A DNA stretch of 64,000 nt from an archaeon. GTDB taxonomy: Archaea; Iainarchaeota; Iainarchaeia; Iainarchaeales; JANQMZ01. The notes under the pieces were generated by a model, which did no database searches, was not told the origin of the DNA, and saw nothing but the letters and a program-made list of their open reading frames with translations. The stretch is taken from the NCBI GenBank assembly GCA_028279805.1, contig JANQMZ010000007.1, forward strand, positions 214,399 through 278,398. Reading direction: 5' to 3'. Within the stretch, counting starts at the first letter, position 1. Each line of letters starts with the position of its first letter. Position numbers and translations under genes: made by a program. Shown piece after piece: positions 1 to 64,000 of the stretch.

Positions 1-318
1 TTTTAATTTCTGAGAATTTGGGGAAGCAATCAGAAAGCCTATGCCATAATAAAACGCTTTTGCTGCAATTACATCACTTTTGTTCAGATTAATGCCAAAA
101 ATTTTTTTAAAAAATTTTTTCGGATTCAAAACTTTTGAAGAATATTTTGAAACAATTTTTGATTTTTGTTCAAAATTTCTAACCATTTTATCAAGCTGTT
201 CTTTTTCTTCGGGAACAACACAACATCTTTGGTTAACAACATGAAAAGCTTTTTTTGGATTTAAGCCTTGTTTGATTAATTCCTGAAAAACAGTTTCAGC
301 TTTTTCCAGTGAAAGCAT
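1..318 (-). CDS. hypothetical protein, N-terminal fragment (gene runs off the window start)
   Basis: ATG at 318..316 on minus strand; open frame to base 1 without stops (MLSLEKAETVFQELIKQGLNPKKAFHVVNQRCCVVPEEKEQLDKMV...). Absent from supplied track because truncated. Confidence 0.4.
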   Translation of the reverse strand, partial: MLSLEKAETVFQELIKQGLNPKKAFHVVNQRCCVVPEEKEQLDKMVRNFEQKSKIVSKYSSKVLNPKKFFKKIFGINLNKSDVIAAKAFYYGIGFLIASPNSQKLK

Positions 319-351
319 GTTCAATTAATGGTTTGAAAATATTTAAATCTT

Positions 352-1254
352 TTAGAAAAACAGATATAATGCTATAAATCCTGCTATGAACAAAAAATTG
401 TGAAAGTATACGGCTCGATAAAGAAATCCGATGTCCGCCTGGTGCGGCCTTCGCAAAGCATTCCAGTAAATTGGCAAAAAAAACAATGAAACAAAAGCCA
501 GCAAAGCAAACCTTGAAGGCAAAAAACCTATTACCTGTTCGTTTAATCTGAAAAGCTCGTTAAAGCTTAACAATGTAAAAGACAATGCGCCGATTATTAA
601 GGAAAAGTATGACAAAATTCTTATTTTCCTCTCACCAAAAACCGCAGCAGAACTTTTATAACCTAATTTTTGTTCATGTTGTTTGCTTGACAACCTGTAC
701 AAGGCATATCCTCCGAATTGCACTCCCAAAACAAACAACACAGCTAACAATGGAGCTGAAAAATTTGGAACAAATAATGTCCAGCCGGCATAAAACCTGA
801 AAAACGGATTAATCAAGGAACCTGAAATCAAATCAAAAGGAGCTTTTTTTTTCAGATTAAAAGGTTTTAAAGTGTAAAAAATCTGGTTAACAAGCATTGC
901 AGTTAAACAAATTAAAAAATAAAAATTTAAAGAAAAAGCAATAAGAAAAGAAAAAAGTATTAAAAAAATTGCAAAAATTAAAGCATGCCGTGGCAAAACT
1001 TTTCCTGAAGGAATTGGCCGAAATTTTTTAACCTTGTGCTTCAAATCAGCTTCCCAGTCAGTATAATCATTCAAAGTATACAGGCCGGACCATAATGCTG
1101 CAACAGCAATAAAACCATACAAAAACAAATTAAAATCAAGAGAAACAGGAATAACGTAAGAAGCAATGATTACAGCAATAATCATATTGCCAAAACTTTT
1201 AGTCCATTCAGCCGGACGCATTAAATGAATTAAACCGTTTAAAAAAGAAAGCAT
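352..1254 (-). CDS. UbiA-superfamily membrane prenyltransferase (archaeal lipid/quinone prenyltransferase-like)
   Basis: 300 aa, about 8 hydrophobic segments, Asp-rich motif LNDYTDWEAD (NDxxDxxxD) characteristic of UbiA family. Confidence 0.6.
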   Translation of the reverse strand: MLSFLNGLIHLMRPAEWTKSFGNMIIAVIIASYVIPVSLDFNLFLYGFIAVAALWSGLYTLNDYTDWEADLKHKVKKFRPIPSGKVLPRHALIFAIFLILFSFLIAFSLNFYFLICLTAMLVNQIFYTLKPFNLKKKAPFDLISGSLINPFFRFYAGWTLFVPNFSAPLLAVLFVLGVQFGGYALYRLSSKQHEQKLGYKSSAAVFGERKIRILSYFSLIIGALSFTLLSFNELFRLNEQVIGFLPSRFALLAFVSLFFLPIYWNALRRPHQADIGFLYRAVYFHNFLFIAGFIALYLFF

Positions 1255-1382
1255 AAGAAATAAAAGTGAAATTAAGCTTTTTTTAATGTTTTGGATAAAA
1301 AAACAAATCCAAAAAATGCCTCAATTTAATTCTTTTTAAATGAGAAACTTTTATAAAACTCAAAAAACAATGTTTTACTGAA

Positions 1383-1853
1383 ATGCCAAAAAAAATGCCA
1401 CATGAAACGCCTCGAGAAAAAGGCAACCAAAAACATTCGGGAAGACCCGGAGAGAGAAGTGCAAATGTTTCTGAGGAGTTAAAAAGAATAACCGGGGAAT
1501 TGGAAAACACAGATCCTTATGCCAGAGAAAAAGCCAAAGCCGACCTTATACACTTAAGAGGCCCGGAAGTTGCACAGGAACTAATAAGAGCATTAAATCA
1601 TCCTAATCCAGAGGTCAGAATTGAAATTGTCAGAAAACTTGGAGTTATGGAAGACCCGCAAACAGTAAACGCATTAGCAAGAATACTAGAAGAAGATTCT
1701 GATGTCAGAGTCAGAGCTGCAGCTATCGGAACACTTGGAAACATCGGAGGCCCTGAAGCAGTATCAGCGCTGGAAAAAGCACAAAATGATTCCAACCGCC
1801 AAATCAGGGAAGAAGCTGGCTGGACACTTGGACAAGCAAAAAGAAAACAATAA
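1383..1853 (+). CDS. HEAT/PBS-lyase-type repeat protein
   Basis: Tandem approx 30 aa repeats ...NPEVRIEIVRKLG...DSDVRVRAAAIGTLGNIGGPEAV...NRQIREEAGWTLGQ typical of HEAT_2/PBS lyase repeats. Confidence 0.55.
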   Translation: MPKKMPHETPREKGNQKHSGRPGERSANVSEELKRITGELENTDPYAREKAKADLIHLRGPEVAQELIRALNHPNPEVRIEIVRKLGVMEDPQTVNALARILEEDSDVRVRAAAIGTLGNIGGPEAVSALEKAQNDSNRQIREEAGWTLGQAKRKQ

Positions 1854-1877
1854 AAAAAATAAAAAATTTCGAGAAAG

Positions 1878-1886
1878 CTTTATAAA
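1878..1886 (+). promoter_or_regulatory. candidate rRNA operon promoter TATA box (ctttataaa); a second candidate aaaattaaat lies at 2056-2065
   Basis: Archaeal TATA consensus TTTAWATA-like sequences in the AT-rich leader upstream of the 16S processing stem. Confidence 0.25.
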
Positions 1887-2100
1887 CCTCGTTAAATACT
1901 ATTAGTAGGGGCTGAGGAAATAACTGAGAGACTTTTACCCTCTTTTCAATTGAAAAGAAAAAGGTGAAAATCTCATCTATTTACCCATTTTTAGCCAAAT
2001 TTTAGGTTTAAAGCTCCGCATCAAAAAAATAATTGAAAAATTTTTTCAGATGCATAAAATTAAATGAGCACTTTCGCTTTTGAAAGTGTGATGTATAACA

Positions 2101-2128
2101 CCTGTGAACATGGGAAATTCGTACAGCT
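2101..2128 (+). other. 16S rRNA processing stem, 5' strand (pairs with 3677-3704)
   Basis: cctgtgaacatgggaaattcgtacagct is reverse-complementary to agctgtacgaacccaaaaagttcacagg downstream of 16S; typical archaeal bulge-helix-bulge-type pre-rRNA stem. Confidence 0.7.
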
Positions 2129-2177
2129 AAGCTGAACAAATTAACCCATAAGTGCAAACAATTCTATTAGTACCCAA

Positions 2178-3663
2178 ATTCCAGCTGATCCTGCTGGCGA
2201 ACACTGCTATTGAGATTCGATTAAGACATGCAAGTCTGAGAAACAAAGTTATGGTTGTTTCTGGCGAACGGCTCAGTAACACGTGGGTAATCTGCCCTTG
2301 GAAAGAATTAAACCCGGGAAACTGGGCATAATGTTCTATAGGCAAAATATTCTGGAATGATTTTTTGCTAAAAGGTTGTAACACCATGCTGTTACAATGT
2401 CCAAGGATGAGCCTGCGGTGGACTAGGTTGTTGGCGGGGTAACTGCCCACCAAGCCTTTGATCCATACGGGCCTTGAAAGAGGTGGCCCGGAGAAGGGAA
2501 CTGAGATACGGTCCCTAGCCCCACGGGGTGCAGCAGTCGCGAAACCTTTACAATGCACGAAAGTGTGATAAGGGAATCTCAAGTGCTACTTTTTGTGGCT
2601 TTTGCCAACTTTAAAAAGGTTGGCGAATAAGTGGAGGGCAAGATACGTGCCAGCCGCCGCGGTAACACGTACTCCGCAAGTGGTGTTCACTAATATTGGG
2701 CCTAAAACGCCTGTAGCCTGTTCAAAAAGTTTTTGGTGAAATCGGCAAGCTCAACTTGTCGAAGTGCCAAAAATACTGTTGAACTCGAGACCGGGAGGTG
2801 TGAGAGGAATTTTCGGAGTAGCGGTGAAATGTTATGATCCCGAAAGGACCACCAGTAGCGAAGGCGTCTCACAAGAACGGTTCTGACGGTGAGAGACGAA
2901 AGCTGGGGGAGCGACCCGGATTAGATACCCGGTTAGTCCCAGCCGTAAACGATGTGGATTAGGTGTTCTGACACTGTAAAGTGCTGGAGCGCCACAGCGA
3001 AGGCGTTAAATCCACTGCCTGGGGAGTAAGGTCGCAAGGCCGAAACTTAATGGAATTGGCGGGGGCGCACTACAAGGGGTGGATGCTGCGGTTTAATTGG
3101 ATTCAACGCCAGACAACTCACCAGGGTTGACAGCACAATGATGGACAGTCTGAAGGGCTTTCCTGAGGCGCTGAGAGGTGTTGCATGGCCATCGTCAGCT
3201 CGTACTATGAAGCGTCCTGTTAACTCAGGCAACGAGCGAGACCCACGCCACTAGTTGCTATTCACCTATTAGGTGGAGCACTCTAGTGGGACTGCTTGCG
3301 TAAGTGAGAGGAAGGAGTGGGCCACGGTAGGTCTGTATGGCCCGAATGCCCTGGGCTACACGCGGCATACAATGGTTAAGACAATGAGTTTCGAGTCCGA
3401 AAGGACAAGGTAATCCCCTAAACTTAACCTCAGTCCGGATTGAGGGTTGCAACTCACCCTCATGAAGCTGGAATCCCCAGTAATCGCGTGTCATTATCGC
3501 GCGGTGAATAAGTCCCTGCGCCTTGCACACACTGCCCATCAAGCCAGCTGAATAGGGTTTGGATGAGCTGTTTTCATCTGAGGATATCAATTCCATGTCC
3601 TGTAAGGCGGGCTAAGTTGTAACAAGGTGTCCGTAGGGGAACCTGCGGACGGATCACCTCCTT
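2178..3663 (+). rRNA. rrs: 16S ribosomal RNA (archaeal)
   Basis: 5' end ATTCCAGCTGATCCTGCTGG, internal GTGCCAGCCGCCGCGGTAA, 3' end GGATCACCTCCT; approx 1485 nt; ends +-5 nt. Confidence 0.9.
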
Positions 3664-3676
3664 AATTTATCAGCAA

Positions 3677-3704
3677 AGCTGTACGAACCCAAAAAGTTCA
3701 CAGG
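3677..3704 (+). other. 16S rRNA processing stem, 3' strand
   Basis: Complement of 2101-2128. Confidence 0.7.
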
Positions 3705-3771
3705 TAAAAATGGCTGAATATGAGTATTTAAAACATTTAAATGTTTTCAATCAAAAAGTTCTATAGTGTTT

Positions 3772-3802
3772 TATGTGCTATCTTTAGATAGCACCTGAAG
3801 CG
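3772..3802 (+). promoter_or_regulatory. conserved palindromic TATA-containing element upstream of tRNA-Ala (tatgtgctatctttagatagcacctgaagcg)
   Basis: Near-identical 31-nt copy at 36569-36599 upstream of tRNA-Ser(GGA); TATA-like tttagata 42 nt from tRNA 5' end; stem gtgctatct/agatagcac. Confidence 0.45.
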
Positions 3803-3824
3803 GAGTGTCCGTACGCAATCGGAC

Positions 3825-3897
3825 GGGCTCATAGCTCAGCTGGTAGAGCGCCGCCTTTGCAAGGCGGAGGCCACGGGTTCGATCCCCGTTGAGTCCA
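3825..3897 (+). tRNA. tRNA-Ala (anticodon TGC) in 16S-23S spacer
   Basis: GGGCTCATAGCTCAGCTGGTAGAGCGCCGCCTTTGCAAGGCGGAGGCCACGGGTTCGATCCCCGTTGAGTCCA; cloverleaf folds, G3:U70 Ala identity pair, T-loop TTCGATC, no encoded CCA. Confidence 0.9.
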
Positions 3898-4139
3898 TGC
3901 CCGATGTTTCGGGCGGGAACGTGTCATTTGCAATGACACTGGCACTTTGCGGAGTGCAAATTAGACTTAAATCCATTTTTTGGATTTATTGTTCCGTTTG
4001 GAACTGCGGGTCTGTCGCTTTTGACGGACTTAAGTAATTGACGTATGTTTTTTTCAAAACAAGGTTTTGAAATTGTCACTGAAAGTGATATGTAAAGTGC
4101 GCTTGTAAAATAGCGCCGCAAAGCACAGCGTCGGTTTTG

Positions 4140-4193
4140 CATTGGTAGGCAAATTGGTCTATTAATTAGTCATTAATTCAGCGAGTACAAGAG
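4140..4193 (+). other. 23S rRNA processing stem, 5' strand (pairs with approx 7154-7215)
   Basis: gcattggtaggcaaattggtctat...gtacaagag complementary to ctcttgtac...ggtagaccaagcctacaaccaatgc after 23S. Confidence 0.6.
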
Positions 4194-7162
4194 TTAATAC
4201 TAAGCCAGCTAGCGAATAACTTGGCTCAACCACCGATGACAGGCGTGGCAAGCTGCGATAAGCCATGGCGAGACGCATGCAGTCTTTGAACCATGGATTC
4301 CTTAATTATTCCGAAAGGAAGGGTAATGCGGTGAATTGAAGCATCTTAGTAACCGCAAGAAAAGAAATCGAATGAGATACCGTTATTATCAGCGAGAGAA
4401 AACGGTTCAGGTCAAACCGAATCCTTCATTGCAAAATGTTGGAAATGTGGTGTGAGCAGTTTACATCCAAATTTATTAGAAGAAGTTTTCTGGAACGTAA
4501 TGCCATAGAGGGTGAAAGCCCCGTATTTAAAATTTTGGAGGATGATTTTCTGTTTCAAGAGTAGCGTGCATTGGATATTGTGCGCAAACATGGGCATCTT
4601 TAATGCCTAAACCTAAAAATGTGTTGAGTCCGATAGTGAACTAGTACTGTGAAGGAAAGTTGAAAAGCATCCCTGACGGGAGTTTAAAAGCGTTTGAAAC
4701 TAGTTGGTGATTGGCTGATGCAGCGTGAAAGAAACGATTCTCTTAAAAGAAACTTTTTGAAAAATTGGAATCGATAAGAGATGATCAGCGTTGCATCGTT
4801 CGTCTTGAAACACGAGCGAGGGAGTTTGTTGTTGTGGCGAGATTAATTTCATTATGAAAGAAATCATAGCGAAAGCGAATAGTTCGCAGCTTCGGTGAGG
4901 AACAAAGTATGTTCTGCTTTTAGTCACTGCAACAAGACCTGAAAACAGGTGATCTATTCTTGGGCAAGATGAAGCCCTCCTTCCGGGGGGTGGAGGTCTG
5001 AACAGTAGCTAGTCTATCTGCACTGATGATCTGAGAATAGGCGTAATATGCGACTCGAACCTGTCGATAGCAGGCTCCTCTTAAAGTAGCTCTCAGGCTA
5101 GCCTGGTTGGAGAAGCCATATGGTGTAGAGATACTGATTAAAAAGTACTGGGGCGAGAGCCCTAGCTTTTTTGTCAAACTCCAAAGTCATATGGTTTGTA
5201 GAAAACCGGAGTAGGAGCATTCGGGTAAGCCGAATGTTCTTGAGGGGAACAACCCAGTCGTAGGTTAAGGCCCATAAACACCAGTTAAGTGTTAAACCGA
5301 AGGGTGTTCTTATGCTAAAACAGTAGGGAGGTTGGCTTAGAAGCAGCCATCCTTTAAAGAATGCGTAACAGCTCACCTACCTAGGATGAGAGCCCCAAAA
5401 ATAATCCGGGCTAAACTGGTTGCCGATACCTACGGGCACTCATTTTTTGAGTGGTTCAATAAAGAGGTATTCTGATGGAGTTAAAGCAAGGCAGTAATGT
5501 CTTGTGAATCTTTCAGAAAAATGGATCCTCGTGCTAGTATTAACTATTGAGCGGTGAGAATCCGCTCCCCCGAAAGGACAAGGGTTCCTTAGCGCTTATT
5601 ATAAGCTAAGGGTCAGTCGGCCCTAAGCATGTTCATAACTTGAAACATGCAAAAGGGAAACAGGTTCATATTCCTGTACTATTCAAATACGCTTTCGGCA
5701 ACGAATGGCTATTTTTTGACGCTTTGAGCTAGGAAAGTTTTCTTGTCTGAAAACTTAACAAGCATAGTTCTTTGGAGAACTGTCATTGTGAGAAAAAGAA
5801 TAAAGCTTGGAATAGCCGCAAGGTTTTTCCGATGCTCATAGCCCTTGAAAAGAAAAATAGCAAGAATTTTGAATAACCGTACCGAGAACCGAGAAAGGTG
5901 TCCTGGCTTAGGAAGCCAAGGGGTATCAGGATAACAACGTTGAGGGAATTCGGCAAATTAGCCCTGTATCTTTGGTATAAGGGGTGCCTGTTTTGAAGAA
6001 AGCAGGTTTCAATAGCAAAGGGAGTCCGACTGTTTACTAAAAACACAGGTCCCTGCAAGTCTGTAAAGATGTGTATAGGGGCTGACTTCTGCTCACTGCC
6101 AGTACGTGAAACTCCGGTTCAATGGAATTAAGCGCTGGTAAAGAGCGGGCCTAACTCTGAGGCTCTTATGGTAGCGTAATACCTTGCCGGTTTATTGCCG
6201 GCTTGCACCAACGAAGTAACGAGATTCCCACTGTCCCCAACATTGGCCTGATGAACTCGCTGCCCGGTGAACATGCCGGGGACTTCCAACGGGAAGAGAA
6301 GACCCCACGGAGGTTTACTACAGTCTGATGCTGTGATATAATTTTTGGAGTACAGTGTAGATGGGAGTAATCGAAATAATTTCGCTAGGAATTATGGATA
6401 CATCAATGGAACACCATCCTTCAAAAATTGTACCGCTTACTCGTAAGAGGACACCATCAGGTGGGTAGTTGGACTGGGGCGGTACGCCCCTGAAACAGTA
6501 TCAGGGGCGCCCAAAGGTCTGCTCAGACGAGTCGGGAATTCGTCGTAGAGTGCAAGAGCAAAAGCAGGCTTGACCTTGTTTCACAAAGCAAGAAACGAGG
6601 ATTCGAAAGAACGGTCTAGCGAACGACAGTGTGCCTTTTAAAGGGGCCCTGTTCTGACAGTGAACTTACCCTGGGGGTAATTGTGTTGTCGTGGGTAAGA
6701 GTACACATCGACCCCACGGTTTGCTGCTTCGCCGTCGTCTCATGGCATCCTGGGCGTGCATAAGCGCCCAAGGGTGGAGGTGTTAACTCATTAAAGCCGT
6801 ACGTTAGTTGGGTTGAGAACGGTGCGAGCCAGTTTTGATCCTATCTGTTGGAAGTGCAAGGTGACTGAGGGGAAGCTCCAATCAGTACGAGAGGAACGTT
6901 GGGTCGCAGCCACTGGTTTACCAGTTGTTTGACAAAGCATTGCTGGGTAGCTACGCTGTAACTGATAAGGGCTGAAAGCATCTAAGCTCGAAGCAGTCCC
7001 TGAAAAGAGTCACCTATGACTGAATATGTTTTTTCTGCGGAAAAAATATCTAAGTCCGAGAGTTCCCGTAAAAGACGGGTTTGATAGGCTGGAAGTGTAA
7101 GCTAAAAGCTTCGGCGATTAGTTAAGCTCACCAGTACTAAACACTTGAGTTGACTCTTGTAC
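4191..7162 (+). rRNA. rrl: 23S ribosomal RNA (archaeal)
   Basis: 5' region ...ggcaagctgcgataagccatggcgagacgc; 3' region ...ggctgaaagcatctaagctcgaag...ccagtactaaacacttgagttgactc; approx 2970 nt; ends approximate (+-15 nt). Confidence 0.85.
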
Positions 7163-7215
7163 AAAGAACAGTGAGTTTGTGGCAAATTGGTAGACCAAGC
7201 CTACAACCAATGCAT
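7154..7215 (+). other. 23S rRNA processing stem, 3' strand
   Basis: Complement of 4140-4193. Confidence 0.6.
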
Positions 7216-7217
7216 GT

Positions 7218-7232
7218 TTTTTATTTTTTTTG
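7218..7232 (+). terminator. oligo-T tract (ttttttattttttt) after rRNA operon
   Basis: Archaeal intrinsic terminators are T-runs; no 5S gene follows. Confidence 0.5.
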
Positions 7233-7772
7233 AATAATGTTGATTGCATGAGCAGATTAAGAGAATTAAAAAAAGCGAAAAATGAAACCAAAAACAATTC
7301 AATGATTTGGCTGGTTGCCGGAATTGTTGTATTGCTTGGAATTGGAAGTGCTTTGTTTTTATTTAGTGGATCATCCAATTCCGGAAATTCTTCAGAATTG
7401 AATACTGCCGGTTTAAGTTTTCCTTTGGTTAATGTTCACTGGCATGCCACTCCTATTGTAAATGTTTGCGGTGAAAACAAGCCAATTCCTGTTGCGCCTG
7501 TTACTGACCATTTGTTGCACACTCATGAGGACAGATTAATTCATATTGAAGGCACTGTTAACAGCCCTGAACAAATTACTTTAGGCCGGTTTTTCGGTTT
7601 GGTTGGAGTTAAATTTTCTTCAACTCAGTTGTTGGATAAAACAAATGGCGATGTTTGTGAGAACACTGGACAGCCTGGAAAAGTTTCAATGACTGTTAAT
7701 GGTGTTCCAAGTGAAGAGTTTGAAAACCATGTTGTAAGGCATGGTGAAACAATTATAGTAAGTTTTGATTAA
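7230..7772 (+). CDS. hypothetical exported/membrane protein (start uncertain; may be at Met 7248 or later)
   Basis: 180 aa ORF; N-terminal hydrophobic helix IWLVAGIVVLLGIGSALFLF then Ser/Asn-rich linker; annotated start lies inside the rRNA terminator T-run. Confidence 0.45.
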   Translation: MNNVDCMSRLRELKKAKNETKNNSMIWLVAGIVVLLGIGSALFLFSGSSNSGNSSELNTAGLSFPLVNVHWHATPIVNVCGENKPIPVAPVTDHLLHTHEDRLIHIEGTVNSPEQITLGRFFGLVGVKFSSTQLLDKTNGDVCENTGQPGKVSMTVNGVPSEEFENHVVRHGETIIVSFD

Positions 7773-7810
7773 TCAATAAGCTTTTTATACTCTCAATGAG
7801 CAATTATAAT

Positions 7811-8133
7811 GTAAGGTAGTGAAAGGGCAGTTAAGGAATTCTCTGAATTCTTAGGAAAGTCCACCCACTCGTTAAAAATCTCGCAAGAGAAATTCTCGAA
7901 AGGGAGTCCATTGGAACAGAAACGAACTCAGGCAAACTTTGACAATGATAAAAAATTGAGTTGTTTGTTTTTGGGATGAAACGGCTGATGGTTTGAGTGC
8001 AAGTCATTGAGACGCTTAGACGAATGCTGCCAAGATGTGCTTTGTCAAAAAAGCAGGAATCAACAACAGAATGATTCTCGGTTTTTGAAACCGTATCCTA
8101 ACAGAAGGTGGCTTACTCTTCACTGCCTTACAT
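7811..8133 (+). ncRNA. rnpB: RNase P RNA (archaeal type)
   Basis: ORF-free 400 bp gap; CR-I motif AGGAAAGTCC at 7851-7860; CR-V motif ACAGAAGGTGGCTTAC at 8101-8116 with P4 covariation (GTCCACC/GGTGGC); terminal P1 pairing gtaaggtagtgaa / ttcactgccttac; upstream TATA ctttttatac approx 25 nt before 5' end; followed by T-run. Confidence 0.75.
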
Positions 8134-8147
8134 TTTTTTGCTTTTTA
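8134..8147 (+). terminator. T-run (atttttttgcttttt) after RNase P RNA
   Basis: oligo-T immediately 3' of predicted P1 helix. Confidence 0.4.
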
Positions 8148-8181
8148 AATGCGATAGGAATATATATGTGAAAAAGCAATA

Positions 8182-9078
8182 TTGTTTTCTATGGCTAGTG
8201 GAAGTTTTAAAAGAGGTGCTGCGATTCTTTCTCTCGTTGGCGCTTTGGCTGCATCTCCAGTGGTGGAAAGAACCGCTGTCAGGATGAATGCTCCGGCAAT
8301 AAGAAAACAGGTTGATGTAACGCTTAAGAGGTCTGGTGAAAGAGCTGGTGTTAGATCATTTCAAAAGCGTGCTTCAGAAATGACTCAGTATGTTAAAAGA
8401 AGCAATCAGGCTCATAGACAAGGTAATGCCGGGCAAGCAGCCCAGTTTAGAAATCTGGCAGAAAAAAGAGCAGTCGAACTTTATGCTGATTCTGGATTTA
8501 TTTTGAGAAAAAATCCAAGACTAAGAGATAGAATTATGGCAGATCCAGAAGGTTTTCCTTCTTCTACTTCTTCCACAAAGCGATCTGAACCAAAAAGCAA
8601 GCCGTATGATCCATTTTGGATGTTTGGCGGGGGAGTTATTGGTTTTCTTGTATTTTATTTTTTCTTTATTGACGGAGATAATGGATATTCAAGTACGCGA
8701 GAATTAAGAGAAGAGACAGAAGAATTAAAAGAAAGAGAAAAAACTTCTTCTTCTGAACCGCCTCAGCCAGATCCTTTTGAAGAGGTGGTTAAAGAAACTA
8801 AATCTGAATTAGAACAAGTGGAAAAAGCACTTGGTGAACATTATGTTTCTGCTTCGGGTTTGGAAAGATCTGAATTGAAAGCACTTTCTGAAAAAAAGGA
8901 AAGGCTTGAAGCCCGACTGCAATCATTAAGGGATGCTCAAAAAGTTGTCCAACAAGGGGGAAACCTTAAACAATTAATTACAGCTTTAGCTGAAAAAGGT
9001 GCAAGAAAAATGAAACATGAAGCTAGGGAAGCTCCAGGAGCGCCTAAAAGACAACCTAGAAGAAGACCGGGAAGATGA
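8182..9078 (+). CDS. hypothetical protein: basic Arg/Ala-rich N-domain, one TM helix, Glu/Lys coiled-coil C-domain
   Basis: 298 aa ORF; WMFGGGVIGFLVFYFFFI TM; noticeably higher GC (approx 42%) than surrounding genes; no recognisable family. Confidence 0.5.
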   Translation: MFSMASGSFKRGAAILSLVGALAASPVVERTAVRMNAPAIRKQVDVTLKRSGERAGVRSFQKRASEMTQYVKRSNQAHRQGNAGQAAQFRNLAEKRAVELYADSGFILRKNPRLRDRIMADPEGFPSSTSSTKRSEPKSKPYDPFWMFGGGVIGFLVFYFFFIDGDNGYSSTRELREETEELKEREKTSSSEPPQPDPFEEVVKETKSELEQVEKALGEHYVSASGLERSELKALSEKKERLEARLQSLRDAQKVVQQGGNLKQLITALAEKGARKMKHEAREAPGAPKRQPRRRPGR

Positions 9079-9112
9079 CATTTTTAATCTTTTGTTTCTT
9101 TTTCTTTTTGTT

Positions 9113-9349
9113 ATGGTTAAAAGAAATGATTTGATTGCAGTTGCTTTTGTTGCATTGGTTTTGGCTGCGGTTGGTTATTTGTGGATGACTGATGGTTCTC
9201 AGCCAAAGCATGATTCTCATGGTTCTGATCACGGGCACGGAGAAGAACATGATGATGAGCACGGAACTCATGCTGATGATTCTCATGAGAATGAAACTGC
9301 TCATGCTCAAAGTTTTTTTGAATTAAAACGCTTTAATCATGCTTTTTAA
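9113..9349 (+). CDS. small membrane protein with His/Asp-rich tail (metal-binding candidate)
   Basis: Start taken at internal Met (MVKRNDLIAVAFVALVLAAVGYLW...) to avoid overlap with upstream ORF; tail HDSHGSDHGHGEEHDDEHGTHADDSHENETAH. Confidence 0.4.
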   Translation: MVKRNDLIAVAFVALVLAAVGYLWMTDGSQPKHDSHGSDHGHGEEHDDEHGTHADDSHENETAHAQSFFELKRFNHAF

Positions 9350-9392
9350 CCCAAGAAATGCTTTTAAAGCACTTTAACTATTTATTTCTAAC

Positions 9393-12059
9393 ATGGGTTT
9401 GGACAAAAAAAAACTGGCAAAACAATTTCAAAAAGACTGGAAAAAACACTACAAAGTGAAATTCTTAGAACAAAGCGGTTTTAAAAGAATTAAATGTCAG
9501 TCCTGCGGAAAACATTTTTGGTCATTGGATTCTGACAGAAAAACTTGTGCTGATTCAAGTTGTGTTGGATTTGAATTTATCGGACAAAAAGGAAAAAATT
9601 TGGGTTATACTGAAACATGGGAAAAAATTGAAAAATATTTTACAAACAAAGGACACAAATCCATTACCCGTTATCCAACTGTTTGCAGGTGGCGTGATGA
9701 TTTATATTTTACTAATGCTTCAATTATTGATTTTCAGCCTTACGTTGTTTCCGGTGAAATTGAGCCTCCGGCAAATCCTTTGATTGTGCCACAGCCAAGC
9801 ATCAGGTTTAGTGATATTGAAAATGTCGGAGTAACAGGACAGCATTATTCTTCGTTCATAATGTTCGGACAGCATGCTTTTAATTCAAAAAAAACAGGAT
9901 TGTTTTACTGGAAAGATGAAGCACTGGAACATGATTTTAATTATTTAACAAAAGTTTTGGGCGTAAAAAAAGAAGACATAACTTTTATTGAAGATGTTTG
10001 GATGGGTGGAGGAACTTTTGGCCCGAGTATTGAATATGCAGCAAAAGGTGTGGAACTGGGTAATTGTGTGTTTATGCAGTTTAAAGATTTGGGTAAAGGA
10101 AAATTTGAGGAATTGCCGACAAAAGTTATTGATATGGGAGCCGGACTGGAAAGGCTGGCATGGTATACTAATGGCAGCCCCACAAGTTATGAAATTACAT
10201 TCGGACCTGTTGTGCAGAAAATGAAAAAAAATGCAGGCATAAAAATTGACAACAAGTTGTTCACAGAATTTTCAAAACTTTCAGGTGCACTTGACGTTGA
10301 AACTCATAATGTTAAAGAAAAAAGAGAAAAAATTGCAAAGCAATTAAAAGTTGATGAAGAGGAATTTTTTGGCACTTTAAAGCCTTTGCAGGCTGTTTAT
10401 GCTTCAGCAGACCATTTGAAAACATTGCTGTATACGGTTGGTGACGGGCAAATGCCAAGCAATGGTTCAGGCGGATATAATCTGAGAATGCTGTTAAGAA
10501 GAGTTTTTGGTTTTAATGAAGAGTTTGATTTAAGGCTTGATTTTATCCAGGTGTTAAGAGAACATGCTGATTATTTGAAAGATTTTGACCCGATTTTAAA
10601 AGAAAATGTTGAAACTGTTGTTCAGGTAATTGAAGAAGAAGAAAAAAAGTTTGAAGAAACAAAATTAAAAGGAGCAAGAAAAATTGAAACAATTGTTAAA
10701 AAGAATAAAAAAATTGATTCAAAAGAATTAATTAAATTATATGAAAGTGATGGTATTTCTCCTGAATTAATTGAAGAAAAAGCACAGGAAGCCGGTGTTA
10801 AAATAAATATTCCTGAAAATTTTTATGGTTTGATTGCTGCAAAAAATGAAAAAGACAAAAAACTGATAAAACATGAAATTGATGTAAGGCCTTACAAAAA
10901 AACAAAAACATTGTTTTATGAGGATTCTTATTTAAGGGAATGCAATGCAACTGTTTTGGGAGTAATAGACAAAGGAATTATTTTGGATCAGACTGTTTTT
11001 TATGCAGAGGGAGGAGGACAGGAATCCGATGAAGGTTTTATTGACGGCATAAAAGTTGAATTTGTTGAAAATGTGGACGGAGTATTGATACATTTTGTTG
11101 AAAATCCTGATAAATTTAAAAGAGGAAAAAAAGTTTTTTGTGAAATTGATTGGAACAGAAGAATTGATTTAATGAGGCATCATACCGGTGCTCATCTGTT
11201 AAATGCAGCAGCAAGACAGGTTTTGGGAAAACATGTCTGGCAGACAGGAGCCCATAAAGCAAGAGAAAAAGCACATTTAGATATAACCCATTACAAGCGT
11301 ATTACCGGTAAAGAATTAAAACAAATGGAGTTATTGGCTAACCAGTTTGCATTGGAACAGCATGAAGTTGAAACAATGTTTATGCTGAGAAATGAAGCTG
11401 AAAAAAAATACGGATTCAGGTTATACCAGGGAGGGTTTGTGCCTGGAAAAACAATCAGAATTGTTAATGTTAAAAGTGTTGATGTTGAAGCATGCGGCGG
11501 AACACATTTAAAAAATTCGTCAGAAGTCGGGTTATTCAAAATTTTAAAAAGAGAAGGAATTCAGGACGGAGTTGAAAGAATTGTATATGTATGCGGGTTG
11601 CCTGCAATTAAGGAAATGCAGAAAAAAGAAAGCTTGTTAAAAGATGCAGCTGAAAAACTTTCGGTTCCTGAAAAAAGTTTAACAAAAACAACTCAAAGAT
11701 TTTTTAATGAATGGAAAGAGCAGAAAAAAACAATTGAATCACTGGAAAAAGAATTGATTGAATTAAAAACAGCAGAATTGCTGAAAATGGATGAAGAGAT
11801 AATCACAACTTATGTTCACGGACTGACTGCACAGGGTTTGATGAATTTGGCTAAAAAAGTTTTAAATGAAAAAGAAAATTCTTTATTGATAATAGGTTCA
11901 GGGGAAAATGTTTTTGCATTATCCGGAAAAAAATGTTCAAAAAATGCAAAAAAAGAACTGGCATTATTGTTACAGGAAACAAAATGGCAGGGTGGAGGCA
12001 ATGAAAAGCTTGCAAGGGGCAAAGTCCAAAATGCAAAAGAGTTGGAAAAACTGCTTTAA
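9393..12059 (+). CDS. alaS: alanyl-tRNA synthetase, archaeal type
   Basis: 888 aa; N-terminal Zn motif IKCQSCGKHFWSLD...CADSSC typical of archaeal AlaRS; editing-domain motifs HHTGAHLL and CGGTHL. Confidence 0.92.
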   Translation: MGLDKKKLAKQFQKDWKKHYKVKFLEQSGFKRIKCQSCGKHFWSLDSDRKTCADSSCVGFEFIGQKGKNLGYTETWEKIEKYFTNKGHKSITRYPTVCRWRDDLYFTNASIIDFQPYVVSGEIEPPANPLIVPQPSIRFSDIENVGVTGQHYSSFIMFGQHAFNSKKTGLFYWKDEALEHDFNYLTKVLGVKKEDITFIEDVWMGGGTFGPSIEYAAKGVELGNCVFMQFKDLGKGKFEELPTKVIDMGAGLERLAWYTNGSPTSYEITFGPVVQKMKKNAGIKIDNKLFTEFSKLSGALDVETHNVKEKREKIAKQLKVDEEEFFGTLKPLQAVYASADHLKTLLYTVGDGQMPSNGSGGYNLRMLLRRVFGFNEEFDLRLDFIQVLREHADYLKDFDPILKENVETVVQVIEEEEKKFEETKLKGARKIETIVKKNKKIDSKELIKLYESDGISPELIEEKAQEAGVKINIPENFYGLIAAKNEKDKKLIKHEIDVRPYKKTKTLFYEDSYLRECNATVLGVIDKGIILDQTVFYAEGGGQESDEGFIDGIKVEFVENVDGVLIHFVENPDKFKRGKKVFCEIDWNRRIDLMRHHTGAHLLNAAARQVLGKHVWQTGAHKAREKAHLDITHYKRITGKELKQMELLANQFALEQHEVETMFMLRNEAEKKYGFRLYQGGFVPGKTIRIVNVKSVDVEACGGTHLKNSSEVGLFKILKREGIQDGVERIVYVCGLPAIKEMQKKESLLKDAAEKLSVPEKSLTKTTQRFFNEWKEQKKTIESLEKELIELKTAELLKMDEEIITTYVHGLTAQGLMNLAKKVLNEKENSLLIIGSGENVFALSGKKCSKNAKKELALLLQETKWQGGGNEKLARGKVQNAKELEKLL

Positions 12060-12071
12060 AAGGTGTTATAA

Positions 12072-14948
12072 GTGAATTTTAGCTCTATTGAAAAAAATAG
12101 TCAGAAAACTTGGGAAGATGAAAAACTTTTTTCTCCGGAAATTGATTCAGAAAAAAAAGGATTTTACATTCAGGTTGCTTACCCGTATCCAAGCGGGGCA
12201 ATGCATATAGGACATGCAAAAACGTACACTACTACAGATATTATTGCAAAATACAAAATGCTTGCAGGCTATAATGTGTTAATGCCAATGGGATGGCATG
12301 TTTCAGGAACACCCGTGCTGGCAAGCGTTGAAAAATTAAAGGAAAAAGATTCTGAAACAGTTAAAATTTTTACAGAAAATTTTAAAATTCCTGAAAAAGA
12401 TTTAAAAAAAATGCATACGCCTGATGGCCTTGTTAATTATATGGTTGATGAAGCGGAATACGGTTACAAAAAAGGAATGAAAATTTTGGGATTCGGAATT
12501 GACTGGAGAAGAGAGTTGAAAACAATTGATGAACAATATAAAAAATTTATTGAATGGCAGTATGAAAAACTGAATCAAAAAAAATTAATCGGAAAAGGAA
12601 AATATCCGATTCGTTATTCACCAAAAGACAAAATGGCTGTCGGAGACCATGATTTGAAAGAGGGAGAAGGAATAGGAATTCAGGAATTTACTTTGCTGAA
12701 ATTCAAACTTGAAGGATTTAAGAACAGGTTTTTGGTTGCAGCTACTTTAAGGCCTGAAACAGTTTACGGGCAGACAAATTTATGGTTAAATCCGGAATAC
12801 AAATACACTGTCATAAAAACAGGTAAAGAGGAATGGATTTTAAGTGAAAAAGCGGCAGAAAAGTTAATTTATCAAAAAGAAAACATAAAAAAAATTGGGA
12901 AAATGAACTCAAGAGAGCTTTTAGGTGAAAAAGTTGAAGCTCCTGGAATTGACAGAAAAATTCCGATCTGGCCTGCTTCTTTTTGTGATCCTGAAATTGG
13001 CTCAGGAATTGTAACAAGTGTTCCGAGTGATGCTCCTATCGACATGGCCGCTTTGATTGACCTGCAGTCTGATGAAAGCATTGCAAAAAAACACGGGCTT
13101 GATTTTGAGGAAATTAAAAATACAAAAATTATTCCGATTATTAAGACCAAAAAATTCGGAGAAAATGCAGGGGAAAAAATTTTAAAAGAAATGAATATAA
13201 AAAATCAAAAAGAGCTTGATAAGCTAGAAAAAGCAAAAGAAATTGTTTACAAAGAAGGGTTTCATTCAGGAGTCATGCTTGAAGCTGCCGGAAAATTCAA
13301 GGGATTAAAAGTTTCAAAAGCAAAAGATTTGATTAAGGAAGAATTGATTAAACAGGGAAAAGCTGATTTATTTTTTGAACTTGAAGGAAAAGTTGTTTCC
13401 AGGTCGGGCGGAGAATGTGTTGTTCGTTTGCTTGATGACCAGTGGTTTGTAAAATATGGCAATAAAGAATGGAAAAAGAACAGTAAAAAAGATTTGGACG
13501 GAATGAAAATTGTTCCGGAAGTTTTTAGAAAACAGTATGAACAGATTTTTAACTGGCTTGATGACAAGCCTTTGACCCGTGCCAAAGGCCTGGGTACAAA
13601 ATTTCCATGGCAAAAAGACCAGGTAATTGAACCGCTGGGAGATTCAACTGTTTACATGGCTTATTTTACTATTGCACATTTGATTAATACAATTGAAGCT
13701 CAAAAGTTAAACGATGAGTTTTTTGATTTTATTTTTCTGGGAAAAGGTTCAGCAAAAAATGTTGCCGATAAAACCGGTTTAAAAGTGGATTTAATTGAGG
13801 AATTGAAAAAAAATTTTGATTATTGGTATCCTCTGGCTTTTAATGTTTCAGCCATTGAATTGATTCCGAATCATATGAGTTTCAGCATTTTTCAGCATAA
13901 TGCAATTTTTCCTCAAAACAAAAGGCAGATTGGCACAATTAATTTGGGAATGCTTATTTTGGAAGGAAAAAAAATGAGCTCATCAAAAGGAAATGTTATT
14001 CTGATTAATGATATTTGCAAAAAAATGGGAACTGATTATGTCAGGTTTTCTTTAATGAATTTTGTTGAACCGTGGGAAGAAATGAACTGGCAGTCAAAAG
14101 AAGTGTCAAAAGGAATTAAAAATTTGAATAATTTTGTTGAACAAATTTTCAAACTTGCAAACTCGGTTGATGAAGAAAAAATTGATTTAAAAAAATTAAA
14201 TGATGTGGATAAATGGTTTTTGAACCGGATAAATTTTAGAATTAACAATTATATTGGAAAAATGAATGAATTTGAATTAAGATCAGCCTTGCAGGAAATG
14301 TCCTTTAATTTGGCAAAAGATTTTAAGTGGTATAAAAGAAGAAATTCAAAATTAAACAATGCGATTATTTTTTATTTTGTTAAAAACTGGTGTAAAATTA
14401 TTTCACCTTTTATGCCTCACCTGGCTGAAGAATTATGGAGGCATGTTTTGAAACAAAAAAACTCCGTTTTTTTATCAGGTTTGCCTGAAAAGCAAAAAAT
14501 TGACAAATCAGTGGGGGCGGGAGAAAACTTAATTGAAAAAGTTTTGGATGACGTTATTGCCATTAAGGCTTTGGCTAAAATTGAAAAACCTAAAAAAATT
14601 GTTTTTTACATTGCCGATGAATGGAAATGGAATGCTTTGAAATTGCTGAAAAAAGTGGACAGGCCTGATTTTGGCTTGGTTATAAAAACTTTAATGGCTG
14701 ATAAAACTGTTAAAAAACAGGGTAAAACTGCTCAACTGGTAGCAAAAGAATTTTCTTCAAGATTAATGGAGTTTAAAGATTTGGAAAAAATTGATGAGGA
14801 AAAAATTTTGAATGATTCAAAGGAGTTTCTGTTAAAGGAATTGAATGCTCAAAAAATTGAAATTTTTCATGAGAAAAAATCAGGTTTTGACCCCCAAAAC
14901 AAAGCGGTTAAATCAATGCCGGGAAAGCCTGCAATTTATTTGGAGTAA
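12072..14948 (+). CDS. leuS: leucyl-tRNA synthetase, archaeal/eukaryal type
   Basis: 958 aa class I aaRS; HIGH motif (PYPSGAMHIGHAKTY) and KMSKS motif (KMSSSKGN). Confidence 0.92.
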   Translation: MNFSSIEKNSQKTWEDEKLFSPEIDSEKKGFYIQVAYPYPSGAMHIGHAKTYTTTDIIAKYKMLAGYNVLMPMGWHVSGTPVLASVEKLKEKDSETVKIFTENFKIPEKDLKKMHTPDGLVNYMVDEAEYGYKKGMKILGFGIDWRRELKTIDEQYKKFIEWQYEKLNQKKLIGKGKYPIRYSPKDKMAVGDHDLKEGEGIGIQEFTLLKFKLEGFKNRFLVAATLRPETVYGQTNLWLNPEYKYTVIKTGKEEWILSEKAAEKLIYQKENIKKIGKMNSRELLGEKVEAPGIDRKIPIWPASFCDPEIGSGIVTSVPSDAPIDMAALIDLQSDESIAKKHGLDFEEIKNTKIIPIIKTKKFGENAGEKILKEMNIKNQKELDKLEKAKEIVYKEGFHSGVMLEAAGKFKGLKVSKAKDLIKEELIKQGKADLFFELEGKVVSRSGGECVVRLLDDQWFVKYGNKEWKKNSKKDLDGMKIVPEVFRKQYEQIFNWLDDKPLTRAKGLGTKFPWQKDQVIEPLGDSTVYMAYFTIAHLINTIEAQKLNDEFFDFIFLGKGSAKNVADKTGLKVDLIEELKKNFDYWYPLAFNVSAIELIPNHMSFSIFQHNAIFPQNKRQIGTINLGMLILEGKKMSSSKGNVILINDICKKMGTDYVRFSLMNFVEPWEEMNWQSKEVSKGIKNLNNFVEQIFKLANSVDEEKIDLKKLNDVDKWFLNRINFRINNYIGKMNEFELRSALQEMSFNLAKDFKWYKRRNSKLNNAIIFYFVKNWCKIISPFMPHLAEELWRHVLKQKNSVFLSGLPEKQKIDKSVGAGENLIEKVLDDVIAIKALAKIEKPKKIVFYIADEWKWNALKLLKKVDRPDFGLVIKTLMADKTVKKQGKTAQLVAKEFSSRLMEFKDLEKIDEEKILNDSKEFLLKELNAQKIEIFHEKKSGFDPQNKAVKSMPGKPAIYLE

Positions 14949-15373
14949 AAACCTTTGTTTTCATAATCTAAATACATTTTACAGCATAGTGAACCTTTGC
15001 TTACAGCTTCATGCAAATCTTCCGAAGTGCCCCATTTTATTGCTTGATATTGTGTAATTCCTTTTATAGGCTGAGGTGCTTTTGGTTTTCCGTGCACTAT
15101 CTCTGCTTCATATTCTTTCATATTAAGAATATATTTTTCCCGTTCTGTCTGGTCTTCCCCAATAAGTTTAATTATTTTGAGCTTTACTCCAAGTTTTTGT
15201 TTTCCTGAACGCAATGTTGCTTTTTCAAAAGATTCATCTTCTTTAACTGAACCTGCTGGTAAACCCCAAGCCCCTGGCAGGTTTTCATCATCGTCTGGCC
15301 TTTTAACTATTAAAAATTTTGATCTGTCTTCAGTGTAAATCACATAAGAAATTGCGTTCTTTACTGGTTTCAT
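14936..15373 (-). CDS. Nudix-fold protein with degenerate Nudix box
   Basis: 145 aa; ...FLIVKRPDDDENLPGAWGLPAGSVKEDESFEKATLRSGKQKLGV fits Nudix fold but REUxEE is RSGKQK (catalytic Glu residues absent). Confidence 0.5.
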   Translation of the reverse strand: MKPVKNAISYVIYTEDRSKFLIVKRPDDDENLPGAWGLPAGSVKEDESFEKATLRSGKQKLGVKLKIIKLIGEDQTEREKYILNMKEYEAEIVHGKPKAPQPIKGITQYQAIKWGTSEDLHEAVSKGSLCCKMYLDYENKGFYSK

Positions 15374-15412
15374 ATCTTTTATAGGAGCAGAGACTTATAT
15401 AAAATTTTTCAT

Positions 15413-17197
15413 TTATTTTGAGAGTCCTTCTTCAACATTTGTAACTTTTTTAACTTTTTTAAGTGCTTTCATGGCTTTGTCAAATTTGGTTTTTGTTTTT
15501 GCATCAACCCTGAATTCAACGTAAAGATTTTGACCAAGCCTTTCCTGATAAACATTTTCAATATTTATTTTAAATTTTGAAAGCACGCCAGTTAAGTCAT
15601 GCATTAAGCCTATTCTGTCACCTGCTCTTACAAAAATATATTTTAAACCTATTTTTTTGTCGGATTTTCTGGTTGACAATTTTAATGCTTTTATTATTTT
15701 TTCTTTTGTCTGAAGAGAATTTGTCATCTGAAGCCAGTCCGTTGAAACTGTTTTCTTTTTTGATTTGACGCATTCAATTCTGTTTCCGGAATGAAGTTCT
15801 GTGAAAAAAGGAACTTCTTTTCCGTTAACAAAAACTTTTTTTAGGTTGTTTCCTGTGTTTTTGTCAATGTGATATGCATAGTCCAGAGCAGTTGAATGTG
15901 AAGGTAAAGAATCAATTTTGCCGCTGTTGTCAAAAACAAAAATATGGTTTTGCAAAAATTCTTCTTTTAATGCGTCAAAAAATTTGTCACTTGACGCCAG
16001 TTTTAATTCTAAAACAGCTGCGGCTCTTCCAAGTTTTTTCTGGTAAAGAGTTTTTGAGCCTTTTTCAGGATCCAGGGCTGCTATTCCTTTTCTGGCAATT
16101 TTGTCCATTCTTTCAGAACGAATATAAACACGTACAGGCAGGCCTTTTGGGCCCAAAACTGTTGTGTGAATTGAACTGTATGTTCCGTCTCTTGGAACCG
16201 CTATAAAGTCTTTTAATTTTCCGGGAATTGGGTAAAAAGTTGAATGAATTAAACCTAAAACTTCATAGCATTCAGTGAAATTTTTGGTAACAACTACCAG
16301 TACAAGATAGTCATATATTTCGTCAAGTGAACGGTTTCCTTTTTTCATTTTTGCATAAATGTTATACAAGCTTTTTTCAAGAGTGTAAAAACGATAATTT
16401 CTGAAAGGAAAAACAATTTTGTTTTTTAAAATTTGAATCATTGAATCTGTTTGTTTTAACTTTGATTTTTTTTGTTTTTTAATTTTTTCTGACAATTCCT
16501 GAAATATTTTTGGTTCAAGAATTTTAAAACTTGAATCTTCCATTTCCCTTGCAATTGAATGCAATCCGAACCGGTGTGCTAACGGTGCATAAACCTGTAA
16601 AATTTGGTTGGCAATTCTTTTCCTTTTTTTTGGTTTTAAATATGATAATGTTCTTGAATTATGAAGCTTGTCTGCAAGTTTTATCAAAATGACTCTGTAA
16701 TCTTTTACCGATGCCAACAAAAGTTTTTGAAAAGATTTTAATTCTGCGGTTTTTCTTCCTTCAAGGGAAATTATGTCAAGTTTTGTTACTCCTTTAACAA
16801 GTTCTAAAACTGTTTTTCCGAATTTTTCTTCAACTTCTTTTTCTGTAGCATCAGTATCTTCCAAAACGTCATGCAATAGTCCTGCAATTATTATTTCATT
16901 TGAAACGTTGTATTCAAGCAAAATGTTTGCAGTTTCATAAAGATGAACAAAATATTTTTCGCCCGATTCTCTTTTTTGTTTTGAATGTTTTTCTTCGGCA
17001 AAAATAAAAGCTTCTTTTATTTTTTTTATATTTGGTTTTTTTATGTTTTTCCTGGCTTTTTTTAATAAAAGTTTTAATTCTTTTCTGAAAAGTTTTGCTT
17101 CTTTTTTTGTAAATGCTTTTAAAAAATCAAGTTTTGGCAGGCTTGGAACGCTTTTCAAAATGGGTTTTTTTGACATATTATAGTATATTTGAAGCAA
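15413..17197 (-). CDS. long RelA/SpoT homologue (RSH): HD hydrolase + (p)ppGpp synthetase + TGS + ACT domains
   Basis: 594 aa; HD motif LLHDVLEDT; synthetase motifs YNIYAKMKKGNRSLDEIYDYLVLVVVT and SIHTTVLGPKGLPVRVYIRSERMDKIARKGIAA; TGS-like HIFVFDNSGKIDSLPSHSTALDYAYHI...VNGKEVPF; C-terminal ACT-like segment. True start may be Met at 17176. Confidence 0.8.
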   Translation of the reverse strand: MLQIYYNMSKKPILKSVPSLPKLDFLKAFTKKEAKLFRKELKLLLKKARKNIKKPNIKKIKEAFIFAEEKHSKQKRESGEKYFVHLYETANILLEYNVSNEIIIAGLLHDVLEDTDATEKEVEEKFGKTVLELVKGVTKLDIISLEGRKTAELKSFQKLLLASVKDYRVILIKLADKLHNSRTLSYLKPKKRKRIANQILQVYAPLAHRFGLHSIAREMEDSSFKILEPKIFQELSEKIKKQKKSKLKQTDSMIQILKNKIVFPFRNYRFYTLEKSLYNIYAKMKKGNRSLDEIYDYLVLVVVTKNFTECYEVLGLIHSTFYPIPGKLKDFIAVPRDGTYSSIHTTVLGPKGLPVRVYIRSERMDKIARKGIAALDPEKGSKTLYQKKLGRAAAVLELKLASSDKFFDALKEEFLQNHIFVFDNSGKIDSLPSHSTALDYAYHIDKNTGNNLKKVFVNGKEVPFFTELHSGNRIECVKSKKKTVSTDWLQMTNSLQTKEKIIKALKLSTRKSDKKIGLKYIFVRAGDRIGLMHDLTGVLSKFKINIENVYQERLGQNLYVEFRVDAKTKTKFDKAMKALKKVKKVTNVEEGLSK

Positions 17198-17211
17198 TTT
17201 ATAAAAATCTT

Positions 17212-19023
17212 TTACATTTGCTCTAATGGTTCAACATTTAACAATTTTAAGGCTTTTTTCAGGACAATTGAAAAAGCTTTTACAAGTGAGAGTCTTGCTT
17301 TAACGGTTTCCTTGTTTTCAGCATTTAAAACGGGGATATCCTGGTAAAAAGAATTAAACGAGGTGGCCAATTCGTTTAAATAAATGCATAAATGATGCAT
17401 TGAATTTGAAGAGCGGCTTTTTTGAACAGCATCTTTAAAATGCCATAATTTTTTTATAACTTCAAGTTCTTTTTTTTCTTTCAACAAAGAAAAATCTGCA
17501 TTTTCAGGATTTGAAGCTTTTCTTAAAATTCCTTTTGCTCTTGCATAAGAATACATTAAATATGGTCCTGAGTCTCCCTCAAAAGATAATGATTGCTGGG
17601 GAACAAATGTAAAATTTTTTTTGGAATCAATTTTTAACATTGAAAATTTTATTGCTGCAAGAGCTATTTTTAACGCTCTTTTTTCTAATTCATCTTTTTT
17701 TACATTTGGAAATCTTTTAATAATTTCTTTTTGTGCGGAATTTTTTAACTGTTTTATTAAATCATCAGCATCAATTGTGTTGCCTTCACGGCTTTTTAAT
17801 TTTCCTTCAGGCAATAAAACCAGGCCATAACTTAAATGATGAGATTTTTTTGCTTCACTGTAACCCAATAAATCCATTATTTTGAACAATTGTTTAAAAT
17901 ACAAGTCTTGTTCTGATGCAACAACATAATAACTTTCATCAAATTTGTAATCTTTAAATTTTTTTAACATTAAAACCATGTCCTGGTTAATGTAAATTGA
18001 TGAACCGTCTGAGCGCAGAATTATTTTGTTCGGAATTTTATATTTTTCCAAATCAGCTATAATTCTGTTTTTATCATCTTTAACAAAAACACCTGTTTTT
18101 AGCCCTTTTTTTATCAAAGGTTTTGCTTTGTCATACAAATCTGATTCAAAATAAATTTTGTCAAATTCTGAACCGAATGTTTTGTAAGTTTCTTTAAAAC
18201 CTTCAAGAGCCCAGTCTCTTGATTTTTTCCATAATGCTCTTACATTTTTATCTTTTCTTTCCCAGTCTAAAAGCATTTTTTGTGCTTCTTTTTCAAGTGT
18301 TTCATCTTTTTTTGCTTTTTCGTGAAACAAAACATAATATTTTCCGGCAAACTTGTCTCCTTTTAATTTTTCTTTTTCAGGTGTTGAATTTTTTCCGAAT
18401 TTTTTGTATGCAACAAGCCCCTGGCAGATGTGAATGCCCCGGTCATTTATTATGTTTACTCGTGCGACTTTGTTTTCATAAAATTCGAGCAAATTTGAAA
18501 AAGCCATTCCGATGCTGTCATTTCTTAAATGCCCTAAATGTAAAGGTTTATTTGGATTTGGCTGGGAATATTCCACTACAATTTTTTTATTTTCAGGTTT
18601 TGGTTTTCCAAAATTTTCTTTTTTTTCAAAAATTTCTGTTAAAATTTTTTGAGTTAAAAATGTGCTGTTGACAAAAAAATTCAGATAAGGCCCTGCTGCT
18701 TCCGCTTTTGATAATTCTTTTGGCATTTTTAATTTTTGTGAAAGATTTTTTGCAATTTCATTCGGGTTTTTTTTAAGCTCTTTTGCGAGCAAAAAACAGG
18801 GAAAAGCGTAATCACCGAGCTTTGAATCCGGGGGAATTTCCAACGCTTTTATTATCTGCTTTTCTTTTAATGAGGAAACTTCCTTGGATAAAAGTTTTGC
18901 GATTATTGTTTTAAAATGCATGGAATAATTAGAAAAAACCCTTTTAATAAGGTTTTCCAGCTCTACTTTTTTTTGGTGAAATTGGATGTATGCAGTATCT
19001 TCATCCGGAGGAAAAGACAGCAC
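17212..19023 (-). CDS. argS: arginyl-tRNA synthetase
   Basis: 603 aa class I aaRS; HIGH-region NPNKPLHLGHLRN; C-terminal DALR anticodon-binding region. Confidence 0.88.
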   Translation of the reverse strand: MLSFPPDEDTAYIQFHQKKVELENLIKRVFSNYSMHFKTIIAKLLSKEVSSLKEKQIIKALEIPPDSKLGDYAFPCFLLAKELKKNPNEIAKNLSQKLKMPKELSKAEAAGPYLNFFVNSTFLTQKILTEIFEKKENFGKPKPENKKIVVEYSQPNPNKPLHLGHLRNDSIGMAFSNLLEFYENKVARVNIINDRGIHICQGLVAYKKFGKNSTPEKEKLKGDKFAGKYYVLFHEKAKKDETLEKEAQKMLLDWERKDKNVRALWKKSRDWALEGFKETYKTFGSEFDKIYFESDLYDKAKPLIKKGLKTGVFVKDDKNRIIADLEKYKIPNKIILRSDGSSIYINQDMVLMLKKFKDYKFDESYYVVASEQDLYFKQLFKIMDLLGYSEAKKSHHLSYGLVLLPEGKLKSREGNTIDADDLIKQLKNSAQKEIIKRFPNVKKDELEKRALKIALAAIKFSMLKIDSKKNFTFVPQQSLSFEGDSGPYLMYSYARAKGILRKASNPENADFSLLKEKKELEVIKKLWHFKDAVQKSRSSNSMHHLCIYLNELATSFNSFYQDIPVLNAENKETVKARLSLVKAFSIVLKKALKLLNVEPLEQM

Positions 19024-19639
19024 TTTTGCATTGTTTAAGGCATTGGAACAAAATTTTAAAGTAACTCATCTGATTCATGTTTACAATCCGGATACTTCAA
19101 GGGTAAGATTTCATGGTTATAAGCCTGAAATGGTTTCAAAACAAGCTGAACTTTTAGGGCTAAAGGAAATTATAAAACCCACAAGATCTGAAAAATTTGA
19201 ACAGGATTTTGAACTTGTTTTAAAAGAAGCAAAAAAACAGGGAATAAAAGGGTTGATTTTTGGAAATCTTTTTCTTGAAGATGTAAGAGAATTTTATCAA
19301 AAAAATGTCACAAATGCAGGCCTGGAATATTATGATGTTTTATGGAAACAGCCGACTGAAAAAGTTTTAAAAAATTTTATTAAAACCGGTTTTAAAGCAA
19401 TTATAACTTCGGTTTGGTTAAAAAAACTTGATAAAAAATTTTTAGGAAAACATATTAATGAAAAATTTTTAAAAGAAATTAAAAAAGAAAAAAATGTTGA
19501 TTTCTGCGGAGAAAACGGAGAATATCATTCTCTTGTTTTTAACGGGCCGTTATTCAAAAAACCGCTGGAATATGAAACATTTGGTGTTCATGAAGAAAAG
19601 GAAAACATTTTTTTGGATATAAGAAAAAAAGAAAATTAA
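18986..19639 (+). CDS. PP-loop ATPase of diphthamide-synthase family (Dph6/MJ0570-like)
   Basis: 217 aa; N-terminal PP-loop SSGGKDS; family typical of archaea/eukaryotes; 5' end overlaps argS on opposite strand. Confidence 0.65.
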   Translation: MYAVSSSGGKDSTFALFKALEQNFKVTHLIHVYNPDTSRVRFHGYKPEMVSKQAELLGLKEIIKPTRSEKFEQDFELVLKEAKKQGIKGLIFGNLFLEDVREFYQKNVTNAGLEYYDVLWKQPTEKVLKNFIKTGFKAIITSVWLKKLDKKFLGKHINEKFLKEIKKEKNVDFCGENGEYHSLVFNGPLFKKPLEYETFGVHEEKENIFLDIRKKEN

Positions 19640-20280
19640 ACTGCTTGTGCTTTTTCCTGTTTTCTTTTAAATCGTTTTAATCTGAACGTGTCTTCTCTTT
19701 CCATTTCTTCAAGCCTTAACTGAATAAATTTGGCATCCAGTTCCATTGCGGGAATAATGTTGAATTCCAAAGCATTTACCCTGCGTTTTGTTTTGCCTAT
19801 TTCCATCAATAATTTTTTTAAAGTGGTTTCAATTTCAGCTGCAATAATAATATTTTTAATTAAAGTGCCGTAACTTTTGGCGGCATCATCAATGTAAGCC
19901 GATGTTCCAATTACACCATAACCTCTCTCATTAAACTTCCATTCTAAAACACTTGAATCTGAATCAATTTCAGGGACCCTTACACCCATAACCATTTTGC
20001 TGTTAACATTTAAATTTAATTCAGAAACTCTTCCAAGAGCAGCTGATTTAACAGAAAAAGTTCCTTCAATTGCCCTTGCAAGATTAATTGAATCAGTTGC
20101 TTTTTTAAAATTTTGATTTAACTCTGACTTCATTTCTTTTGCTTTTTCAAAAACTTTAAAAAATTCTCTTATTAAACCGTCTCTTTTTCTCTGAAGCAAA
20201 GAATGCCCGGATTTTGCCAGCTTGATTTTTCTCCTCAGTTTTAATAACTCGGAACGAGTTGGTTTAATGTCTTTAGCCAT
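19636..20280 (-). CDS. atpD: A/V-type ATP synthase subunit D
   Basis: 214 aa; MAKDIKPTRSELLKLRRKIKLAKSGHSLLQRKRD conserved N-terminus of subunit D. Confidence 0.85.
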   Translation of the reverse strand: MAKDIKPTRSELLKLRRKIKLAKSGHSLLQRKRDGLIREFFKVFEKAKEMKSELNQNFKKATDSINLARAIEGTFSVKSAALGRVSELNLNVNSKMVMGVRVPEIDSDSSVLEWKFNERGYGVIGTSAYIDDAAKSYGTLIKNIIIAAEIETTLKKLLMEIGKTKRRVNALEFNIIPAMELDAKFIQLRLEEMEREDTFRLKRFKRKQEKAQAV

Positions 20281-20289
20281 TTTTTCACT

Positions 20290-21717
20290 TTATTCTTTTT
20301 CAGTAACAGTTTCTTTTTCTTTCTCTTCAGGTTTTTGTTCCTGAACATTTTCTTCCACAGGTTTTTCAGTGTAATATTTTTCAATTAATTCTTCATCAAT
20401 TCTTGTTAACTCTGTTCTCGGCAACAAGGATAACAAGTCCCAGCCAAGATTTAATGTGTCATCAATTGACCTGTTTTCATGGTTTCCCTGTGCAATAAAT
20501 TTTTGTTCAAAATTGTCTGCAAATTTTAAAAATCGTTTATCCCTGTCACTCATTGCTTCCTCACCAACAATTGTAACAAGCCCTCTTAAATCCCGTCCCT
20601 CTGCATAAGCAGCATACAGCTGATTCGAAACCGCTTTATGGTCCTCTCTTGTTTGTTTCGGGCCTATGCCTGCATTCATTAACCTGCTTAAACAGGGCAG
20701 AACATCAATAGGCGGCATGATTCCTTTTCTGTTCAAATCTCTTCCCAGAACAATTTGCCCCTCGGTAATATACCCTGTCAAATCGGGAACAGGATTTGTA
20801 ATGTCATCTCCTGGCATTGTTAAAATTGGCACCTGTGTAACAGAGCCTTGTTTGTTTTTGATTAAGCCTGCTCTTTCATAAATGCTTGCCAAATCTGTAT
20901 ACATGTAACCAGGATAACCACGCCTGCCCGGAACTTCTTCTCGTGCCGCGCCTATCTCCCTTAAAGCTTCACAGTAATTTGTCATGTCAGTCAAAATAAC
21001 AAGCACGTCCATTTTTTCTTCAAAAGCCAGGTATTCTGCGGTTGTCAAAACCATTCTTGGCGTAATTAACCTTTCAATTGCAGGGTCGTCTGCCAGATTC
21101 AAAAAAATTGCAGTTCTTTCCAGTGCACCTGTCTCCTCAAAATCACGGATAAATTGCTGGGCTTCCTCGCTTGTAATTCCCATAGCCCCAAACACAACTG
21201 CAAAATTTCCTCCTTTGGCTTTGGATTGTCTTGCAATCTGTAACGCAATTTCATTGTGAGGCAAACCTGAACCTGAAAAAATCGGCAGCTTTTGTCCTTT
21301 AACCAAAGTATTCATTCCGTCTATTGTTGAAATGCCTGTCTGAATAAAATCTTTAGGAGAATCTCTTGAAAAAGGGTTGATAGCAGCGCCATTAACATCT
21401 TTTTTTTCTTTTGGAATAATTTCAGGACCTTTGTCTATCGGTTTTCCAAGACCTGAAAAAACTCTGCCAAGCAAATCTTTTGACACGCCAAGCCGGATTG
21501 TTTTTCCCGTAAATTTAACAGTTGAAGCTTTTTCTATTCCGGATGTTCCTTCAAAAACCTGTACAACAACAACATCTTCAGATGTGTCCAGTACTTGTCC
21601 GTTTTTTTTCTCAGAACCCAAATCTATTTCAACCAATTCTCCGAATGAAACGTCGTGTGTTTTTTCAACAAAAATTAAAGGGCCTGCAACTTTTGAAATT
21701 GTTTTATATTCCTTCAT
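20290..21717 (-). CDS. atpB: A/V-type ATP synthase subunit B
   Basis: 475 aa; alpha/beta-family non-catalytic subunit motifs ([17 protein letters not shown]). Confidence 0.9.
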
Positions 21718-21720
21718 TTT

Positions 21721-23481
21721 TTATCCTCCAATTAAACCATTAACCTCTTTTTCAATTTTTTCAGAAATTTCACTGATTTTTTTGTTAAAATTTTTTTCTT
21801 CAATTAATCTTGCTTTAACAAGCTCGTTTTTACTTTCAATGTTTGTAACAGCTTCGACACTGACACCTTTATCTACAGCATTTTCCGCCAAATCTCCAAA
21901 TGAAATAATTGCTTTTAACAATCCGGATTGTTTTTTTAAAGAACAAAAAGAATCAATTTCATGAAAAGCATTCTGCTGCAAAAAAGCTTCCCTGATAATT
22001 CTTGCAATTTCCAATGTTAACCTTTCTTTTTCCGGTAAAGAATCAGAACCAACAAGCTGAACAATTTCCTGCAGTTCGTCTTCTTTTTGCAGAATATTCA
22101 TTGCCTTTGTTCTTAAATAAATTGAATCCTTTGAAACATTGTCAACATACCATTGCTTTAACGGCTCATTATACAAAGAATAAGAATTCAGCCAGTTAAT
22201 TGCCGGAAAATGCCTTCTGTGAGCCAATTTTGCGTCCAATGCCCAGAAAACTTTTGTAATTTTTAACGTATTTTGGGTTACAGGTTCAGAAAAATCTCCG
22301 CCTGGCGGGGACACAGCACCTATTGCTGTAACCGAACCAATTCTTTTTTTGTCAGAGCCTAAACAGCTTACCCGGCCGGCCCTTTCATAAAATTCAGCCA
22401 GTCTTGCAGCAAGATATGCAGGATAACCTTCTTCACCCGGCATTTCCTCCAGTCTTGATGAAATTTCTCTCATTGCTTCAGCCCATCTTGAAGTTGAATC
22501 CGCCATCAATGAAACATCATAACCCTGGTCTCGAAAATATTCTGCAATTGTCATTCCGGTATAAATTGAAGCTTCTCTTGCAGCCACCGGCATGTTGGAT
22601 GTGTTTGCAATTAAAACAGTTCTTTCCATTAACGGCCTGCCGGTTTTAACATCCTGCAATTCCGGAAATTCTGTTAAAACTTCCGTCATTTCGTTTCCTC
22701 TTTCACCACAGCCGATATAAACAACGATTTCAGCATCAGACCATTTGGCTAACTGTTGTTGTGTAACCGTTTTTCCGGAACCGAACGGTCCTGGAATGCT
22801 TCCTGTTCCACCTTTTGCAATCGGAAAAAAAGTATCCTGCAGTCTTTGTCCTGTGATTAAAGGAATTTCAGGAAACAGTTTTTCTTTTGAAGGCCTTGGC
22901 CTTCTTACAGGCCAGTAATGGCCCAGATATAATTTTTCACCGTTGTCTAATTCGCCAATTGTTTCTTTTACGGTAAAAGAACCTGATTTAATTTTTTTAA
23001 TTTTGTGTGAAACTTTTCCGGTAATTGTAGGCGGAATCATTATTTTGTGAACAATGTTTTCTGTTTCCTTAACAGTGCCAATCACATCCCCGCCTGAAAC
23101 TTTGTCACCTTTTTTTACTGTTGCATTAAATTTCCACTTTTTTTTAACATCCAAGCCGGGAACATCTGCTCCTCTTAAAATAAAATTTCCCATTTGTTTT
23201 ACAAGAACAGGCAAAGGCCTCTGAATTCCGTCATAAATCTGTCCAAGCATTCCCGGTCCCAGAAAAATTGACAAAGGTTTTCCTGTGTTTGAAACTTTTT
23301 CTCCCGGTTTTAATCCGGTTGTTTCCTCATAAACCTGAATTGTAACTTTGTCGCCGGAAATCTGAATAACCTCACCCATTAATTCTTCTTCACCGACTTT
23401 AACCAAGTCATACATTCTTGCTTTCAGTCCCTGTGCAACAACAACAGGTCCGGAAATTCTGTAAATTTTTGCTACTTCCAT
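21721..23481 (-). CDS. atpA: A/V-type ATP synthase catalytic subunit A (no intein)
   Basis: 586 aa; Walker [10 protein letters not shown]; A-subunit-specific N-terminal domain. Confidence 0.92.
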
Positions 23482-23771
23482 AAGTCCACCCCAACATTTT
23501 GTTTAATCATTTCACGCAGGCTTACTTCCTGCCCGGTTTCAGATAATGTCACTATAACCGGTGTAACAGCCTTTTCAAGCCTTTTTTTTGTGTTAAAAGA
23601 TAATGCCTGAAAATCTTTTTCCTCCATTACCAGCACACCAAAATCCTGGTTGCCGATTAGCCTGTTTACTTTTTCATCAATCTCTTTGTCTGTTACAACA
23701 AAAGAATGTTTTAAACCTGCCAACTGAAAGCCTGTTACAAAATCATCAGAACCAATTATTGCCATTTCCAT
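23472..23771 (-). CDS. atpF: A/V-type ATP synthase subunit F
   Basis: 99 aa; position between C and A in operon; [17 protein letters not shown] typical. Confidence 0.75.
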
Positions 23772-24749
23772 TCAAATCACCAAATGCTGTTCTATTATTT
23801 CAGAATCAATATTGTTATGTTTTCCTCTTATAATCAAACGCAAATTCCTCACTTCATTTTCTTTTGCCAAAAAATAACCCAAAACAGGTGCAAAAGTTCT
23901 TTTAAAAATATGAACTTTTCTTATAGCAGTTTTGAGCAATTTTTTTCTTAAACTTAACGGGTTTTCAGGTTCTGATTCTTTTGACTTAATCTTTTTTTTA
24001 TTGTTGTCAAATCCTTTAATTAAATATTTTTCAATTTCTTCATCTTCAAATCCTTCATTTTTTGCCCTTATTTTATTCAACTGGTTTAAAATTTTGACTT
24101 CATCCGACATGTATTTTTTTAATTCGGGCTGGCTTTCCTGAACAACAAACTCGTAATAATATTTATCCAGTTCATCTTCCAGAACTCCCAGATTTTCCTG
24201 ATTGCTTCTTAAAATTTCATAATAAGGTTCGTTTTTAAGCATTAGAACAGCTTCATCAAAATCTGAAGCATTTTCAACAATGTTTTCAAAAAATTGTTTT
24301 AAATGTTCATCAAAAACAATCAGGTTGTTTAAAATTTCACTTTTTGATGTTTTTGTCAGTTTTCCTCTTAAAATTGTTTTAACATTAAAAATTTCCCATT
24401 TTTTTAAATATAATCCAATCTGGTGTCTGGCGTTTTTCATTGAAAAGCTGTAAATTTTTTTAAACGTATTTTCAAGATTTTTATTCAATCCGTATTCAAT
24501 TAAAACAACGCCTGAATATTTTAAAGCCAGTTCACTTATTTCTTTTCTGTAAGTTGTTTCACCCAAATATCTTGTAAGTTCATTTACACTCATTTTCAAA
24601 AGTTTTTGGTAATCATTTTCTGTTAAAAGTTCATGTTTCATCGCCCTTACTCTTGTATTGGTGTAAGCAAAACCTCTTCTGTTTTCAGAAAGATTATTCA
24701 AATAAATTTTTTGCAAGTTCATTAAAATTTTCCTCTTTAATTCTTTCAA
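23772..24749 (-). CDS. atpC: A/V-type ATP synthase subunit C (V0 d-like); start probably internal Met near 24722
   Basis: 325 aa; N-terminal YTNTRVRAMKHELL motif; operon context. Confidence 0.8.
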   Translation of the reverse strand: MKELKRKILMNLQKIYLNNLSENRRGFAYTNTRVRAMKHELLTENDYQKLLKMSVNELTRYLGETTYRKEISELALKYSGVVLIEYGLNKNLENTFKKIYSFSMKNARHQIGLYLKKWEIFNVKTILRGKLTKTSKSEILNNLIVFDEHLKQFFENIVENASDFDEAVLMLKNEPYYEILRSNQENLGVLEDELDKYYYEFVVQESQPELKKYMSDEVKILNQLNKIRAKNEGFEDEEIEKYLIKGFDNNKKKIKSKESEPENPLSLRKKLLKTAIRKVHIFKRTFAPVLGYFLAKENEVRNLRLIIRGKHNNIDSEIIEQHLVI

Positions 24750-25257
24750 GAATTATTTCAAAAGTTTGGTCAACACGAATTGTTTTGTCCGCATTTTCCA
24801 GAATCACGCCTCCAAGGCATTCAATTTCACCTGAAAAAGACAATTCAGGAAAAGCTTTCATGACAAACTTTTTATCCTCTTTATTGGAATAAAAAAATTT
24901 AGCATCAGGAAGCTCGTTTAAACCTATTTTAACAGTATTTTCAAGCACTTTTTCTTTTTGTTTTTTTGGCATTTTTTTGATTTTGTCAAAGGTTTTTTCC
25001 ATGATATCCCGTACAACATCTCTTTTGAATTTCATTGACTTTTTTTTAATCAAAATTTCAGTTGCAGAAATTTCTTTCCTGTCAAATTCCTGTGCAAATT
25101 CAAGCGTTTTTTTCTTTGTTTTTGCATGAAGTTTGTCTGCTTTTTTCCGCGCTTCTTTTTCAAGCGAAGACGCTTCCTGTTGCGCTTGTGAAACTATGCG
25201 TTTCTCTTCTTCATGCGCTTGTGACAGTATGCCATCCAATACTTTTTTGAGAGTCAT
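24694..25257 (-). CDS. atpE: A/V-type ATP synthase subunit E
   Basis: 187 aa, helical N-terminus, operon position K-E-C. Confidence 0.75.
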   Translation of the reverse strand: MTLKKVLDGILSQAHEEEKRIVSQAQQEASSLEKEARKKADKLHAKTKKKTLEFAQEFDRKEISATEILIKKKSMKFKRDVVRDIMEKTFDKIKKMPKKQKEKVLENTVKIGLNELPDAKFFYSNKEDKKFVMKAFPELSFSGEIECLGGVILENADKTIRVDQTFEIILERIKEENFNELAKNLFE

Positions 25258-25286
25258 TTTTTCTCCTTAAAAAACTTTTTCAATTT

Positions 25287-25514
25287 TTAACCGGCTAATC
25301 CGATTATCAGAATGCTTGTAACAAGTCCAAAAATGACAATTGTTTCAGGTATAACCATTAGAATCAATGAAGGAACAAAAAGTTTTTCATTTTCAGCTAA
25401 TGCTCCCAAAGCAGCTGTGCCTATTTCAGTTTCTGCTTTTGCCGCAGAATACGCGGATATTCCGATTGCAAAAGCCGCTGCAAATGCAACCATTCCCAAT
25501 TCAAGTTCTACCAT
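25287..25514 (-). CDS. atpK: A/V-type ATP synthase proteolipid subunit K (c), two-helix form
   Basis: 75 aa; two TM helices, conserved carboxylate in IPETIVIFGL. Confidence 0.8.
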   Translation of the reverse strand: MVELELGMVAFAAAFAIGISAYSAAKAETEIGTAALGALAENEKLFVPSLILMVIPETIVIFGLVTSILIIGLAG

Positions 25515-25574
25515 CTTTTAATCTCCTCCTGTTTTTTTTACCATATTAAAAGTTAGGTAAGTATAATTTTTTAT

Positions 25575-27386
25575 TTAATCCCCTCTTTTCCACCCGAAAG
25601 GCATATATCTTATGCCATTTCCTTTGTAAAATTTTGTAAAAAATTCAACATAATGCAATCTCATGCTCTGAATAAATGAGCCCATTACTCCGAGCCACAA
25701 ATTTATTGCATGCCCCAACAAAATTACTATTAAGCCTATAATAAAACCTGTAATACCGTTCCAGATATGCTGTCCTGCCAGATTATTTATAATTAAGGCA
25801 AGCTGCACTGAAGATAATCCTATTCCAAAAAGTCTTGCATATGAAATAATGTGTCCTACTGCTGACGGAATTTCAATTATTCCTGCAAACCCTTCCCCTT
25901 TAACCATTAAAACCAATGCGATTAGTGAAATTATCCCGCCTGAAATTAATCCAAAGCTGATCATTCCAAAGTTTTCCAAAATAACAAGCGCAACTCCTAA
26001 CTCCAGCAAAATCCATGAAATTCCTTCCTCAATCGCCCCCATCAAACCATGTTTTGCAAAACCGTTTACAGCCTTTAAAACAAAACCAAGGTTTATGTGT
26101 AATACGCCCACCAGCACTGAAATTAAAAGCATTTGAGTAATTCCATGAACCCTGTTAATCAAAGGATTGTGAACAAACTCTACTCCAAAAAATTCTGCAA
26201 AAACAAATCCAAAAAATATTGTTGAAATGCTTGAAAGCAAAAGAATTGTCAAAAGATTTTTCAGCTGTTTTCCTGGCTTTAAAAGCCTTAAACCGGTGTA
26301 AGATATCAAAAAAACAAGCAAGCCGTAACCCACGTCTCCAAGCATAAAACCGAAAAATAAAGGAAAAGTTATTGAAAACAAAACGGTGGGATCTAATTCA
26401 TAATATTTTGGCAAAGAATACAAGTCCAGAAACAGTTCAAAAGCATTTGTTGGTTTAGGATTTTCAAGCTTTGTAGGAGCTTTTTCCCCGGCGTCAAATT
26501 TTTCAATATGAATTCTTTTTTTTGCAGCCAGACTTAAAGAATTTTCAAATTTTTGCAAGCTTTCAGCAGGAATCCAGCCGTTTACAAAAAAAGAACGCAT
26601 GGATGAAGCAAACTGAAGAGGCGCTTCAGCTTTTTCATTTAACTGTGTTAAAGCCTGTTCAAATGAATTGATAAAAAGTTTATGTTTTTTTTTAATTGCC
26701 CTTAATTCTTTTCTTTTAAGCCTTATTTTTTTTCTGACGCTTGCCAGCATTGATTCAAGTTCTTTTTTTGATTCGTCAAACTTGATTTCAGATTCAGCAA
26801 AACCATGTGACAATAAAATTTTTCTGGTTTTCTCTTCCTCTGAAAGAGGAACAACAAGAATGAAAGCATTAGCTGTTTCCTCATTGTTTCCCATTAAATA
26901 ATATGACTTGACTTCATTTTTCAGTTCAGGTTCGAAATCTGACTGGCAAACTCCCTTAAACAGTTTAACATTTGAATAACCTTTAAGCAAAAAAGGCTTA
27001 ACATTAAGATTCAAAACAGGTTCTTCAAGTTTTCTTTTAATTGCCTCTCTTTCCTTCCTTAATCCAGTTAATTCAGAGTTTAGAAATTTAACTTCCTCAA
27101 AAATTTTGACAAATCTTGCATTAGCCTGTGAAATGTTTTCAATTTTTTTAATTTTTTTGCTTTTCCTGATTTTTAACAAGTCAATAACAGAACGCAGTTC
27201 AACCAAAGTCTTTGAATATTCTGAAGCTTCATCAAAAGAATTGCCTGAATTAAAAAAATCATTTTCTTTTTTTTTGAAAGGATTCACATGCAAAAGATTT
27301 AAGTCATACAATGAGCCTATAATTTCCTTCATCAAATTTTTAGGGCCGGAAATTCTGACCTTAACCATTTCTTCAGCGTGAAACAC
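25575..27386 (-). CDS. atpI: A/V-type ATP synthase subunit I (a)
   Basis: 603 aa; soluble coiled-coil N-half plus multi-TM C-half with conserved Arg region (YARLFGIGLSSVQLALI). Confidence 0.85.
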   Translation of the reverse strand: MFHAEEMVKVRISGPKNLMKEIIGSLYDLNLLHVNPFKKKENDFFNSGNSFDEASEYSKTLVELRSVIDLLKIRKSKKIKKIENISQANARFVKIFEEVKFLNSELTGLRKEREAIKRKLEEPVLNLNVKPFLLKGYSNVKLFKGVCQSDFEPELKNEVKSYYLMGNNEETANAFILVVPLSEEEKTRKILLSHGFAESEIKFDESKKELESMLASVRKKIRLKRKELRAIKKKHKLFINSFEQALTQLNEKAEAPLQFASSMRSFFVNGWIPAESLQKFENSLSLAAKKRIHIEKFDAGEKAPTKLENPKPTNAFELFLDLYSLPKYYELDPTVLFSITFPLFFGFMLGDVGYGLLVFLISYTGLRLLKPGKQLKNLLTILLLSSISTIFFGFVFAEFFGVEFVHNPLINRVHGITQMLLISVLVGVLHINLGFVLKAVNGFAKHGLMGAIEEGISWILLELGVALVILENFGMISFGLISGGIISLIALVLMVKGEGFAGIIEIPSAVGHIISYARLFGIGLSSVQLALIINNLAGQHIWNGITGFIIGLIVILLGHAINLWLGVMGSFIQSMRLHYVEFFTKFYKGNGIRYMPFGWKRGD

Positions 27387-27726
27387 TTTTCAATTCCTCT
27401 AAAAATTTTTTAAAAATAAAATTAACCTGTTTTGAAGTTTTTGGAATTACCTTTTTCTTCAAAGAATTCAACTTTTTTTCAGCTTTTACCTTAATTTCTT
27501 TTTTCTTTTTTTCAATTTTTTTCTCTTCCTGTGAAAAAATTTTTTCACGGAATTTAGCATCATTTTTTTCAGCATTAATTCCGACCTGAAGAGCTGATTT
27601 TTTTGCTTTTTCAAGAATTTGAAGTTTTTGCTTTTCAGCTTTTTCAACAATTTTTTGAGCCTGAATCTCAGTTTCCTTTATTTTTTCAAGTGATTCTTCG
27701 CTTGATTGTTTAACCAGTTGAGACAA
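27373..27726 (-). CDS. atpH: A/V-type ATP synthase subunit H (peripheral stalk)
   Basis: 117 aa all-helical K/E-rich, first gene of operon. Confidence 0.6.
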   Translation of the reverse strand: MSQLVKQSSEESLEKIKETEIQAQKIVEKAEKQKLQILEKAKKSALQVGINAEKNDAKFREKIFSQEEKKIEKKKKEIKVKAEKKLNSLKKKVIPKTSKQVNFIFKKFLEELKSVSR

Positions 27727-28123
27727 AATTAATCCCCCAAAACATTGCCAAAATGCTTAAAACAAATGAAAACACAACACGTTTTTAAAGCTTTTTAGCC
27801 GTTTTAAAGCAAAAACAAGCATTATACGGAAAATATATACAAAAAGAAAAAGAAAAAAGTTGTTAGATTCTCTAATTTTTGATTGTTAAAAAGTTTGAAT
27901 TTCAAAATAAAAATTGATAATAAGTTCTTTGAAGACACTATTGACAGCGTCAGAAGTTTTTCGGAATTTTTGACGCTACTTTTTTCAAATTTTTAAGCTT
28001 TCTCCCCCTGAAGCACTGCCCAACATTTTTTTGTTGGGCTGTTTCTTTTTACATTTTTCAGGTTTTTAAAAAAAAGGCTATAAAAACATTATCTTTTTTT
28101 ATTTTTCATCGGGGATTTTTTTA

Positions 28124-28879
28124 ATGATTCAGAATTCTTTTTGCTTTTTAAAATCCGGGGATATAAGAATTGAAAAAATTTTATGGCAGGAAGGAGTCAA
28201 AAACTGGAAAGATTTTTACAATTTAAACGGATCATCAGAATTAAAACAGCAGGAAATTGATTTGCTGGGAAATGAATTAAAAGAAGCCGAAGAAGAATAT
28301 GGTTCTGAAAACTCTGACTATTTTTACAAGCTTTTTCCTGAATCAGAAAACTGGAGACTGTTTAAAGATTTTGAAAAAAACACAATGTTTTTTGATATTG
28401 AATGCACCGGTTTAGGCTTTAATGATAAGACTACGATGCTTGGCACTCTTTTCAGGGGAAAATTTAATGCTTTGATTCGCGGGCAAAATCTTTCAAGGGA
28501 GAATGTTGCAGAAGAATTGAGAAAAGCAAAATTGCTTGTTAGTTTTAACGGAAGCCAGTTTGATATTCCTTTTTTGGAAAAAGAATTCAGAGTCAAAATA
28601 AACATTCCGCATGTTGATCTGCGTTTTACAGGTTACCAGATTGGATTAAGAGGTGGGCTAAAAAGCATTGAAAAAGAATTAAATTTTCAAAGAGATGAAG
28701 AAATTCAGAATGTTGATGGCTTTGAAGCAACCAGGTTGTGGAGAAATTATTTAAAAGGAAACAAAAAATCTTTACAGACCCTGGTGGAATACAACAAGTA
28801 TGATGTTGAAAATCTGGAAAAATTAATGAACCATTGTTATAATAAGCTGAAAAAAAAGAGATTAAATGAAGAAAATTAA
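28124..28879 (+). CDS. DEDD-type 3'-5' exonuclease (RNase H-like fold, YprB/PF13482-like)
   Basis: 251 aa; Exo I FFDIECTGL, Exo II SFNGSQFDIPFL, Exo III YNKYDVENL. Confidence 0.65.
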   Translation: MIQNSFCFLKSGDIRIEKILWQEGVKNWKDFYNLNGSSELKQQEIDLLGNELKEAEEEYGSENSDYFYKLFPESENWRLFKDFEKNTMFFDIECTGLGFNDKTTMLGTLFRGKFNALIRGQNLSRENVAEELRKAKLLVSFNGSQFDIPFLEKEFRVKINIPHVDLRFTGYQIGLRGGLKSIEKELNFQRDEEIQNVDGFEATRLWRNYLKGNKKSLQTLVEYNKYDVENLEKLMNHCYNKLKKKRLNEEN

Positions 28880-29169
28880 AGCACTGTTAAAGTGCCATTT
28901 CTTCCTGTGCCGACCTGTTTGTCGCCTCTGAATTCTGAAACCCAGCCGTTTTCAATTTTAACGGTGTCTCCTTCTTTAACCTCTGCACATTGTTCGTTCC
29001 ACAAAGTCAGGCTAACCTCACCGGAATCGTCTTTTGCAGCACAAGTGCATACTTTTCCTGCACCTTTTTCAGTGGCAAAATCTCTTACCTCTCCTTTGCT
29101 TACAACCTCAAGAGTAATTTCATCTACAGCCGTTCTAGGCTTCAAATCTTCTACTTTCATCAAATTCAC
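28876..29169 (-). CDS. single OB-fold nucleic-acid-binding protein (RPA/SSB-like)
   Basis: 97 aa beta-rich; pattern similar to tRNA_anti/RPA OB domains; convergent with exonuclease, 4 nt overlap. Confidence 0.4.
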   Translation of the reverse strand: MNLMKVEDLKPRTAVDEITLEVVSKGEVRDFATEKGAGKVCTCAAKDDSGEVSLTLWNEQCAEVKEGDTVKIENGWVSEFRGDKQVGTGRNGTLTVL

Positions 29170-29238
29170 CTCAAATATAAGTGTAACAATTCAACACCTA
29201 AAATGTTTAAAAAGGCTTTTGATTGTTTTAAAAAAATT

Positions 29239-30189
29239 TTAAAGCTTAAAAACCATGTTTTTTAAAGTCAGATTATGAATTACAATCCAGTTAAGCAATG
29301 TAACAAAAGCTGCAAAAATTATTGCACTCACTCCTGTCAAAAACTCGGGAATGTTTAAAGCCAGAACAAATGCAATAAAAACGAACTGCAAAAAGAAACC
29401 AAAAAAAGCATTCAATCCGAAAATTCTTAAAAATTCGGCTTTAAATTTTTTGAATTCAAACAAATAATAAAACAACAAAAACAAAAAAACTGAAACTCCG
29501 GCTGAAAAAACAACATAGCTTTCTGAAACCGTTAACCTTGCCAAAGGAATAAAAAAACTTAAAACAATTCCCAAACCTGTTAACAAAAAAGCAAGAGAAA
29601 AAGTTTTCAGAACAAATTTTTTTTTCTCAGCAAAAAAATTTCCGACAATTAAACCTATTACAACAATAAATGTCCATGTTAAAATTCCGGGCAGCCCGCC
29701 TTCCCCAAAATTTACAGCCAAACTGTGAAAAAAAGGGTGTTGCAACAGAAAAAAATGAAGCAATATTAAAAAAAAAGCAAAAACAAATTTGAACAAATTA
29801 TTTTTTGAACTGACAAAGAATGCAATAAAATAGGAAGCTCCAATTGCTTCCAAAACACCCCAGACCAACTGCAATGAATTGCTTCTTACCAGATTGTCTC
29901 CAAGCATTCCGATTAAAATAAGCAGAACAGAACGCTTCAAAACATGTTTTGTTATTTTTTCATTTGACTGTTTTAATATTTTTTTTCTTTTTTGCATTGA
30001 AAAATGAAGTGAAACTCCTACAATAAACAAAAAAAATGGAAAAATTAAATCAACAAAAGTTATTCCTCCGATACCATCAGGAAAATGTTTTAACGCAAAA
30101 GGAATCAATGAAAAAAAAGCCAAAGTGTTTACAAAAATCATTGATAAAACGGAAAAACCTCGAAAAATATCAACAAAATCATAACGCAT
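29239..30189 (-). CDS. polytopic membrane protein (DUF1624/acyltransferase-3-like?)
   Basis: ORF track gives 29239-30258; N-terminal 23 codons overlap the conserved tRNA-Arg trailer hairpin (ATG sits in hairpin loop), so start placed at Met 30189. Confidence 0.45.
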   Translation of the reverse strand: MRYDFVDIFRGFSVLSMIFVNTLAFFSLIPFALKHFPDGIGGITFVDLIFPFFLFIVGVSLHFSMQKRKKILKQSNEKITKHVLKRSVLLILIGMLGDNLVRSNSLQLVWGVLEAIGASYFIAFFVSSKNNLFKFVFAFFLILLHFFLLQHPFFHSLAVNFGEGGLPGILTWTFIVVIGLIVGNFFAEKKKFVLKTFSLAFLLTGLGIVLSFFIPLARLTVSESYVVFSAGVSVFLFLLFYYLFEFKKFKAEFLRIFGLNAFFGFFLQFVFIAFVLALNIPEFLTGVSAIIFAAFVTLLNWIVIHNLTLKNMVFKL

Positions 30190-30266
30190 GTAAACCAGCC
30201 AAATATGCAAACAAAGTAAACCAGTGCTGCCGAAGGCGCACGTTCCCACCCGAAACATCGGGCTAG

Positions 30267-30338
30267 CGGACCCGGAGGGATTCGAACCCTCAACCCACAG
30301 CTTAGAAGGCTGTTGCGCTTCCGTTGCGCCACGGGCCC
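30267..30338 (-). tRNA. tRNA-Arg (anticodon TCT)
   Basis: GGGCCCGTGGCGCAACGGAAGCGCAACAGCCTTCTAAGCTGTGGGTTGAGGGTTCGAATCCCTCCGGGTCCG; good cloverleaf; acceptor stem contains G3:T70 wobble. Confidence 0.85.
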
Positions 30339-30431
30339 TTTTTTAGCTATTAATTGTGGTTTGATAGATTTTAAACCTTTTTTAATTAAATTCAAAAACC
30401 TATTTAAAGCATTAAACAATAATAATTAGCA

Positions 30432-31283
30432 ATGATTCAAAGAAACTGGATTTTAATAGGAGTAATTGTAATTGCTCTTGGCTGGATTTTTTTAAATTTT
30501 GACACTGGCCTGCCTTTTGATACGCAGGAAAATAATGAGGCAAATGTTTTGAATGAACCTGTTTTGAATTCTGAAACTGTTGAAACAAGTGTTAATTTTT
30601 TACAAAATAGTGTGACATTTGCAGATGAAAAAGATTTGGTGAGTACCATTTTTATGAGCCGCAAGGTTGACACGGAAAATGAAGACGAACCGTTTGTTTT
30701 TCAGGGAAGAGAGTATCAGATTGTTATAAACAAAAGCAGCAAAGTTCTGGAAGTAACTTATAATGATTTGGAAAATAAAAAAATGCGTTTTTCTGTGCCT
30801 TATGAAAATGAAGCTTTTTCAAAAAATTCTGTAAGTTTTTCAAATGCGTTTGATGAAAAAGAAGCTGAATTTAAATATTTTGTTTTTGAAAATGAAAATC
30901 TTGTTTATTTTTTTTTAACCGCACAATCTTTTCCTTTGCAGGGGCAAAATTTTTTAAGATTTGAGGGAACTGATACAGACGGAGACGGAGCTGTAGATAT
31001 AGATTATTATGCAAGAGATGCAGAAGCTTTTGGTTTTGATTCAGGTGATTCAATGCCTCTGGTCGGGCACTTTGTTCTTTCAAACAAAGGAAAAGATGTG
31101 AAAGTTTTTGTTAACACTTTAAATGATGCTTTAATTGTTCCTGATGAAACTTTTTCCTATTATTTGGGTCCGGTAATGTTTGACGGGAAATTTTTTAATG
31201 AAACAGGAAAAACAGCTGTTGATTCAGCGGGAAACCAGTTTCAGCTTGACGAAAAAAAAGTTTTAGTTGTTCTTGCTCCTTAA
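30432..31283 (+). CDS. hypothetical secreted/membrane-anchored protein with DxDxDG calcium-binding-like motif
   Basis: 283 aa; N-terminal TM ILIGVIVIALGWIFL; GTDTDGDGAVDIDY motif. Confidence 0.45.
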   Translation: MIQRNWILIGVIVIALGWIFLNFDTGLPFDTQENNEANVLNEPVLNSETVETSVNFLQNSVTFADEKDLVSTIFMSRKVDTENEDEPFVFQGREYQIVINKSSKVLEVTYNDLENKKMRFSVPYENEAFSKNSVSFSNAFDEKEAEFKYFVFENENLVYFFLTAQSFPLQGQNFLRFEGTDTDGDGAVDIDYYARDAEAFGFDSGDSMPLVGHFVLSNKGKDVKVFVNTLNDALIVPDETFSYYLGPVMFDGKFFNETGKTAVDSAGNQFQLDEKKVLVVLAP

Positions 31284-31998
31284 AATTAGTGGTTTTATGG
31301 AAAAAGCAAAAAACAGGAAAAAAAATTTTACCGCAATAGCATTGTTTGTAATAATGCTTGGAAGTTCACTGGTTTTGTTTTACCACATGCCTGAGCTTAT
31401 TGCCCCTGTTTTAGCCACTTTAATAGGAATAAGCATTGTTTTTTTAATCTGGAAAGCAATTCACGGCCCCGGTTCTGTTAAAGAACTTTTAAAGCAAAAA
31501 AGAAAAATTTTGAAAGAAATAAGCATAACAGAAAAAGAGTTTTTCAAAAGAAGGTTATCCGAAAAAGATTACAGGGAGATGATGCAGCAAAAACAAACTG
31601 AATTAATTAAAATTGAGGGAAAAATTGCAGGAATTGAATCAAAAAAATCATTAAAAGAAGAAAAAACAACAAACCTTGCAAAAAACAAACAACATGCTTT
31701 AAAAAAATTATTAGAAGAAAAAAAAAGACTGTCAGATGAAAGAAAGCTTATTGACATAAAATTTCATAAAAGAAAAATTAATCAGCAAATATACGAACAA
31801 CTTGTTAAAAAAAACAAGAAAGAAGAAGTGGAAACAGAAGCATCAATCCAGCAAATTTACAGTGAAAAAACAATTGATGAAATAATGACTGGTTTAAAAA
31901 ACAGGTTAAAAGAACTTGAAAAAGAAAAAAAAATAAGAGCAAAAGGAGAAAAACAGATAATGGAAGAAGATATAATTGAAAGTGTTTCAGAAGAATAA
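31267..31998 (+). CDS. membrane protein with long Lys/Glu-rich coiled-coil tail (start possibly Met 31297)
   Basis: 243 aa; two N-terminal TM helices then charged helical repeat. Confidence 0.4.
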   Translation: MFLLLKISGFMEKAKNRKKNFTAIALFVIMLGSSLVLFYHMPELIAPVLATLIGISIVFLIWKAIHGPGSVKELLKQKRKILKEISITEKEFFKRRLSEKDYREMMQQKQTELIKIEGKIAGIESKKSLKEEKTTNLAKNKQHALKKLLEEKKRLSDERKLIDIKFHKRKINQQIYEQLVKKNKKEEVETEASIQQIYSEKTIDEIMTGLKNRLKELEKEKKIRAKGEKQIMEEDIIESVSEE

Positions 31999-32010
31999 TT
32001 AAATTAGTGA

Positions 32011-32490
32011 TTATGAAATTTTTTCAAGCAAATCCGAAGCAAATTTTTTGATTTCCTCTGTTTTTTTTTCATTCAAATCAAACAAAGATTTAACAGTAAC
32101 AGAACTTACAACATCTGCACCCATAGTACTTAAAATTCCTGACAATTTTTGAACTGTTTTTCCTGCAAGTGCAACTGAAGAGCAAAAAATTCCGAATTTT
32201 TTATTTTCAACATTTTTAAGTTTTCTTACAAAATGTTCAACAACAGGATGCATTGAAAAATTGCTGACAGGCGTCCCGACAATAATCAAATCAAAAGACT
32301 TAACATCAACCAGGTCCTCCTCAAAATCAATTTTTTCAAGTTTGGAATATTCATCTACTTTTACTTCTTTTTTTGGCTTTAATTTTAAAAACTTTATTTT
32401 AAAATTTTTTAATTTGAAAAAATTTTTCAAAGCATTAGCCATTGACTCAGCATTGTCAGCTTTTGAATAAAAAGCAATTAAAACATTCAT
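32011..32490 (-). CDS. flavodoxin-like fold protein
   Basis: 159 aa; MNVLIAFYSKADNAE...DLIIVGTPV pattern of flavodoxin/NADPH-dependent FMN reductase family. Confidence 0.5.
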   Translation of the reverse strand: MNVLIAFYSKADNAESMANALKNFFKLKNFKIKFLKLKPKKEVKVDEYSKLEKIDFEEDLVDVKSFDLIIVGTPVSNFSMHPVVEHFVRKLKNVENKKFGIFCSSVALAGKTVQKLSGILSTMGADVVSSVTVKSLFDLNEKKTEEIKKFASDLLEKIS

Positions 32491-32582
32491 TTTAACACAA
32501 CCTATTTTTACTACAATTATATTAAAACTATTTTTCTCAGGATCATTCTGAATAAAACTGAGCTTGCATTATTTAAAAAACT

Positions 32583-33119
32583 TCAGTAATAACGCCTTAT
32601 AAAAAAATACAAAAATACCGCAATTAAGGAAAAAGCAATCCAGTAACCCAAATCATTAAAAGCAGGCTGTTCAACCGGTTTTTCTTTTTCTTCTGATTCA
32701 AAATTGTTTTGAACAAAAACCTGTAAAATAAATCCAAATTTTATTTGTTCATTTGAAACAGGCTGAATTACAAATTTTGTCCTGTGATTTCCCTGTGAAA
32801 AATTTTCAGGAGGATTAATTGAATAACTTATTTCTTTTTTTTCACCGGGTTCAAGTTTTACAGATGAATGGCTTAAAGATGAAAATTTTTGCAAATCATC
32901 AATAACATCATCATTTATTCCCAAATCATTGTTAACTCTTAATGAAACTTCAATTGGTTTATTTGAATCGTTTTCAACAAAAAAAGAACCGTTAATTTTT
33001 TCACCTGTAAAATCATGATAAATTGTTAAAGGTTTTACAATAATAGCCGGAGACAAAGCAAATGCCTGTGTTAAAAAAATCAAAAAAAACAAAAATGTGA
33101 AAATTTTTTTAAAAAACAT
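32583..33119 (-). CDS. secreted beta-rich protein with C-terminal TM anchor
   Basis: 178 aa; signal peptide FTFLFFLIFLTQAFA, C-terminal WIAFSLIAVFLYFFIRRYY; immediately downstream of large surface protein. Confidence 0.4.
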   Translation of the reverse strand: MFFKKIFTFLFFLIFLTQAFALSPAIIVKPLTIYHDFTGEKINGSFFVENDSNKPIEVSLRVNNDLGINDDVIDDLQKFSSLSHSSVKLEPGEKKEISYSINPPENFSQGNHRTKFVIQPVSNEQIKFGFILQVFVQNNFESEEKEKPVEQPAFNDLGYWIAFSLIAVFLYFFIRRYY

Positions 33120-33130
33120 TTAAAAAACCA

Positions 33131-35362
33131 TTAAGTGCAAGGAGCTGCAGCAGAATCATCAGCTGCTGTTGTATCTTCCGCAATGTAAAAAGTTACATTT
33201 ACATCCAAAGATGTTGTATCCGGTTCATCATCCGGAACAAGAATTGCAATTCCAACATTAATTTTATCATTAGTTGAATCAAGCTGTTCACAAATCTGGC
33301 CTGAATTTCTGCCCAGACCAACAATGTTAAAATCAGTCCAGCCTGTCTGAGCAAAACCACCTTCACAGGAACTAGCCACATTGTTATCTGAAATAAACCT
33401 GAAATAATTCCTGTCAGAACCTCCGCTTGTACCATTCCAGGATAATTGTTGTGCACAAGTGCTGACATCAATATCAACATTTCCGGTATTGGTAATCAAA
33501 AAAGGAGTGTCACTATCTCCATTTTCATCAGAAGCACCGTTGTTTAAAGTAAAAGTCATGGGGCTGTTTGTAACATCAATTGTAACAGTTGAAGCAACTG
33601 CCTGGGTTGTAATTGTTCTGTCAGTTCCCAAGGACGTGTTAGCATCAGCTTTTGTTCCGTTTCCAGAAAATCTTAACTCATAAGCTTGAGCTGTTGTAGT
33701 GCTGTTCACATCCCATTTAGGAGTATAACTTTGATTATAAGCCAAATGGGTTGACTGAGGATTTGCGCCTGAAGTAATATACAAAGGGCTTGTGTTAACG
33801 GTATTCATGTCCCAAAAGTCTGTACATCCCGCGCCAACACAATACTGTAAAGTTGTGTCAACAACTCCACAATTAGCATCATTGCATGTTACTGTTCCTT
33901 CAACCAAAAATTCTTCACTCACATTAATTGTAGTGTTCGCATCAGACGGAGGAGAAGTAATATTAAAACTTAAATTTCCATCCTTTTCAGTGTAAGAAAC
34001 ATTAATGTCAATATTATCCCAAAATGACCTTAAGCCTGTTGGAAAAGAAGTTGGATTTGCAACAGCATAAACACCAAAATCAACATGGTTAATGTCAGCA
34101 GATGTCCAGGTTGTTCCCCACAAATCATTTGTTGCCCCAACAGTTTCACGAATCGGAGTTGTGCTTGCAATACTTGCAGTTGACTTTGTATCACCGGTTG
34201 CTGTTCCCGCTTTAACCAGCTGCAAATCTGTTTGCCAAGTGTTTCCTGTCTGAGTATGCCTTTCAACTCTAACTTCAATTCCGTTAATTTGAGCTCCTAC
34301 AGGAACATCAAAATCAAAATCATCATAAGTTGCTTCTCCTGCAATAGCAACATACCTGTTGGTTGTATTAACATCATCAGAAGTCCACGCATTGTTTGGG
34401 TTATCAACACCGTCGCTTGAAGCTGTTGCAGTCGGATCCTTAAAGCTTCCCGGTTCAGACAATGTTAAAGTTCTGTCTGTTCCCGAAGAATTTCCGGTAT
34501 TTGCCTTTGTTCCGCTTGCCTGTACCCTTAATTCATATGATTGGGCAGTAAAACTTGATTCAACAACCCAGCTTTGAGTAAAACTTTGATTATAACCCAA
34601 ATGCTGGCTCTGAGGATTGTTACCAGAGGATAAAAACAAAGGAGCCGAAGCATCAGAATTCATATCCCAAAAATCAGTGCAACCAGAACCGACACAGTAT
34701 TGTAAATTTGCATCAACAACTCCACAATTAGCATCATCACACGTTACTGACCCTTCAACCAAAAACAAGCTGTTTGTATCAATTGTTGTATTGGCATCAG
34801 CTGACGGAGTAGTAATGCTTGCAGTAAAATTCCCATCATTCTCAGTATAAGAAACACTAATATCAACATCATCCCAGTTCGCAGGATCTCCACTAATAGG
34901 AGCAGTTCTTACTAAACCAACACCAAAGTCTGCGCTGTTAATATCTGCAACGGTTAAAGTTGTTCCCCACATATCCGTGGTTGACCCGGCTGTCTGAGTC
35001 ACATCACTGGTAGAATTAGTTTGAAAGGAACTGGAATCTGTGTTTCCAATAAGTCCTGTGCTATCTCTTAACTGTGCAGTAGTGGTTATGGTTGAAAACC
35101 CTGTAACTTTCCATTCAAGCCTAACCCTGATTCCGTTAATTGTTGCACCAATTGGAATATCAAAACCGAAAGTGTCATAATGACCGGTTTGACCCAAACC
35201 ACAAGTTGTTCTTGAATCATCGGAAGCCCAGGCATTATCAGGACTGGAACAAGTTCCCGAATGAGTTGCTGTCGGATCAGTAAAAGCTGTGTCAGTTGCA
35301 AAAACAAGCAATGCTGAAAATATTAATAAGAATAAAACCATTAACCCCGAAGCATTTTTCAT
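33131..35362 (-). CDS. large secreted Thr/Ser/Asn/Asp/Gly-rich surface protein with two approx 285 aa tandem repeats
   Basis: 743 aa; signal peptide; repeated blocks DPTAT...NAW(A/T)SDD...INGI(R/E)VR... and VTC(D/N)DANCGVVD..LQYCVG(S/A)GCTDFWDMN...; Cys pairs. Confidence 0.6.
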   Translation of the reverse strand: MKNASGLMVLFLLIFSALLVFATDTAFTDPTATHSGTCSSPDNAWASDDSRTTCGLGQTGHYDTFGFDIPIGATINGIRVRLEWKVTGFSTITTTAQLRDSTGLIGNTDSSSFQTNSTSDVTQTAGSTTDMWGTTLTVADINSADFGVGLVRTAPISGDPANWDDVDISVSYTENDGNFTASITTPSADANTTIDTNSLFLVEGSVTCDDANCGVVDANLQYCVGSGCTDFWDMNSDASAPLFLSSGNNPQSQHLGYNQSFTQSWVVESSFTAQSYELRVQASGTKANTGNSSGTDRTLTLSEPGSFKDPTATASSDGVDNPNNAWTSDDVNTTNRYVAIAGEATYDDFDFDVPVGAQINGIEVRVERHTQTGNTWQTDLQLVKAGTATGDTKSTASIASTTPIRETVGATNDLWGTTWTSADINHVDFGVYAVANPTSFPTGLRSFWDNIDINVSYTEKDGNLSFNITSPPSDANTTINVSEEFLVEGTVTCNDANCGVVDTTLQYCVGAGCTDFWDMNTVNTSPLYITSGANPQSTHLAYNQSYTPKWDVNSTTTAQAYELRFSGNGTKADANTSLGTDRTITTQAVASTVTIDVTNSPMTFTLNNGASDENGDSDTPFLITNTGNVDIDVSTCAQQLSWNGTSGGSDRNYFRFISDNNVASSCEGGFAQTGWTDFNIVGLGRNSGQICEQLDSTNDKINVGIAILVPDDEPDTTSLDVNVTFYIAEDTTAADDSAAAPCT
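33605..35290. repeat. internal tandem duplication (period approx 855 bp) inside the surface-protein gene
   Basis: Homologous plus-strand shadow ORFs at 33792-33995 and 34617-34850 end 855 nt apart; protein repeats align. Confidence 0.6.
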
Positions 35363-35403
35363 GTTATTAAATAGTTGTTTTAATTTTAAAAAAGAATGCT
35401 ATT

Positions 35404-35832
35404 TCAGTTTAACAGCTTTTCAAATGCTTTTAAAATGTTGTTGGCAACGCCTTTAATTTCATCTTTTGCATATTCAACATGCGTCCATTTTAATCCAACT
35501 TTGTCTTTTTTAAACCGTGGAATTATGTGCACATGCAAATGAAAAACTTCCTGTCCGGCGGCTTTACCGTTTGAAACATGAATATTATAGCCGTCAGCTT
35601 TTACAGCATCAACAGTTGCTTTTGCAACTTTTTTTGAAGCTTTAAAAATTTTTTCAATCAAATCTGAGGGCAATTCGTTAAAATCTTTAAAATGCTGTTT
35701 TGGAACAATTAAAGTGTGGCCTTTGCTTGCAGGATTAATATCCAAAAAAGCCACAATGTCTTTGTTTTCAAAAACTTTTGTGGCAGGTAAATCATTTGCA
35801 ACAATTTTACAAAAAACACAGTCATTGCTCAT
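35404..35832 (-). CDS. HIT-family (histidine triad) nucleotide hydrolase
   Basis: 142 aa; HIT motif VFHLHVHIIP. Confidence 0.8.
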   Translation of the reverse strand: MSNDCVFCKIVANDLPATKVFENKDIVAFLDINPASKGHTLIVPKQHFKDFNELPSDLIEKIFKASKKVAKATVDAVKADGYNIHVSNGKAAGQEVFHLHVHIIPRFKKDKVGLKWTHVEYAKDEIKGVANNILKAFEKLLN

Positions 35833-35863
35833 GCCAAAATTAAAACAGCAAATTGCTAAAAAA

Positions 35864-36388
35864 TTAACCTTTGGTTATTTCAACAATTTTCACTGAAAAA
35901 ATTAAAGTTTTTCCGGCTAAAAAATGATTAAAATCAACTTTAACAGTTTGATTGTCAACTTCAACAATTTTTCCCCTTTGACCATTTAAAACAAGTTCAG
36001 TTCCGATTTCCGGAACAATTCCCTGGTCTTCAAACTGGCTTAATGGAACTCCAACAATTAAAGAAGAATCAGTTTCACCATAACCGTCTTTCGGAGCAAT
36101 AACCAAATCTTTTTCCTCATCAAGCTTTAATCCAATAACACCATTATCAAAACCTTTAATCATTTGACCTGCTCCCGCCTTAAACTCTAAAGGGTCACGC
36201 CCTTCACTTGAATCAAAAACAGAACCGTCTTCCAGTTTTCCGGTATAATGAACTTTAATAGTGTCACCAGATTCAACAATTTTACTCATATCAACATCAA
36301 CTCCTTTATCCGTTTCAACATTACCCTGATTTGAAGTGCATCCCAACACCAACAAAAACAATCCTAAAATTAAAACAATTTTTTTCAT
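35864..36388 (-). CDS. FKBP-type peptidyl-prolyl cis-trans isomerase, lipobox-type signal peptide
   Basis: FKBP core GDTIKVHYTGKLEDGSVFDSS...LEFKAGAGQMIKGFDNGV; N-terminal MKKIVLILGLFLLVLGCTS; annotated start 36454 rejected (extension overlaps conserved hairpin element). Confidence 0.75.
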   Translation of the reverse strand: MKKIVLILGLFLLVLGCTSNQGNVETDKGVDVDMSKIVESGDTIKVHYTGKLEDGSVFDSSEGRDPLEFKAGAGQMIKGFDNGVIGLKLDEEKDLVIAPKDGYGETDSSLIVGVPLSQFEDQGIVPEIGTELVLNGQRGKIVEVDNQTVKVDFNHFLAGKTLIFSVKIVEITKG

Positions 36389-36462
36389 AAAATGAAATAA
36401 CTTACAAAACATTTTTAAGTCCCAGTGAAACTGGGACGTTCGCAGCCGGAACACCGGCTAAG

Positions 36463-36546
36463 CGCAGGGGACGAGATTTGAACTCGCGCGTTCCGAAGAA
36501 CACAAGCTTTCCAGGCTTGCGCGTTAAACCACTCCGCCACCCCTGC
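36463..36546 (-). tRNA. tRNA-Ser (anticodon GGA), long variable arm
   Basis: GCAGGGGTGGCGGAGTGGTTTAACGCGCAAGCCTGGAAAGCTTGTGTTCTTCGGAACGCGCGAGTTCAAATCTCGTCCCCTGCG. Confidence 0.85.
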
Positions 36547-36568
36547 AAACCGATTGCATAATTGATTT

Positions 36569-36599
36569 TATGTGCTATCTTTAAATAGCATCTGAAGCG
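36569..36599 (+). promoter_or_regulatory. second copy of palindromic TATA-containing element (tatgtgctatctttaaatagcatctgaagcg), 42 nt upstream of tRNA-Ser(GGA) on the opposite strand
   Basis: 29/31 identical to 3772-3802; TATA tttaaata. Confidence 0.45.
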
Positions 36600-36682
36600 T
36601 TCCGTCCGGACGCAACCGCGCTCTCAAGAGCGCAAGTGCTATCGCAGATAGCACGCGGATTGTCCCTACGCAATGGGACAAG

Positions 36683-36766
36683 CGCAGAGAGAGAGATTCG
36701 AACTCCCGCGTTCCGAAGAACACCAGGTCTCAAGCCTGGCGCGTTAAACCACTCCGCCATCTCTGC
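36683..36766 (-). tRNA. tRNA-Ser (anticodon TGA), long variable arm
   Basis: GCAGAGATGGCGGAGTGGTTTAACGCGCCAGGCTTGAGACCTGGTGTTCTTCGGAACGCGGGAGTTCGAATCTCTCTCTCTGCG. Confidence 0.85.
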
Positions 36767-36933
36767 ATCGCCTGTGTTCAGGCGGCAAACTTGCTGCTTT
36801 CAGCAGCAAATCCGAAGCTTTGCTTCGGAAGTCCCAATGCAATTGGGACGTTCTCACGCGGAACACCGCGTAAATGGACAATTATTGCCCTAATGCTTAC
36901 CAATTAAAGAATTTAAGTGTTTTAAATACTTCT

Positions 36934-38046
36934 ATGAAAAAGGATTTTCTTGTTTTAGAGGATAAACTGGAGCGAATTACTGATGAACTGGATACTGATT
37001 TGTCAAAATATATTACTCCGGTTAATGCTATAAGTGAAGAGAAAAAGTTTTTTGAAGCATTGGAAAAAGGCGAGGAATATAATCCTGTTTTTGAATATTT
37101 GCCAAAAAACCCGCTTTATTCTCATTTGAAAATGAGCCCTGAATATAAGGAAAAATTAACAGAATTAACTTTGATTCAGACAGGGGAAAAAGGTGTGTCA
37201 AAATTGTTAGGTAAAAAAAAACAGGATTTGATTAAAAAAATGGAATTTATCAGAATGATTGGAACTGAAAAGTTCGGGGAACAATCAGTCGAATTTTTTG
37301 GAAAGCCAAGCAAAAAACTTGTAAAAGATTCAATTAAAGAATTGAAAAAAAAAGTTAAACCGGATGAAAAAAACATTTCAGCTGAAAAAATGGTTTCAGA
37401 ATTAAAAAATTTTTTAAAAAAGAAAAAAATTAAGTTTAATGTTTTAATTGAGGAAAAAATGTCAGCAGATGCAGCTGTTTTAAATTCTGTTCACGAATTA
37501 AGAATCAGAAAAGATGCAATGTTTTCAGAATTGGATGTTAAAAGATTAGAAATTCATGAAATTGAAACACATATTTACAGGCATTTGAATGGTCACAGGC
37601 AACCGTATAAACTTTTTTTAACAGGCACTGACAGAAACTGGTTGATTACAGAGGAAGGGTTGGCTGTTGCAAATGAAAAACTGTTTAATTGTTGCAGTTC
37701 TGCCAGGTTAAAAAAATATGCAGGCAGGGTTTTGTCCGTTCATAAAAGTCTGAATAATTCTTTTTATGATGTTTTTAAATATTTGGAAAAATTTTTTGAA
37801 CCGGAACAGGCTTTTAGAATTGCTTTGCGTTCAAAAAGAGGAACTTGTATTACTGAAAATCCGGGAGGTTATACAAAAGATTATTTTTATTCAGAAGGAA
37901 TTAAAAGAATTAATAAATTTTTAAAAAAAGGAAACATTGAAGACTTGTATTATGGTAAAATTTCAATTGAAGATATTAATGAATTTAAATCAATTCCCGA
38001 ACTTGTTAAACCAAAATATTTACCTGATTACAAAAAGGTTTTGTAA
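36934..38046 (+). CDS. DUF1704-family protein (MATCAP-like putative metallopeptidase; HExxxH + EEGLA motifs)
   Basis: HEIETH (HExxxH) followed approx 30 aa later by ITEEGLAV (QEGLA-like); start moved to Met 36934 because 36874-36933 overlaps hairpin array. Confidence 0.5.
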   Translation: MKKDFLVLEDKLERITDELDTDLSKYITPVNAISEEKKFFEALEKGEEYNPVFEYLPKNPLYSHLKMSPEYKEKLTELTLIQTGEKGVSKLLGKKKQDLIKKMEFIRMIGTEKFGEQSVEFFGKPSKKLVKDSIKELKKKVKPDEKNISAEKMVSELKNFLKKKKIKFNVLIEEKMSADAAVLNSVHELRIRKDAMFSELDVKRLEIHEIETHIYRHLNGHRQPYKLFLTGTDRNWLITEEGLAVANEKLFNCCSSARLKKYAGRVLSVHKSLNNSFYDVFKYLEKFFEPEQAFRIALRSKRGTCITENPGGYTKDYFYSEGIKRINKFLKKGNIEDLYYGKISIEDINEFKSIPELVKPKYLPDYKKVL

Positions 38047-38192
38047 TAATGCGAACGAAGTAAGCAAGTGTCACTGAAAGTGGCACGCCGATTGCGCCTA
38101 GGCAATGGCGCTGGGACAGAAAGTAATAAATAATCCAAAATCCTACTTTTTCCGTAAGTTTTGCCTTACTTATAGCTGAAAAAGGGGATTTT

Positions 38193-39107
38193 ATGGCGGA
38201 TATAACTGGACAATTGCTTCAAACAGGAAGCGAGTTTTTAGACGCTTTAAACCCTTTATGGGTTATTATTGTTACTGTTATTGTTGCCAAGCTTTTTAAT
38301 CTTCTGGCAAACAAGTTCATGGCAAGAGTTTCAAAAAATATTAAGGTTCATGAAACACAGTTTTTGCTTGCTATTCGATTTATTTCTGCTTTAATTTATT
38401 TTACGGGTTTTATTGTTGCAGGTTCAATGATTCCTGAACTGCAGTCAGTGGCTGTTTCAATTTTTGCATCCGCAGGTATTCTTGCAATTGTTGTCGGTTT
38501 TGCTGCACAGCAAACTTTGTCTAATTTTATTTCCGGAATTTTTATAGGAATGTTTCAGCCTTTCAGGGTTGGGGACAGGATTACAATTGAAAAAGAATAT
38601 GGCGTTGTTGAGGACATTACTTTAAGGCATACTGTTATCAGAACAAGGGATAATAGAAGAGTGGTTGTTCCAAATTCTCAGATTAATGACAGCATGATTA
38701 TTAATTATACTATTAATGATGCAAAAATTTTACGGGAAGTTGATGTAACCATAAGTTATGATTCTGATATTGATTTTGCCAAAAAAATACTGGAAAAAGA
38801 AATCAAAAAACTGCCTGATTTTCACGGAATAATTAAAAAATCTGAAATAATGGGAGAAAAAGATGTTTTAATCAGAGTTGTTGACCTGGGAGAATTCGGA
38901 ATAAAATTAAGATGTTATTTTTGGGCTCCCGACTGGGCTACTTCAAGAAGAATGAAACAAAAACTTCTTGAAAATGCTAAAAAAGCTTTTGACAGGGAAG
39001 GAGTTGAAATTCCTTATCCTTACAGAACAATTGTTTACAAAAAAGATTTAAAAAAAACAAGAAAAGCGCCGCAGAAAAAAAGAAAAACAAAATCTAAAAA
39101 AAATTAG
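38193..39107 (+). CDS. mscS: small-conductance mechanosensitive channel (MscS family)
   Basis: 304 aa; TM helices then conserved MscS beta domain FRVGDRITIEKEYGVVEDITLRHTVIRTRDNRRVVVPNSQI. Confidence 0.85.
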   Translation: MADITGQLLQTGSEFLDALNPLWVIIVTVIVAKLFNLLANKFMARVSKNIKVHETQFLLAIRFISALIYFTGFIVAGSMIPELQSVAVSIFASAGILAIVVGFAAQQTLSNFISGIFIGMFQPFRVGDRITIEKEYGVVEDITLRHTVIRTRDNRRVVVPNSQINDSMIINYTINDAKILREVDVTISYDSDIDFAKKILEKEIKKLPDFHGIIKKSEIMGEKDVLIRVVDLGEFGIKLRCYFWAPDWATSRRMKQKLLENAKKAFDREGVEIPYPYRTIVYKKDLKKTRKAPQKKRKTKSKKN

Positions 39108-39301
39108 ATTGTTAATGGGGAAAAGCCAGGGAACCGACAAGCGGTATAGCTTCACCCCTTAACTCCCAACACACGTAGTAATAATTTTACGATTTGTTTA
39201 AAAACTTAATTCGCAAAAATGCTACATAAAATTTTATACATAATTTTTTTGTTTTTTTAACTTAACACTTGTTATTTAAGTTTTTCTTAAAAGAAATTAG
39301 T

Positions 39302-41098
39302 ATGGTTTCAGATAAAATTGCTGTTGTTGATTTCGGAGGACAATATGCACACCTTTTGGCCAGAAGAGTCAGAGAGTTAGGTGTTTTTTCTGAAATTTTA
39401 CAGCCAAATGCTTCGAAAAAAGATTATTCTGATTTTAAAGGAGTCATTTTAAGCGGGAGTCCTTACAGCATTTGCGATTTGCATGTCCTGAAATGGAAAA
39501 ATGATTTGTTTAAAATGAATATTCCGGTTCTGGGAATTTGTTACGGGCACCAGCTTATAATGAGAGAAAATGGAGGGGAAATACGGAGAGCTCCAAGCAC
39601 GGAATTTGGTTCTGCAAAAATGCATGTTTTAAACAAAAAAGGCGTTTTTAAGGGTTTAAAGGGCAAAAGCGTTGTATGGATGTCTCATAATGATGAAGTT
39701 TCTTCTCTGGCGCCCGGATTTGAGGTTATCGGAAAAACAGCTGACTGCAAATATGCCGCTATTGCAAATTTTGAAAAAAAATGGTTCGGTTTTCAGTTTC
39801 ATCCGGAAGTAACTCATTCAGAGGAAGGGCAAAAAATGTTGAAAAATTTTGTTTTCAATGTCTGCCAATGCAAAAAAGAATGGAGTTTAAAGGATTTTAA
39901 AAAACAAAAAATCAGGGAAATCAGAAAAAAAGTGGGCAAAAAAAATGTTTTTTTACTGGCTTCAGGCGGAATTGACTCAACTGTCTGCCTTGCCTTACTT
40001 TTAAAATCATTGCCAAAAAAACAAATTCATGCTTTTTTTATTGACACCGGTTTGATGAGACAAAATGAGCCAAAACTAATTCAAAAAAGTTTTGAAAAAA
40101 TGGGTTTTAAGCTCAAAATTGTTAAAGCAGGAGAAGAATTTTTATCAAAACTAAGAAATGTTTCAGACCCAGAACAAAAAAGAAAAATTATTGGAAAAAT
40201 TTTTTTAGAAGTCAAAGACAAAGAACTTGAAAAACTTAAAGTTAATACAAAAAACTGGATTCTGGCACAGGGAACAATTTATCCGGACACAATTGAAAGT
40301 GCGGGAACAAAACATGCAGACAAAATCAAAACACATCATAACAGAATTGAAGAAATTTTAAAAGAATTAAAAAAAGGAAAAATAATTGAACCAATTGAAG
40401 AATTATACAAAGATGAAGTAAGATTTTTAGGAAAAGAATTAGGATTGCCTAAAAAATTTATTGAAAGGCATCCTTTTCCAGGACCCGGATTGGGAGTCAG
40501 AATTTTATGTTCCAACGGAAAACAAATTCAAGGAAAAAAACTGGAACAAAAAATTAACAATTTTTTAAAAAAAACAGGTTATAAGGCTAAAATTCTGCCG
40601 GTTAAAAGTGTGGGGGTTCAGGGAGATTTAAGAACTTACAAAAAAGCTGTTGCACTTGAAGGAAAAATTGATTTTCAAAAGATTGAAAAACTGTCAACAC
40701 AAATAACAAACAGGTTCAGGGAAATTAACCGGGTTGTTTTGCTTTTATCCCCTCAAAAAATTAAAAAATTAAAAATGTTAAAAGCATTTTTAACTGATGA
40801 CAGAATTAAAATGGCACGGGAAGCAGATGCTGTTTCAATGAATGTTGTAAAAAAAAATAGTTTGTTAAAAAAAACATGGCAGTTTCCCACAGTTTTAATT
40901 CCCGTGCAAGTTAACGGTTTTGGGGAGAGTATTGTTTTAAGGCCGATTGAAAGCCTGGAAGCAATGACTGCAAAATTTTACAAAATGCCAAAAAAAGCTT
41001 TGAAGGAAAATGTTAAAGGAATTTTAAAAATTCCGAGAATTGGAACTGTTTTTATGGATGTTACACACAAGCCTCCTGCCACAATTGAATGGGAATAG
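39302..41098 (+). CDS. guaA: GMP synthase (glutamine-hydrolysing), fused GATase + ATP-PPase form
   Basis: GATase VVDFGGQYAHLLARRVRELGVFSEI; PP-loop LASGGIDSTV; HPFPGPGLGVRILC; C-terminus KPPATIEWE; ORF track start 39269, Met 39302 preferred. Confidence 0.88.
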   Translation: MVSDKIAVVDFGGQYAHLLARRVRELGVFSEILQPNASKKDYSDFKGVILSGSPYSICDLHVLKWKNDLFKMNIPVLGICYGHQLIMRENGGEIRRAPSTEFGSAKMHVLNKKGVFKGLKGKSVVWMSHNDEVSSLAPGFEVIGKTADCKYAAIANFEKKWFGFQFHPEVTHSEEGQKMLKNFVFNVCQCKKEWSLKDFKKQKIREIRKKVGKKNVFLLASGGIDSTVCLALLLKSLPKKQIHAFFIDTGLMRQNEPKLIQKSFEKMGFKLKIVKAGEEFLSKLRNVSDPEQKRKIIGKIFLEVKDKELEKLKVNTKNWILAQGTIYPDTIESAGTKHADKIKTHHNRIEEILKELKKGKIIEPIEELYKDEVRFLGKELGLPKKFIERHPFPGPGLGVRILCSNGKQIQGKKLEQKINNFLKKTGYKAKILPVKSVGVQGDLRTYKKAVALEGKIDFQKIEKLSTQITNRFREINRVVLLLSPQKIKKLKMLKAFLTDDRIKMAREADAVSMNVVKKNSLLKKTWQFPTVLIPVQVNGFGESIVLRPIESLEAMTAKFYKMPKKALKENVKGILKIPRIGTVFMDVTHKPPATIEWE

Positions 41099-41125
41099 TT
41101 GCGGTAGGGCGTTCTAACACAATCT

Positions 41126-41148
41126 TATTGATAACGATTATCAATAAC
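41126..41148. promoter_or_regulatory. Fur-box-like perfect inverted repeat TTATTGATAA-cga-TTATCAATAA
   Basis: 10-bp arms, 3-bp spacer, 12 nt upstream of fur start; resembles the GATAATGATAATCATTATC class. Confidence 0.55.
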
Positions 41149-41159
41149 TTTATAAAGTA

Positions 41160-41576
41160 TTGTCAATAAAAATTGAAGAGAAGGTAGTTTTCGTGGAAGA
41201 AAGAAAAACAAAACAAAAAAATGCGCTTAACAAAATATCAAAAAAACTAGGAAAATTTTTTTCAGCAGAAGAATTGCATAATAAATGCGAAACAGAGGGA
41301 CAGAACATAGGAATAGCCACCATATACCGGTTCCTGAAAAAAGAGGCTGAAAACGAAAACCTAAATGTGTTTGAATGCGAGGGTAAAAAAATATACTCAC
41401 GTTCAGAAAATGAGCACAGCCATTTCACTTGCACAAACTGCCATAAAAAAGTGCATCTGAAAACCCCTATGAAAATATTTAAGGAATTAAAAAAGCAAGC
41501 AAATTTCACGTTGGAAGCATTTCAGATAGAAATTGCGGGATTGTGTGAAAATTGCATTTCAAAACAAGCACAATAA
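41160..41576 (+). CDS. fur: Fur-family metalloregulator (Fur/Zur/PerR)
   Basis: 138 aa; winged-helix GIATIYRFL; metal site HSHFTCTNCHKK...CENC. Confidence 0.75.
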   Translation: MSIKIEEKVVFVEERKTKQKNALNKISKKLGKFFSAEELHNKCETEGQNIGIATIYRFLKKEAENENLNVFECEGKKIYSRSENEHSHFTCTNCHKKVHLKTPMKIFKELKKQANFTLEAFQIEIAGLCENCISKQAQ

Positions 41577-41641
41577 GCACAATCCTGGGTAAAACAACAA
41601 ATTAGATTTAACAAAATTAAACAAACAGGGAGGTAGTACAA

Positions 41642-41899
41642 ATGGAAAAGAAATTGTATATAGGAAACGTGGATTATCAAACCACAAAAGACCAATTAGG
41701 AGATGCGTTCTCTGAATTTGGTGAAATAAGGGACATATTCATCCCTACTGACAGGGAAACAGGAAAATCACGAGGATTCGCATTCCTGACTTTTAGCGAA
41801 GAGGAAGACGCAGATAAAGCAATTCAGGCAATGAACGGTAAAAAATTCAACGGAAGAGAACTCTCAGTTTCCGAAGCACGACCAATGAACAGAAGATAA
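41642..41899 (+). CDS. RRM-domain RNA-binding protein
   Basis: 85 aa; RNP-2 LYIGNV and RNP-1 RGFAFLTF. Confidence 0.8.
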   Translation: MEKKLYIGNVDYQTTKDQLGDAFSEFGEIRDIFIPTDRETGKSRGFAFLTFSEEEDADKAIQAMNGKKFNGRELSVSEARPMNRR

Positions 41900-41966
41900 C
41901 AAAAGCAAGAAAAAATGGCCTCTTTTGGAGAGCATAAAAAACCAAATACGTTATGAGGAGAGGTAA

Positions 41967-43622
41967 TTGGAAGATAAAAAAAAGAAACGACGTGCACTTT
42001 TAGGAGATAAAGAAATAAAGCTAATTGGCAATAGACCAAAAGAAATGCAACAGATAAAAGGAAAATTTGCAATACCTGCTGCAAGAAATACCAAAAAATC
42101 TCTCAGGTTAAAAGGTCTTTCAAATGGCACTCTGATTCTTTCAACACTACCAAACATCGGAAAACATGCATGCGTAAGACAAATACTGGATGTTGAAGAG
42201 AAAAGTGAAAAAATACTCGGAAAAAAAATTCCAATTTATCATGTTTCCTCAGACGAACCTGAAAAATGGGGGGAAGTCACCGAGATTCACCCTAATGTTA
42301 AAGCAAAAGGATATTCAATTTACAAAATGAATAATGAAGAAAAAAAAGAATTTCTCAATAATTTTGGAGTCGAAGTTGAAAACAACCAAAGAATAGCACA
42401 CGGACTATTCGGAATAAAAAATGGAAAAATAATGACTTCTCTTATTCCAACAATCCAAATGGGAAACCCGGATGTGAATCGCTTTCTAAAAAAATTCCAA
42501 AGTAAAATTGAACAAAGAAATCACGCAGACATAATTATTGTCGGGGCGGGAGCAGCAGGAATCGGTATGGGAGTGCTTTTGCAAAAAATCGGAATCGATT
42601 TTATTATTCTTGAAAAAAAATCAATAGGAGAATCATTCAAAAAATGGCCAAAAGAAATGCAGTTCATTTCCCCCTCGTTTACAGGAAATTTTTTTGGAAT
42701 GCCAGACCTTAATGCAATAACACCTGAAACTTCGCCCGCATACAACTTTCTAACAGAACACCCTTCAGGAAAACAATACGCTAAATACTTAAAAGGGGTT
42801 GCAAACTATTATGAACTTCCAATTTTTACAGGAGTAGAAGTCAAATCAATTACAAAGAAAAAAGAAAATTTCCTAATAAAAACCAAAGACAACGAACTTC
42901 ACTCTAAATTTGTTATTTGGGCTGGAGGAGAATACCAATATCCAAATGATAATCCTTTTCCAGGCGCACAGTATTGCATACATAATTCAAAAATAAATAA
43001 TTGGAGCAAGTTCTATAATGGAGAATATCTTGTTATTGGCGCCTATGAATCGGGAATAGACGCTGCTTATCAGCTTGCAAAAAAAGGAATGAAAGTGGTT
43101 GTTCTTGATTCAGGGAATGAAATGACTAATGTTCAAAGCGATTCAAGCTATTCATTATCCCCTTTCACAAGGGAACGATATTTAGAACAAAAAGCAAGCA
43201 TAAAAATCGTTCCAAACGCAAAGGTAAAAGAAATTCAGCAAAAAAATGGCAAGTTCATAGCAGTAACTGAAGATGGAAGAACATTCAAAACAAAAACAAA
43301 ACCAATTCTTGCAACAGGTTTTAAATCAAGTCTTTCTTTAATTGGCGAATTATTTTCAAGAGAACAAGGAGTTGTTCAACTAACTGAGAATGACGAGTCA
43401 AAAAAAACCAAAGGATTATTCCTTGCCGGGCCACAGGTTCGACATAAAGATGCAATTTTTTGTTTCATATACAAATTCCGGCAAAGATTCGCTGTTATTG
43501 CAGAAAACATTGCAAAAAGATTGGGAAAAACAAACAATGCAAAAAAGATTATTGAAGAATATAAAAATCAAAATTTTTATCTGAAAGATTTAAGCTGCTG
43601 CGGAGATGACTGCCCATGCTGA
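41967..43622 (+). CDS. FAD/NAD(P)-binding oxidoreductase (flavin monooxygenase / pyridine-nucleotide-disulfide family) with approx 180 aa basic N-terminal extension
   Basis: Rossmann ADIIIVGAGAAGIGMG and second dinucleotide fold EYLVIGAYESGIDAAYQLAKKG; C-terminal CCGDDCPC. Confidence 0.5.
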   Translation: MEDKKKKRRALLGDKEIKLIGNRPKEMQQIKGKFAIPAARNTKKSLRLKGLSNGTLILSTLPNIGKHACVRQILDVEEKSEKILGKKIPIYHVSSDEPEKWGEVTEIHPNVKAKGYSIYKMNNEEKKEFLNNFGVEVENNQRIAHGLFGIKNGKIMTSLIPTIQMGNPDVNRFLKKFQSKIEQRNHADIIIVGAGAAGIGMGVLLQKIGIDFIILEKKSIGESFKKWPKEMQFISPSFTGNFFGMPDLNAITPETSPAYNFLTEHPSGKQYAKYLKGVANYYELPIFTGVEVKSITKKKENFLIKTKDNELHSKFVIWAGGEYQYPNDNPFPGAQYCIHNSKINNWSKFYNGEYLVIGAYESGIDAAYQLAKKGMKVVVLDSGNEMTNVQSDSSYSLSPFTRERYLEQKASIKIVPNAKVKEIQQKNGKFIAVTEDGRTFKTKTKPILATGFKSSLSLIGELFSREQGVVQLTENDESKKTKGLFLAGPQVRHKDAIFCFIYKFRQRFAVIAENIAKRLGKTNNAKKIIEEYKNQNFYLKDLSCCGDDCPC

Positions 43623-44590
43623 ACTTGCTTTCCCTGCTTAAAACTTACAGACCAACAGCAATATTTCTAATCTCAATTATTTTCGGATCACTACTGGGAA
43701 TATTTTCAAAAGAATCGGGATTACTGCTTGGAAGCTACTTGGACCATATTATACTTGCACTTGTATTTTTTATTTTTCTCGAAGTTCCTTTTGAAAACAT
43801 CCTAAAAGGAATTAAAAATATTAAATTCATAAGCGTTGCATGGGCAACAAACTTTATCCTTATCCCCATAATCGGATTTGTAATTGCATCTTTATTCCTG
43901 CAGGAAGCCCCATTATTTTTAATCGGGCTTTTCATATACTTCATGGCACCTTGCACTGACTGGTTTTTAGCTTTCACTAAAATCGCAAAAGGAGATACAG
44001 GATTAGGATCTGTTCTTCTGCCAATAAACATGATTACTCAATTACTACTCTATCCAGTTTACCTGTTTATTTTTGTAGGTTCAACACTAGAAACAAACAT
44101 ATCAACAATTTCCAATACTCTCCTTAATTGGTTTTTACTACCATTTGCCACAGCAACCATACTACGCCTGGTTTTAAGAAAACTTACCAAAGAGAACACA
44201 AAAGAAAAGATTGCAAACGCTACAACCTTTATTACAGAAGGAATTCTTGCAATTCTTATAATATCAATATTCGCCACGAACATTGCCAAAATATTAAATC
44301 ATTTGGAAATGCTTACACTAGTCTTAGCAGCGGTTTTCACATTCTTTGTAATAATTTATATAATAACCGAAAAAATATCCCGCCATCTTCATTTTTCACA
44401 TCCAATGCACGTACTATATACTATGACAACTTCCGCGCGAAACTCCCCATTAATGTTAGGTATAACTATTGCTGCATTCCCTCAACAACCACTCATATAC
44501 GCAGCACTCATCATAGGAATGCTTGTCGAATTTCCCTATTTAGCAATTGTTTCAGCAGTTCTTCAAAAACCAAATAAAAAACCATTTTAA
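43616..44590 (+). CDS. ACR3/BASS-superfamily permease (arsenite-efflux-like)
   Basis: 324 aa, approx 10 TM; resemblance to ACR3 around LVFFIFLEVPFENILKG...VAWATNFILIPIIGFVIASLFL. Confidence 0.45.
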   Translation: MLNLLSLLKTYRPTAIFLISIIFGSLLGIFSKESGLLLGSYLDHIILALVFFIFLEVPFENILKGIKNIKFISVAWATNFILIPIIGFVIASLFLQEAPLFLIGLFIYFMAPCTDWFLAFTKIAKGDTGLGSVLLPINMITQLLLYPVYLFIFVGSTLETNISTISNTLLNWFLLPFATATILRLVLRKLTKENTKEKIANATTFITEGILAILIISIFATNIAKILNHLEMLTLVLAAVFTFFVIIYIITEKISRHLHFSHPMHVLYTMTTSARNSPLMLGITIAAFPQQPLIYAALIIGMLVEFPYLAIVSAVLQKPNKKPF

Positions 44591-44668
44591 ACCCACTGAT
44601 ATTTAGGTAAAAAAACAAGGTTTTCTTATAATAACGTTCACAATGAAATCAAATGGAAACAATTTTTT

Positions 44669-45052
44669 TCATGGAATGAGAAGTTTTGCGTATTCAATTT
44701 TTTTGTTTTTTTGAAATTTTTTAAGCATTTTTTTTATTTCCTGTGACTGGCCGTTTATGACAAACATTTCAAGACATTTTCCGTTTGATAAATGATTATG
44801 AATTTGGGTTCTGATTAAAGAATTGAATTCGTGTCTTATTTTTGATATTTCTTCCGGTTTGTCCCTGTGGGTTACAAAAATTACTGCGTCTGAAAAACCT
44901 GTGAGCTCTGCTTTGTTTTTGTATTCATCCACGAGCAAATTAAGAGCTGCTCGAATTGTTTCGCTTCTCCCTGAAAACTCAAACTCGTTTTCCATTTTGT
45001 TTACTTGTTCAAGCAAATCTTTTCCCAAGGACATGCTGATTATTTCTGCCAT
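44669..45052 (-). CDS. nikR: NikR-type nickel-responsive regulator (RHH + ACT-like metal-binding domain)
   Basis: 127 aa; N-terminal ribbon-helix-helix ISMSLGKDLLEQV...SRSETIRAAL; C-terminal VIFVTHRD...HEF...HNHLSNGKC His/Cys cluster. Confidence 0.7.
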   Translation of the reverse strand: MAEIISMSLGKDLLEQVNKMENEFEFSGRSETIRAALNLLVDEYKNKAELTGFSDAVIFVTHRDKPEEISKIRHEFNSLIRTQIHNHLSNGKCLEMFVINGQSQEIKKMLKKFQKNKKIEYAKLLIP

Positions 45053-45060
45053 GAAATCAC

Positions 45061-45122
45061 GTTAATAACAAATTAAAAAAACACTAAAAATATTATTAAC
45101 AAATAAGTTTAAAATTATTAAC
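45061..45122. promoter_or_regulatory. candidate metalloregulator operators in nikR-znuA divergent promoter: GTTAATAA-N24-TTATTAAC plus a third TTATTAAC 22 nt downstream
   Basis: Inverted/direct repeats seen directly; third copy overlaps znuA TATA (gtttaaaatt) region. Confidence 0.35.
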
Positions 45123-45153
45123 TATGGTTTTTTCCTACAGGTGATTCTTTTTT

Positions 45154-46095
45154 ATGTTAAAAATTTCAAGTGTTTTATTAGTTTTTTTAATAATTATTTC
45201 CGGGTGTACAACCCAGCCTGTTGAAAATGAAGGATTGCAGGCAGTTGCAGGCTTTTATCCGTTTTATGACATAGCCAGAAATGTAGGCGGGGAAAAAGCA
45301 GATGTTTCTGTTTTGGTTCCTCCTGCAACCGAGCCGCATGCTTTTGAACCCACTCCTGGCGATATTTTGAGACTAAACCGGGCAGATTTGTTTATTGGCA
45401 CCGGTGTTGATTTTGAGGAATGGGAAGATAACATTGTAGCAGGTCTTGACCCAAACGTCAGACTGGTAAAAGCAAACAAAGGAGTAGAACTTTTGAAAGC
45501 AGAAGAAGATGAACATCATGAAGAACATGAAGAAGAAATACATGAGGAAGAAGAGGAAGAACACCACCATCATGATCATGGCGAATTTGACCCGCATTAT
45601 TGGGTTTCTCCTAAAAATGCAGTCAAAATCACAAACACAATAAAAGAATCTTTTATGGAAGCAGATTCAGAAAATGCTGCTTATTATGAAAGCCAGGCTG
45701 ACAAATTTATTTCAGAACTTGAAGCTTTGGATAATGAGTATACAACAAGACTTAATAACTGCAAACAGGACAGAGTTTTAACAACTCATGCTGCCTTTGC
45801 ATATCTTGGCAACGATTATGGTTTTATACAAATACCAATTTTGGGTTTGAGTCCTGAATCAGAGCCGACTCCTGGGGAAATTGCAGGACTGGTTGAAGAA
45901 GCAAAAGAACATGAACTAAAATATGTTTTCTTTGAAGAGCTTGTTGATCCACGGGTTGCTGAAACAATTGCCTCGGAAACAGGAACTGAAACACTTGTAT
46001 TAAATCCTGTTGCAGGTTCAAAAAAAGACGAAGGTTATTTAAGAATCATGAGAAACAATCTTGATAATCTTGAAAAGGCATTAGAATGTCAATGA
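45154..46095 (+). CDS. znuA: metal ABC transporter substrate-binding lipoprotein (ZnuA/TroA family) with His-rich loop
   Basis: 313 aa; lipobox IIISGCTT; loop EDEHHEEHEEEIHEEEEEEHHHHDHGEFDPHYW. Confidence 0.8.
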   Translation: MLKISSVLLVFLIIISGCTTQPVENEGLQAVAGFYPFYDIARNVGGEKADVSVLVPPATEPHAFEPTPGDILRLNRADLFIGTGVDFEEWEDNIVAGLDPNVRLVKANKGVELLKAEEDEHHEEHEEEIHEEEEEEHHHHDHGEFDPHYWVSPKNAVKITNTIKESFMEADSENAAYYESQADKFISELEALDNEYTTRLNNCKQDRVLTTHAAFAYLGNDYGFIQIPILGLSPESEPTPGEIAGLVEEAKEHELKYVFFEELVDPRVAETIASETGTETLVLNPVAGSKKDEGYLRIMRNNLDNLEKALECQ

Positions 46096-46790
46096 ATTCA
46101 ATAAAAGTTGAAAGCGTTTCTTTCCGATATTCAAAAGAATCAGTTATTGAAAATCTTTCTTTTGAAATGAAGAAAGGTGATTTTGTAGGGATTTTAGGAC
46201 CTAATGGATCGGGAAAGACAACGCTGATAAGACTGCTTCTTGGTTTCCTGAAACCTGAAAAAGGAAAAATAAGCATTTTTGGAAAAAATGTTTTCAAGGC
46301 AAGAGAACTTATCGGATATGTTCCACAGAAGCTTGACATTGACAGGAGTTTTCCGGGAACTGTAAGGGAGATGCTTGAACTGGTCAAAAGCAAAAGCGGG
46401 AATGAAATAATTAATCTTATGGAAATTAACCAGCTTTTTGATCAAAAATTTGTTGAACTGTCTGGAGGGCAACAACAAAGGGTTATTACTGCAATGTCTC
46501 TTCTTAAAGAGCCTGAAATACTTATTCTTGACGAGCCTTCTTCCGGAATTGATGTGAAAGGGCAAACAAAATTTAACGATTTGTTAAGCAGGCTGAATGC
46601 AGAGAAAGGAGTTACAGTATTATTAATATCTCATGATGTAAACCTGGTTTCAAAATATGCTAAAAAAGCGCTTTGTGTGAATAAAGGTCATTATTGTTTT
46701 GGTGCAACAAAAGAATTGCCAAAATTTATCAAAGAAACTTTTGGGAAAGACTATAAATTTTATCCGCATTACCATGGTGATTCTCATTGA
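46086..46790 (+). CDS. znuC: metal ABC transporter ATPase
   Basis: Walker A GPNGSGKTT, signature LSGGQQQRV, Walker B LILDEPSSGID. Confidence 0.85.
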   Translation: MSMNSIKVESVSFRYSKESVIENLSFEMKKGDFVGILGPNGSGKTTLIRLLLGFLKPEKGKISIFGKNVFKARELIGYVPQKLDIDRSFPGTVREMLELVKSKSGNEIINLMEINQLFDQKFVELSGGQQQRVITAMSLLKEPEILILDEPSSGIDVKGQTKFNDLLSRLNAEKGVTVLLISHDVNLVSKYAKKALCVNKGHYCFGATKELPKFIKETFGKDYKFYPHYHGDSH

Positions 46791-47581
46791 TTGAAATGTT
46801 CCAATATGCCTTTGTGCAAAAAGCATTTATTGCAGGAATACTGGTTTCAATAACAACCGCTTTGCTTGGAGTAATTCTGGTTCAGAAAAAATTATCCTTG
46901 CTTGGAGACGGATTGTCTCATGCAGCATTCGGCGGAATGGCAATAGGTCTTCTTTTCAACATTAATCCTTTGTTAAGTGCTTTGACCGTTGCAATTATTG
47001 CCTCAATTGGTATTGAAAAAATACTTGACAAAATAAAGTCACAGGGAGACGCAGCAATAGCAGTAATTTTGTCAACAGGAATGGCTATTGCAATTACAAT
47101 CATAGGATTAATCAGGGGATTTAATGTAAATCTTTTTAGTTTTCTTTTTGGAAGTATTCTTTCAATTAACAATTTTGATTTAATGCTTTTAATAGTTTTA
47201 TCCGTGCTTGTAATTGGAACAATTTTAATATTCAGAAAACAAATCTTATTTTTAATTCTGAACAAAGAACTTGCAGAGCTAAATGGAGTGGACACAAAAA
47301 AAATAAATTACACGATAATGATTTTATCGGCACTAACAGTAATTTTGGCAGTGCGTGCTGTTGGAATATTGCTTGTAACCGGAGTGATTGTAATGCCAGC
47401 ATTGGCAGCCCTGCAAATCTCAAAATCTTTTTCTGACACTTACAAAAAAACAATTGCAATCAGCTTGTTTGGAATGGTTGGCGGAATAATGCTGGCAATA
47501 TTGTTTGACCTTCCTCCAAGCGGCATAATCATACTGACAATGACAGCCATCTTGCTAATAACATTTTTTTTGAAAAAATAA
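46787..47581 (+). CDS. znuB: metal ABC transporter permease (ABC-3 family)
   Basis: 264 aa, 8-9 TM, operon with znuA/znuC. Confidence 0.8.
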   Translation: MIEMFQYAFVQKAFIAGILVSITTALLGVILVQKKLSLLGDGLSHAAFGGMAIGLLFNINPLLSALTVAIIASIGIEKILDKIKSQGDAAIAVILSTGMAIAITIIGLIRGFNVNLFSFLFGSILSINNFDLMLLIVLSVLVIGTILIFRKQILFLILNKELAELNGVDTKKINYTIMILSALTVILAVRAVGILLVTGVIVMPALAALQISKSFSDTYKKTIAISLFGMVGGIMLAILFDLPPSGIIILTMTAILLITFFLKK

Positions 47582-47652
47582 GGCTATTGTCACACTTTTA
47601 AGCCTATTACGTGGGAATAATTTAAATAGTAGAAAAACATACTTTTAGCATT

Positions 47653-48000
47653 ATGAAGGGGTTTAAAGGCATTTTAGTATTATTTGCTTTGATTTTTTTG
47701 CTTGGATTTGTTTCAGCTGAAGCACAGGAAAATTCAATAATGGGATTAATAACAGGTTTCATGAGCGGTTTCAGTTCAAATGAAATCGTTGAACAGATTA
47801 GTGATTCGTTGCCGGAAGAGTTAGAAGAATTTGGTCCGGGAGATGACGGAGTTATGACGGGACCGGGTGACGATGGTAAAATGGTTAAAGGGCCTGGCGA
47901 TGACGGAAAAATGGAACAGGTTTCTGTTTCAAATCCTGTTGATGCTGTTACTCAAACAATTGGAAATATTTTAAGCGGAATTTTCGGATTTTTTGGCTGA
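47653..48000 (+). CDS. small secreted protein with GPGDDG(x)M tandem repeats
   Basis: 115 aa; signal peptide ILVLFALIFLLGFVSAEA; repeats GPGDDGVMT/GPGDDGKMVK/GPGDDGKME. Confidence 0.45.
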   Translation: MKGFKGILVLFALIFLLGFVSAEAQENSIMGLITGFMSGFSSNEIVEQISDSLPEELEEFGPGDDGVMTGPGDDGKMVKGPGDDGKMEQVSVSNPVDAVTQTIGNILSGIFGFFG

Positions 48001-49371
48001 TTAGTTCTCATCGCAAATTTTTCGTGCAAAAGGCAATGCAAACAAAACATTTTCAGAATTAAAATATTCCTGTTTTTCTTTAACCAGGTCTCCTGCAAAA
48101 CCGGTTAAAAAAATTCCGGCAAGAGCAGAATCCATAGGAGAATTTGTTGCTGAAAAAGCTCCAATGGTTCCTGCAACCAGGTCGCCTGTGCCTCCGGCAG
48201 TCATTTTTTCATTGCCTGAATGATTGTAAAAAACTTTTGAACCGTTTGAAATAATATCAGCCGGGGCTTTTAGCACAATAGTGCATTTGTATTTTTTTGC
48301 CATTGTTTTAACATTTTTTGCATTTGGTTTTAATTTGAATGTTTTTTCAAATTCTGTTCTGTGAGGAGTTAAAACAATATTTTTGTGCAACAATTTTTTA
48401 TCAAGCAAATGCAATGCTCCTGCATCCAAAACAAATTTTTTGTTTTTAAATTTTTTTAACAAAAAATTTACAAGTGCCTTATTTTTGGAATTAACTTCCA
48501 GGCCGGGCCCGATTACAATTGAATCTGCGCGTTCAGCAAACATTTGAGCATTTTTTTTATTCAACTCTGAAGCAATAAAATTTGGAGATGTTTTTTTCGC
48601 CACATTCAGGTTTTCTTTAACGCTTAAAACAAAAACCAAATCAGAAAAATATGTAGCAGCTTTTGCTGCAAAAATCAATGCTCCGTGAAATTTTTTAGAA
48701 CCCCCAATTACGAGAGTTTTGCCATTATCTCCCTTTTTAGAGCCTTTTTTGGGTTTTTTTAGCAGTTTTACGTTTCCAGGGCCTGTATATGAATGGAATT
48801 CTTTTGGTGCTCCAAATTCAAGCAAAATTCCTTTTGAATGCTTTTTTGTTATAAGGCAGTAAACTTTGTCGGCTTCAAGGGAATGTGTCGGAATATCCAA
48901 TGCAACCTTTTTTGCTTTTGATTTGTTAATCAGGTTTACAGCTGACTGCACAGGCTCTTTTAAGTTTCCCTTAATGCCGGAACCGATAATTGCATCAACA
49001 ATTATTTCAGAATCAATTTTTTTTGGTAATTGTTTTGGGCTTTCAACAAAATTTATTTTTGTATTGGTATTTTTTAAAATTATAAAATTTCTAAAAGCTT
49101 CATCTGTTGAAATTTGTTCCTGTGTTCCAAGTAATGTTACCTGAACGGAATTTTTTGGAGCAAGATAACGGGCCATTACAAAACCGTCGCCTCCGTTGTT
49201 GCCAAGGCCGCAAAAAATGTGCACTTTTTTTCCAGAACCAAAATCTTTCTGCAATTGTTCTGCAAAAGTTCTTCCCACGGATTCCATCATCTGGGTAACA
49301 GTTAAACCGTAATACTGAAAATTTGAGTCAACTGCTTGTGCTTTTCTAACGGATTCGGGTAAAACAGGCAT
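48001..49371 (-). CDS. nnr: bifunctional NAD(P)H-hydrate repair enzyme Nnr (epimerase + ADP-dependent dehydratase)
   Basis: YjeF_N GLGNNGGDG; YjeF_C GGTGDLVAG. Confidence 0.8.
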   Translation of the reverse strand: MPVLPESVRKAQAVDSNFQYYGLTVTQMMESVGRTFAEQLQKDFGSGKKVHIFCGLGNNGGDGFVMARYLAPKNSVQVTLLGTQEQISTDEAFRNFIILKNTNTKINFVESPKQLPKKIDSEIIVDAIIGSGIKGNLKEPVQSAVNLINKSKAKKVALDIPTHSLEADKVYCLITKKHSKGILLEFGAPKEFHSYTGPGNVKLLKKPKKGSKKGDNGKTLVIGGSKKFHGALIFAAKAATYFSDLVFVLSVKENLNVAKKTSPNFIASELNKKNAQMFAERADSIVIGPGLEVNSKNKALVNFLLKKFKNKKFVLDAGALHLLDKKLLHKNIVLTPHRTEFEKTFKLKPNAKNVKTMAKKYKCTIVLKAPADIISNGSKVFYNHSGNEKMTAGGTGDLVAGTIGAFSATNSPMDSALAGIFLTGFAGDLVKEKQEYFNSENVLFALPFARKICDEN

Positions 49372-49397
49372 AAGGCAGATTATGGTGGTAAATTGTT

Positions 49398-49808
49398 TTA
49401 AATTTTAACATTTTCAATTTTTGTTTCTTTTGGATTTTTTTGGTGTCTGGCTAATCCTGTTTGTAAAACAATTATTCCAAGCAAAGCACATTTTGAACGG
49501 GCTTTAGCTGTTTCACCAATAATGTCATAAATGTCCTGTGCTTTTAAATTTAAAATTTCTTCAATTGTTTTTCCTTTAACAATTTCAGTTAAAAGTGACG
49601 CTGAAGCCAAACTTAAAGAACAGCCGTGGCCTTCAAACTTAATATCTTCAACTTTGTTGTTTTTTAATTTTAAAGTATAAGTAACACTGTCACCGCATGA
49701 CCTGTTTCCACCGCCAAATTCCAGGTCAGCCGGATCAATTTTTCCTTTGTTTAAAGGATTTTTATAAGCTTTCAAAATTGTTTCATTGTAAAGTTCTTTT
49801 GCTTCCAT
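49398..49808 (-). CDS. sufU: SufU/IscU-type Fe-S cluster scaffold/sulfur acceptor
   Basis: 136 aa; NRSCGDS...GHGCSLSLASA motifs. Confidence 0.75.
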   Translation of the reverse strand: MEAKELYNETILKAYKNPLNKGKIDPADLEFGGGNRSCGDSVTYTLKLKNNKVEDIKFEGHGCSLSLASASLLTEIVKGKTIEEILNLKAQDIYDIIGETAKARSKCALLGIIVLQTGLARHQKNPKETKIENVKI

Positions 49809-51092
49809 TCAAACACCAAAAATTTTAACAGCATCGTTCAAAGCATCAATCAGAACATCAATTTCTTTTTCAGTATTGTAAATGTAAAAACTTGCCCTCA
49901 CAGTATGTTCAACACCCAAAGCATGCAACAAAGGATGAGTACAATGAGCTCCTGCTCTGACCGCAATTCCATGAGTGTCCAAAACAGAAGCAACGTCATG
50001 AGGGTGAATGTCAGCAATATTAAATGATATAACACCTGCCCTTTTATCGGTTTTAGGGCCGTATAATTGAATTCCTTTAACATCTTTTAATGCGTTTAAA
50101 GCATATTCAACCAGTTTATGTTCATGTTTTAGAATTTTATCCATTCCAATTTTGTTCAGATAATCAACTGCTGCACCTATTCCGATTCCTCCTGCAACAT
50201 GAGGCGTTCCGGCTTCAAATTTCCATGGCAACATGTTCCATTCGGTTTTTTCAACTGAAACCGAGCTAATCATTTCACCGCCAAACAAAAAAGGATTCAT
50301 TTCTTCAAAAGCTTCTTTTTTTCCGAATAATCCGCCTGTTCCCGTTGGTGCCAGCATTTTATGACCGGAAAAAGCAAAAAAATCACAATTCAAATCTTTA
50401 ACATCAATTTCCATATGAGGAATGCTTTGAGCCCCATCAACAATAGCCAGAGCATTTTTGTCATGAGCTTTTTCAATTAATTCTTTAACCGGATTAATTG
50501 TTCCCAAAGTGTTTGAAACATGAATAACTGAAACAATTTTTGTTTTATTGGTAAGCAAAGAATCAAAACTTTGCATGTCCAGTTCTCCGTCTTTGGTTAT
50601 GTCAACATATTTTACCTTAAATCCTAATTTTTTTCCCAAATATTGCCATGGAACAAAATTTGCATGGTGTTCCATTTTTGTAATTAACACTTCATCATCT
50701 TTTTTCAAATCCAATCCAAGAGAATAAGCCAAAATATTTAATGATTCTGTTGTGTTTTTTGTAAAAACAATTTCATCCCATTCACTGTTAATAAAGTTTC
50801 CAACTTTTTCATGAGCTTTTTCATAAGCTTCGGAAGCCTCCTCACTTAAAGCATGCAATCCACGATGAACATTTGCATTATAATTTGAATAAAAATCATT
50901 TACTGAATCAATAACCTGTTTTGGTTTTTGTGTTGTGGCAGCATTGTCAAAATAAACCAATGGCTTATCATGCACTTTTCTTTCAAGAATTGGAAAATCT
51001 TTTCTAATGCTTTCAATGTTCATATTTTCACAAAAAACAAGGTTATTTGACGTTAAAATCTTTTTCCCATTTTTTTTGAATCCTTTTAACAA
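49809..51092 (-). CDS. sufS: cysteine desulfurase SufS (start likely Met 51023)
   Basis: PLP-Lys SGHKMLAPTG; active-site RAGAHCTHPL. Confidence 0.88.
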   Translation of the reverse strand: MLKGFKKNGKKILTSNNLVFCENMNIESIRKDFPILERKVHDKPLVYFDNAATTQKPKQVIDSVNDFYSNYNANVHRGLHALSEEASEAYEKAHEKVGNFINSEWDEIVFTKNTTESLNILAYSLGLDLKKDDEVLITKMEHHANFVPWQYLGKKLGFKVKYVDITKDGELDMQSFDSLLTNKTKIVSVIHVSNTLGTINPVKELIEKAHDKNALAIVDGAQSIPHMEIDVKDLNCDFFAFSGHKMLAPTGTGGLFGKKEAFEEMNPFLFGGEMISSVSVEKTEWNMLPWKFEAGTPHVAGGIGIGAAVDYLNKIGMDKILKHEHKLVEYALNALKDVKGIQLYGPKTDKRAGVISFNIADIHPHDVASVLDTHGIAVRAGAHCTHPLLHALGVEHTVRASFYIYNTEKEIDVLIDALNDAVKIFGV

Positions 51093-52233
51093 TCATTTCA
51101 CTGGCTTCTGAGTCCAATTCTGTTAAAAGTTCCTTAAAAAATGAAAACATAAGCATTTTTCTGGCGCCCCGTTCATCAAATCCTCTTGACCGCAAATAAA
51201 ACATTTTATCTTCATCAACCTGAGCAACAGTTGCTGCATGAGTTGCCTTAACATCATCTGCTTCAATTTCAAGGCCGGGAATGGCTACAAGCTTTGATTC
51301 AGGGCTTAAAAGCATTCCATGAGCTTCTAACAAGCCGTCAGTTCTTTGGGCTTTTGGCAAAACTTTTATCATTCCGTCAAAACTTGTTCTTGCTTTATCA
51401 GCCAAAACTCCTTTTAAAACAGTAAAACTTTTGGCATCAGGAACTGAATGCAATGAAAGCAAGTCAAAGTTTAATTTTTGTTCTTTTGCAAACAAAACCA
51501 AATCATATTGCTTATAATTAGAACCTTGTTTTACTAAATTGTTTATCTGAGAAAAATTCATTAATTCAACGTCAGCAAAAACATTAAACAATAATAATTC
51601 TGAATCTTTTTCAATTAAAGAATTGTTAAAAACAAAACCATTGTTTAATTTGTCATAAATTGTTGCTAAGCTTATTTTTGATTCATTTTTAATATTTGTT
51701 GTTGTGCTTAAAGCAAAATCTTTTTCTGAAGAAATATTCTGAATAATTGTTAAACCCTGAATTTGCGGTTCAGCAAAATATAAATTTTTTGCAATACAAC
51801 CATTTTCAAAAACTAAATTTAAATGTAAAAAAGAATCTGGTTTTGCAGATTTTATGTAAACAAAATAACCTGAATTAAAAAAAGCATTTGGAAAAGCCTG
51901 AAACTGGTTTTTTGGTTTTTGTTCATTGTTTAATAAAGACAAAATTTTGTCTTTGTGTTTTTCAAACGCTTTTTCAAATGGCAAAATTTCAAATTCAACA
52001 TTTTTTTGTTCAATTATTTCAATTTTTGGTTTTTGTTTTGAATTGGCTTGAAGAATTGTTTGAATTTTTGTTTCATAATCCGGAACGTCAAAAGAAACAC
52101 TTTTTTTTAACGGTTTTTTTTCAAACAATTCCAGATTTGTTTTTTTATAATTTTTAATTTGATTTTCAAGTTCGGAAAAAGTTAAAGTCATTTTATCACC
52201 TTTAACCAATGCTGCCTTCCATTTCCAGTTCAA
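51043..52233 (-). CDS. sufD: Fe-S cluster assembly protein SufD (start likely Met 52191)
   Basis: C-terminal [22 protein letters not shown] (SufB/D family). Confidence 0.8.
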
Positions 52234-53620
52234 TTAACCTGTTTAATTCGGCTGCATATTCCATCGGCAAAGATTTAACGAATGGCTGAATAAAACCTAA
52301 AACAATTAATGTTAAGGCCTGTGATTCTGTCAAGCCTCGTGACATTAAATAGAATAATTGGTCTTCACCGATTTTTCCAACTGTTGCTTCATGAGTCAAA
52401 GAAGCGGTCGGATTGTCAACCTTAATTGTTGGATAAGTGTCACTGCGGGATTTGTCATCAATCAGTAAAGCGTCGCAAACCACGTTTGCTTTGCAGTTTT
52501 TGGCATTTTTGGCAATCTGCAAAATTCCCCTGTAAGAAGACCTGCCTCCTTCTTTGCTTATGCTTTTGCTTGTAATGTTGCTTGTTGTATTTGGAGCTAA
52601 GTGAACTGCTTTTGCTCCTGCATCCTGTGATTGTCCTTTTCCTGCCAGTGCAATGCTTAAAATTTCAGCTTTGGCTCCCTGTCCAAGCATGTAAACAGCC
52701 GGATATTTCATTGTAACCTTGCTTCCTAAATTTCCGTCAACCCATTCAACTGTTGCATTTTCATAAGCAAACGCCCTTTTTGTAACCAGATTATAAACAT
52801 TTGAAGACCAGTTCTGAATTGTTGTATAACGAACTTTGGAGTTTGGCAAAGCAACAACTTCAACAACAGCTGAATGCAATGAATCAGCAGTATAAACCGG
52901 TGCAGTACAACCTTCAATGTAATGAATTTTGCTTCCTGGTTCCGCGACAATTAAAGTTCTTTCAAACTGGCCGATTCGTTCAGCATTAATTCTGAAATAA
53001 GCTTGTAATGGAATGTCTGATTGAACATTTTTCGGAACATAAACAAAGCTGCCGCCAGACCAGACAGCAGTATTCAACGCTGCAAACTTGTTGTCATTGT
53101 GTGGAATGATTTTTGTAAAATATTTTTTTACAATTTCAGGAAATTGTTTTAAGCCTTCATCCATGCTTAAAAAAATTATGCCTTTTTCTTCCAATTCTTT
53201 TCTTAAATTGTGGTATACGACCTCAGAATCAAATTGTGCTCCGACTCCTGCTAAAAATTCTCTTTCAGCTTCCGGAATTCCAAGCCTTTCAAACGTGTTT
53301 TTAATTTCTTCAGGAACATCGTCCCATGATTTTGAATCAGTTGCTTTTGGTTTCATGTAATAAATAATGTCATCAAAATTAATTTTGCTTAAATCGGCAC
53401 CCCATTTTGGCATTGCCATTTTTTTAAATGCTTTAAAAGCCTTTAATCTTAAATCAAGCATCCATTTTGGTTCATTTTTAATTTTGGAAATGGCTGCAAC
53501 TGTTTTTTCACTTAAGCCTTTTTCTAAAATTAAATCATAAGCAGCATCAACAGAAAAATCGTATTTGCTATAATCTGTTATAGCAGCTGCTTTTTCCTGT
53601 TTTGTAAGGGTTTTAGGCAT
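52202..53620 (-). CDS. sufB: Fe-S cluster assembly protein SufB
   Basis: 472 aa; C-terminal [26 protein letters not shown]. Confidence 0.9.
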
Positions 53621-54403
53621 TTACAATAACTCCTCGTTTTTGATTTCAATGCCTTGTTCTGCTAAAAATTTAACATAGCCTTTTTCGTCTAATTCATCTG
53701 CAAGTTTTTTGTCGCCTGAAGCAACAATTTTTCCGTCAACCAAAACATGAACAAAATCAGGTTTTAAATGATTTAAAATTCGCACATAATGAGTTATAAC
53801 CAAAGCCCCAAATTCTCCACCTCTAACAGAGTTAACTGCGTCGGAAACAAATTTTAAAGAATCAATGTCCAGGCCTGAATCGGTTTCATCGAGGATAGCC
53901 ATTTTGGATTTTAATGTCAGCATTTGTAAAATTTCAGCACGTTTTTTTTCTCCTCCTGAAAAACCAACATTTAAATCACGCTGAGGCAAATCTTCTTTCA
54001 AACCCAGTTCTTTTGATTTTTCTTTTATTAATTTTTTAAATTCCATTAAAGTTTGCTCAGTTTTAGGATGCAATGATTTGTTTGCTTCCTGTAAAAAAGT
54101 GTTAAAAGGCAAACCCTCAACTTCCATTGGATACTGAAAAGACAAAAACAATCCAAGTTTTGCTCTTTCATCAGGCTCCAAATCCAGAATGCTTTTATCA
54201 TTGAATAAAATTTCTCCTTTTGTAACTTCATAACGAGGATGACCCATTATTACATTAGCCAAAGTGCTTTTGCCCGAACCATTGGGGCCCATGATTGCAT
54301 GAACCTCCGGAGAACTAATTGTTAAATTAATTCCTTTCAGAATTTTTTTTCCCTCAATTTCAACGTGCAAGTTTTTAATTTCAAGTTTTGTCAAAAAAAT
54401 CAC
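53621..54403 (-). CDS. sufC: Fe-S cluster assembly ATPase SufC
   Basis: Walker A GPNGSGKSTL; ABC signature FSGGEKKRAEI. Confidence 0.9.
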   Translation of the reverse strand: MIFLTKLEIKNLHVEIEGKKILKGINLTISSPEVHAIMGPNGSGKSTLANVIMGHPRYEVTKGEILFNDKSILDLEPDERAKLGLFLSFQYPMEVEGLPFNTFLQEANKSLHPKTEQTLMEFKKLIKEKSKELGLKEDLPQRDLNVGFSGGEKKRAEILQMLTLKSKMAILDETDSGLDIDSLKFVSDAVNSVRGGEFGALVITHYVRILNHLKPDFVHVLVDGKIVASGDKKLADELDEKGYVKFLAEQGIEIKNEELL

Positions 54404-54730
54404 CTAACATTTGTTGCAATGGCCACCGCAAGAATGCGAAAAATGATAATCGGCCATCTGAAAAACGTTTTTGTTTTTCTCATTTAATTCTTCCCTGACA
54501 GAATCCTTCAAAGAATAAATTCTTTGCTTTCCAAGCTTTTTAACTTCTACATAATTACATGTTTTTAAATTTTGCAAAGAATGGGAAACATGGGATTGTT
54601 CTGCATTTAAATCATTGCATAATTCCTGAACGGATTTTGGTGAATCCATTAAATCCTGAATTATCTGGACGCGCAATTCGTTTGAAAGAGTGTCAAAACA
54701 TTTGTGATATGGGACTGTTTTCAGACTCAT
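54404..54730 (-). CDS. ArsR/SmtB-family HTH regulator with C-terminal Cys/His cluster (candidate suf regulator)
   Basis: 108 aa; wHTH SVQELCNDLNAEQSHVSHSLQNLK; C-terminal HSCGGHCNKC. Confidence 0.6.
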   Translation of the reverse strand: MSLKTVPYHKCFDTLSNELRVQIIQDLMDSPKSVQELCNDLNAEQSHVSHSLQNLKTCNYVEVKKLGKQRIYSLKDSVREELNEKNKNVFQMADYHFSHSCGGHCNKC

Positions 54731-54749
54731 ATGATAAATTGTTCATATG
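54728..54749. promoter_or_regulatory. palindrome CATATGA-N8-TCATATG overlapping the regulator start codon, adjacent TATA (tttaaata on minus)
   Basis: Seen directly; candidate autoregulatory operator. Confidence 0.3.
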
Positions 54750-54777
54750 AACCTATTTAAAGATATTGGGTCAAAAA

Positions 54778-55425
54778 TCATGAAAATTTAAGCTTTTTCA
54801 TTGTTTTATGCATGTTTTTTGACTTGAAAATGGTTGAGCCTGAAACCAATATATTGGCTCCTGCTTGAATGCATTTCGGAGCTGTTGTTTCATCAATGCC
54901 TCCGTCAACCTGAATTAAAAATTTTAATTTTTTCTTTTTGCGTTGTTCTGCCAAAAATTTGATTTTTTTTAATGTGCTTGGCAAAAATTTTTGGCCGCCA
55001 AAACCGGCATTTACTCCCATTACCAGAACATAATCACAGTATTTTAAATAGGGTAAAACTTTTTTTTCTGAAATTTTTGCATTTATAACCAAGCCCGGTT
55101 TTGCCTCCATTCTTTTTAGTTTTTGAAGCAGTTTTTTGGGGTTTTTTGAGGTTTCCACGTGAAATGAAACCATGTCGGCTCCTGCTTTAACAAATTCCGG
55201 TGCAAATTTGTCAGGATTTGAAATCATTAAATGAACATCAAACGTTTTTCTGGTTATTTTTCTGCATTTTTTTATTACGGGCAAACCAATTGTAATGTTT
55301 GGCACATAATGGCCGTCCATTACATCCCAATGCAATAAGTCTGCTCCTGCTTTTAGAACGCGTTTTGTTTCTTTTTCAAGGTTTGCAAAATCGCTTGAAA
55401 GCATTGAAGGAGCAATTTTAGTCAT
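54778..55425 (-). CDS. rpe: ribulose-phosphate 3-epimerase
   Basis: MTKIAPSMLSSDFANL...HWDVMDGHYVPNITIG...HLMISNP; track start 55494 trimmed to Met 55425. Confidence 0.85.
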   Translation of the reverse strand: MTKIAPSMLSSDFANLEKETKRVLKAGADLLHWDVMDGHYVPNITIGLPVIKKCRKITRKTFDVHLMISNPDKFAPEFVKAGADMVSFHVETSKNPKKLLQKLKRMEAKPGLVINAKISEKKVLPYLKYCDYVLVMGVNAGFGGQKFLPSTLKKIKFLAEQRKKKKLKFLIQVDGGIDETTAPKCIQAGANILVSGSTIFKSKNMHKTMKKLKFS

Positions 55426-55573
55426 TTGAATCAAAAGGAAAAGGAATAAAAAGAATAAAAAGTATTCTACATTGTCTGGTGAAAAAGGATACAAAGACTT
55501 TTAAAGTCTTTTAAACCCAGTATTTAAAATTAAAAAAATGCTTTTTTTATAGAAGAAAACAGGGAAGATTTTA

Positions 55574-57529
55574 GTGGCTTTTGAATTCATTTTACCTTCG
55601 GCAATACTCGCATTAATTTCAGCCGGAGTTCTGGCTTTTATTGTTGTTGGAAAAGACCATGGCAATGAAAAAATTCAGGAATTGTCAACAGCAATCAGGG
55701 AAGGAGCATTTGCTTATTTGAAAAAACAGTATTCAATGCTCGCCGTTTTTGTTGTTTTGGTTGCAATAGTTTTATGGCAGGTTTTGGGCAATGAAGCTTT
55801 GGCTGTAAATTTTGTTTTGGGAGCAATCGCTTCCACTCTTGCAGGTTTTGTGGGAATGAATATTGCCACACTGGCTAATGCTAGGACTACTCAGGCTGCA
55901 ACAGTAAAACTTGAAGAAGCTTTAAGGGTTGCATTTTTTTCAGGAGCAGTACTGGGATTGTTTGCTGTTGGAATAGGATTACTGGGAATAAATTTATTGT
56001 ATGATTTTTTTGGTTCAACTGAATTAATTTTTGGTTTTGCTTTCGGAGCAAGTTCAGTTGCATTGTTTGCAAGAGTCGGCGGAGGAATTTACACAAAAGC
56101 AGCGGATGTTGGGGCAGACTTGGTTGGAAAAGTTGAAGCTGGAATTCCGGAAGATGATCCAAGGAACCCAGCGGTTATTGCTGACGCTGTAGGGGATAAT
56201 GTTGGTGATGTTGCCGGAATGGGAGCAGACTTGTTTGAAAGTTATGTCGGGAGTATTATTGCTGCAATGGCTTTAGGAGTTTTAGCTTTTGGTTCAGAGG
56301 GATTGTTTTTGCCGATGATTATTGCAAGCATCGGAATTGTCTCATCAGTTTTAGGAATTTTATATTTTAATTTTTTCAGAGGAAAAAACATTGGTTCTTC
56401 TTTAAGAAACGGAACAATTGTTGCAGCTGCATTAGTTGCATTTTCAACTTATTATTTTATAACAGAGTTTACCGGAATTGACATTGGAGTATTTTATTCA
56501 ATTATTTCAGGTTTGATTGCGGGTTTATTGATTGGTTTTATTACTGAGTATTATACTTCACATGATTTTAATCCGACAAGGTTTTTGTCAAAAAGTTCTG
56601 AAACTGGTTCGGCTACAAACATTATTGCAGGATTAAGCTTGGGAAGCAAATCAACTGCTTTGCCAATACTTGTAATTGGTTTGGCTACTTGGACTGCTTT
56701 TCATTTCGGAGGAGTTTATGGAATTGCTTTGGCAGGAGTTGGAATGCTGTCAACTCTGGGAATAACATTGGCTGTTGATGCTTATGGTCCGGTTGCGGAT
56801 AATGCAGGCGGATTATCTGAAATGGCAGGATTGGGTAAAAAGATTAGAAGCAGGACAGATGCTTTGGATGCAGCCGGTAATACTACTGCTGCTATTGGCA
56901 AAGGTTTTGCAATTGGTTCAGCTGCGTTAACTGCTTTGGCTTTATTTAATGCTTACGCTGCTACAACTGCAATTGAAGCAATTAATATTTTGAATCCGAC
57001 TGTGATAATTGGCTTGTTAATCGGTGCAATGCTGCCTTATTTGTTTGCAAATTTTGCAATGTCGGCGGTTGGACAGGCAGCAGAGGAAATGATTTTAGAA
57101 GTTCGAAGACAATTTAAACAAATTAAAGGCTTAATGAAAGGCAAAGCAAAGCCTGATTATAAAAGATGTGTTGAAATTTCAACCAATGCAGCATTAAAAA
57201 GAATGATTGCTCCGGGTTTGCTGGCAATATTTTCACCATTGGTGTTCGGTTTATTGTTAGGACCGGAAGCTGTTGGTGGCTTGCTGGCAGGAGCTCTTGC
57301 TTCAGGAGTAGTTCTTGCAATAATGATGGCTAATGCCGGCGGAGCATGGGATAATGCCAAGAAATATATTGAGTCAGGTAATTTCGGAGGCAAAGGTTCA
57401 GATGCTCATAAAGCAGCTGTTGTTGGAGATACAGTTGGGGACCCTTTTAAAGATACTGCAGGGCCAAGCTTAAACATTCTCATTAAACTGATGAGTATTG
57501 TTTCAGTTGTTTTTGCAGTGTTATTTTAA
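55574..57529 (+). CDS. hppA: membrane-bound proton/sodium-translocating pyrophosphatase
   Basis: 651 aa, approx 15 TM; signature [19 protein letters not shown] and [17 protein letters not shown]. Confidence 0.9.
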
Positions 57530-57580
57530 AAAAAATTACAAGAGGTGACAATTTTGGCAGAAGACAGATTTGGCAGAGAA

Positions 57581-57715
57581 ATGCATAAAACAACTTGTTC
57601 TGACTGTGGTCAGGAAACAGAAGTTCCATTCAAACCAGATGGAGAAAGACCGGTTTATTGCAAAGACTGTTATGAAAAACACAAAAAACCATTTAAGAGA
57701 AATGACAACTTTTAA
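57581..57715 (+). CDS. small zinc-ribbon protein (CxxC-x17-CxxC), 44 aa
   Basis: MHKTTCSDCGQETEVPFKPDGERPVYCKDCYEKHKKPFKRNDNF; not in ORF track (under 60 aa); alternative TTG start at 57554. Confidence 0.4.
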   Translation: MHKTTCSDCGQETEVPFKPDGERPVYCKDCYEKHKKPFKRNDNF

Positions 57716-57864
57716 TGCACATTAATCAGTTTATTATTTTCTTAAACTTAATTTTCTAATTCTTTTTTTTTATTTTTAAAATGAAGCGGAAGCAAGAACA
57801 TCTGTTTTTGACGAATTTTTTTGCAATTAATTAAATTTAATTAAAAGGTTTTCCGTTCCATTTT

Positions 57865-58842
57865 TTGCTAAAAACTGTTTTTTGGTGTGAGAGTTTGGGA
57901 AACATTTTGGTAACAGGTTCGTCAGGGCAAATCGGAACAGATTTAACCGAAGCTTTGGCTAAAAAATTCGGAAAAGAAAAAATAATCGGAGCAGATAGAA
58001 AAGAACCCAAAAACAGGAATGATTTGGGAAAGTTTGAGAAAACAGATGTTACCCGTAAAGAAAATCTTGAAAAACTTGTAAAAGAAAATAATGTTGAAAC
58101 AATTTATGATCTGGCTTCATTGTTATCAGCAACCGGTGAAAAAAAACCGGATTTGGCATGGTTTGTTAACATTAGTGCTTTGAAAAATTCTCTTGATTTG
58201 GCAAGAGAAAATTCAATAAAAGTTTTCTGGCCAAGTTCAATTGCTGTTTTTGGCCCTTCAACTCCGAAACAAAATACGCCTCAGCAGACAATTCTGGAAC
58301 CTAATACAATGTATGGCATTACAAAAGTTTCAGGCGAATTATTGTGCAATTATTATTTTAAAAAATATAATGTAGATGTTCGAAGCATAAGGTATCCTGG
58401 CTTGATTAGTTATAAAACTGAAGCAGGCGGGGGTACAACAGATTATGCTGTTGAAATTTTTTATGAAGCTTTAAAAAACAAAAAATATGAATGTTTTTTA
58501 AAAGAAGATTCAACGCTGCCAATGATGTATATGCCTGATGCAATCAACGGAACAATTAAGTTAATGGAAACAGATGAAAAAAATATTAAAACAAGATTGG
58601 GTTATAACATATCTTCACTGAGCTTTTCACCTGAAGAAATTGCAAATGAAATTAAAAAGCATATTCCTGAATTTGAATGCTCATATAAGCCGGATGAAAG
58701 GCAGAGAATAGCTGATTCCTGGCCGCAGTCAATTGATGATTCAAAAGCAAGAGAAGACTGGAACTGGAAACCGGAATATGATTTGGAGAAAATGACTGTT
58801 GACATGCTTGAAAAGCTTAAAATAAAATTGGGTGTAAAATAG
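57865..58842 (+). CDS. tdh: L-threonine 3-dehydrogenase (NAD-dependent epimerase/dehydratase-fold type)
   Basis: 325 aa; Rossmann VTGSSGQIGTDL; immediately upstream of kbl. Confidence 0.7.
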   Translation: MLKTVFWCESLGNILVTGSSGQIGTDLTEALAKKFGKEKIIGADRKEPKNRNDLGKFEKTDVTRKENLEKLVKENNVETIYDLASLLSATGEKKPDLAWFVNISALKNSLDLARENSIKVFWPSSIAVFGPSTPKQNTPQQTILEPNTMYGITKVSGELLCNYYFKKYNVDVRSIRYPGLISYKTEAGGGTTDYAVEIFYEALKNKKYECFLKEDSTLPMMYMPDAINGTIKLMETDEKNIKTRLGYNISSLSFSPEEIANEIKKHIPEFECSYKPDERQRIADSWPQSIDDSKAREDWNWKPEYDLEKMTVDMLEKLKIKLGVK

Positions 58843-58844
58843 TT

Positions 58845-60026
58845 ATGGCAAAAGCTGATGAATTTTTAGGAAAAGAAGTTTCAAGACTAAAAAAAGAACA
58901 TTTAAACTGGACTTTGAGGGAATTACAGTCATCTTCAAAACCTCATGCAAAAGTTGATGGTAAAGATGTTCTGATGCTGTGCACTAACAATTACCTTGGT
59001 TTTAGTACTCACCCAAAAATAATTAAAGCAATGGTTGATGCAACGGAAAAATGGGGTGCGGGAGCGGGAGCTGTTCCGGTTTTATCTGGCAGAACCTCTT
59101 TACAAATTGAATTTGAAGAAAAACTTGCAAAGTTTAAGGAAGTGGAAGCAACCTTGTTGTGCCAGACAGGTTTTGCTGTTAACTCAGGATTGATTCCACA
59201 AATTGTTGGACAAGGTGATTTGGTTATATCGGATCAGTTAAATCACGGCAGCATTATTGACGGAGTAAGATTAACAAAAGCGGACAGAGGAATTTATGCT
59301 CATAACGATATGAATGAATTGGAAAAAGTTTTAAAGGAAAATAAAGGCAAGCATAAAACAACTTTGATTATAACCGACGGAGTTTTTTCAATGGATGGGG
59401 ATATTGCTCCTTTGGATGAAATTGTAAAACTGGCTGAAGAATTTAATGCAATGGTAATGGTTGACGATTGCCATGGAGAAGGGGTCATGGGGAAAGGCAA
59501 AGGAGTTGTTGCTCATTTTGGTTTGCAGGGAAAAGTTCACATTGAAGGCGGTTCTTTGGGAAAAGCTTTTGGAGTAATGGGTGGCACTATTGCAGGTTCA
59601 AAGGATTTGATTGAATTTGCTTATAATAAATCACGGACATGGTTGTTGAGCACCGCGCATCCACCCGGAATGGTTGCAGCTTGCATTGCAGCCGTTGATG
59701 TTTTGGAATCAGAGCCGGAGCATGTGGAAAATTTGTGGAACAACACTAATTATTTTAAAAAACAGCTTGACAGCCTTGGTTTTAATACCGGCAACAGCCA
59801 GACACCAATTATTCCCATTATTACCGGTGACCCGGGTTCAGCACAGGAATTTGGAAAAATTTTAATGGAAAAAGAAAATATTTTTGTTACTCCAATTGTT
59901 TATCCGATGGTTGCAAAAGAATTGTCAAGGTTAAGGGTTCAAATGCATGCTTTGCTGACAAGAGAAGATTTGGATAAAGCACTTGAAGCAATTGAAAGAA
60001 TTGGCAAAAAATTAAAAGTCATTTAA
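58845..60026 (+). CDS. kbl: 2-amino-3-ketobutyrate CoA ligase (glycine C-acetyltransferase)
   Basis: 393 aa PLP fold-type I; SMDGDIAPLDEIVKLAEEFNAMVMVDDCHGEG. Confidence 0.85.
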   Translation: MAKADEFLGKEVSRLKKEHLNWTLRELQSSSKPHAKVDGKDVLMLCTNNYLGFSTHPKIIKAMVDATEKWGAGAGAVPVLSGRTSLQIEFEEKLAKFKEVEATLLCQTGFAVNSGLIPQIVGQGDLVISDQLNHGSIIDGVRLTKADRGIYAHNDMNELEKVLKENKGKHKTTLIITDGVFSMDGDIAPLDEIVKLAEEFNAMVMVDDCHGEGVMGKGKGVVAHFGLQGKVHIEGGSLGKAFGVMGGTIAGSKDLIEFAYNKSRTWLLSTAHPPGMVAACIAAVDVLESEPEHVENLWNNTNYFKKQLDSLGFNTGNSQTPIIPIITGDPGSAQEFGKILMEKENIFVTPIVYPMVAKELSRLRVQMHALLTREDLDKALEAIERIGKKLKVI

Positions 60027-60127
60027 ATGCATTTCAAAGCTGTTTTAACCTAAAAAAAACCTTATTATTAACTTTTTAACGAGATTAAACAAAAATTTAA
60101 TAAGTTATCAGAATACAATAATATATC

Positions 60128-60334
60128 ATGGTTTTCAAAAGCAATGTGTGGAGAGTTTTCACAGGAGTTACTTTAATTGTACTTGCAGTGTTTTTCCTGT
60201 TAAGCGGTTTAAGATGGTTAAAATTTCCTTTCATAAATGTTGAAACGGATACACTTATTTCATTTGTTTTGATTGTATTGGGAATGGCAGTACTTTATTC
60301 AGGAATTGCCGGAGAAAATGGGGAAGACCATTAA
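60128..60334 (+). CDS. small two-TM membrane protein
   Basis: 68 aa, two hydrophobic helices. Confidence 0.3.
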   Translation: MVFKSNVWRVFTGVTLIVLAVFFLLSGLRWLKFPFINVETDTLISFVLIVLGMAVLYSGIAGENGEDH

Positions 60335-60808
60335 CTATTTTTGTTTTAGTTCCCCGAAATAATCTAAAAATTTTTTAGTTGTTTTTAAAATATATGTTCT
60401 GCCATATTTTTGCCTTGAAATAAATCCTTTTTCAAGAAGTTCTTTTACATGGTCATAAGCTTTTGTGTTTCTATATTTTACAACTTTTGACTGAATTATG
60501 GGTTGCTTGTATGAAATTAAAGCAAGAGTTTTCTGAACTCCTTTGTTTAAATCTGATTCGGCCGCAAAATGATTAACTTTTCCCTGCAGTTCAGGTTTAA
60601 CTCTCATTGAAAAAGAATCATTTTCCCTGTCAATAATTATTTCCAGGCCTGAATTTTTTTCAACATAATCATTTTTTAATTCTTTTAACAGTGAAATAAT
60701 TTCAATTCTTTCCATAATGCCTGTTGTTTCCTTTAATTCTTTTAAAGTCAAAGAACCTGAAGCCATAAAAAGTGAAGCTTCCAAAACCTGTTTTTCATTT
60801 GAAGACAT
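60335..60808 (-). CDS. scpB: segregation and condensation protein B (ScpB-like winged-helix)
   Basis: 157 aa; LEASLFMASGSLTLKEL N-terminal wH typical of ScpB. Confidence 0.6.
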   Translation of the reverse strand: MSSNEKQVLEASLFMASGSLTLKELKETTGIMERIEIISLLKELKNDYVEKNSGLEIIIDRENDSFSMRVKPELQGKVNHFAAESDLNKGVQKTLALISYKQPIIQSKVVKYRNTKAYDHVKELLEKGFISRQKYGRTYILKTTKKFLDYFGELKQK

Positions 60809-60835
60809 GTAAACACTATTAAGGAAAAAAATTGT

Positions 60836-61066
60836 TTAAATTAGTTTCTTTCCCTTCTCATCCAGCACATGAATCACATTAACGGGGCAGTTTTTTGCCG
60901 CCTCCATGTTTGAATCAAAATCATTTTCATTAATTTCTTTTTTTTTAAACTGTGCCTGTCCGTCCTCTTCCATAAACCAGTTTTCAGGGCATAAAACAGG
61001 GCAGGTGCCGCATCCAATGCAACCCGGCCTGTCATATTCAATTTTGTGTTTTGACAAGAAAATCAC
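60836..61066 (-). CDS. single-cluster ferredoxin
   Basis: 76 aa; CIGCGTCPVLCP ... CP cluster ligands. Confidence 0.7.
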   Translation of the reverse strand: MIFLSKHKIEYDRPGCIGCGTCPVLCPENWFMEEDGQAQFKKKEINENDFDSNMEAAKNCPVNVIHVLDEKGKKLI

Positions 61067-61069
61067 GGT

Positions 61070-61855
61070 TTAATATTTTTCAACATGAATTTTTTCAGGT
61101 TTAAAGCCCAATTCTTTGAATAATTCAGATGTTTCTTCAACAGCTGCAGGAATTCCGCATGCATAACAATGTGCCTCGTTTCCTGCTTCAAATTTTGTTT
61201 TTTTAATAATGTGCTGAATGAATCCTTTTTCTCCCTGCCAGTCTGAATCGTTTTTGTCTCCGCAACAAGGATAAAAATGAAAATTTGGCCAAGATTTTTC
61301 TAAAGCGTTTAATTCTTCTCCGTATAAAAATTGTTTTGAATTTCTAAAACCAAAAAACAAATGAACCGGTTTTGAAAAATTTCCTTCTTTTAACAATCTT
61401 AACATTGAAATAAATGGGGCAATGCCTGTTCCTGTTGCGGAAAAAATATATTCTTTTACTTCTTCTTCAGCCAAATTAAATCTGCCATATGGTCCTTTTA
61501 CAATTAATTCTGAACCCACTTTAACATTTTTGTTAACATAATCGCTTAAGCCGCCTGGTTTTTCAATTCTTAAGCATAATTCGATTATGTTTTTTTCTTT
61601 CGGGGAAGAACACATTGAATAAGCTGCAAATCTTAACTGGTCGGGCTTGTTTCTGTCCATAAAACCCGGCGGGGCAAGCATTATGAATTGCCCTGCTTTG
61701 AATTCAAAGTCTTCATTGTGTTTCAATATTAAAATTTTTGCAATTCCTCCCTCGTCGTCTTTGTATTCTTTTATTTTTTCAACTGTGCAGGAAAATTCTT
61801 TAATGTTCATTAAATCACAAAAAATAGAATTATTTACTGTATTCTTCTTCAACAA
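61070..61855 (-). CDS. FNR-like FAD/NAD(P)-binding oxidoreductase (PyrK / sulfide-dehydrogenase gamma-like)
   Basis: 261 aa; FAD-binding RFAAYSM, NAD-binding GTGIAPF, C-terminal Cys cluster CCGD...CYACG. Confidence 0.65.
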   Translation of the reverse strand: MLKKNTVNNSIFCDLMNIKEFSCTVEKIKEYKDDEGGIAKILILKHNEDFEFKAGQFIMLAPPGFMDRNKPDQLRFAAYSMCSSPKEKNIIELCLRIEKPGGLSDYVNKNVKVGSELIVKGPYGRFNLAEEEVKEYIFSATGTGIAPFISMLRLLKEGNFSKPVHLFFGFRNSKQFLYGEELNALEKSWPNFHFYPCCGDKNDSDWQGEKGFIQHIIKKTKFEAGNEAHCYACGIPAAVEETSELFKELGFKPEKIHVEKY

Positions 61856-62081
61856 AAGAGTTTAAGTCTTTTAATAATTTTTCAATTGTTTCATTGTCCA
61901 TGCCGTGGCCTTTTGCTCCGCCTTCAATGGATTCGTGGAATCCAAAATGACAACCGAAACAATGCAAGCCATATTCTGCCATAACGTCAGCTGTTTTTGG
62001 ATATTCTCCAACCATTTTGGCAACAATCGTATCCTTAGTTATTTCAGCCATATAATCAATAATATTTGATGTTTTAAGCAA
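61830..62081 (-). CDS. DUF1858-type small redox protein (CFGCH motif)
   Basis: 83 aa; YGLHCFGCHFGFHESIEGGAKGHGMD. Confidence 0.55.
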   Translation of the reverse strand: MLKTSNIIDYMAEITKDTIVAKMVGEYPKTADVMAEYGLHCFGCHFGFHESIEGGAKGHGMDNETIEKLLKDLNSFVEEEYSK

Positions 62082-62111
62082 TTAAAAACTTTTCCGTGCA
62101 ATCATTGAAGT

Positions 62112-62633
62112 ATGAAAATTTATACAAAAAAAGGAGATTCGGGAAAAACAAGTTTTGGAATAAAAAGAGTTCCAAAAAATTGCATTGAAGTTAAAGCTTT
62201 GGGAAACGTTGATGAACTGGATGCTTTAATTGGTTTGGCTGTTTCAAAAAAATTAAGTCAAAAAAATGAAGGTTTAGCATTGAAAATCCAAAATGACTTG
62301 CATAGAATTACTGCTGAATTGGTTGGACTGGGAAAAAAAGGCTCAGAAATTCAGGAAAAAGACATTAAATTTCTTGAAGAAACAATTGATTCATTTGAAT
62401 TGCCGGAATTAACAAAATTTATTTTGCCAGGCGGTTCAGAGCAGGGAGCATTATTGCATTTGTGCAGGGCTGTTTCAAGAAAAACAGAACGTTCAATTTT
62501 GGATGCTGAAAAAAATATTAAAATTTCAAAAGAATTAAAGGCTTATGTTAACAGGTTAAGTGATTTGTTTTTTTCAATGGCCCGGTTTGAAAATTTAGAA
62601 AATGGTTTTGAAGAAAAAAATCCCGATTATTAA
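62112..62633 (+). CDS. PduO-type ATP:cob(I)alamin adenosyltransferase
   Basis: MKIYTKKGDSGKTSFG...ALGNVDELDALIGLA family signature. Confidence 0.8.
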   Translation: MKIYTKKGDSGKTSFGIKRVPKNCIEVKALGNVDELDALIGLAVSKKLSQKNEGLALKIQNDLHRITAELVGLGKKGSEIQEKDIKFLEETIDSFELPELTKFILPGGSEQGALLHLCRAVSRKTERSILDAEKNIKISKELKAYVNRLSDLFFSMARFENLENGFEEKNPDY

Positions 62634-63331
62634 ATTACAATAAAACCGGAGTTTTGCAGTAAGAAAATTATTGTAGCATACAAAAATGCTCCGCTTAAAA
62701 AGAAAGTCAGGCTGCCTTTTTGTTCTTTTGGCAGATAATCTTTTATTATAACGTAAAGCATTACTCCGACAACAAAAGCCAAAACCATGTCATAAAATTT
62801 TAAAAACTCAACAAAAATAGAAGCTAAAACCATTCCGATTAAAACATGTGAAGATAAAAGAATCTTCAAAGGAAAATGTCCCTTAACGCCCTCATCCAAT
62901 GTTTCAAAAGACAAAGAACCAAAAGCAGTATTCAACCAGACCGGAAAAAACAATAACAAAACCATTGAATTGCTGATTAAAGAAAATTCAAACAAAACAA
63001 TTCCCAAAGCAATATAATAAATAAAAAAAGCAATTGAATGAGCCTGTTTTAATTCTCTAAATAATCTTTCAGGCCGGGCGTGACTGTAAATATGCTTTTC
63101 AATAACATGAAAAACAATAAAGCCAAACAATACAATAAAAAATAACTGGTTATGAAAAATTGAAGCAGTTGTACTGATAAGCAAAGGCAGCAATCCTAAA
63201 AAAATGTAGGAAATTGTTACGCCTGAAGCAAAAGAAATTAATTCATTCCTTAAAGGGTTCAATCTTGTTAAAACTATTTCTCCAAAAAAATGAGTTAAGC
63301 CTAAAACAAGCCCCAACCAGTATACAAACAT
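62630..63331 (-). CDS. polytopic membrane protein, unknown function
   Basis: 233 aa, 7-8 TM. Confidence 0.4.
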   Translation of the reverse strand: MFVYWLGLVLGLTHFFGEIVLTRLNPLRNELISFASGVTISYIFLGLLPLLISTTASIFHNQLFFIVLFGFIVFHVIEKHIYSHARPERLFRELKQAHSIAFFIYYIALGIVLFEFSLISNSMVLLLFFPVWLNTAFGSLSFETLDEGVKGHFPLKILLSSHVLIGMVLASIFVEFLKFYDMVLAFVVGVMLYVIIKDYLPKEQKGSLTFFLSGAFLYATIIFLLQNSGFIVI

Positions 63332-63369
63332 GGCAAATTATAGAATTTTTTTATTATTAAAAGTTTTGA

Positions 63370-63966
63370 TTATTTGAAAGATTTGCCGCAGCCACAGCTT
63401 GCGCTTGCATTTGGGTTGGAAATCTTAAAACCGGATTCGTTTAAAGTGTCCAAATAATCGATTCTTATTCCCTGCAATTGTTCCAATTTGTCTTTTGGAA
63501 TGAAAACTTTTATTCCTTCAATCTCAAATTCCTTGTCTTCAGGTTCTTTTTTTTCTTTTAAATCCAGCAAATAATGCATTCCCGCACAGCCGCCCGGAGC
63601 AGCATCAATTCTTAATCCGGCGCCGTTCTCTGAATTTTTTTGAATTAAATCTTTTAATTTTTCAACCGCTCTCGGAGTCAAATCAATGTCTTTTTGTTCT
63701 GCCGGTTCTTCTTTTTGTTTTTTTGCAGCCAGATTATTCAAATCTTTTAACAAATCATTAATTGTTTTTTCATCCATTCCGTGAGCCATTGCCCCGGCCT
63801 CAATTGATTCAAACGGATTGACATGGCATCCGACGCAATGCAATCCATAACTTAGCATTACTTCAACGCTGTCAGGATATTTTTGAACCAGGTCACCAAT
63901 AATCATGTCCCCTTTGATTAATTGTTTTTGTTCTGTTTCCATAAACTTACACAAGTATTGCTTCAA
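63370..63966 (-). CDS. fusion of DUF1858 domain with A-type Fe-S carrier (IscA/HesB) domain
   Basis: N-terminal YGLHCVGCHVNPFESIEAGAMAHGMD; C-terminal LRIDAAPGGCAGMHY...ISNPNASASCGCGKSF. Confidence 0.65.
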   Translation of the reverse strand: MKQYLCKFMETEQKQLIKGDMIIGDLVQKYPDSVEVMLSYGLHCVGCHVNPFESIEAGAMAHGMDEKTINDLLKDLNNLAAKKQKEEPAEQKDIDLTPRAVEKLKDLIQKNSENGAGLRIDAAPGGCAGMHYLLDLKEKKEPEDKEFEIEGIKVFIPKDKLEQLQGIRIDYLDTLNESGFKISNPNASASCGCGKSFK

Positions 63967-64000
63967 AACAAGTATTTAAACCTAATGTTAAGGATTTTTT

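Follow-up and report, generated by a model that had tools for sequence, protein, structure and literature searches.

The 64,000-nucleotide stretch of DNA analysed here, referred to throughout as the window, encodes an 85-residue protein that is likely to be an RNA-binding protein of the prokaryotic Rbp type, minimal in build and with one canonical RRM; the host is an archaeon with a small genome, probably of the DPANN group. The gene is a candidate for a global RNA chaperone or regulator carried on a seemingly laterally acquired block. Its meaning is modest, since the protein brings no new mechanism or fold and is a mildly unusual and divergent representative of an RNA-binding family already known in prokaryotes. 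A more interesting by-product of the analysis is an archaeal RRM lineage fixed beside an S28e-L24e-NDK gene cluster.

The RRM gene and its product

The initial annotation described an open reading frame of 85 codons with the motifs LYIGNV and RGFAFLTF, and both the frame and the motifs are present exactly as stated. The gene and its elements are as follows.

41629 to 41634, forward strand: Shine-Dalgarno sequence GGAGGT, 7 nt 5' of the ATG of the RRM gene, read from the sequence
41642 to 41899, forward strand: RRM gene, an open reading frame of 85 amino acids with ATG start and TAA stop; a single domain with no glycine-rich tail
41654 to 41671, forward strand: RNP2 motif LYIGNV, residues 5-10, strand β1, inside the predicted strand 3-8
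41771 to 41794, forward strand: RNP1 motif RGFAFLTF, residues 44-51, strand β3, inside the predicted strand 46-51

The GGAGGT element is complementary to the CCTCC of the 16S rRNA 3' end (GGATCACCTCCTTAA, at approximately 3658-3662), this rRNA being encoded in the same window. The protein matches Pfam RRM_1 (PF00076) with an E-value of 1.1e-26 and a score of 92.9 bits, residues 5-74 being aligned to positions 1-69 of the 70-position profile; with a gathering score of 20.7 bits for this family, the match is far above chance level. The RNP2 consensus [ILV]-[FY]-[ILV]-x-N-[LV] is satisfied by LYIGNV, with V at the last position where a stricter form of the consensus has L, and the RNP1 consensus [RK]-G-[FY]-[GA]-[FY]-[ILV]-x-[FY] is satisfied by RGFAFLTF. 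The stacking aromatics Y6, F46 and F48 are intact, and an alignment of 55 homologues shows no variation at G45, F46 or F48.

An AlphaFold2 model computed from the same 55-homologue alignment has a mean pLDDT of 87.2 and the β1α1β2β3α2β4 order of elements, with strands predicted at residues 3-8, 29-33, 46-51 and 75-78 and helices at 16-23 and 54-64. When the predicted structure was compared with the PDB using Foldseek, the top matches were all RRMs, with TM scores of 0.85-0.92, and included tobacco GR-RBP1, CIRBP, RBM39, chloroplast cS22 and bacterial RbpPg1 (7jly); matches to PDB entries by sequence include PABP, hnRNP A1, CIRBP and plant GR-RBP. The best NCBIfam match is NF058537 Rbp_regulator, which aligns over positions 2-78 of its 79-position profile with an E-value of 4e-26, and the score of 91.1 bits does not reach the curated cut-off of 100 bits for that model. 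There is no C-terminal RGG or glycine-rich tail, the protein stopping 4 residues past the domain (…VSEARPMNRR). By profile, motifs and predicted fold, then, the window protein is a member of RRM_1, and these three lines are concordant with the canonical RRM proposed initially. The check for a ferredoxin-like fold that does not bind RNA came out negative, the profile, the motifs and the Foldseek matches all being those of RRMs.

The archaeal host

The organism from which the window derives is an archaeon, as had been claimed. Rfam models locate archaeal SSU rRNA (2178-3662), LSU rRNA (4187-7160) and archaeal RNase P RNA (7815-8127), the rRNA genes form an archaeal 16S-tRNAAla-23S operon, and a diphthamide synthase gene and the operon for an A-type ATPase also lie within the window, across the whole of which the GC content is approximately 33%. 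The exact RRM protein is found on an NCBI contig of 853,278 bp and on an independent Logan contig (SRR20820740), with identical gene order. The best named matches to the guaA gene product encoded beside the RRM locus are from Candidatus Diapherotrites/Iainarchaeum, with identities of only 50-54%, and the host is probably a small-genome, Diapherotrites-like archaeon of the DPANN group, the phylum resting solely on these named guaA matches.

Several other features of the window were recorded. The guaA gene is fused, with CPR-like relatives. A full-length long RelA/SpoT homologue with HD_4, RelA_SpoT, TGS and ACT domains is encoded on the reverse strand at 15413-17197, and scores 459 bits against TIGR00691, under the cut-off of 499. 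Long RSH enzymes are typical of bacteria and plastids, and the gene is therefore another candidate for a bacterial-type import. A 45-nt element with two short hairpins occurs at 36417-36461 and again at 36829-36873, the copies being 82% identical and bracketing a tRNA-Ser gene pair (36462-36766). The gene that follows (36874-38046, forward strand) encodes a MATCAP-family protein (PF08014, E=2.7e-55), a family that takes its name from a microtubule-associated tyrosine carboxypeptidase. A 743-codon open reading frame on the reverse strand (33131-35362) has a GC fraction of 0.40, above the average, and no Pfam match at E<=1e-5.

Relatives of the window RRM

No homologue of any origin with more than 60% identity to the window RRM was present among 5.8 billion protein clusters, which gives no indication of a recent donor, and the JGI metagenomes held nothing above 53% identity. 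A scan of GTDB species genomes with the RRM alignment returned bacterial proteins for 79 of the best 80 matches listed (from Acidobacteriota, Verrucomicrobiota, Planctomycetota, CPR and others) and a Woesearchaeota MAG for one; these are the best 80 of at least 600 considered, and the window's own genome is absent among the matches listed. A search of 1.84 billion cluster representatives returned 60,834 at E<=1e-3, dominated by multi-RRM eukaryotic proteins and thus uninformative on close relatives.

The nearest relatives by identity lie on archaeal contigs, namely P0002 (60%), P0003-P0006 (57-59%) and P0022 (52%). The genes encoding these proteins are located 30-43 nt 3' of NDK, in S28e-L24e-NDK clusters. 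Four contigs carry such NDK-linked loci (L002, 89-1399; L144, 132-1430; L143, 293-1306; L142, 2-522), and aEF-1α and an archaeal-type class II aminoacyl-tRNA synthetase of the Asp/Asn type are encoded on the NDK-linked contigs also. The ribosomal proteins eS28 and eL24 are known only from archaea and eukaryotes. These hosts have a GC content of 41-51%, and the SufS protein of L002, the one compared, is just 50% identical to that of the window, so the hosts are not close kin of the window organism. A different context, in which an FKBP gene is followed by the RRM gene, is found in the Woesearchaeota contig L052 and the metagenome contig L111. The best bacterial sequences are 55-56% identical to the window protein and come from Aerophobetes and from CPR Adlerbacteria-like contigs with LexA and sortase.

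The likeness to bacterial Rbp proteins noted in the initial annotation therefore stands for the family, which is overwhelmingly bacterial on the GTDB matches, and fails for the closest relatives, which are archaeal at 52-60% identity. Similarly, the rarity then ascribed to single-RRM proteins in archaea is weakened, since the NDK-linked copies and that of Woesearchaeota indicate that such proteins recur in uncultured small-genome archaea.

One of the NDK-linked contigs, L143, also encodes a complete sigma-70-like protein (1766-2665, reverse strand), in which regions 2, 3 and 4 all score over the Pfam cut-offs. The gene is two genes from L24e-NDK-RRM, on a contig of 2.7 kb that is otherwise archaeal-looking, and so either an archaeon has a sigma factor of bacterial type or the contig is chimeric.

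A putative insertion between guaA and yjeF

The genes to either side of the RRM gene, and the interval that contains all three, are as follows.

41099 to 48000, no strand assigned: putative inserted block, the guaA–yjeF interval, proposed from a synteny break and from codon usage
41193 to 41576, forward strand: Fur-family regulator, 127 amino acids as called, Pfam FUR (PF01475, E=2.3e-15), with a 65-nt gap to the RRM gene
41967 to 43622, forward strand: Pyr_redox_3 flavoprotein (YpdA/ArsO-like), Pfam E=7.6e-102, after a 67-nt gap from the RRM gene

The placement of the RRM gene between fur and an FMO-like oxidoreductase gene is thus borne out, with the Fur-family gene 5' and the flavoprotein gene 3'. 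The Fur-family protein is closest to the NCBIfam PerR models, with E-values of approximately 1e-10 that are far under the cut-offs. The guaA gene ends at 41098 and fur follows, and the block as a whole comprises fur, the RRM gene, the flavoprotein gene, a gene for an SBF/ACR3-like transporter, nikR (reverse strand), znuA, znuC, znuB and orf115. The term metalloregulator island was apt, given that fur, nikR and znuABC surround the RRM gene.

Comparison with relatives suggests that this 6.9-kb block is an insertion. In relatives L089 and L090, yjeF/Carb_kinase and rpe (both reverse strand) come directly after guaA, and in relative L091 guaA is followed by a few unrelated genes and then by yjeF (reverse strand) and an H+-pyrophosphatase gene. 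The same backbone genes are present in the window, but 6.9 kb separate guaA from yjeF, and the block fills this space. In the closest relative, L088 (guaA 68% and MscS 64% identical), synteny is kept through guaA and the contig ends 143 nt later in repeats. Neither fur nor the RRM gene was found at the guaA locus in any of the relatives examined, the contig of L088 ending just past guaA. The repeats at the end of that contig (3456-3598) are two copies of an approximately 28-nt unit (GTAGAAATTAAAGCATG..ATTAAAC) with a spacing of approximately 66 nt, and a CRISPR array may begin here, at the site that the fur-RRM block occupies in the window.

Codon usage was examined also, and both the RRM gene and the fur-to-nikR part of the block proved to be atypical. 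The synonymous-codon score of the RRM gene is 0.028, compared with 0.283±0.082 for 85-codon windows in other genes, which places it in the lowest 0.5%; in so short a gene taken by itself, such a bias could also stem from high expression, and the window is without ribosomal-protein genes for calibration. The block as a whole has a codon log-likelihood of 0.103, the minimum among 39 equal-sized blocks elsewhere being 0.228. C-ending NNY codons account for 64% in the RRM gene and for 32-45% in fur and the flavoprotein, SBF and nikR genes, compared with 15-26% in the ATPase, aminoacyl-tRNA synthetase, SUF, guaA and pyrophosphatase genes. It is the broken guaA–yjeF synteny together with the atypical codon usage from fur to nikR that leads to the proposal of an inserted island. 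A search for flanking repeats or signs of mobile elements around the block gave only AT-rich low-complexity matches.

The flavoprotein gene and its neighbour merit separate description. The open reading frame encodes 551 amino acids, whereas approximately 120 homologues of about 370 amino acids align only to its C-terminal two-thirds (66%). The additional N-terminal segment of about 180 amino acids (41967-42512) has a weak, sub-cut-off match to AhpC-TSA (E=7e-4) and no PDB sequence match, and may be a fusion or the product of an over-extended start (TTG). A cassette of the YpdA/ArsO-like flavoprotein and the SBF/ACR3-like transporter occurs in the window (42513-44590, forward strand), in archaeon L086 (6001-8064) and in bacterium L087 (6001-8125), with 53-65% identity across the three and with genes that overlap or adjoin, and this conservation suggests that the pair is a mobile module for detoxification. 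The cassette occurs without an RRM gene in both L086 and L087, and its co-transfer with the RRM gene is therefore rejected. Elsewhere in the backbone, a SUF operon (sufC, B, D, S and nifU; 49398-54403, reverse strand) with typical codon usage lies between yjeF and rpe, and since these two genes are adjacent in L089 and L090 the operon may be a second lineage-specific insertion.

Evolutionary origin of the RRM gene

The phylogeny against bacterial Rbp proteins, proposed initially as a check, did not show a bacterial origin. In a neighbour-joining tree (82 columns, 200 bootstraps) the window protein groups with archaeal sequences with a support of 11/200, which leaves its placement without support, and it is archaeal sequences that are closest by identity. 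The apparent archaeal clade is itself not clean, because one of its members, L122, has genes for LpxC and DisA and so probably belongs to a bacterium, and another, L111, is not diagnostic. In a profile test the archaeal profile gave the window protein 121.3 bits and the bacterial profile gave it 123.7 bits, a difference of -2.4. Archaeal NDK-linked members score +19 to +40 when left out one at a time, and labelled bacterial sequences score between -4 and about -45 (mean -26.9, n=88). The window protein is thus more archaeal-like than 88 of 88 labelled bacterial sequences, yet far from the archaeal members. The archaeal NDK-linked context is missing also, there being no NDK, L24e or S28e gene in the window, where the RRM gene sits between fur and the flavoprotein gene. 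The scores point to a divergent singleton that leans slightly towards the archaeal sequences.

Direct uptake of the gene in recent times from a bacterium, such as a co-occurring member of the CPR/Patescibacteria or of another Rbp-bearing phylum, would account for the overwhelmingly bacterial membership of the family, for the Adlerbacteria (CPR) and Aerophobetes proteins at 55-56% identity and for the position of the gene inside an inserted, compositionally atypical block, and it would be in keeping with other bacterial-type genes in the genome, for example the long RelA/SpoT gene and the fused guaA with its CPR-like relatives. However, homologues in the 5.8 billion clusters and the JGI metagenomes are all at or below 60% identity, the top matches by identity are on archaeal contigs, and the profile test ranks the window protein as more archaeal-like than every labelled bacterial sequence, so that this first alternative must be considered unlikely, if one to be reckoned with.

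The preferred account is that the window RRM would be a xenologue, belonging to a family that is mainly bacterial and patchy in uncultured archaea, and that it most likely would have reached its present site by transfer or relocation with, or into, the fur-to-nikR block; direct recent uptake from a bacterium is probably not how it arrived. The horizontal acquisition put forward in the initial annotation therefore survives in part: the block looks inserted and its codons are atypical, but a direct and recent bacterial origin is not indicated, given the lack of any homologue above 60% identity and the unsupported tree.

Genomic context and the question of metal regulation

The location of the gene raises the possibility that the RRM protein is a dedicated post-transcriptional regulator of metal or oxidative-stress genes, co-transcribed with the PerR/Fur-like gene and the flavoprotein/ACR3-like pair and targeting transporter mRNAs. 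The fur, RRM and flavoprotein genes lie on the same strand with gaps of 65 and 67 nt and with no terminator-like hairpins between them, and atypical codon usage is common to fur and the RRM, flavoprotein, SBF and nikR genes. A precedent exists in RbpPg1 of Porphyromonas gingivalis, which binds the mRNA of a zinc exporter and affects zinc tolerance (PMC12119571), and which is a close structural match to the window protein also. Conversely, the adjacency is unique, with Fur, NikR, ZnuA and the SBF transporter found beside the RRM gene at 0 of 137 other RRM loci, and the flavoprotein–SBF cassette occurs without an RRM gene in archaeon L086 and bacterium L087; the metal context is therefore not a conserved association, and the tie to metal regulation is unsupported. 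The terminator result carries little weight, because the promoter/terminator scan, which found none between the genes, rests on bacterial rules that fit an archaeon poorly and says little on archaeal transcription. Nor is there conserved RNA structure in the two spacers flanking the RRM gene, for which z-scores of -0.2 and -1.6 are not significant. It is the zinc-exporter binding of RbpPg1 that keeps a metal-linked role alive, at low probability.

Other contexts recur among the 137 loci. A DEAD-box RNA helicase gene adjoins the RRM gene on the same strand at 12 of them (L009, L016, L023, L031, L038, L045, L069, L079, L080, L111, L122 and L124), drawn from several phyla of bacteria and, in one case, from a contig that is possibly archaeal, an adjacency that fits a common RNA-remodelling or cold-adaptation module. 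An FKBP isomerase gene is associated with 10 loci and the archaeal ribosomal/NDK cluster with 4. These recurrent contexts fit a general role in RNA metabolism.

Archaeal RRM proteins

The canonical RRM is the commonest RNA-binding domain in eukaryotes and is known from many bacteria. RRMs have generally been treated as bacterial and eukaryotic and as absent from archaea, and eukaryotic RRMs have hence been inferred to be bacterial in origin (PMC9887622). A literature search found no descriptions of archaeal RRM proteins, and such proteins already sit in public archaeal MAGs. Taken together, the window locus and the archaeal contigs described above show bona fide RRM proteins in several lineages of uncultured archaea, with no fewer than three different gene contexts.

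A further reading would have uncultured small-genome archaea holding a canonical RRM lineage of their own, vertically inherited, with the window protein as a relocated, tail-less offshoot. Several RRMs of the proposed lineage have RGG tails and are fixed in the S28e-L24e-NDK cluster. The chance that this reading is correct is judged to be slim. Were the archaeal lineage nevertheless old, as opposed to a bacterial import, the bacterial origin proposed for eukaryotic RRMs would need rethinking (PMC9887622).

Expected mode of action

The window RRM would most likely bind single-stranded RNA via the face of its β-sheet. By analogy with bacterial RRM-1 proteins, it would probably serve as an RNA chaperone of general scope or as a regulator acting globally after transcription, plausibly in a stress- or cold-related role. 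The characterised RRM-1 proteins, among them those of Bacteroides, bind RNA as global regulators and count as cold-shock proteins of a non-canonical kind (PMC11697453, PMC13370968). That the protein has the RRM fold without RNA binding, as a protein-interaction module or an occluded RRM, is highly improbable: a weak match to Pfam RRM_occluded (28.1 bits, cut-off 30), a slightly acidic composition and the lack of the RGG tail seen in archaeal relatives point that way, but RNP1 and RNP2 agree with the consensus for RNA binding and keep the three stacking aromatics, homologues show little or no variation at these positions, and the best structural matches are RNA-binding RRMs.

Comparison with known systems

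Among eukaryotic proteins, the likeness to CIRBP, RBM3 and plant GR-RBP1 is at the level of the domain only. The best matches among solved structures are the glycine-rich or cold-inducible eukaryotic RRMs 4c7q (48% identity, TM 0.88) and 5tbx (41% identity), and the window protein differs from this group in having no RGG tail and in its prokaryotic gene context.

Cyanobacterial Rbp proteins are RRM proteins induced by cold, some of which have a glycine-rich tail and others none, and the tail-less architecture of the window protein resembles that of their short class. The two share a single RRM of about 80 residues, with 46% identity to a Nostoc homologue (L085). Unlike the class I cyanobacterial proteins, the window RRM is without a glycine-rich tail, and cyanobacterial proteins are not its closest relatives.

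The bacterial RRM-1/Rbp set, which includes RbpA, RbpB and RbpC of Bacteroides, RbpPg1 of P. gingivalis (PDB 7jly) and AB-Elavl of A. baumannii, offers a close parallel. These proteins have approximately 80-100 amino acids, one RRM_1 domain and the same RNP1 and RNP2 motifs as the window protein, for which Rbp_regulator is the best NCBIfam match, and the predicted window fold superimposes on RbpPg1 with a TM score of 0.87 at 38% identity. The role expected of the set is that of a global single-stranded-RNA-binding regulator or chaperone (PMC11697453, PMC13370968, PMC12119571, PMC9313427), and by analogy may extend to the window protein, which differs in its archaeal host, in a score of 91.1 bits where the family cut-off is 100 and in the lack of a C-terminal tail.

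Finally, the NDK-linked RRMs (P0002, P0003-P0006 and P0022) and the FKBP-linked RRMs (L052 and L111) share with the window protein an archaeal host, a single RRM and a domain that ends in VSEARP. Most of these proteins have RGG or glycine-rich tails (P0003-P0006 and L052), whereas the window copy is tail-less, and in place of the fixed ribosomal-protein/NDK context of the NDK-linked genes the window copy resides in a metal-regulator block.
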